This document shows positions 1 to 29,001 of a stretch of DNA of 29,001 nt, in pieces (position 1 is the first letter of the stretch; each line of letters starts with the position of its first letter). A model generated the notes under the pieces. That model did not search any database and was not told the DNA's origin. It saw only the letters and a program-made list of their open reading frames with translations. Where the stretch lies: the IMG/VR virus record IMGVR_UViG_3300038318_000072, positions 1 to 29,001 of that record; one strand, given 5' to 3'. A program made the position numbers and the translations under genes. Source of the stretch: a virus (lineage: Duplodnaviria > Caudoviricetes).

Positions 1-170
1 CGGAAAAACTAAAAGAATTTATATCAGACTGCATAGAAGAATTTGAACTATTTGATTCGGACGCAGAAGAAAAATACTTTTGGAGCCCTTCGCTGTTAAG
101 GCGAATGCGGGCCTATGAAGAAGTAATTAACAAGCGCAGAGAGGCCGCCAACTCCCGATGGAATCGGTAA
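1..170 (+). CDS. 3' end of DUF4373/Lin1244-Lin1753-like protein (phage replication-initiator N-terminal-type domain), partial
   Basis: Frame 3 reads EKLKEFISDCIEEFELFDSDAEEKYFWSPSLLRRMRAYEEVINKRREAANSRWNR*. The DC..EF.LF / FWS.SL.RRM / RREAA..RW pattern is recognised from this family. Confidence 0.6.
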   Translation, partial: EKLKEFISDCIEEFELFDSDAEEKYFWSPSLLRRMRAYEEVINKRREAANSRWNR

Positions 171-366
171 TTAATGCGCTTGCAATGCATATGCATACCT
201 TTTGCTTTGCTTTTGGTATGCGAGAAGAGAAGAGAAGATAGATAAGATAAGAATAGAGAAGAAGAGATTAGAGGGGATTGTTAAGGGGAGGGAAAAGGCA
301 TGGAAATAGGATGAAGAATCTCTCCTGTTGTGGTAGAATCAAGGAAAAGTACGAGGGAGTGAGCGC

Positions 367-540
367 ATGAATTATGGATATAAGATATATAAAGATAAAG
401 ACGGTTATGTTGTAGCGTCCGATGGCGAAGTTGTAGCCCGCTGTAAGACGGAAAAAGAGTGCAGAGAAATTGTTACAGGTCTTAAAAGGGCGTCAGAGAG
501 AGCAACCGAGCAAATTAACAAGATACTACTGTCAAAGTAG
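367..540 (+). CDS. 57 aa hypothetical protein (moron-like cassette)
   Basis: MNYGYKIYKDKDGYVVASDGEVVARCKTEKECREIVTGLKRASERATEQINKILLSK. RBS gagggagtga, upstream TGnTAGAAT extended -10 near 331-339, terminator downstream. Confidence 0.65.
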   Translation: MNYGYKIYKDKDGYVVASDGEVVARCKTEKECREIVTGLKRASERATEQINKILLSK

Positions 541-559
541 TGCTAAAAGACCAGCACAC

Positions 560-580
560 AGCCCCTACGGGGGCTTTTTT
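560..580 (+). terminator. Intrinsic terminator
   Basis: agcccc-tacg-ggggct followed by a T run. Confidence 0.8.
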
Positions 581-600
581 CATGCGCGGAATTAGGGGAG

Positions 601-1146
601 GTGAGGAACGTGGCGGATAAGCTAACAATTAAACAAGAGAAGTTTGCTCAGGGCTTATTTGCCGGACTGAGCCAGAGGGAAGCCTATAAACAGGCTTTTA
701 ATTGTAGCCGCATGAAGGATGCTACTATAGATGTCAAGGCTTGTGAGTTAGCGAAAAAGGATAAGGTAAGGGTAAGGCTCCAAAAGCTACAAAATGAGTT
801 TAAAGAACGAAACTTTGTCTCCGTTGAAAGAACCTTGCAAGAGTACGCCAGGCTTGGGTACTATGACCCGCGCAAGTTCTTTAATGAAGATGGCAGCCCT
901 AAACCCATACAGGACCTTGACGACGACACAGCGGCCGTTTTGGCGGGCTTTGAAGTCATGGAAGTATGGGAGGGCCATGGAGAAAACAGAGAATTTGTTG
1001 GTTATCTCAAAAAAATCAAATTGCCGGATAAACGAGCTGCCCTTGACAGCATAGCCCGGCATCTAGGCATGTTCGTCGAAAAATCAGAAGTCGAAATAAA
1101 ATCATTGCCGCAAATCATAATTAAGCGCGGTGGTAACGGTGAATGA
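601..1146 (+). CDS. terS: Terminase small subunit
   Basis: N-terminal HTH LTIKQEKFAQG...QREAYKQAF, C-terminal KIKLPDKRAALDSIARHLGMF, directly upstream of TerL. Start may be GTG 610. Confidence 0.9.
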   Translation: MRNVADKLTIKQEKFAQGLFAGLSQREAYKQAFNCSRMKDATIDVKACELAKKDKVRVRLQKLQNEFKERNFVSVERTLQEYARLGYYDPRKFFNEDGSPKPIQDLDDDTAAVLAGFEVMEVWEGHGENREFVGYLKKIKLPDKRAALDSIARHLGMFVEKSEVEIKSLPQIIIKRGGNGE

Positions 1147-2605
1147 TGTAAATGATATAAGAAAAATTGAGATTATACCGCTTTACTATGATTATGTTTT
1201 AACGCAAAACTACCCTGTAAATATTCTTGTCGGGGGAAGAAACTCCGGAAAGTCTTATTTTATGGAACAACTTGCGGTAATCAATATGCACAACAACGAA
1301 AAATACAAATTACTGGTTATAGAAGATGTTGAAACAAACATCGGAGCAGGAGTTAAGGATGGCATAGAAAACAGAGCAGAGGAATTTGGGTACGATTCGG
1401 TTTTTAAGTCAACTAAGCAGCCGCCGGAGATAAAACATAGAGTAACAGGCAGTACAACAATATTCAAGGGCTATCATAGCAAAGAACAACAAAAACAAGT
1501 TAAATCCCTAAACGAAGTCACTGCCGCATGGTACGAAGAAGCTGAAAAAATAACATATGACCAGTTTAAAGCGTTACGGATGCAGTTAAGGGGAGGGGAC
1601 GGCGAGAATAGGCAGTTATTTTTAACCCTAAACCCTATCAACTCAGAAGGGTTTATTAACCAATACTTCTTTGAGACTTTGCCAGATAAAGTATTTGAAA
1701 GGTTCCCCGACGGCAGGCCCAAAGTGTTTGAAAAGAATATTACGGTTGAAATACAAGAGGGGGAAATTGTATCAATACCCTGCATTATTGTAGTTTCAAC
1801 GCATTGGGATAACCCCTATCTGACAGCCGAACAAAGAGCTGATATAGAGGAATTAAAGGACACTGATCCAGATCAGTATGCAATGCTTGCAGAAGGGAAG
1901 TTTGTAAAGGGCGAAGGAGCCTATTTCTCTGAATTCCAGAAACATATCCACGTTATTGAACCTTTCGTAATCCCCGACCACTGGAAACGCTACACAACCA
2001 CAGACTATGGCCTGGACATGTTGGCAAACTACTGGATAGCAGTAGACCCTAATAATAAAGCATATGTCTACAAAGAACTATACGAAAGCAACCTGATTAT
2101 TTCCGATGCTGCCAAGAGAATTAAAGAGGTAAACGGGGACGATGTTATTTATTCGAAATTTGCCCCACCCGACTTATGGAATAGGCGGCAAGAAACAGGG
2201 AAAAGCGCAGCCCAGCTATTTTCTGAAAACGGAGAAGTATTAACAAAGGCTAATAACAACAGGGTACAAGGCTGGTACAACTTAAAGGAATGGCTCAAAC
2301 CCTACGAAGATGAGCAAGGTATAAAGACGGCCAGCTTGGTTATATTCAAGAATTGCGCAAATTTAATAAGGACATTGCCGCAGCTACAGAGGGACGAAAA
2401 GGACCCAAACGACGTAGCGACCGAGCCACACGAATTAACGCACGGCCCGGATGCTATAAGATACTTTATAGCTGGCAGACCGTCCCCGCATAAGCCCGAG
2501 GCAGTTAAGTTGCCCGACACATTGCCCCCGGACCTGCGCCGTGACCTGGAACGCGACCCGGAGGCTATGCGGCACTGGCTCAGCCAGCACCCGGAATATA
2601 GATAG
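1130..2605 (+). CDS. terL: Terminase large subunit (PBSX-type ATPase plus RNase H-like nuclease)
   Basis: Walker A GGRNSGKS, Walker B AWYEEA, coupling motif TLNP, STHWDNPYL, nuclease DYG and HGPDAIRY. Start may be GTG 1139. Confidence 0.95.
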   Translation: MVTVNDVNDIRKIEIIPLYYDYVLTQNYPVNILVGGRNSGKSYFMEQLAVINMHNNEKYKLLVIEDVETNIGAGVKDGIENRAEEFGYDSVFKSTKQPPEIKHRVTGSTTIFKGYHSKEQQKQVKSLNEVTAAWYEEAEKITYDQFKALRMQLRGGDGENRQLFLTLNPINSEGFINQYFFETLPDKVFERFPDGRPKVFEKNITVEIQEGEIVSIPCIIVVSTHWDNPYLTAEQRADIEELKDTDPDQYAMLAEGKFVKGEGAYFSEFQKHIHVIEPFVIPDHWKRYTTTDYGLDMLANYWIAVDPNNKAYVYKELYESNLIISDAAKRIKEVNGDDVIYSKFAPPDLWNRRQETGKSAAQLFSENGEVLTKANNNRVQGWYNLKEWLKPYEDEQGIKTASLVIFKNCANLIRTLPQLQRDEKDPNDVATEPHELTHGPDAIRYFIAGRPSPHKPEAVKLPDTLPPDLRRDLERDPEAMRHWLSQHPEYR

Positions 2606-2616
2606 GAGGAAACCTT

Positions 2617-2688
2617 ATGGAATCAATCATTTCTGCATTTTTGGGCATTGTGATAGGCATATTGCTTTGCATATTGCTTTTTGTATAA
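2617..2688 (+). CDS. 23 aa hydrophobic single-TM micropeptide
   Basis: RBS ggagga; MESIISAFLGIVIGILLCILLFV*. Confidence 0.5.
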   Translation: MESIISAFLGIVIGILLCILLFV

Positions 2689-2714
2689 CACCTGAATAAA
2701 AAGGAGGAGAGAAA

Positions 2715-2843
2715 ATGACAGGATCAACAGGACGGGGAGAAGGACTGGTGAAAATGGTTAACTTATGGGAATTGCCGTATAAGATATTTATTCCAAAGGA
2801 CGAACCAGCGCAACCCCCACGCACCCGCAAGGGTGCTTTTTAG
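2715..2843 (+). CDS. 42 aa hypothetical peptide
   Basis: Strong RBS aaggagg; MTGSTGRGEGLVKMVNLWELPYKIFIPKDEPAQPPRTRKGAF*. The 3' end overlaps a terminator. Confidence 0.4.
   Translation: MTGSTGRGEGLVKMVNLWELPYKIFIPKDEPAQPPRTRKGAF
2821..2841 (+). terminator. Intrinsic terminator
   Basis: gcaccc-gcaa-gggtgc-ttttt. Confidence 0.75.
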
Positions 2844-2866
2844 TGCCTAGAAGGCAGGTGACTACA

Positions 2867-2980
2867 TTGAGTAATGTAATAGATTATCTTGCCGTAATGG
2901 GCAAGGTAAGCCGCAGGAGTAACCTATTTAAGCGGCTTATGGCCTGGGCAAGGTTTGAAATGCGAGGTGACAGACATTGA
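2867..2980 (+). CDS. 37 aa hypothetical peptide translationally coupled to portal
   Basis: RBS gcaggtga, TTG start; its TGA overlaps the portal TTG. Confidence 0.4.
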   Translation: MSNVIDYLAVMGKVSRRSNLFKRLMAWARFEMRGDRH

Positions 2981-5136
2981 AACTCCCCGGTTTTATTACA
3001 AAGGTGGTGGATAAGGTGAAAGAGCACCAGGAGGAAATACAAGAACATGAAGCGCAGCAGGCTAAACTCGAAGGCTGGAAAAAGCGGTTACAAGAGGCCA
3101 TGGAGGAGCACGAAACCTTCCGGGCTGAGTGCGCTACATACGATGCTTTATATGGCGGTACTAAGCAGATTAGGCCGCTGGGCGGCACAGATATATATGT
3201 ATCGGACAGATACCAGGATGCAAACAACCCCGAACCAGCTAGGCAAGTAGTTAATATCATCTTCCAGCTCATAGAATCCCAGATAGACGTAAATCTCCCC
3301 GTCCCGGCGGTAGAGCCAACCGAGGAAGAAGATGAATCTGAACGCCGCCACATGATCGAGGGGCAGTTGTCCTACATGGCCGGCGATACTTCACTGAGAA
3401 GGATTAACAGCGAGAATGAGCGCATAGTCAAAAAGAACGGGCTAGGCTACTTCAAAGTACACTGGAACCCGGACTACAAGGCTCATACCTACCGTGGCAG
3501 GATAGAGACTACTAGCCCGCACCCGGGCAATATCGTACTGCAACCCGGAGTGACTAAAATACGCGATATGGACTACCTATTTCACATCGAAAACCGGACT
3601 ATAGATTATATTTGCCGCGAATACGGCGAAGAATACCGGGAGCAAATAGAGGCAGAGAACCTGGAATACGGGCAGTTAGACTACTTTAACAGTGGTACCG
3701 ATAGCTATAGCAATGAAAAAACCAAGAAGCTATCCATCGTTGAAGCCTGGTACAAAGACACAGACGGAGATGTGGGAGTTTTAACTTGGGTAGGCGATAT
3801 AACCCTTCGAGATAAACCTAAATTCTTCTACAAGCGGGATGAATCTGGGGAAGTAATCGAATATGACGAAATAGACATATCCCAGCATGATGAGGAAGGA
3901 AACTTGACCGGTACCGAAACCGTACAGGTACGCTGCCATGTACCAAGCTACTTCCCCTTTGTACCCTGGTACAACATACCGAGGGAGAAGTCGGCACGAG
4001 GATTATCCGATCCGTATATTATTGCCGATCAGCAGGAGGGCATTAAAAAGCTACTGAGCATCGAAGAAGAAAAGCAAATGAAGGGCACGACAAAGATATT
4101 TGTGCGCAAAGGTAGCGGGGCTGAGAATAAGATCACTAATTCAGTGAGCCAGATTATCGTTACCGAAGATCCGGTAAATGACGTTGTAACTAAAGACTTA
4201 AAGACACCGGACAATGCTTTAAAGGACTTATATTATATCTACCTGCAGGCCGCCAAGGACGCACTAGGAATTACCGAGGCCAGCCAAGGCAGAACCGATA
4301 GAGGTAAAGAGTTATCAGGCCGAGCCTTAGAGATACTCGCGGCCAACACCCAGGGCAGGCTAGGCGTAAAAGCCGACGAAAAAGACATTGCCTATACCGA
4401 GCTTTATCGCATGTGGTATGATTTCCTGCTGGCCTTTGCCGACCACCGCATACCATACCGGACCGATGGCAAGGATAACCGCCCGGTATACGGTTACTGG
4501 GACAAATCCAAGTTAATCAAGCAGGACGATGCCGGAGAATGGTATTACCCCGAGTTTGATATATTCGTCCAAGCTGAATCAGCCTTACCGAAAGATAAGC
4601 GGTTTATCTTAGACTTAGCCAACAATGCCGGTGATAGATTAGATAATGTAGAATACTGGATGCTAATGGAGGCTATCGGAGTACCACAGGCTTCTGCGAT
4701 ACTGGAAATGGAGCAGCAAAAACTACAGCAGCAGCCACCACCGGGAGGTATGCCGCAGGATATGCCCATGTTGCCCGAAATGGCTGGAGGCATACCAAAT
4801 ATGCCGGAAACACCGAACGCGCCACCTGCGCCATTACAAGAGCCAATGCCGGGAGGAACACCGCCGGAAATAGCGCAGATGATCCAAACTTTGCCCCCGG
4901 ACATACAACAGCAGTTAATGAGTTTGCCGCCTGACCAGCAGGTGGCTTTTTTAATGCAGTTATTGCAGCAGGGGGAGCAACCACAGGCAGGAGCAGGATT
5001 GCCCCCGGATATTGAGCAGGTTATAGCCCAATTACCGCCTGAGATACAAGCGCAGTTTATGCAACTGCTGCAGACTAACCCCGAGGCGGCCATGACTATG
5101 CTGCAAGAGGTAATGGGAGGGCAAAACGGGCTATAG
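2977..5136 (+). CDS. Portal protein (P22-like) with long Pro/Gln-rich C-terminal tail
   Basis: 719 aa, follows TerL. Motifs VVNIIFQLIESQI, GLGYFKVHW, YFPFV, GITEASQG...SGRALEIL. Confidence 0.88.
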   Translation: MKLPGFITKVVDKVKEHQEEIQEHEAQQAKLEGWKKRLQEAMEEHETFRAECATYDALYGGTKQIRPLGGTDIYVSDRYQDANNPEPARQVVNIIFQLIESQIDVNLPVPAVEPTEEEDESERRHMIEGQLSYMAGDTSLRRINSENERIVKKNGLGYFKVHWNPDYKAHTYRGRIETTSPHPGNIVLQPGVTKIRDMDYLFHIENRTIDYICREYGEEYREQIEAENLEYGQLDYFNSGTDSYSNEKTKKLSIVEAWYKDTDGDVGVLTWVGDITLRDKPKFFYKRDESGEVIEYDEIDISQHDEEGNLTGTETVQVRCHVPSYFPFVPWYNIPREKSARGLSDPYIIADQQEGIKKLLSIEEEKQMKGTTKIFVRKGSGAENKITNSVSQIIVTEDPVNDVVTKDLKTPDNALKDLYYIYLQAAKDALGITEASQGRTDRGKELSGRALEILAANTQGRLGVKADEKDIAYTELYRMWYDFLLAFADHRIPYRTDGKDNRPVYGYWDKSKLIKQDDAGEWYYPEFDIFVQAESALPKDKRFILDLANNAGDRLDNVEYWMLMEAIGVPQASAILEMEQQKLQQQPPPGGMPQDMPMLPEMAGGIPNMPETPNAPPAPLQEPMPGGTPPEIAQMIQTLPPDIQQQLMSLPPDQQVAFLMQLLQQGEQPQAGAGLPPDIEQVIAQLPPEIQAQFMQLLQTNPEAAMTMLQEVMGGQNGL

Positions 5137-5146
5137 GAGGGCAGCC

Positions 5147-5281
5147 ATGACCCAAAACGAAATGCTACAGGCGCTTAGTCAGATATGGTTATCCTGCGCC
5201 AGGGATTGTCCAGAGGCAGATCAGGATGCCATTTTAGAGCATATCGAGGCTCTGCAATTACTAATATTTAAATTTGAGTAG
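5147..5281 (+). CDS. 44 aa hypothetical protein
   Basis: RBS ggagg; MTQNEMLQALSQIWLSCARDCPEADQDAILEHIEALQLLIFKFE*. Confidence 0.55.
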   Translation: MTQNEMLQALSQIWLSCARDCPEADQDAILEHIEALQLLIFKFE

Positions 5282-5286
5282 AAAAT

Positions 5287-5413
5287 TGAGCGGTGGCGGA
5301 AAAAGGTAGACGCTTGCCAACGCTGTAAGGTACCCATTCTGATGTGATAACGACACAGGGTGACAAGCGAAAAAGGTTGGTACTATGCAGGGTGCAAATC
5401 CCTGCCCGCTCAC
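5287..5413 (+). ncRNA. tRNA-like RNA with expanded anticodon arm
   Basis: Acceptor TGAGCGG/CCGCTCA, Leu-type D arm TGGCGGAAAAAGGTAGACGC, T-like arm GCAGGG-TGCAAAT-CCCTGC. The anticodon arm is replaced by ~70 nt closed by TGCCAAC/GTTGGTA. Confidence 0.65.
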
Positions 5414-5533
5414 ACAATAATGATGTTTACGTCTTTTGTTGGAAGCCGAAAGACAAGAGGCTTTGGCCGTTGAGTCTTATCAACGGTTTTATGCCGAGTT
5501 AGCTCGTTAGACAAGAGAGGTAGTTGATATCCA

Positions 5534-5869
5534 ATGCCCAAAATACATGACCTACCTGATGGTAGACATGCTTTTAGGTGCCCGGGGTGTGGTGAAGTCC
5601 ATACATTAAATGATACTTGGGAATTTAATGGCAATTATGATAGCCCGACATTTTCACCTTCTATTTTGGTCACTTCGGGACATTATATGCCTGGATACAA
5701 TAAGAATCATTGCTGGTGCACCTTTAACAAAGAGCATCCGGAAAGTCCTGTATTTAAATGTTATCGTTGTCATTCTTTTGTAAAGAATGGGATGATACAG
5801 TTCTTACCAGATTGCACCCACGAATTGACGGGGCAAACGGTAGAAATTCCGGATTGGAAAGAGGGGTAA
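5534..5869 (+). CDS. DUF6527-like Cys/His-rich protein
   Basis: FRCPGCG..H...WEFNGN..SPTFSPSILV...CHSFVKNGMIQFLPDCTHELTGQTV. Confidence 0.7.
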   Translation: MPKIHDLPDGRHAFRCPGCGEVHTLNDTWEFNGNYDSPTFSPSILVTSGHYMPGYNKNHCWCTFNKEHPESPVFKCYRCHSFVKNGMIQFLPDCTHELTGQTVEIPDWKEG

Positions 5870-5874
5870 TAGAA

Positions 5875-6117
5875 CTGACTAACACTGAGCGCAAAGAGAT
5901 TATAGACCGCTATCAATGCAACCCTTTCACACACCCTTTAACATGCGGATATAATTCAAACCACGAAATACTATTCCCTTCGCACGTTGATGAAAAATTA
6001 ATTTTGTATTGCCCTAATTGTGATTATAAACAAGAGATTAACGATGAATTCATTAAACTTTTAGACACATTAGACAAAAACGCCAATCAAATTAGGGAGA
6101 TGTTTGAAAAAACTTAA
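5875..6117 (+). CDS. Small putative Zn-binding protein (probable CTG start)
   Basis: HPLTCG...H...CPNCDYKQ. RBS gagggg 8 nt before an in-frame CTG. The ORF-track start at 5758 overlaps the upstream gene. Confidence 0.6.
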   Translation: MTNTERKEIIDRYQCNPFTHPLTCGYNSNHEILFPSHVDEKLILYCPNCDYKQEINDEFIKLLDTLDKNANQIREMFEKT

Positions 6118-6144
6118 CACGAATTGAAAAGGAGGGAAAAAAGT

Positions 6145-6552
6145 ATGGCTAAATACCGTAAGAAACCGGTTGTCATTGAGGCTTATTGCCCATACAAAGG
6201 AAAGATGCCGGAATGGCTTGAAAGTGCATTATGCAATAGGGGGATTCGGGAGCGCGTGTCTGGTGGTTTTGATATTGATACCTTAGAGGGCACTATGCAC
6301 GCAAGCGAGGGCGACTACATTATTAAAGGTGTAAACGGCGAGTTTTACCCATGCAAACCAGAAATATTCAAGAAAACTTATGAATTAGTAGAAGGAGAGA
6401 AGCGATTTTGTATACCGATATTCTTAACCACTTGGATACTGAGATTCAAAATCTCCAAAACCAGATATATGAACTTTCGGAAAGGAAGAAAGAACGCGAA
6501 AAAGCTAGAGAGTCTATCAGATTACTTCAAGCCGAAGAAGAAAAGAAGGTAG
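6145..6552 (+). CDS. Widespread phage protein of the KKPVVIEA/TLEG/GDYIIKGV/YPCKP family, with C-terminal run-on
   Basis: MAKYRKKPVVIEA...TLEGTMHASEGDYIIKGVNGEFYPCKPEIFKKTYE; RBS aaggaggg. Confidence 0.8.
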   Translation: MAKYRKKPVVIEAYCPYKGKMPEWLESALCNRGIRERVSGGFDIDTLEGTMHASEGDYIIKGVNGEFYPCKPEIFKKTYELVEGEKRFCIPIFLTTWILRFKISKTRYMNFRKGRKNAKKLESLSDYFKPKKKRR

Positions 6553-6677
6553 GCAATCTGGCTGTACAGAAGGGTATTTGCCCATTTCCAGATGCATGCG
6601 AGAAGGCCAAGTACTGTACTCTTAATCGTTGCAATGCCGACACATGTTCAAATGGCTATGCTTATCGCATGAGCTAA
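6408..6677 (+). CDS. Coiled-coil protein with Cys-rich tail
   Basis: RBS aaggag, TTG start, heptad-rich N-terminus, five Cys at the C-terminus. Confidence 0.55.
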   Translation: MYTDILNHLDTEIQNLQNQIYELSERKKEREKARESIRLLQAEEEKKVGNLAVQKGICPFPDACEKAKYCTLNRCNADTCSNGYAYRMS

Positions 6678-6854
6678 AAGCATGACGTAAAAGGTATGTA
6701 ACCAACCGGTTAGGCAGCGAGCCTGGGGAGTATAAGCCATATGCAGGGGTGGGTGCAGGCATATAAATTAATTTTAATAGCTAGCAGTATATCCGGTGCT
6801 TATTAAGATTTAAGCCCGGATTTTTTAATTAGGTTTTAAAAAAGGAGTGGGAAA

Positions 6855-7133
6855 ATGGATAAAAACACTAATGAATTGATCGAAAAACTGTCCTCTAAGG
6901 TACACGACGCATGGTGGGAAGAAAAGAAAAGGCAAGGATTTCATCCGCCAAGTAATCACGAGGGCGATGGGAAATATAATCCTGCGTGTGATAAGTTTTA
7001 TAAAACATGCAACCGTTGCCATACTGATATGTACCCTTACGATGAACTGCCGGAGCACGTTAAAGAGTATGATCGGGTAACGGTTAGGGCTATATTAAAG
7101 GCTATTGACGAGTTGGGGATAAAATTAGTTTAG
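6855..7133 (+). CDS. Stand-alone RyR-domain protein
   Basis: [22 protein letters not shown]...[19 protein letters not shown] matches the RyR repeat pattern (H..W...K...GW...H..L.PY.EL....K.YDR). Confidence 0.8.
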
Positions 7134-7149
7134 AAAGCGAGGAATTATC

Positions 7150-7521
7150 GTGAAGGAGCTTAAAAATGGATTAATAACTCAGAAATACACAAAGGTGCTG
7201 CATGAAAAAGATTATCAGTATAATGCACCGCATCATTTTACAGTACACAGTATGGAAAAACAACCAGAAGGTACCCCGCAACCATTTCTTGCGGCGATAG
7301 ACTTTCAAGAAGGACCTATCAAAGAGTGCGGCGTTAACGGGGTAAATAACGAGGACTTAATCGCTATGGTTATTTGCAGATTACAGCATTTTCAGAATAG
7401 TGATTTCAAATGCCGTGAAAACGCTATGGCTATAACCAAGTTGGAAGAATGTCTCATGTGGCTGAGGAAGAGAACCAATGACAGAGAATTAAGAGGAGCC
7501 GAGGGAACGCATCAAGTTTAA
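7150..7521 (+). CDS. tad1: Tad1-family (Thoeris anti-defence 1) cyclic-nucleotide sponge
   Basis: APHHF...[71 protein letters not shown] follows the Tad1 consensus (FQ.G...GV...DL...RL..FQ...F..REN..A.T..EE.LMW...R..DR..R...GT). Confidence 0.85.
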
Positions 7522-7524
7522 TAT

Positions 7525-7614
7525 GTGGTTCGGCGAAGGTTGCACCGTTTTGCCGTTGGTAGCGAAAGCAGGCCATAAATCGCAACCGTTCCGGGGTGGA
7601 AGTCCCCGGGCCAC
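7525..7614 (+). ncRNA. Second tRNA-like / T-arm-containing structured RNA
   Basis: Closing GTGGT/GCCAC, central stem GGTTGC/GCAACC, T-like arm CCGGGG-TGGAAGT-CCCCGG. Confidence 0.45.
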
Positions 7615-7661
7615 TCATAATACAGACCATATTGCTGATGTCGGGAAAATGGTTAAACACA

Positions 7662-7683
7662 GACGCCTACGGGCGTTATTTTT
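7662..7683 (+). terminator. Probable intrinsic terminator
   Basis: gacgcc-tacg-ggcgtt-attttt. Confidence 0.55.
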
Positions 7684-7699
7684 GATTGGAGGAATTGAA

Positions 7700-7969
7700 A
7701 TGCCGAGTTTAAATGTAAGTGATTGTGCAGGAATGGTCCCTAAAATGGTTACCTTATCTGACAATCTGGAACGCACCGAAAGTACTTTAAATAACATTAA
7801 TAAGGTGATTAGCGAAATACGCGCCAAGTTCCAAGGACCTATGCCATGTGCTGAATGTGGCGACGAAGCGAAAAGAGCAAAACCCGGAATACTTGAACAA
7901 GCTGAGATAAATATGATACACGCAGAGGCGATATTTAAGGACCTGAGCGAACTAGGGGAACGGCTATAG
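7700..7969 (+). CDS. 89 aa hypothetical helical protein
   Basis: RBS ggagg before ATG 7700 (MPSLNVSD...). The longer ORF-track start runs through the RNA element and terminator. Confidence 0.65.
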   Translation: MPSLNVSDCAGMVPKMVTLSDNLERTESTLNNINKVISEIRAKFQGPMPCAECGDEAKRAKPGILEQAEINMIHAEAIFKDLSELGERL

Positions 7970-8105
7970 CAACCAAATGGTAGGGCTTCGGCCTGGGAAA
8001 TTGCCCTGTTCATTGCGGGCCTGACTTGGAGACTTGCCGGGCAATGCGTATGATTGCCAAGGGGTGGGAGCCGGGGGCAGAAATTAGGAGGAGGGGGAAA
8101 CCCAA

Positions 8106-8288
8106 ATGGAGGGACCGTTTGATGTTAAACAGCATTTATGCAAGTGCGGGTGCAAAAATTTCTATGTAATCACGGAGCTATATTTTGATGCGGCTGGATG
8201 CTCTAGCGGAAAAGATGGCTGGCAATTCAAATGTATTAAATGTGGGACCATTTACGATAAAAACGGACAGGAGGGAAAACCCAAATGA
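8106..8288 (+). CDS. 60 aa zinc-ribbon protein
   Basis: CKCG...CIKCG; strong RBS. Confidence 0.65.
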   Translation: MEGPFDVKQHLCKCGCKNFYVITELYFDAAGCSSGKDGWQFKCIKCGTIYDKNGQEGKPK

Positions 8289-8650
8289 TTGACCGGAACT
8301 ATGATATGGAGGAAGTAGTCTTAAGGAAGTTACAATTTAAAATAGGCCGATTGGTTGATAAGGGCTTAATTGCGTCCCTTGACAGCGTTCAATTAGAAAG
8401 TTATTATGAGCATTTTCTTGATGGCATGGTGTATGAGTTACGGTTATTGTTGTTAGGTAAAACAAACCAAGAGGTAAACGTAAAATACCCAAAAGACTGG
8501 TGGCAAGCGGTTAAAGAAAGATTTGCCCCGGAAACATTCTTGAAATGCTGGCCTGTGGAATATACGGAAATAACCTTGCGGGCTACTGAAATATATCCAA
8601 ATATTGCGTTACCCGGCGAAAAGTGCATTGTTCAAGTAGCTAAATTCTAA
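8285..8650 (+). CDS. Hypothetical phage protein
   Basis: 121 aa, ATGA coupling with the upstream gene, YPKDWWQAVKERFAP motif. Confidence 0.7.
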   Translation: MIDRNYDMEEVVLRKLQFKIGRLVDKGLIASLDSVQLESYYEHFLDGMVYELRLLLLGKTNQEVNVKYPKDWWQAVKERFAPETFLKCWPVEYTEITLRATEIYPNIALPGEKCIVQVAKF

Positions 8651-8700
8651 GGAGGGAAAACCCGCGAAGCGATATTTTTGTTTTAAGGTGGTGATGCCCG

Positions 8701-8952
8701 GTGAACAATGATCTTGAAAAGATTGCTTGTGTTCAGCAAGCTATAGAAGATATTTTGGAAGAAGTGAATGAAGGGCATGTGAAGGGAGTTATGTTTCAAA
8801 TAATCTATGATAACGATTGTCACATGACTGGCTCGACAAATAATCTTCTTTATCTCGAAAAACTTGGATTACTTGAATCGGCAAAAATAGATGTACTTGA
8901 AAAAGTTAGGAGCAGTAATGCGGAGGATGGCGATTTGTTAGACGAGGGTTAG
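8701..8952 (+). CDS. Hypothetical acidic protein
   Basis: 83 aa, RBS aaggtggtga, GTG start. Confidence 0.65.
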   Translation: MNNDLEKIACVQQAIEDILEEVNEGHVKGVMFQIIYDNDCHMTGSTNNLLYLEKLGLLESAKIDVLEKVRSSNAEDGDLLDEG

Positions 8953-9084
8953 TTCTTTTCCATGCAGGGCTACATAACTAAAAACATAAATTTGCCCAGG
9001 TATTCACGCAGCAAGGTTTTTACCTCTCCTTTCGCCTTGCTGCACCTGGGCTTTAAAGTTAAAGGGGAGAAGGAGGCACTTTAA

Positions 9085-9231
9085 TTGCAAGAAATCAAAC
9101 TATCACCCGAAGAAGTCCGCGTAATCCAAGAACTGCGCGGGATTGATTGGGGCAAACTGACGGTAATAAAGAAAAACGGCAAGGTAGTAATAATAACACC
9201 TGCGCCGGATATTAAAGTGAGCAAGGACTAA
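9085..9231 (+). CDS. DUF2292/YezD-like small protein
   Basis: RBS aaggagg, TTG start; MQEIKLSPEEVRVIQELRGIDWGKLTVIKKNGKVVIITPAPDIKVSKD (LR.I.(F/W)G.v.i...dG.v pattern). Confidence 0.65.
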   Translation: MQEIKLSPEEVRVIQELRGIDWGKLTVIKKNGKVVIITPAPDIKVSKD

Positions 9232-9252
9232 CCAAAAAACGGGGAGGTAAAC

Positions 9253-9732
9253 ATGATAAAGCATTTAAAGTATCTAAAATATGTTATTCGGCATAAATGG
9301 TATGTTTTTATTGAATGTTGCAAATTAGGCATACCGTGGCGCGGGATAGTTCACGACATGAGCAAACTTAAACCTGCTGAATGGTTGCCTTATGTTAATC
9401 ATTTTTATGGCGACAAGCCTTCGCCTAGAGATAAAACAGGTGCCTATAATCCATTGTTAGTTAGAGGGGATTTTGATTATGCTTGGTTGTCGCACCAACA
9501 TAATAACCCGCACCATTGGCAGTATTGGATACTTCGGGGTGATGCAGGATGGACTAAAGTAATGCCAATGCCAGATAAGTATATAAGAGAAATGGTTGCA
9601 GATTGGCAAGGCGCAGGCAAAGCGATAACTGGCAAAAATGATGCAACGGATTGGTATAAAGCCAATAAAAGTAAAATGGAGTTACACCAAACAACTATAA
9701 CAAGGGTAGAGGAGTTACTAGGAATTAAATAA
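9253..9732 (+). CDS. DUF5662-like HD-type protein
   Basis: RHKWYV...HDMSK...AWLSHQHNNPHHWQYW...EMVADW. Confidence 0.75.
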   Translation: MIKHLKYLKYVIRHKWYVFIECCKLGIPWRGIVHDMSKLKPAEWLPYVNHFYGDKPSPRDKTGAYNPLLVRGDFDYAWLSHQHNNPHHWQYWILRGDAGWTKVMPMPDKYIREMVADWQGAGKAITGKNDATDWYKANKSKMELHQTTITRVEELLGIK

Positions 9733-9753
9733 CTTGAATTTACTTCAACCAGG

Positions 9754-9813
9754 AAAACCGGGGAAGTAGGGATTAAGCAGGATTCTGCTAGTCTCTATTT
9801 CTCCGGTTTTTTT
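9754..9813 (+). terminator. Long imperfect hairpin plus T run (terminator/attenuator)
   Basis: aaaaccggggaagtagggattaagcag-gatt-ctgctagtctctatttctccggttttttt. Confidence 0.7.
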
Positions 9814-9951
9814 GTTTTCTGACTACTGCGCCCCGTCTTTGGGGCTTATTCTATGCCCGTTTAGGGTTAAACACCTACTTTGTAGCGCAAAGGCCGGATG
9901 TCGCTACCCGGCGAGTACCTAACCAAGTTTACTGTGAGGAGGTGACGTGTA

Positions 9952-10092
9952 ATGGCAGGACAAAACAACGGTAATGTACCCAAAATGCCAGTAAAAGGGA
10001 TTCAGTCTTATGGCTCCGCAACTGGCAAGCCTGCGGAAACAGGCAAAGTGATTTACGGCTCAGATTTAAGAGACGGTAAAAAAGGCAAATAG
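9952..10092 (+). CDS. 46 aa basic peptide upstream of scaffold
   Basis: RBS gaggaggtga; MAGQNNGNVPKMPVKGIQSYGSATGKPAETGKVIYGSDLRDGKKGK*. Confidence 0.65.
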   Translation: MAGQNNGNVPKMPVKGIQSYGSATGKPAETGKVIYGSDLRDGKKGK

Positions 10093-10149
10093 CCACAAAT
10101 TCGCATGGGATAGCGCAAAAATCCATTTATTTTTAGGAGGTATAAAACC

Positions 10150-11271
10150 ATGATAGAACGCGCAAAAGTAACGGAAATCGCGGAACCGTTGAGGTTTGAC
10201 TTGCAATTATTCGCTGAGGGCGAAGGAGGAGGCGCACCTGCTGGTGATACCGGCGATAGTGTGAGCAATACTACTTCTTCGGTAATCCCCGGTGACGACT
10301 ATGCCAGTGGTGGCCCGGAACCCCCGGAGAACCAACCGGCAGAACTTATAGACTTTGAAAACTTTGATTTCAACAACCCGGAGGGAGAAGAAGAACCCCC
10401 GGCAAGTGATGAACCGATAAACGAACTGGTAAGTGAGCCCGAGGATGAACCAATAGATGAAGTACCCGAACCCGTAAAAAAAGAGCAATCCCCCGAAGCT
10501 AACGCTGCATTTGCAGAAATGCGAAGAAAAGCAGAAGAGGCAGAAAAGGCACTAAAAGAGCGTGACGCTTGGGTAGAGCAGACTTTTGGCAACCAGGGTA
10601 TAACGAGTTGGCAACAGTATCAAGCTGCCATAGAAGAAGGTAGGAGACAGCAGGAGCTTGCTAGGCAACAGGAGTTACAGCAAAGGCCACAACAGGTATA
10701 CCAGCAGACTTACCAAGAGTTTATCGAGCAGGGCTATGATCAACAAATAGCCCATAGATTAGCCCAGACTGAGGCTAATACAGTAGCGCAGGCGTTAGAA
10801 GTGCAGACTATGAAAGAGCAAATGACAGCCCTTGAACGTCAACGCCAAGAGGCAGCGCAGCGCGAGCAGGAGAAACAGCAACAGCAACAGCAAGAAGCGG
10901 CAAAAGAGAAGATGGTAAACGAGCTACTAAGCGATCACAAAAAACTGCAAGAAGAATATGCCGACTTAGTACCTGCTGATTTAAACCAGCTAGATACCGC
11001 AACAGTTGAGCGATTACAGCGCGGCTATAGCTTATACGATGCCTGGTTTTTATCCAACCGCGCCAAGATTGTAGAGCAGAAACAAAAGGCTGCGTCGCAA
11101 AAGACTTTAAACAACCTTAACAGTAAATCTCATTTAAAAACCGAGAGTGATGGCGCAGGGGAATCAAGTGCAAGTGCAATACCATTGCCGCCTGATACTC
11201 TGCAAATGTATTTAGATTCTGGCATGACTGAAAAGCAGGCCAGGTCGTTTCACAAAAAACTATATGGATAG
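10150..11271 (+). CDS. Capsid scaffolding protein
   Basis: N-terminal LRFDLQLFAEG motif, acidic low-complexity region, coiled coils, located before the capsid genes. Confidence 0.8.
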   Translation: MIERAKVTEIAEPLRFDLQLFAEGEGGGAPAGDTGDSVSNTTSSVIPGDDYASGGPEPPENQPAELIDFENFDFNNPEGEEEPPASDEPINELVSEPEDEPIDEVPEPVKKEQSPEANAAFAEMRRKAEEAEKALKERDAWVEQTFGNQGITSWQQYQAAIEEGRRQQELARQQELQQRPQQVYQQTYQEFIEQGYDQQIAHRLAQTEANTVAQALEVQTMKEQMTALERQRQEAAQREQEKQQQQQQEAAKEKMVNELLSDHKKLQEEYADLVPADLNQLDTATVERLQRGYSLYDAWFLSNRAKIVEQKQKAASQKTLNNLNSKSHLKTESDGAGESSASAIPLPPDTLQMYLDSGMTEKQARSFHKKLYG

Positions 11272-11282
11272 GAGATGAAAAG

Positions 11283-11687
11283 ATGTTTGTACTTGAAAGC
11301 ACTTATGATGGTGCAGGAACTATAGTCGAGGTTAAGCCTTTGACCGATAATGAGGCTGCGGCCGTTGGCGAAGGCTTTAAGTTTTCCAGCGGAAAGCTGA
11401 CTAAGGCTTCGGTTTCCGACAAACCTGCTTATATCGGTATTCAGAAGGTGGCTGCGGGAACCAATAAAACCGTTGAAGCTATTTCCGTTCGCCAGGACCA
11501 GGTATGGTTAGCGGATTATGTTACTGCTTCTACTAACACCCCAGCGGTTGGTGCAACACACTGCATAGATGCAAACGGCCTCAAGGTTGACGCTGATAAA
11601 ACGAAAGATACCAGCGAGGTAGCCGGAAAGGCAACCATTATTTCGGTGGATACTGCCAAAAAGAAATGCCGGGTTAAATTCGAGTAG
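11283..11687 (+). CDS. Probable capsid decoration/cement protein
   Basis: 134 aa, beta-rich, between scaffold and MCP. Confidence 0.6.
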   Translation: MFVLESTYDGAGTIVEVKPLTDNEAAAVGEGFKFSSGKLTKASVSDKPAYIGIQKVAAGTNKTVEAISVRQDQVWLADYVTASTNTPAVGATHCIDANGLKVDADKTKDTSEVAGKATIISVDTAKKKCRVKFE

Positions 11688-11720
11688 TCCCGGCCAAGTA
11701 ACTAAATAACCTGCACAGAT

Positions 11721-11746
11721 GGAGCTTTGAAGGAGGCTCTTTTTTT
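11721..11746 (+). terminator. Intrinsic terminator upstream of MCP
   Basis: ggagcttt-gaag-gaggctct followed by a T run. Confidence 0.65.
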
Positions 11747-11777
11747 GTGCCCAAAATTTGAGAGGAAGTGAAACATA

Positions 11778-12719
11778 GTGATTGTAACTGCAACTGCGGG
11801 GAAAATAGATTCAGCGATAGGTCGCCTGGAAGGACCATTGCTCGCGTACATGATTAAAGAGGAGGCCGACTTCGCAAAAGATAGCATTAAAAACAAACTA
11901 TATAATGTGCGGAAGTCCAAACACTATAGCGAATCATTCGCAGGTTTAACTGGTATTGGGCCTTTTGTACCTACAGATGGTGCGATTCCCTACGAGAGCC
12001 TGGAAGAAGGTTATACTAAGCAGATGATTCATACCGTGTTCAAGAAAGGTATAGAAATCAAACGGGAATTAATTGACGACAGCCGGGTTATAGACATGGA
12101 GAGTTTAGCTGGTGAATTAATTGATTCATGGAACATGACCCAGGAAGAATTGCTACATGCACCGTTTAACAACTGCGCTGCTACAACTTTTACTTTTGGT
12201 GGCAAAACTTTTGATATTAGTACGGCAGACGGCCAGGCATTAGCATCTAATGCTCACCCGTCTAAGACTGGCAAAGGCAGCGACCAGGACAACTATACCA
12301 CTAACGCCTTTAGTATAGCCAACTTAAAGACTGCCGAGGACATGATGGCGGCCATAAAAACCGATGTAGGCAACAAAGGTAACGTAAAGGGTGATACCAT
12401 TTTTGCCAGCTACAGCCTGAGAAATGAGATTTGGGAGGCTGTACATTCTCTGGGCAAGGTAAACTCCGGCGACAACAACGTAAACCCGTATAAGGACAAA
12501 TTCAATGTCATTATTTCCGATTGGCTAGATGATGGAAAGTGGTTTCTTATAGATAGCCGTGTTCTCCGGCGCAACCTATACTTCCTAGAAAGAAAGCCGC
12601 TTGAAGTTAAGTCACAAATTGACTTTAATACCGATAATTGGCAAATAAAAGCCTACGCCCGTAACAGCTTAGGATTTAAGTCCTGGGAGGCTATTGTTTG
12701 CAACGTGCCAAGTGCCTAG
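11778..12719 (+). CDS. Major capsid protein (HK97 fold, Mu gpT-like)
   Basis: 313 aa; KGIEIKRELIDD, ADGQALASNAHP, NNVNPY, WLDDGKWFLID, ARNSLGFKSW. Confidence 0.85.
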   Translation: MIVTATAGKIDSAIGRLEGPLLAYMIKEEADFAKDSIKNKLYNVRKSKHYSESFAGLTGIGPFVPTDGAIPYESLEEGYTKQMIHTVFKKGIEIKRELIDDSRVIDMESLAGELIDSWNMTQEELLHAPFNNCAATTFTFGGKTFDISTADGQALASNAHPSKTGKGSDQDNYTTNAFSIANLKTAEDMMAAIKTDVGNKGNVKGDTIFASYSLRNEIWEAVHSLGKVNSGDNNVNPYKDKFNVIISDWLDDGKWFLIDSRVLRRNLYFLERKPLEVKSQIDFNTDNWQIKAYARNSLGFKSWEAIVCNVPSA

Positions 12720-12727
12720 TAACTTTG

Positions 12728-12756
12728 TTGTAACGGTAATTTAATCATGGTATAAT
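12728..12756 (+). promoter_or_regulatory. SigA-type promoter for the HNH gene
   Basis: TTGTAA (12728-33), 17 bp spacer, TG at 12748-49, TATAAT (12751-56). Confidence 0.8.
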
Positions 12757-12832
12757 TATTATGTGAGGGCACCGGGAGTAGCTACCCGGTTAAAACAGGC
12801 TTCCCACCTGGCCTTCACATAATAAAATGGGA
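12756..12832 (+). promoter_or_regulatory. Structured 5' leader (three-way junction with possible pseudoknot)
   Basis: ttattatgtgagggc/gccttcacataataa closes accggg-agtagcta-cccggt and cagg-cttccca-cctg. Loop TCCCA is complementary to TGGGA at 12828-32. Confidence 0.6.
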
Positions 12833-12857
12833 TTAATACTAGGGAGGTATTTTTTTC

Positions 12858-13763
12858 ATGCCAAATTATTTATCCAAAACATCTGATGCAATGGTTTGCC
12901 AAGTCTGCGGCAAAGAGTTTAATGGTAGCAAGAGATTTAAGTATTGCAGCAAAGAATGTAATCAAAAGGCGCGAAATGCGAGGAGAAGTCCCAAACATAC
13001 ACGCAACTGCTTGTTTTGCGGCAAAGAGTTTATAACTGGCAGATCGGATCAAGTTTATTGTGAAAGAGCCTGTAAAAAGAAAGCTAGTTATAGAAGGAAT
13101 AAGGAAAATGCAAATGCTACTACTCGTAGACACTACCAAAACAACAAGGAAAGGTATGCTGAATTAGGCAAGAAGTATCGGGAAGAAAATAAGGATAAGA
13201 TACGGGAAAGTGATCGCAAATATCGGAAAAACAATCGCGAGGAATTATTGGCTAAAAAGCGGGCATACCATTATCGCATGAAGGATGACCCGGAATATCA
13301 GGAAAGGCGAAGGTTATCGGCTATAGCCACAATGAGTAGGCCCGGATATGCAGAACAATGCAGGAAAAGATATAGGGAATATATCCGAACCCCGGAAGGC
13401 AGGGAAAAGGCTAGGATTGCTTGTGTTAGGCGCAGGACACTTCAGAAGAAAGCCATAGCAACTCTAACCCTTAAAGAATGGGAGAAGTGCCTAAAATACT
13501 TCGACCACAAGGACGCCTACACCGGCCTACCTATGGACATTGTTAGCCAAGATCACGTTATACCCGTAAGCAAGGGTGGGGGGTATACCATGTCAAATAT
13601 CGTGCCTTGCGAAAGAGACATTAATTGCTCGAAAAGTGCAAAAGATATATTTGAATGGTATACACCCGATCAACCCTTTTATTCAGAAGCCCGCTTGCGT
13701 AAAATCCTTAAATGGACGGGGCTAAAACCAGATTCAGAAGTCCAACAACTACCAATGTTTTAA
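12858..13763 (+). CDS. HNH endonuclease with two N-terminal Zn-finger repeats
   Basis: CQVCG..YCSKEC and CLFCG..YCERAC, basic helical middle, DHVIPVSKGG...SNIVPC....N.SK. Confidence 0.85.
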   Translation: MPNYLSKTSDAMVCQVCGKEFNGSKRFKYCSKECNQKARNARRSPKHTRNCLFCGKEFITGRSDQVYCERACKKKASYRRNKENANATTRRHYQNNKERYAELGKKYREENKDKIRESDRKYRKNNREELLAKKRAYHYRMKDDPEYQERRRLSAIATMSRPGYAEQCRKRYREYIRTPEGREKARIACVRRRTLQKKAIATLTLKEWEKCLKYFDHKDAYTGLPMDIVSQDHVIPVSKGGGYTMSNIVPCERDINCSKSAKDIFEWYTPDQPFYSEARLRKILKWTGLKPDSEVQQLPMF

Positions 13764-13765
13764 CC

Positions 13766-13788
13766 AGCACCCAACAGGGTGCTTTTTT
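13766..13788 (+). terminator. Intrinsic terminator
   Basis: agcaccc-aaca-gggtgct followed by a T run. Confidence 0.8.
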
Positions 13789-13808
13789 ATTTATAGGAGG
13801 TGACTCTA

Positions 13809-14180
13809 TTGCTCCATACTGCTGATGGTTTAGGTAATCAGGTGGAGGTAGTAACCCTTACTGATACCCAAACGCTAACTAATAAAGAAATAATCCCGAT
13901 TGTTGCTACTCACGACTATGGCACCGGCCATGCTGATTGGACACTTACCGCAACCGAGCAAAAAGCTACTGTTTTAAGCCTGGCAGGTAAAACTGATGTA
14001 ACCGGGGCGGGGATTATAGCAACACCGACAAATGGCAAAGTATTCGTTGTTATTAATGCAACGGCCCAGGCCATAACTATCAAAGCGGCTGGCAAAACCG
14101 GCATAGATGTGGCCACTACCAAAACCGCCATAGTCATGGGCAACGGTACTGATTTTGTACGATTGACGGCTGATGCTTAG
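13809..14180 (+). CDS. Probable virion structural (head fibre/decoration) protein
   Basis: RBS ggaggtga then TTG; Thr/Ala-rich; TQTLTNK fibre-type motif. Confidence 0.55.
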   Translation: MLHTADGLGNQVEVVTLTDTQTLTNKEIIPIVATHDYGTGHADWTLTATEQKATVLSLAGKTDVTGAGIIATPTNGKVFVVINATAQAITIKAAGKTGIDVATTKTAIVMGNGTDFVRLTADA

Positions 14181-14184
14181 AACT

Positions 14185-14207
14185 GGGGGCTATTAAGCCC
14201 CCTTTTT
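14185..14207 (+). terminator. Intrinsic terminator
   Basis: gggggct-atta-agccccc-ttttt. Confidence 0.75.
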
Positions 14208-14223
14208 CATTAGGAGGAAAACC

Positions 14224-14496
14224 ATGCTAAAAAGAGACGATGTAATTCTTAATAACAGCGATACAAAGATACTTTGGGCTATATATGAAACCTTGCAGGA
14301 AATAAAGTCCATGCTTCAAGTGCCTGCAACAGCTGAGCAGACACAAGAAAGCAAGGCTGAAACTTCCCTGGAAGGTTTAAAGCGTAATGACCTAATGGCC
14401 TTAGTTAAGGCATTACCAGCAGACAAAAAGCCGGAAAGCTGGAGTAAGCTCAGCAACAAAGAACTAATCAACCTTTTAAGGAAAGAAGGTGCATAA
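14224..14496 (+). CDS. Hypothetical protein with C-terminal helix-extension-helix (Rho-N/HeH-like) motif
   Basis: LEGLKRNDLMALVK...WSKLSNKELINLL; typical position after the capsid genes. Confidence 0.55.
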   Translation: MLKRDDVILNNSDTKILWAIYETLQEIKSMLQVPATAEQTQESKAETSLEGLKRNDLMALVKALPADKKPESWSKLSNKELINLLRKEGA

Positions 14497-14497
14497 A

Positions 14498-14770
14498 TTG
14501 AGAAGTACCTATATAGCACAAAAAGTAGAGGTAAAAACGGCAGTAAAGGGGACTGCGGTAGATATTGCCGTTGCAGGCAGACCCTTTATGATAGCCAATA
14601 CTGGCGTACAACCGTTATATATCAACCCTGCGGAAACTGCTACCACGAGTAACGGATTTCTAATACCTGCAGGAACTGTACTGCCTATCAAAATGGCGGT
14701 AAGTGGCAACCTGTCCGTAATATCCAATGCTACCGGGACTGATGTTGCGGTACTGTATTTTGATGTTTAG
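14498..14770 (+). CDS. Small beta-rich virion protein
   Basis: IANTGVQPLYI...NGFLIPAG; probable TTG start (ORF track gives 14489). Confidence 0.55.
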   Translation: MRSTYIAQKVEVKTAVKGTAVDIAVAGRPFMIANTGVQPLYINPAETATTSNGFLIPAGTVLPIKMAVSGNLSVISNATGTDVAVLYFDV

Positions 14771-14788
14771 GAAGGGGGTGCTTTCCCC

Positions 14789-15727
14789 ATGAATTACGGC
14801 GTATTACAAAACCATGTTTTGCAGTTGCTTAACAAGTATAGCACCCGTGGCAAAGAACTAGCCCCTTCTAAAACGGCTGACATTCGCCTTAAAATTGAGA
14901 GCTTTATAAACACTGAACTAATGGATTTAGCCACCACCACGGGCAAGCTAAGGGCCAGTAAGTCTTATGTAGTTAAGCCAGTTTACAACGAGTTAAGCCG
15001 AGATACTTCGAGCATTAAAAGCCACTTACCGGGCCAGGATTTCGCTATCGAATTAACCGGGGCGAAGTCTTACTTCTTTGAAGTACAAGGCCCGGCAACG
15101 GTTACGATTGACGAGAATGTAAATGGCTTATGGGCAAACTTAGAGACTGTTGAAATTACCGAAACTAAACCGGAGTTTACCGAATATAAAGGACTTATTA
15201 ACCCTGCGAGTGATACCAACCGGGTAAGGCTTAACTTCTCCGGCGATTATGTTTACAACTATCGTTACTATATCCTATATCCTTATTCATTCCCTGCCGT
15301 AGAGGACGTACAGCAACACAGACCGCACTTCTTGTTTGACCTACCAGATGATTATTTAGACATTGAAAATGTAATGATACGGCGTGACAAAATGCAGTGG
15401 GTACCTAATATTAATCATATTTTGGACATTGCTAATCACAAAATCGGGCTTAACCGCCACCAAGAGGGCGAGGTAATTTTAAACTATTATCGCAAACCGG
15501 TGTTAATAGCCCTTACCGGCGTTGAAGAAGTGGACGATTTACAGGATATAGATGCTACACCTGATGGTGCTTATGCTCTTGCATTAGGAGTAGCTAGTTT
15601 AGTAACAGCTAAAAACGATCCGGCTACTAGTGCTTACTTAAACAACCTATACGAAGTTAAAAAGGCTAACATGCTTGACAATGAGAGTAATTACACGCAA
15701 GCCATTATCTCAGTGAATGGATGGTGA
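14789..15727 (+). CDS. Head-tail adaptor (podovirus type)
   Basis: Helical N- and C-termini, FDLPDDY...LNYYRKP pattern, upstream of the nozzle. Confidence 0.65.
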   Translation: MNYGVLQNHVLQLLNKYSTRGKELAPSKTADIRLKIESFINTELMDLATTTGKLRASKSYVVKPVYNELSRDTSSIKSHLPGQDFAIELTGAKSYFFEVQGPATVTIDENVNGLWANLETVEITETKPEFTEYKGLINPASDTNRVRLNFSGDYVYNYRYYILYPYSFPAVEDVQQHRPHFLFDLPDDYLDIENVMIRRDKMQWVPNINHILDIANHKIGLNRHQEGEVILNYYRKPVLIALTGVEEVDDLQDIDATPDGAYALALGVASLVTAKNDPATSAYLNNLYEVKKANMLDNESNYTQAIISVNGW

Positions 15728-15731
15728 TTCT

Positions 15732-16049
15732 ATGGCATACAAACCTAAAATAATTAAGCCTGTAAAGCCACGCAAGTTAGAAAGCTATGCATTCCCCAAC
15801 GGTAATAACGGCGGCATGAATTGTGCTGTACCTGCTGACCGGATAAGGCAAGACCAGTCCCCGGATATGCTGAATATGGGGTATAGGCGAGGGACTTTAG
15901 AAAAGAGATATGGATTTGCATTAAGCAGTACATTCCCCGGCGGTAAACCGATTCGGGGAATTTTTTATTTTGAAAAACCAGATGGTAGCGTAGCTATGCT
16001 GACCGCTACTGATGGGAAAGTATTTGAGGAGGTTTTTGATAATGTCTAA
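15732..16049 (+). CDS. N-terminal portion of tail nozzle/stabilisation protein
   Basis: GGMN...QSPDMLNM...LEKRYG...IRGIFYF resembles the start of podovirus nozzle beta-propellers, but the ORF is only ~105 aa. Confidence 0.6.
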   Translation: MAYKPKIIKPVKPRKLESYAFPNGNNGGMNCAVPADRIRQDQSPDMLNMGYRRGTLEKRYGFALSSTFPGGKPIRGIFYFEKPDGSVAMLTATDGKVFEEVFDNV

Positions 16050-16434
16050 AATGTCTGATTACTTGGAGAAGAAACTACTTGACCATGTGCTTACAAACAC
16101 CCCATACACACCACCTGAATATGTATATTTAGCCCTATTTACCACTGACCCTACCGATGCTGGGACTGGTACAGAAGTAACGGGCGGGGCTTATGCAAGG
16201 CAGAAAATAACCTTTGGGGCCGCAAGTAGTCCGGGGGGAACTGCAAGCACTACAGCAGATATAGCTTTTCCCGTTGCCACAGCTAATTGGGGAACTGTTA
16301 CCCATGTAGGAATTTACGATGCGGATAATGCGGGTAATCTGCTATTTCATGGGGCTTTAAATACAGCCAGGACAATAAACATTGATAACCAACTGGTAAT
16401 ATTAGCAGGGGAACTTACGGTGATTCTTGATTAA
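16042..16434 (+). CDS. Minor tail/fibre-associated protein
   Basis: MSDYLEKKLLDHVL...VYLALFTTDP...EVTGGAYARQ...FPVATANWGTVTH.GIYDA..GNLL, a widespread phage tail family. Confidence 0.75.
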   Translation: MSKMSDYLEKKLLDHVLTNTPYTPPEYVYLALFTTDPTDAGTGTEVTGGAYARQKITFGAASSPGGTASTTADIAFPVATANWGTVTHVGIYDADNAGNLLFHGALNTARTINIDNQLVILAGELTVILD

Positions 16435-16459
16435 ACCTCTGCATAAGGGGGTTTAACCC

Positions 16460-19105
16460 ATGTATTATTTTTCATACGCCAAGATAAATTATGGCAAATT
16501 CAGTTACCGACCCTATAGTTTGTACCATGAGGGTACTGCTATATTATCCGGTAAAGCTACAATAAACTGCAATTCAACAGTAAGGGTTTATGCAAAAACC
16601 ACATTAACGGCAGGTGCTAGTGTTTCGTGCAATACTGTACTACGGGGCAGACACCGGGGGAGTGTTACTATAACTGCCAATACTGGCCTAACCGTTGATA
16701 GCAAGGTGTTGATTTTAGCAGGCAGTACATTAAAAAGCACTACAACTATAACTGCTAATTCCTTGCTTAAGCATTACCATAAGGCGCATATTAAAGCAAC
16801 AGCCAATATAACTGTAAGCGCAAATGCTATAGCCATTAAAAAAGGTACTGCGCAAATAGCTGCAGCAGCTAATGTTATTGCAAATACGCTTTTAAAGCAG
16901 TATGCAAACAGTCAGATAAAAGCAACTGCAAATTTAGCCAGTAATGCAAAAGTGCTTAAATATGCAAATGTCAGCATTGTTACCAATACTGGCCTAACCA
17001 TAAACACCAAACTTTACGAACGAATACGGGCGAGTTCGCAGGCACGGGCAACAACTGATTTAACGGCAAATACACTACTACGGCATCATGCCAGTCCTTA
17101 TATCAAGTGCAGTTCCGCATTAACCGTTAATGCTAAGTGGATATTTGTAAAACGCAGCAACGGAGACTTAAAAGCGGCTACACGGTTAATTGCCGATAGC
17201 GAGGTATATACGATCGTTAAGGCGAGTGGCGATGTCTGTTGCAAAGCGTTGCTGACCGTTGACTCTTTGGTTAAATCTTACGGGCATTGCAATATACCGA
17301 TTAGTGCCGAATTGATTGTTGGTAACAACATCATGAAGGTGTTGGCAAACACAACGATAAGAGTCCATGCAGACGTAATCACCGATGAAATAGTTACGGC
17401 ATTTGAGCAAGCCATATTAACTAGCAGAGCAACCTTGAAAACAAATAGCATTGTAAGGAAAAACGCAAGCGCTGAACTGACCACTAGCTCGGCCATGGAA
17501 GTGAACAGCATTGTGACAATATACGCAAACGTACTGATAGAAGCCGGGGCAAAAATAAACATTGCCACCAAAAAGGCAATATTAACCGGCTTTGCCGACA
17601 CAGACGCCTACTTCTTCAACTTCGGCGGCAAGTGCTACTTTTACAATGGCTCAGACTATTACTGTTACGATGGCACAACAGTAGGCAAAGTAACTGATAT
17701 TGCTTATGTACCAACAATAACTATGGGACGGGCACCAACGGGTGGCGGTACTGCTTATGAGGACTTGAACTACCTAAGTAACTCCTGGATAGATTCATTC
17801 AGCGGTACGGCAGATGCAGTAGAGTATCACCTATCATTTGCCGGATTAAGCGACACTTTAGTCAAAGTATGGGTAAACGGCGAATTAAAAGAAGAAGTTA
17901 CCGACTTCACAGTAGATCGCCAAACAGGTATAGTAACCTTCCCGGTAGCTCCCGGCGAAGGTACAGACAATATTAAAATACAGGCCGAAAAAGATAATCT
18001 AATGAATCCTGACTATATTTTAAAATGCACTCAAATGGTTATTTACGGTGGCAAAAACGATAACCGGGTATTTGCCTGCCGGGGTAATACGAGATACCAC
18101 AGCGGATTAAATAATCCTACTTATTGGCCTGAGAACAATTACGCGGCTATTACCTCTGATGCGGAGAATTTAGTAGGGTTCGGTAAAATGTATGACTACC
18201 TGATAAACCTAAAAGAGAACAGTATTACCTTTACCACACTTGATACTAACCCTAGTGGGGACGTTATCTTCGCTGTATACCCTCTAAATGACGAATACGG
18301 GTGCTTAGCACCCGACAGCATACAACCGGTAGCCAACGGCCTTATCTTCTTAGCACAAACGAATACAGGCGCACCTGCGGGGGTAGTATTTTTATCGCCT
18401 ACTGCGGTGCGTAATCAGCTTAATGTACGGGTAATTAGTGAAGATATAAATAAATCGGTGCATGTAGGCGTTACCGGGCTAACTGAGTATACAAGAACAG
18501 AACTAGCGGCGGCAAAGTCATATATTCACGATAAAAAGTATTGGCTCAGAGTAGGCGACAGGGTATGGATTTTAGACTTGCGGGAAAGCGATTTTTCCAT
18601 GGGGAAATACTGCTGGTATCCGTATGACGGCCCTGCGTCTAAGGCTAACTGTTTTATGGAGCACGAAGGTAACTTCTATGTAGGTGGAGACACAGGCGGC
18701 ATTATCTACCGGGAGAACGAGGAATTAAACGATATACAGGACGCTATCAATGCCCGTTGGACTTCGCCTATAGTATTTTGCGGTTCCCGAAGCTGGACTA
18801 AGGACTTTGAGGAACTGCATATAGTGTTTGGCCCGCAAGTAAGGGCAAACCATACATTATCCTTTATAACTGACGATGGACAGGAGGACGTACCGCTGGA
18901 AATTGAGGCGGCGAGGGTATTTACTTATGCGGGTATAAGCTATGGCGAATTTACTTATGGCAGTAACCCTTATCCTTCTAAGCAGACTGAATTAGTGGGC
19001 TATTCTGCGGAATACCTACAGTGGATTATCGCCAACAACGAACTTAACCAGGGATTAACCATACTATCGCAGGAATTGGATTATCTCTGGGGAGAAAGGA
19101 GCTGA
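16460..19105 (+). CDS. Fusion of an Ala/Thr-rich repetitive shaft (aa 1-~367) and the remainder of the tail nozzle
   Basis: Abrupt composition change near 17561. Downstream YFYNG...YDG, AYVPT, YWPE, YGCLAP, WYPYD resemble nozzle motifs. Confidence 0.65.
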   Translation: MYYFSYAKINYGKFSYRPYSLYHEGTAILSGKATINCNSTVRVYAKTTLTAGASVSCNTVLRGRHRGSVTITANTGLTVDSKVLILAGSTLKSTTTITANSLLKHYHKAHIKATANITVSANAIAIKKGTAQIAAAANVIANTLLKQYANSQIKATANLASNAKVLKYANVSIVTNTGLTINTKLYERIRASSQARATTDLTANTLLRHHASPYIKCSSALTVNAKWIFVKRSNGDLKAATRLIADSEVYTIVKASGDVCCKALLTVDSLVKSYGHCNIPISAELIVGNNIMKVLANTTIRVHADVITDEIVTAFEQAILTSRATLKTNSIVRKNASAELTTSSAMEVNSIVTIYANVLIEAGAKINIATKKAILTGFADTDAYFFNFGGKCYFYNGSDYYCYDGTTVGKVTDIAYVPTITMGRAPTGGGTAYEDLNYLSNSWIDSFSGTADAVEYHLSFAGLSDTLVKVWVNGELKEEVTDFTVDRQTGIVTFPVAPGEGTDNIKIQAEKDNLMNPDYILKCTQMVIYGGKNDNRVFACRGNTRYHSGLNNPTYWPENNYAAITSDAENLVGFGKMYDYLINLKENSITFTTLDTNPSGDVIFAVYPLNDEYGCLAPDSIQPVANGLIFLAQTNTGAPAGVVFLSPTAVRNQLNVRVISEDINKSVHVGVTGLTEYTRTELAAAKSYIHDKKYWLRVGDRVWILDLRESDFSMGKYCWYPYDGPASKANCFMEHEGNFYVGGDTGGIIYRENEELNDIQDAINARWTSPIVFCGSRSWTKDFEELHIVFGPQVRANHTLSFITDDGQEDVPLEIEAARVFTYAGISYGEFTYGSNPYPSKQTELVGYSAEYLQWIIANNELNQGLTILSQELDYLWGERS

Positions 19106-19109
19106 TTAA

Positions 19110-20234
19110 ATGGCCTTTGAGAAGATGGGGATTTTTACTTTTAACCATGCTGAACAACCGGACGAATTGAACGTTGCGGCTGATATAGCTAAAGCGAATT
19201 TTGATAGCCGGGCAAATGAATTAAAAACAGTGTTAAACAAAGTGGTTGATTTGCTTAATGCTACTACTGATGGGGCGAGTGGGGCTGATAATGTAGGGGC
19301 TACAGCGGTAGACGGCTTAACGGGTACCACGGTGCAAACGATACTCGAAGAACTTAAAACATTGGTAGATGCCAAAGAGACACCTACCGGGGCACAGGCT
19401 AAGGCAAACACGGCAGAGGAGCAGGCAAAGACTTATGCTGATGGGCAGGTAGGAGACCTTGCGGGCGAAGGTAGAACAACTGAAACGGTGAAGGGGAATG
19501 CTGATGCTCATATTGCGCATTTGGCTGATTATGCGTCATTTATTACAAATAATGCAGTAGCACATAATAGTATTTATAGAGGAAAATACTTAGGTTCATC
19601 TGTTACAGCAGAACAATACACAGCCATTAGCTCAGGCACATTCACAGATTTATATATCGGTGATTATTGGACTATAGGAGGAGTGAACTACAGAATTGCC
19701 GCATTTGATTATTACTACAATACTGGTGATACGGCTTGCACAAGTCACCACGTAGTAATTGTACCTGATACGCAATTATACGCTCATGTTATGAATGACA
19801 CGAACATTACAACTGGCGGATACACTGGTTCTAAGATGTACACAGAGGGACTAGAGCAAGCAAAAACAATTATTAATACAGCTTTTAGCGGTCATGTAGT
19901 CAACCATAGGAAATATTTGTGTAATGCTGTAACTAATGGCGCTGCAAGTGGTGGAGCTTGGTTTGACAGCGAAGTCGAATTGATGAATGAAGTTATGGTA
20001 TACGGCTCTATTGTAAATGGTCACGCAACATATGGGCTATACAATATCGGAGCAGAAAAGACACAGCTACCTTTATTTGCCCTTAATCCTAGAACGGTTA
20101 ATACCAGACAAACCTACTGGTTGCGGGATGTATCGTCTGCCGCGAGTTTTGCTTATGTGCGCCACAACGGCCGTGCGAACCACTACTACGCTTCTAGCGC
20201 TTATGGCGTTCGCCCCGCTTTCTCTATATCCTAA
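19110..20234 (+). CDS. Tail fibre/receptor-binding protein with C-terminal CLec-type (DUF6273-like) DGR target domain
   Basis: N-terminal fibre motifs (KETPTGAQAKA); C-terminus YWLRDVSSAASFAYVRHNGRANHYYASSAYGVRPAFSIS. Confidence 0.8.
   Translation: MAFEKMGIFTFNHAEQPDELNVAADIAKANFDSRANELKTVLNKVVDLLNATTDGASGADNVGATAVDGLTGTTVQTILEELKTLVDAKETPTGAQAKANTAEEQAKTYADGQVGDLAGEGRTTETVKGNADAHIAHLADYASFITNNAVAHNSIYRGKYLGSSVTAEQYTAISSGTFTDLYIGDYWTIGGVNYRIAAFDYYYNTGDTACTSHHVVIVPDTQLYAHVMNDTNITTGGYTGSKMYTEGLEQAKTIINTAFSGHVVNHRKYLCNAVTNGAASGGAWFDSEVELMNEVMVYGSIVNGHATYGLYNIGAEKTQLPLFALNPRTVNTRQTYWLRDVSSAASFAYVRHNGRANHYYASSAYGVRPAFSIS
20115..20234 (+). other. DGR variable region (VR)-like segment
   Basis: Variable positions are NNC/NNT codons (TAT, CGC, CAC, AAC, CGT, AAC, CAC, TAC, TAC, AGC, TAT) in an A-free scaffold, ending in GGCGTTCGCCCCG. 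Confidence 0.7.
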
Positions 20235-20516
20235 AATCCAAGCAAGACTATGATTTGCAAGTTATCGGAGTATTGGAGGTATTTACAGATACTGTATTCG
20301 TTAACAGCTACTGGTAGGATTATTAAAAAGATACACCCAAAGAGATTAACCGCAATGAGAAGAAAATTAAAGAAATTGGCTAAAATTTTACCAGAAGAAG
20401 ACTTTGTTAATTATTACAATGCGTGGTTTAAGAACTATTACAAGCTCATGAGTAAACAACAGCGGGAAAATACGAATAAATTATTTCAGGAATTAAGGGA
20501 GGGGTATTATGTATAG
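20235..20516 (+). pseudogene. C-terminal fragment of a DGR-type reverse transcriptase
   Basis: NPSKTMICKLSEYWRYLQILYSLTATGRIIKKIHPKRLTAMRRKLKKL resembles the RT N..KT.i....fL motif and thumb. No YxDD and no clear RBS. Confidence 0.65.
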
Positions 20517-20814
20517 CATAAAACTGGCTGATAGTACGGAATTAAAAGGTTTAGAGTTAAATGGCAATAATTTTATTTCTGATACTATCATTGACGATGA
20601 GGTTTTTAAAAACAATTTAGACACTGTAACTATTACTATTACGAACGAAGAAGGCAGTACGATTTATAACGATATGAAATTGGTACAAAACAAAGTTTAT
20701 GGAACGCAATCATGGTTTATTTTAACCGAAAAAACCGAGGACGAGAAAGAGAAAGAGAGATTACATCAGTTGTTGGCTGACTTAACTGAAGTAGTGCTGC
20801 TAGGAGGTATGTAG
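20509..20814 (+). CDS. Probable tail fibre assembly/chaperone-type protein
   Basis: 101 aa, RBS agggagggg, C-terminal coiled coil followed by an XkdX-like gene. Confidence 0.55.
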   Translation: MYSIKLADSTELKGLELNGNNFISDTIIDDEVFKNNLDTVTITITNEEGSTIYNDMKLVQNKVYGTQSWFILTEKTEDEKEKERLHQLLADLTEVVLLGGM

Positions 20815-20815
20815 T

Positions 20816-20920
20816 ATGTCGGACGCAAAAATAAGATTGTATCGGTTCCTAGTTGAGATGGGAAGGCTCACAGAGGAAGAATTTAGGCAAATTACAGGAG
20901 AAGATTATGCGACAAGTTGA
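20816..20920 (+). CDS. xkdX: XkdX-family small protein
   Basis: MSDAKIRLYRFLVEMGRLTEEEFRQITGEDYATS (V..G.lT.EEf..ITGE.Y); RBS aggaggt. Confidence 0.7.
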   Translation: MSDAKIRLYRFLVEMGRLTEEEFRQITGEDYATS

Positions 20921-21068
20921 TTTGTGTCATGCTCTTTTTGAAATTATTACAAAGCAAGAAGAAGTGGTAAACGAGCAAAATAAGTTAATTGCAAAGTTGA
21001 CAAATGAAAACTTAGAACAGGAGAACATGATAAACACATTGATGCAGTATGAAATTGATGCACAATAG
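20907..21068 (+). CDS. 53 aa coiled-coil protein
   Basis: RBS caggag; MRQVDLCHALFEIITKQEEVVNEQNKLIAKL... Confidence 0.55.
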   Translation: MRQVDLCHALFEIITKQEEVVNEQNKLIAKLTNENLEQENMINTLMQYEIDAQ

Positions 21069-21113
21069 GATAATAATGCGCAACACCTAATCTAACTATC
21101 CAAGCACAAGAAA

Positions 21114-21136
21114 GCACCTTAGCGGGTGTATTTTTT
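21114..21136 (+). terminator. Probable intrinsic terminator
   Basis: gcacct-tagc-gggtgt-atttttt. Confidence 0.55.
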
Positions 21137-21168
21137 GCGCCTATTTTTAACGAAGGGAGTTGATTTAA

Positions 21169-21996
21169 TTGGCATATACCACCTACACAACTACTAGTAA
21201 TCGTCCAGCTGACTACAACCCGGACTACAAAAAACAGTATGACGCGGCAAGGCAATTAGTAGAAGGACGTTATCAGCAGGCCGAAAACAAATCACAAGAG
21301 GAATATTCTGCCTTACAGCCCGCTTATCAAAAAGAACGTGACGCAATTAGCCAGCAGGCGGCACAAACGGGTAGACAGATGGAAAACTACTATGCTAACA
21401 GGGGACTAGACCGTTCAGGCAGTATGGTAGGGGCGAGAGCCAATATAGCCAATACCGGACAGCAGGGTATTAATAATATAAATCAGCAACAGCAGTTAGC
21501 GAGACAGCAACTAACCAACAGGTTAGCAGAATTAAGGCAAGGCAGGGCTACAGACTTAGCCGCACTCGAAGGCCGGGAGGGGCAGGACTTACGCAACTTT
21601 GATTTGCAGCTTGCTCAAATGTTAGGCAATTACGGAGGGCAACAAACACTAGCTGGGCAGAGTACGGCCTTGCAGAACGCATTGGCCGAAGCCGGGGTGA
21701 CAGGTATGTATCAGGGCAAACAAACCTTACCAGCGCAACAACAGGCTTTACAGCAAGCATTAGCCGAGGCTGGTATAACCGGCACATATAAAGGGCAACA
21801 AACACTACCGGCACAACAGCAAACATGGCAACAGCAGTATTATCAAAATCAGGCTAATCAGGCTTATATGGGCATGTTATTAGACTTAATCAATGCACAG
21901 GCACAGCAGACGGGTTCATGGACAATGCCCAAAAACTTTACTTATGGGGACGCCCTTAATGCCTTGCTACAGAAGTATAAGACAGGTGTTTACTAA
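21169..21996 (+). CDS. Probable internal virion/DNA ejection protein (Gln-rich)
   Basis: Helical and Gln/Ala-rich, GLDRSG motif, AGVTG.Y.G.QTL repeats, first of three genes of increasing size. Confidence 0.6.
   Translation: MAYTTYTTTSNRPADYNPDYKKQYDAARQLVEGRYQQAENKSQEEYSALQPAYQKERDAISQQAAQTGRQMENYYANRGLDRSGSMVGARANIANTGQQGINNINQQQQLARQQLTNRLAELRQGRATDLAALEGREGQDLRNFDLQLAQMLGNYGGQQTLAGQSTALQNALAEAGVTGMYQGKQTLPAQQQALQQALAEAGITGTYKGQQTLPAQQQTWQQQYYQNQANQAYMGMLLDLINAQAQQTGSWTMPKNFTYGDALNALLQKYKTGVY
21637..21822 (+). repeat. 78 nt (26 aa) tandem coding repeat, ~2.4 copies
   Basis: GQQTLAGQSTALQNALAEAGVTGMYQ / GKQTLPAQQQALQQALAEAGITGTYK / GQQTLPAQQQ. Confidence 0.85.
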
Positions 21997-22025
21997 TAGC
22001 TCCTGCATGAAGGGAGGTTAAAAAT

Positions 22026-23852
22026 ATGGGATGGTATACAGATAACTTTGGAGATACCGAAAAGAATAGAGAAAGAGATAGGCAGGCCGCAAGCGGCGGC
22101 AGCGCTAAAACAGATACTAAAACTTCTACAAATACTAATACAAGCGGTGGAGGCAGAACTTCTAGCGGTAGAGACAGGGATTACAGCAGTTCACCCGTAA
22201 CAGATATGAGCCAATGGTACAGAGATACTCAGGCGGCACAAGGTGGCAAACCTACCGCAGAACAAGTTAAGGCGGCCATGGATTCTTATCGCGATTATGT
22301 AGCAGGAAAAACTAATCCTAGCAGTGGCAGTATTTACAGTGCGTACGGTGAGAGAATAGGCAATACCGGTACGGGTAGAGGTGGTTATACCGACTTCTCT
22401 AAAAGTGCGGCTAATGCCATAGTTAATCCCGGCTTTGTAAAAACTCCAAGCAATGACTATTCTCAGCGATACTTAACCGCAACTAGTGGATTAGAACCGG
22501 GCTTTGCCGATTATAGTAAACTGCCGGGCATAGCCGATAATTGGTTGCAAGATAACCCTGATTCATTTTGGGATCAGCAAGGACTAGTAGACTTGTGGAA
22601 ATCTAAATATAGTGATATTGGGACAATCCCAGGACTAATGAACAAGTATTCAAATGAATTTGCCGGAGGAGCAGCACCTTCTTTGCAACCATTGGCGCCA
22701 ATCACGCCTTTAGGGACAAGTGCAGGTGCGGTAATAGGTGCGGCTGTACCTGTTAGTGCTAGTGGTAATGTTTTAGGTACAATCGCAGACTACCAAAAAG
22801 CATGGCAGGACGCGTATGCCAGAGGCGATAAAGCAGGCATGGACGCGGCACATGCGGCGGCAGAAGCAACCAGGGCTTCGATGGGTTACTCAGGCGGTGC
22901 GGATGGTTCGCAGTATTTACCCTTAACTCCTGCCGATAATCTTTATACGGAGGCTAATGCTCTTTTAGCCAAAAAGAACCCAGATGACTTATTTCAAACT
23001 AATAACCAATACCTACAGGCTTACCTGGATTCACAAAAAGCATTTTCCGATTACCCGGCTTACGAACCGCCGGAGAGAGAAGAATTTGAGTTTGCGGCTC
23101 CTCCGGTAAGCATAACTAGTAGCGGTGACGATGTTCACATACCTACTTTAGCGGCTAAACAGCAGTGGGAGGCACAGCAGAACGCTATACAAGACAGAGC
23201 TTTACAGCAGTACGGAGTAGACTACGATCGCAATAAAAACATTTACACTACTCAGGCAGACTTACTCAAATTAGCCATGGCAGAACAGCAAAGACAAGAG
23301 GCTGCGGCGGCAGATGCGGTTAGGTGGCAGGCTGAACAGGCTATTAAGGATGAAGAAACCAAATATAACCGGGCATGGAATTTATGGGTAGCGGGTGCCC
23401 CGACAGAAGAAGTATACGCGACACTAGGCATACCGCTGGGCACTAAACCAATTGAACAAATACTAGCAGAAAAAGATGCTGCGTTAAAGGCGTATAAGGC
23501 TTCAATTAGCGGTAGCCGGGGTAGTAGTGGTGGCGGTTCTAGTGGAGGTTCGGGCGGTAGCAGTCTCTATTCTGCGGCTATTAATGAAATGTTGTCCGGG
23601 CAATCTAGACATAGACAGGCTTTGTTGTCAGGCGAAAAACGCAATCCTCACAGTTACAATTACTATGTCTCGCAGGCCATTGAATTAAGCAATAAAACCG
23701 GCAATCCATTAAGCAGGACGGAGATAGACGCATTGCGTAAACAGGCTGACTATCTAGCTTCTACTGACGAAGATTGGGCTAAAACACAAATAGCCTCGGG
23801 GCGATTATCGCAACGCAGGCCGGTTACTAATACTGTTGATGATGATTTGTAA
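22026..23852 (+). CDS. Probable internal virion/ejection protein
   Basis: 608 aa, Gly/Ser low-complexity linkers, MDAAHAAAEATRASMGYSGGADGSQY motif. Confidence 0.6.
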   Translation: MGWYTDNFGDTEKNRERDRQAASGGSAKTDTKTSTNTNTSGGGRTSSGRDRDYSSSPVTDMSQWYRDTQAAQGGKPTAEQVKAAMDSYRDYVAGKTNPSSGSIYSAYGERIGNTGTGRGGYTDFSKSAANAIVNPGFVKTPSNDYSQRYLTATSGLEPGFADYSKLPGIADNWLQDNPDSFWDQQGLVDLWKSKYSDIGTIPGLMNKYSNEFAGGAAPSLQPLAPITPLGTSAGAVIGAAVPVSASGNVLGTIADYQKAWQDAYARGDKAGMDAAHAAAEATRASMGYSGGADGSQYLPLTPADNLYTEANALLAKKNPDDLFQTNNQYLQAYLDSQKAFSDYPAYEPPEREEFEFAAPPVSITSSGDDVHIPTLAAKQQWEAQQNAIQDRALQQYGVDYDRNKNIYTTQADLLKLAMAEQQRQEAAAADAVRWQAEQAIKDEETKYNRAWNLWVAGAPTEEVYATLGIPLGTKPIEQILAEKDAALKAYKASISGSRGSSGGGSSGGSGGSSLYSAAINEMLSGQSRHRQALLSGEKRNPHSYNYYVSQAIELSNKTGNPLSRTEIDALRKQADYLASTDEDWAKTQIASGRLSQRRPVTNTVDDDL

Positions 23853-23864
23853 GGGGGGTTTAGT

Positions 23865-26800
23865 ATGGCATGGGGATTTAAAGAATACGCTGAAACACAT
23901 GGAGTAAAATATACCCCGCCACATGAGAAGAAAAAGAAGAAAGAAGAAAAAAACATTACCCCGAATACTACTAGTGTAGCCGACTTTCGTAAGCTAGATG
24001 AAACGAGTGCAAAGGCCGAGATACCTAAGTATACTCCACCCTACATCCCTAAAGAATCAGGGGCGGTTAAACGTTCGCTAGGCTCTTTAGGTATTGGGCT
24101 GCTTGAAGGTGTAGAAAAACTAAGGGATAAATACGCGGCCGATAAACTATTGGAAGAATCTGCGAGTAAAAGAAATACTCCTTTGTTAGATGCAACCGCA
24201 CCAAAGTATACACCGATAATAACTCCTGAGCAATCAAAAGGCTACGAAGAGAAACTCGGGCTAAAAGGCACTTTGGGTGAAAGTATATGGCGCGGTATAG
24301 GGACTGAAACTCCCGCCATAGCCATGTCTTATGGTGGTTTGGGTGCAGTAACTAAGGGCGCACCTGCATTGCAAAAGGCTTTAACCGGTGCTGGCAAATG
24401 GACTGAAACAGGCAGGCGTGGCGTTGCGGCAGGGGCTTTATATACTCCCATAGCTGAGGGGAATCCAGAACTCAAAGACTACTTAGAAAACATGGCTTTA
24501 TTCGGCGTGGGTGACGTTGCTTTTATGGGCGCGGCTCATGGGTTAGGTAAAGGTATTAATAAACTAAAAGGTTTAAAAACAAAGGGTGAGCCTTCGGCGG
24601 ACTTTGACTTTTTAGTGAACGAAGAGGCAACACCCGCAGGGGGACAATTAGTTTTACCAGCAGGGAGGGAGGCGTTAGTCTTACCGGGTAGCCCGGAGTC
24701 ATTGCCATTAACCGAAGGGACTAATTGGCGCACTCCTTCACCGTATGAGACATTCACAGCACTAGAGGGGCAAAAACCGATGGCGTTACCAGCAGGACAC
24801 GAACCGTTGCCATTGCCAGAAGGTTATTACCCGAATTGGGAGACTCCTACACCTTACCAAACATTCTTGGCATTAGAGAAACAAAAGCCGTTGAAGATAG
24901 CACCGGGCGAGCAACCCAAAATGTTAGGTGAAGGTTACTATCCGGATTGGGAGCATGGCAAAGGCTACCCACAAGAAGGCAAATGGTTTGCAGACCCTTA
25001 CGGTAATATAAAAGATACTCCGGGAGCCATAAAAGCATTGCCAGGGGGTACCAATAAAAGAGTAACGGGCAAAAATCTTGATGATAGTTTTGTCCCCCGT
25101 TCAGATATTGGCGATCCGGCCTATCTAGGTGGAGCAGCAAAGCGATACAACGAGATTATAGACGCAGAAGTAATTAGTATGAAGAATGAACTTGGCGGGG
25201 TAGAGACTATAGGCAAAAACCCGTATGAATTGCAACCGGGACAAGAGTTATTTGAAGGTTACGAACGGGTGTCGCTTAATCCTTCGTGGTATCGCGAGTG
25301 GTGGCAAAAACATTATCGTGCGCCACGCGAAGGTGAATGGCGGGACTTAGCTATTAAAAACTTAATGGAAGGCAACCCGGAGACGGGCGAACCTGCCAAT
25401 GAGGAGTTTTTAGCCCTCCTATCGGAGTTATCCAGAGGGCAGGAGTTGCCGGCAGAATGGCATGGACTACAGAAAACCATAAGAGATACCTCTGCTATTG
25501 AAGAACCGGAGTTAAAGCCATTAATCACTGATATGCACGCAGAACAGGCTAAAGTAGAACCTTACGGCCTTACCCGGGATATGGGCAGGCTGAATGAGAT
25601 TGAAAATACTTCTCGCGGCAGAATGGCTGATAAGGCAGACTTCGAGGAGTATGAGGGCGTTAAGTTTAAGCGGGGCGACAATGAATATAAGCAATGGACT
25701 GATGCAAAAAGACAGGCTATTAACGAATCGTGGGAGATACCCTGGAATGACATGGACAAATCTCATGGTGCTGATTTTTCAATAGCTGGTGCCCGAAAGA
25801 TACTAGAAGGGAAAACAGATTATAAACCCTGGGGAGAAGAGATGATCGCAGATTATGGTAATGATATTGCTCCCCGATTACCCGAATTATGGGAAAAGTC
25901 TCATGGACTAGCTAACTATTATAAAAAACAACAGCAATCGGCAATTACCAACCGTACTGGTAGGGATTATGTAGCTAAAGAACAAGAGCCCAGTGGTATA
26001 ATATACGAACAATCAACACCACAAGAAAGGCAGAGATGGCATGACGAATGGGCAGGGAAATCAACAGGGCCAGAACAAGATAGTTTATTCGGAGCAGTCG
26101 GAAGTAATTTACGGCGAAACTCAGGAAGGATATTTGAACCCGAAGGAGTACCCGATAAAGAAGGAGCGCTTACTGGACGGGAAGCAAGCTCCAAATTCAA
26201 GCACAACCTCGCCGAAGAACAACAACAAGATTTAGAGGTTCTTCAAGCAATATCCGAACAGCGCAAAATAGGACCATTCACCATTAATAAGGTTGAACTT
26301 GCACCAGAGGCTATGAAGCGGCCAGATTTCAAGGCAGCAGAAGACATAGCAGAAAAATTAGGATTAAGACTTGTCACCTATAAAAGTAAAGGTGGGGCAA
26401 GGGGGGCGCAGTACGGCAGGACCTTATATATCAACGAAGGCATTACAGACCCAGTGGACTATGTTTTCCTGCATGAGATAGGGCACTCCATAGAAGTTAC
26501 TCACCCGGAACATTATACTCGCCTAATGGATTTGAGTTTTGAACATTTAGCTGATGCGGAAGGAATAGAGCAGCACTATATCAAACAAAACTACAAGACT
26601 GCTGACCGTCCCCATGAATTTGCAGCTGACGTATTTGCGGAGGCTATGAGTACTCCTGGATTCTTTGCTCGTGTAGCTGAGAAGGCCCCAGAGTTGATTA
26701 AACCCTTATTGGAAGCCATGGACCGGCTAATCACCCATGTAAAAAACATGATTAGCGAGGAAGATACCATAGTCCCGTATATGCGTGGATGGGAAACGTT

Positions 26801-29001
26801 GCGACAAAAGATACATAATGAAGTTGCTATGCCATACTTCAAAGACGCTATGGGTGAAAAACAGTTTGTGGATACCTTTGGTAAGCAGTGGCAAGACCCA
26901 GCAGCAAAGACTAAAAGTGGTGCGGTATCAGAAATAGATCCTACTAGTACGCCGGAGTTTAAAAAGTGGTTTGGCGATAGCAAGGTAGTGGATGAGAATG
27001 GCAAGCCATTGGTGGTTTATCATTTATCGCCCAGAGAAAATATAGATGAATTAGCAAATGATTTTGTTGATGGAGAAAGTCCGTTCTCACGCATCGGTAT
27101 ATTTCTTACTCGTGATCGCGATTTTCAATCTGCATATTCGGCACGAGCTGGCTCTGAACCACATGAATTTTATGTTACTGGCAAACTGTACGAAACTCAA
27201 AACGCAACTCGAAAAGATGTAGAACAATTCTTTGAAGAAAGTCCGCAAGGAGAAGAGTTATTAAAAAATAATGGTGTGCGCATTAATGAGGAAGATGGCT
27301 CAATATATTATGACAATGATTATGCAATTGACAAGGTTTTACAAGAATTACGAGACTCTGAATTGTCTGAAATAAATGAAATTGCTGAATCCCCAGAATT
27401 TACCGAATGGTTACAAGAAAAAGGATATGACGGCGTTGATACAGGGGGAAATTTACTCGTTTTCTCCCCTACTCAAATAAAATCCGTCTACAACCGTGGC
27501 ACATGGGACGCAAGCAACCCTGACATTCGCTTTAAGCTAGGCGAGGGTGGTAAGTCTATCGTTGATGATTTAAAAGCCATGATAACTTACGGCGCAGAAC
27601 AACTGCACAAGGGTGGCTATGATCATTTTACCAAACTGATAAAACAACAATTCTCTAAAGAACTTGAAGGCTATAGCCCCGAAGCAGTAGAGAAGCTAAT
27701 AACCAATGTGAGGGCACAAGCTAAACAGTTAAGAGATACCGGGGAGACGCAGATTTCTCTTCAAGGGCAAAAATATCCAGTGAGAAGGGAAATGAGCGGC
27801 AGAGATATTAAGGGAGAACAAACAACAGGGGATATGGGAGATATTGATACTCGCCAGCACGTTGTAAGTAAAACTCAGCGTGAACCTATCATAGCCAAAG
27901 AATTAACCAAAAAGGTTTACACCAAGGCGGTAGACGATCTTTACCATTTAGACGAATTAGACAGGTTTGTAGCAAAAACCACAGGCAAGCATTTGCCAAC
28001 AGAAGACAAGGCTTATTTGCTGGCAATAAACAGTAGAGAAGCCACAGGCGCGGCCAAAGCAATCCTAGAAGAAAACCTGGTAGATGCACAGGGAAATATT
28101 ATCGGACAATCCTTCAAGGAAGTGCTAAATAAAATCCCGCGCGGTAAAGAACAGGATTTTAGAGACTATCTGGTATTAAGGAATTCTATCTCATGGATGG
28201 AGCAGGGTAAAAAGGTATACCCTGAAAAGTGGGAAATGACACCAGAAAAAGCTATGCAAAGATTAGCGGCATACGACCAGCAGACGCCGGAATTAAAACG
28301 AGCGGCAGACGAATATGTTAAATGGCATAGAGATATGGCTCAGGCTTGGCTGGTTGATACCGGGATAATTACCCCGGAGGCATGGCAGGCTTTTTTAAAG
28401 GCACACCCATATTACACACCCTTTCAACGGCAGATGAAAACTATTGAGACTACACCGGGACAGGGTAAAGCAAGGCGGGGATTCGCCAATCAAACTAACC
28501 CTACTAAAAAAGCAGAAGGCTCAGAGCGACCTATCATTGACCCGATAGAAAGCACGATAGAGCAGGTAGACCGCTATATTAAAACAGCTAAACGCAATGA
28601 GGTAATGCAGGCGGTTGTTCGTAACCTAGAAAAAGCACCCGAAGAATTAGAGGCATTTGCAGAAGTAATCCCCGAAAAGGGCCTAGATGCTCTGGATAAC
28701 GTGGATGCTATTCTTGGCAAAGATGGCATTGATGGGGTTATTAATTACCTAGAAGAACCATTCGAGCAGATGATAGCTAGGAAAGGAAAAGCAGAACAGC
28801 CATTAGATAAACCCAATATTGTTAGGGCTTTTGTTAATGGCGAACGGGTACATGTTAAGGTAAACGACCCGGTGTTACTTGACGCCTTAGTTGCTTTGTC
28901 TGATACGGGCAAAAATGCCATAGTGGAATCATTTAGAACTGCTACTAGACTAATGAAGATATTAACTACTGGCGGTAACCCTATATTCGCGGCAAGAAAT
29001 A
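23865..29001 (+). CDS. Large polyvalent (ejection-type) protein, >1700 aa, partial: zincin motif, ART-PolyVal-like domain, region typical of LPD38-bearing proteins
   Basis: ATG 23865 after RBS aagggggg. All spot-translated segments are open, and absence from the ORF track fits no stop before the edge. HEIGH at 26472-86; TPEFKKWFGDSKVVDENGKPLVVYH...GYDGV...VFSPTQIKS..N.GTWDASNPDIRF; IIDPIES; LTTGGNPIFAARN. Confidence 0.85.
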   Translation, partial: MAWGFKEYAETHGVKYTPPHEKKKKKEEKNITPNTTSVADFRKLDETSAKAEIPKYTPPYIPKESGAVKRSLGSLGIGLLEGVEKLRDKYAADKLLEESASKRNTPLLDATAPKYTPIITPEQSKGYEEKLGLKGTLGESIWRGIGTETPAIAMSYGGLGAVTKGAPALQKALTGAGKWTETGRRGVAAGALYTPIAEGNPELKDYLENMALFGVGDVAFMGAAHGLGKGINKLKGLKTKGEPSADFDFLVNEEATPAGGQLVLPAGREALVLPGSPESLPLTEGTNWRTPSPYETFTALEGQKPMALPAGHEPLPLPEGYYPNWETPTPYQTFLALEKQKPLKIAPGEQPKMLGEGYYPDWEHGKGYPQEGKWFADPYGNIKDTPGAIKALPGGTNKRVTGKNLDDSFVPRSDIGDPAYLGGAAKRYNEIIDAEVISMKNELGGVETIGKNPYELQPGQELFEGYERVSLNPSWYREWWQKHYRAPREGEWRDLAIKNLMEGNPETGEPANEEFLALLSELSRGQELPAEWHGLQKTIRDTSAIEEPELKPLITDMHAEQAKVEPYGLTRDMGRLNEIENTSRGRMADKADFEEYEGVKFKRGDNEYKQWTDAKRQAINESWEIPWNDMDKSHGADFSIAGARKILEGKTDYKPWGEEMIADYGNDIAPRLPELWEKSHGLANYYKKQQQSAITNRTGRDYVAKEQEPSGIIYEQSTPQERQRWHDEWAGKSTGPEQDSLFGAVGSNLRRNSGRIFEPEGVPDKEGALTGREASSKFKHNLAEEQQQDLEVLQAISEQRKIGPFTINKVELAPEAMKRPDFKAAEDIAEKLGLRLVTYKSKGGARGAQYGRTLYINEGITDPVDYVFLHEIGHSIEVTHPEHYTRLMDLSFEHLADAEGIEQHYIKQNYKTADRPHEFAADVFAEAMSTPGFFARVAEKAPELIKPLLEAMDRLITHVKNMISEEDTIVPYMRGWETLRQKIHNEVAMPYFKDAMGEKQFVDTFGKQWQDPAAKTKSGAVSEIDPTSTPEFKKWFGDSKVVDENGKPLVVYHLSPRENIDELANDFVDGESPFSRIGIFLTRDRDFQSAYSARAGSEPHEFYVTGKLYETQNATRKDVEQFFEESPQGEELLKNNGVRINEEDGSIYYDNDYAIDKVLQELRDSELSEINEIAESPEFTEWLQEKGYDGVDTGGNLLVFSPTQIKSVYNRGTWDASNPDIRFKLGEGGKSIVDDLKAMITYGAEQLHKGGYDHFTKLIKQQFSKELEGYSPEAVEKLITNVRAQAKQLRDTGETQISLQGQKYPVRREMSGRDIKGEQTTGDMGDIDTRQHVVSKTQREPIIAKELTKKVYTKAVDDLYHLDELDRFVAKTTGKHLPTEDKAYLLAINSREATGAAKAILEENLVDAQGNIIGQSFKEVLNKIPRGKEQDFRDYLVLRNSISWMEQGKKVYPEKWEMTPEKAMQRLAAYDQQTPELKRAADEYVKWHRDMAQAWLVDTGIITPEAWQAFLKAHPYYTPFQRQMKTIETTPGQGKARRGFANQTNPTKKAEGSERPIIDPIESTIEQVDRYIKTAKRNEVMQAVVRNLEKAPEELEAFAEVIPEKGLDALDNVDAILGKDGIDGVINYLEEPFEQMIARKGKAEQPLDKPNIVRAFVNGERVHVKVNDPVLLDALVALSDTGKNAIVESFRTATRLMKILTTGGNPIFAARN
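24690..24955 (+). repeat. 111 nt (37 aa) degenerate coding repeat, ~2.5 copies
   Basis: Trp codons at 24726, 24837 and 24948; LPL.EG...NW.TP.PY.TF.ALE.QKP. Confidence 0.75.

Follow-up and report, generated by a model that had tools for sequence, protein, structure and literature searches.

The interval between the portal gene and a scaffold-like gene in the phage DNA studied here (a window of 29,001 nucleotides, positions 1 to 29,001 of IMG/VR record IMGVR_UViG_3300038318_000072) is a hypervariable cargo slot with gain and loss of gene-sized pieces. We consider it likely that this slot holds an anti-Thoeris/anti-CBASS core, consisting of a Tad1 gene (g7) and the adjoining RyR-domain gene (g6), with a KKPVVIEA / PGDYG-like gene (g4) as probable sponge partner and the rest as mixed cargo. 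We regard the locus as a real hotspot for anti-signalling genes, of a type already known, in which these three genes form the core among mixed cargo. The argument is built on family membership, pocket residues, fusions, adjacency and slot gain and loss, and from it we infer ligand binding, the oligomers formed and the time of action.

On the left the slot is flanked by the portal gene (2977..5136, + strand; phrog_156, E 6.5e-14; 61-86% identity in 12 relatives). On the right (9952..11271, +) it is bounded by a conserved 46-aa gene starting at 9952 (81-96% identity in 10 of 12 relatives) and by the scaffold-like ORF (10150-11271), for which the name scaffold is a call by position; its sole match is the unannotated phrog_35275. 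The original prediction of about 13 small genes interrupting the head module is borne out: thirteen plus-strand ORFs lie between the portal gene and the scaffold-like ORF, each with an SD-like motif. At the end of the block a long hairpin with a T-run (9751..9818, +; fold of 9733-9951 with z -4.9, kept in L011) represents a strong predicted terminator, placed between the block and the scaffold and capsid genes. Gene order is the sole basis for supposing that slot and head genes might be co-expressed. In one RNA run reads were found on scattered pieces only and are uninformative for expression, and promoter-like sites show no excess (8 against 11.4 by chance). An Rfam search gave zero matches, and no integron-like repeat family was found between the slot genes. 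The host is probably a member of the Bacillota; a search for relatives of the capsid protein in GTDB contigs, made as a host clue, returned none.

In ten complete close relatives the slot measures 495-2684 bp, compared to 4816 bp here. None of these ten carries Tad1 in the slot, one harbours RyR and one g4; the slots of the others contain HTH, DUF3307 and unnamed genes. In distant relatives Acb2-like, Sequestin, Acb4 or Tad2 genes are found in the slot. Because the loci L153, L155 and L170 were found via g4, what their slots contain is sampled with bias. In L278, to which the capsid gene led, the slot holds genes of the Acb2/Tad1-hairpin and Sequestin kinds. Contigs from other runs join across Tad1-g11 and also across g13.

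The gene g7 (7150..7521, +) encodes an ordinary Tad1 of the CmTad1 clade. A check set beforehand confirmed this identity, as phmmer against the PDB matches 8KBB over the full length with E 3.7e-45. The match to CbTad1 has E 3e-13, and that to Pfam PF24729 (E 8e-6, 26.3 bits) stays slightly below the cut-off of 27. All four residues of the gcADPR pocket are present (F81, N91, R108 and R112, equivalent to CbTad1 F82/N92/R109/R113). The five cA3-contact residues of CmTad1 (C87/R88/A91/M92/T95) are likewise kept, and so are its hexamer-interface residues K96/E99/M102/W103/K106; ten of the eleven listed CmTad1 site and interface residues are identical, the exception being Q98, which is replaced by E. 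CmTad1, from a Clostridioides mangenotii prophage (PDB 8KBB-8KBD; PMC10680739), is similar to g7 over the full length with identical sites, but the loops of g7 differ and its cyclic dinucleotide spectrum is therefore not readable from sequence; CmTad1 itself binds 3'3'-cGAMP weakly (PMC10680739). We predict that g7 forms the known Tad1 hexamer and sequesters gcADPR and cA3/cAAG. A Tad1 relative is also present as chain I, named gp184, in the cryo-EM entry 8Y6V.

The adjoining g6 (6855..7133, +; 92 aa) encodes a stand-alone single-repeat RyR-domain protein (PF02026; E 5.8e-10, 39.7 bits, cut-off 27.4) and is a candidate member of the RyDEP / RyR Tad family. According to two 2026 preprints, phage proteins of this family sequester or cleave Thoeris cADPR signals (PMC13232231; 10.64898/2026.06.04.730250), and the first reports that six out of eight RyDEP homologues bound cADPR. 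With RyDEP (phage DyoEdafos gp78; PMC13232231) and RyR Tad (vB_PatP_CB1 gp68; 10.64898/2026.06.04.730250) g6 has in common the PF02026 domain, about 31-32% identity over aligned columns and a phage setting adjoining counter-defence genes. The His/Trp/His/Asp ligand residues align (H17/W20/H56/D73 in g6, H75/W78/H100/D117 in RyDEP, H129/W132/H154/D171 in gp68), and are kept in 76, 74, 71 and 71, respectively, of the 78 closest g6 homologues. Nevertheless, this short form differs from the two RyR forms solved in 2026. It is without the N-terminal helical half of about 50 residues which bears RyDEP Q54 (alignments A2 and A6 are empty there), the gp68 binding residues K147 and K170 are replaced by C45 and Y72, and the g6 clade, unlike RyDEP and RyR Tad, has a CxxCH motif ahead of the second His. 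The single-chain four-helix pocket which includes the Q54 half is absent from g6 and would need a second chain; because g6 corresponds only to the ligand-contacting half of RyDEP, it is probably a homodimer. Judging from the residues kept, g6 likely binds 2'/3'cADPR, and since no NARP1 genes are seen in the slot a sponge role is likelier than a glycosidase role. RyR-Tad1 fusions (P0154, L189) and a RyR-Tad2 fusion (P0182) are known, and the gene order RyR then Tad1 found here equals the domain order in L189. Among 150 listed g6 homologues, with a Pfam scan covering 62 out of 87 longer ones, none carries Tad1, g4, DUF6527 or DUF5662. The view of this neighbour as a candidate signal inhibitor is in agreement with the published anti-Thoeris family, the four key residues and the Tad1/Tad2 fusions, but the missing N-terminal half and lysines speak against it.

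The third core gene, g4 (6145..6552, +), consists of a KKPVVIEA / PGDYG-like domain (phrog_419, E 2e-32; core residues 1-84) and is a candidate sponge or sponge adaptor. Its ORF overlaps g5 (6408-6677), and the last ~47 codons appear dispensable because a natural variant has a stop there which is silent in g5. With at least 591 IMG/VR matches of g4, phrog_419 is among the commonest unannotated phage domains. Out of 46 long Tad1 homologues 29 are g4-Tad1 fusions, 27 of which look like a single lineage, and among the best 120 long g4 homologues listed a separate Tad2 domain is found in 22, Sequestin in two and Tad8 in one. A sponge is encoded less than 1 kb away in 11 of 80 g4 loci (5 of 55 clusters); any sponge is seen in 12 loci, in 11 of these within 1 kb, and g4 adjoins Tad1 genes of both clades. 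It is often close to terminase or head genes as well (terL in 22 of 55 clusters). The proposal that g4 is a sponge or inhibitor thus gains from guilt by association, while its many other fusion partners (YopX, DUF551, MazG, plus dozens of unrelated or unnamed domains) weaken it. Most likely g4 works together with sponges, either by binding a signal itself or by serving them as adaptor or oligomerisation module.

Two other assignments of g4 were rejected. Tad2 membership is one, as g4 has no Pfam hit and in the fusions PF11195 sits outside the g4 domain; the Tad2 structures 8SMF and 8WJE occupy Foldseek ranks 28-29 for the g4 model (E 1.3, prob 0.13) and are absent from the VIA rows listed. The other is g4 as RyR Tad gp68's N-terminal domain, for which hhalign gives a probability of 0.4% with gp68 and 2.5% with an alignment of that domain's family; the BFVD match in the phage that encodes gp68 probably stems from another gene similar to g4, located at 74500-74748. 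No anti-Thoeris activity was shown by a different small beta domain, one joined to RyR Tad. Seven g4 fusions with an Acb2-like-looking partner have no support in Pfam, PHROGs or PDB and were left out of the counts. As to PGDYG (PF14083), g4 has no match above the cut-off and g4 homologues score below it (E 1e-2 to 3e-4); BFVD matches of g4 carry the name 'PGDYG protein'. Searches of g4, g13 and g2 against PDB sequences gave no meaningful match.

The remaining genes are probably mixed accessory cargo, including a predicted Ser/His protease and a predicted HD phosphohydrolase. The former, g2 (5534..5869, +), belongs to DUF6527 (BubE-like; PF20137, E 9.5e-9, 35.5 bits, cut-off 23.6) and is predicted to bind Zn. 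In Bub operons the DUF6527 protein is the Ser-His protease BubE (10.1101/2024.11.21.623953), and g2 shares with it the PF20137 match and the invariant Ser (PS motif) and His; S43 and H80 are invariant in 28 aligned homologues, their equivalence with BubE being given by motif, not by alignment. Unlike BubE, g2 is a stand-alone phage gene with the Cys pattern CxxC...H, CH, and no Bub operon genes (Ubl, E1, E2) are among the 30 window proteins scanned. None of 16 g2 fusion candidates passed, which is weak evidence. A literature search, thin on subscription papers, returned only the Bub preprints for DUF6527/BubE and no paper for phrog_419, PGDYG or DUF5662.

The hydrolase gene g13 (9253..9732, +; DUF5662, PF18907, E 5e-45, above cut-off) is a removable cassette, cleanly missing in a variant (joined form 9235-9723 in run X5). 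The HD-like nature named in the original prediction is supported: H34, D35, E43, H81, H87 and H88 are invariant in 68 sequences, all but E43 belonging to the HD metal motif, and the model (pLDDT 93) has the helical HD fold. Best fold matches are PgpH and HD-GYP (six best VIA rows, Z 5.2-6.8); the top ten Foldseek and top six VIA rows are all HD proteins, each weak singly. With PgpH/HD-GYP phosphodiesterases g13 shares the H..HD..H..HH..D metal motif, at 9-16% identity and an rmsd of 3.5-4.1, and no GYP motif is seen in g13. In 8 of 36 Tad1 loci (4 of 25 clusters) a distant DUF5662 gene follows Tad1 at 0.1-0.9 kb; these eight are 20-25% identical to g13 and near-identical among themselves.

The original prediction had regarded the neighbours of Tad1 as candidate sponges or signal-degrading enzymes, with enrichment in fusions and neighbourhoods of known sponges as a check. 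This is supported in part: for RyR and, by association, for the KKPVVIEA gene, both of which are fused to Tad1 and Tad2 elsewhere, and also by the other sponge families in distant relatives' slots. It is not supported for DUF6527, a protease-type family (no sponge within the fetched flanks of 60 loci), nor for DUF5662 (none in those of 80 anchored loci), although its HD fold would allow the latter an enzyme role.

Eight slot genes, all on the + strand, have no family match. The first slot gene, g1 (5147..5281; 44 aa; 61-64% identity in 6 of 12 portal-anchored loci), is typical of the lineage, and g12 (9085..9231; 48 aa) is common to relatives at the same slot (77-79% identity in L008, L009 and L011). 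Cys/His pairs are found in g3 (5875..6117; ~80 aa, CTG start inferred), a coiled coil and a Cys-rich tail in g5 (6408..6677; SD motif), whose frame has three of three examined variant sites at third codon positions, and two CxxC pairs in g9 (8106..8288; 60 aa). Further members are g8 (7700..7969; 89 aa), g11 (8701..8952; 83 aa) and g10 (8285..8650; 121 aa; weak phrog_26218 match, E 3e-4). Neither g3 nor g10 matched phage records, and g10 had no usable Atlas hit. The two genes called Zn-ribbons do contain CxxC pairs but match no family. A tRNA-like non-coding element (5287..5413, +) combines an acceptor and a T-arm with one long insert; it is missing from Rfam and has a fold z of -4.2 against pair-shuffles. 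L015 has a similar element upstream of its Tad1 gene, and L049 has one close to DUF6527. A degenerate tRNA-like element (7524..7616, +) is found by ARAGORN at relaxed threshold only; its 3' arm is also present in L001.

It is improbable that, in line with the original prediction, all 13 genes make up one island devoted to anti-defence. In such an island DUF5662 would act as a phosphodiesterase of cyclic nucleotides, DUF6527 would serve as a deconjugase that counters the ubiquitin-like defence of bacteria, and the small Zn genes would be further inhibitors. The PgpH/HD-GYP-type matches, the distant DUF5662 genes shortly after Tad1, the Ser-His Ubl protease activity of BubE with S43 and H80 kept in the g2 family, and the non-sponge inhibitors Bes1 and Bes2 in published hotspots agree with such an island. 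However, Z values below 8 on a helical model are weak, the Tad1-linked DUF5662 genes are remote from g13 and near-identical to each other, no anti-phage role has been shown for Bub operons, g13 can be missing, and sponges are absent from the flanks of both families. A little less improbable, but still unlikely, is a neutral landing site for small genes, where Tad1 and RyR came as a two-gene unit and the g4-sponge link reflects abundance and fusion tendency. Most close relatives' slots without a sponge, the L189 domain order and the abundance and unrelated partners of g4 fit this idea. Against it speak the clustering of sponges within 1 kb of g4, the fusions that link g4 with Tad1, Tad2, Sequestin or Tad8, its place beside both Tad1 clades, and the finding that unrelated phages repeatedly carry differing sponge families in their head modules.

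As for g4 itself, we consider it improbable that it binds capsid or portal as an adaptor akin to the N-terminal domain of phage L Dec. Such an adaptor would carry fused or bound sponges to heads under assembly, or hide structural triggers, and bind no nucleotide. In its favour, a Foldseek search with the g4 model has Dec (6E3C) at rank 2 (E 0.53, prob 0.44; VIA Z 3.3 over 61 residues), g4 is often near head genes, and a Tad1 relative is part of 8Y6V. Hadary et al. also removed sponge proteins bearing a domain labelled '6E3C', which may be the Dec domain. But many SH3/Tudor domains match g4 at least as well (best Z 4.9), and a sequence-profile match between g4 and Dec is absent.

The preferred reading, a sponge core within mixed cargo, resembles the N4-like phage anti-signalling hotspot (Acb4-Sequestin, Bes1, Bes2, Tad2, Tad3, RyR Tad; 10.64898/2026.06.04.730250), which likewise is a fixed slot of variable content with several unrelated signal inhibitors. 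In contrast to that hotspot, which lies beside primase and SSB, the present slot interrupts the head module, in a phage whose host is probably one of the Bacillota, and a counter-defence link is seen for a minority of its cargo. Against the preferred reading counts that 19 of 84 tested sponge homologues, about a quarter, inhibited nothing (10.1101/2025.08.24.671296).

The hotspot concept is already published. Phage sponges are the tools by which new bacterial immune signals were revealed, and this locus yields three ranked candidates: the short RyR form, then the PGDYG-like domain, which has the same pattern of fusions as pointed to Sequestin, and then the HD hydrolase. Tentatively, and with more doubt than confidence, the slot may be a late-acting counter-signalling platform, with two parts not described before: a half-size RyR sponge that homodimerises into a Repeat12 pocket, and the very widespread phrog_419 domain, which would either found a sponge family of its own or direct sponges as an adaptor, aimed at a signal without matched inhibitor. 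DUF5662 may add a phage HD cyclic-nucleotide phosphodiesterase. The portal-scaffold interval is a place to mine for further inhibitors.

The window consists of one phage contig of 29 kb, in which a 13-gene block separates the genes for the small and large terminase (the latter at 1130-2605) and the portal (2977-5136, + strand) from a scaffold-like ORF on its right side. The genes for the major capsid protein (11778-12719), an HNH endonuclease directly after it (12858-13763) and further virion proteins follow downstream. The stretch is contained in runs from fermentation, landfill, digester and sludge metagenomes. Because of the Tad1 clade and the Shine-Dalgarno (SD) usage we infer a host from the Bacillota; with the capsid protein as query no related prophage was found in GTDB contigs. 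The original prediction was right in counting about 13 small genes interrupting the head module, as 13 genes (g1 to g13), all on the + strand and all with an SD motif, lie between 5147 and 9732. Pfam cut-offs are exceeded by g2 (DUF6527, 5534-5869), g6 (RyR, 6855-7133) and g13 (DUF5662, 9253-9732), g7 (7150-7521) scores just below the cut-off of PF24729, and a PHROGs profile assigns g4 (6145-6552) to phrog_419. An NCBIfam search of these genes gave no additional family call.

Among the relatives of this phage terL has been swapped: the portals are 61-86% identical and terL merely 24-28% in most, with a short terL C-terminal end in common (up to 77%, L012). The HNH gene is present in the relative L011 and absent from L002, L003, L004 and L007. 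Two long Gln/Gly/Ser-rich ORFs are followed by one of at least 1712 aa that is open-ended (23865-29001) and resembles a large virion protein of the polyvalent or ejected kind.

The portal-to-scaffold interval (slot) gains and loses gene-sized pieces. Twelve relatives were anchored on the portal (61-86% identity over the longest match), ten of which include the complete interval, several of these ten being near-duplicates. Their slots measure 495-2684 bp, compared to 4816 bp in the window. None of the ten carries Tad1 in the slot, while RyR is found there in one relative (L001, 65%) and g4 in one (L003). The gene g1 (5147-5281) occurs in six of the twelve and g12 (9085-9231) in three, and the remaining cargo consists of HTH, DUF3307 and unnamed genes. 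Three metagenome loci anchored on the capsid gene have the complete slot; two carry g1 alone and the third, L278 (portal 46%), two genes, one for an Acb2/Tad1-hairpin protein (E 9e-25) and one for Sequestin (E 8e-16). In distant phages (portal 27-28%) the same position harbours g4 and Tad1 (L155), an Acb4 fusion, g4 and Tad1 (L170) or a Tad2 fusion and g4 (L153), a biased sample because these three phages were found through g4. Contigs from other runs join 7147 to 9007, with Tad1 to g11 (8701-8952) missing, 9235 to 9723, with g13 missing, or 7293 to 8669. Sponges, phage proteins which sequester immune signals, recur in the slot, yet they are not its sole cargo.

Tad1 was indeed found where it had been proposed (g7, 7150-7521): phmmer matches it to PDB 8KBB, which is CmTad1 (PMC10680739), with E 3.7e-45, and the pocket residues are kept. 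This includes all four gcADPR pocket residues of CbTad1 and, as far as the available text on CmTad1 describes them, the cA3/cAAG contacts and hexamer interface residues, which are identical except for Q98, an E in g7 (PMC10680739). According to the same text the affinity of CmTad1 for cA3 and cAAG is about 10-20 nM, and it protects phage against type I Thoeris and type III-C CBASS but not against a 3'3'-cGAMP CBASS (PMC10680739). Our best guess is that g7 would have the signal and defence spectrum of CmTad1. CmTad1-type genes (L013-L048) are often located near packaging genes (7 of 25 clusters have terL in the flank), and in L029 such a gene lies directly 3' of a portal-like gene. Furthermore, g7 matches 'gp184' (PDB 8Y6V chain I, E 1.4e-6) in what we take to be the capsid structure of a jumbo phage; this poses the question of whether certain Tad1 proteins are packaged.

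The status of g6-type genes has been altered by two 2026 preprints, in the portions available (10.64898/2026.06.04.730250; PMC13232231). The RyR domain of vB_PatP_CB1 gp68 (RyR Tad) is an inhibitor of type I Thoeris, its KD for 1''-3' gcADPR being 43 nM (10.64898/2026.06.04.730250). RyDEP (phage DyoEdafos gp78) cleaves 2'/3'cADPR, and six of eight homologues bind these signals; no other homologue tested in that account cleaved them (PMC13232231). The proposal of g6 as a sponge or signal-enzyme candidate gains from this published anti-Thoeris family and from the key residues: H17, W20, H56 and D73 of g6 align with H75, W78, H100 and D117 of RyDEP and with H129, W132, H154 and D171 of RyR Tad; of the 78 closest homologues, 76, 74, 71 and 71, respectively, have these residues. 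It also gains from natural fusions, which support a link to sponges, namely RyR-Tad1 in P0154 (56% to g6) and L189, in the domain order of g6-g7 in the window, and RyR-Tad2 in P0182. However, the N-terminal half of RyDEP carrying Q54 is absent from g6, K147 and K170 of RyR Tad are not kept and aligning g6 pairwise with gp68 by BLAST gives a weak match (E 0.027), which argues against strict membership in either family. The closest solved relatives of g6 are bacterial RyR domains of 100-103 residues (3NRT, 6UAG), and single repeats of this type may pair up. Other fusions of g6-type domains have a TIR domain (P0233) or a dATP/dGTP pyrophosphohydrolase (P0217) as partner.

The ORF of the PGDYG-like gene g4 (KKPVVIEA family) overlaps g5 (6408-6677) by 145 bases, and contigs of metagenome run X2 agree with the window across this overlap. 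Because the g4 tail is interrupted in a variant of run X5 by a stop codon that is synonymous in the g5 frame, and all three variant sites examined in the overlap are third positions in the g5 frame, the g4 protein appears to be a domain of about 84 residues, a length typical of the family. Among the Tad1 homologues of at least 217 aa, 29 of 46 are g4-Tad1 fusions, 27 of which look like one lineage by sequence, P0161 and P0165 being different. The best 120 of 1906 long g4 homologues were inspected for fusion partners: 22 (9 clusters at 70% identity) have Tad2 as a separate domain at the C-terminus, two Sequestin, one Tad8 and one Lar, further partners are YopX (3), DUF551 (3), WDGH (2) and MazG (1), and in most of the remaining ones the partner is unnamed. 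In 11 of the best 80 of at least 591 g4 loci (5 of 55 clusters), g4 has a gene for Tad1, Tad2 or Acb4 at a distance of no more than 1 kb, and in 12 anywhere in the flank. Together with the Tad1 fusions, these loci bear out for g4 the association with sponges looked for. Sequestin was found by the same fusion logic, as its available description states (10.1101/2025.07.12.664507).

The g4 model (pLDDT 87) shows a small beta barrel that lacks a clear counterpart among PDB structures (best Z 4.9; Dec, 6E3C, Z 3.3; Tad2 weak), and we found no paper on this family (phrog_419, PGDYG). The link between g4 and sponges calls for caution, because g4 fuses widely and because the N-terminal beta domain of gp68 had no anti-Thoeris activity in the account available (10.64898/2026.06.04.730250). 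This second type of small beta domain has Acb4, Tad2, Tad1 or RyR as its fusion partner, depending on the phage (L170 5296-5742; L153 5543-5953; L032 628-1083; L042; L046; P0123; P0167 1-70), and hhalign gave no significant relation between it and g4. Fusions of g4 to short helical domains were also seen (P0051, P0063, P0066, P0080, P0099, P0106, P0108, P0083); these look Acb2-like, an identity unconfirmed by Pfam, PHROGs names and PDB. Short RyR forms or g4 fusions may already be contained in the supplements of the RyDEP and sponge-diversity papers.

For g13 the model (pLDDT 93), with an invariant HD-type metal motif, best matches PgpH and HD-GYP-type domains (Z 5.2-6.8), followed by YqeK-type hydrolases. 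This supports a predicted metal-dependent phosphohydrolase, whose substrate is not given by the fold. Eight of 36 Tad1 loci, for the most part from large phages that are nearly identical, have a member of a distant DUF5662 subfamily after Tad1. Co-localisation of DUF5662 and DUF6527 with sponges, originally proposed as a check, was not seen with Tad1, Tad2 and Acb4 profiles, neither in the flanks of the best 80 of 314 DUF5662 loci (0/80) nor in those of DUF6527 loci (0/60), and no fusion of g2 to a sponge was found among 16 candidates. DUF6527 is BubE, a Ser-His protease removing Ubl conjugates (10.1101/2024.11.21.623953). Since the phage family keeps an invariant Ser and His, g2 may have an anti-conjugation role, but in the available part of the Bub study no anti-phage role of Bub operons is reported (10.1101/2024.11.21.623953), and g2 has neither sponge neighbours nor sponge fusions in these sets.

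The g1 gene begins 11 bases 3' of the stop codon of the portal gene, and the gap has no terminator-like site, which fits transcription by read-through from the packaging genes. Between the block and the scaffold lies the predicted terminator of the block, a long hairpin with a T-run at 9751-9818. Structural triggers are known from other systems: a portal protein activates SpbK (PMC11984713), and tail fibres tune type II Thoeris (10.64898/2026.06.04.730250). Counter-defence hotspots, however, are described as often early (10.64898/2026.06.04.730250). The slot also contains two tRNA-like non-coding elements (5287-5413 and 7524-7616), the former with an acceptor stem, a T-arm, an insert of ~60 nt and no Rfam entry; its relatives are L015 1249-1410 (upstream of Tad1) and L049 2134-2177. 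In the intergenic regions 5420-5533, 8953-9084 and 9733-9951 the folds are more stable than those of pair-shuffled controls (z -3.4 to -4.9), and the last region is conserved in L001, L003 and L011.

Of the 13 genes, two appear to be members or functional counterparts of published families, a third is a strong candidate and ten seem to be mixed cargo. The slot is a real anti-signalling hotspot, and such hotspots are already known as a kind.
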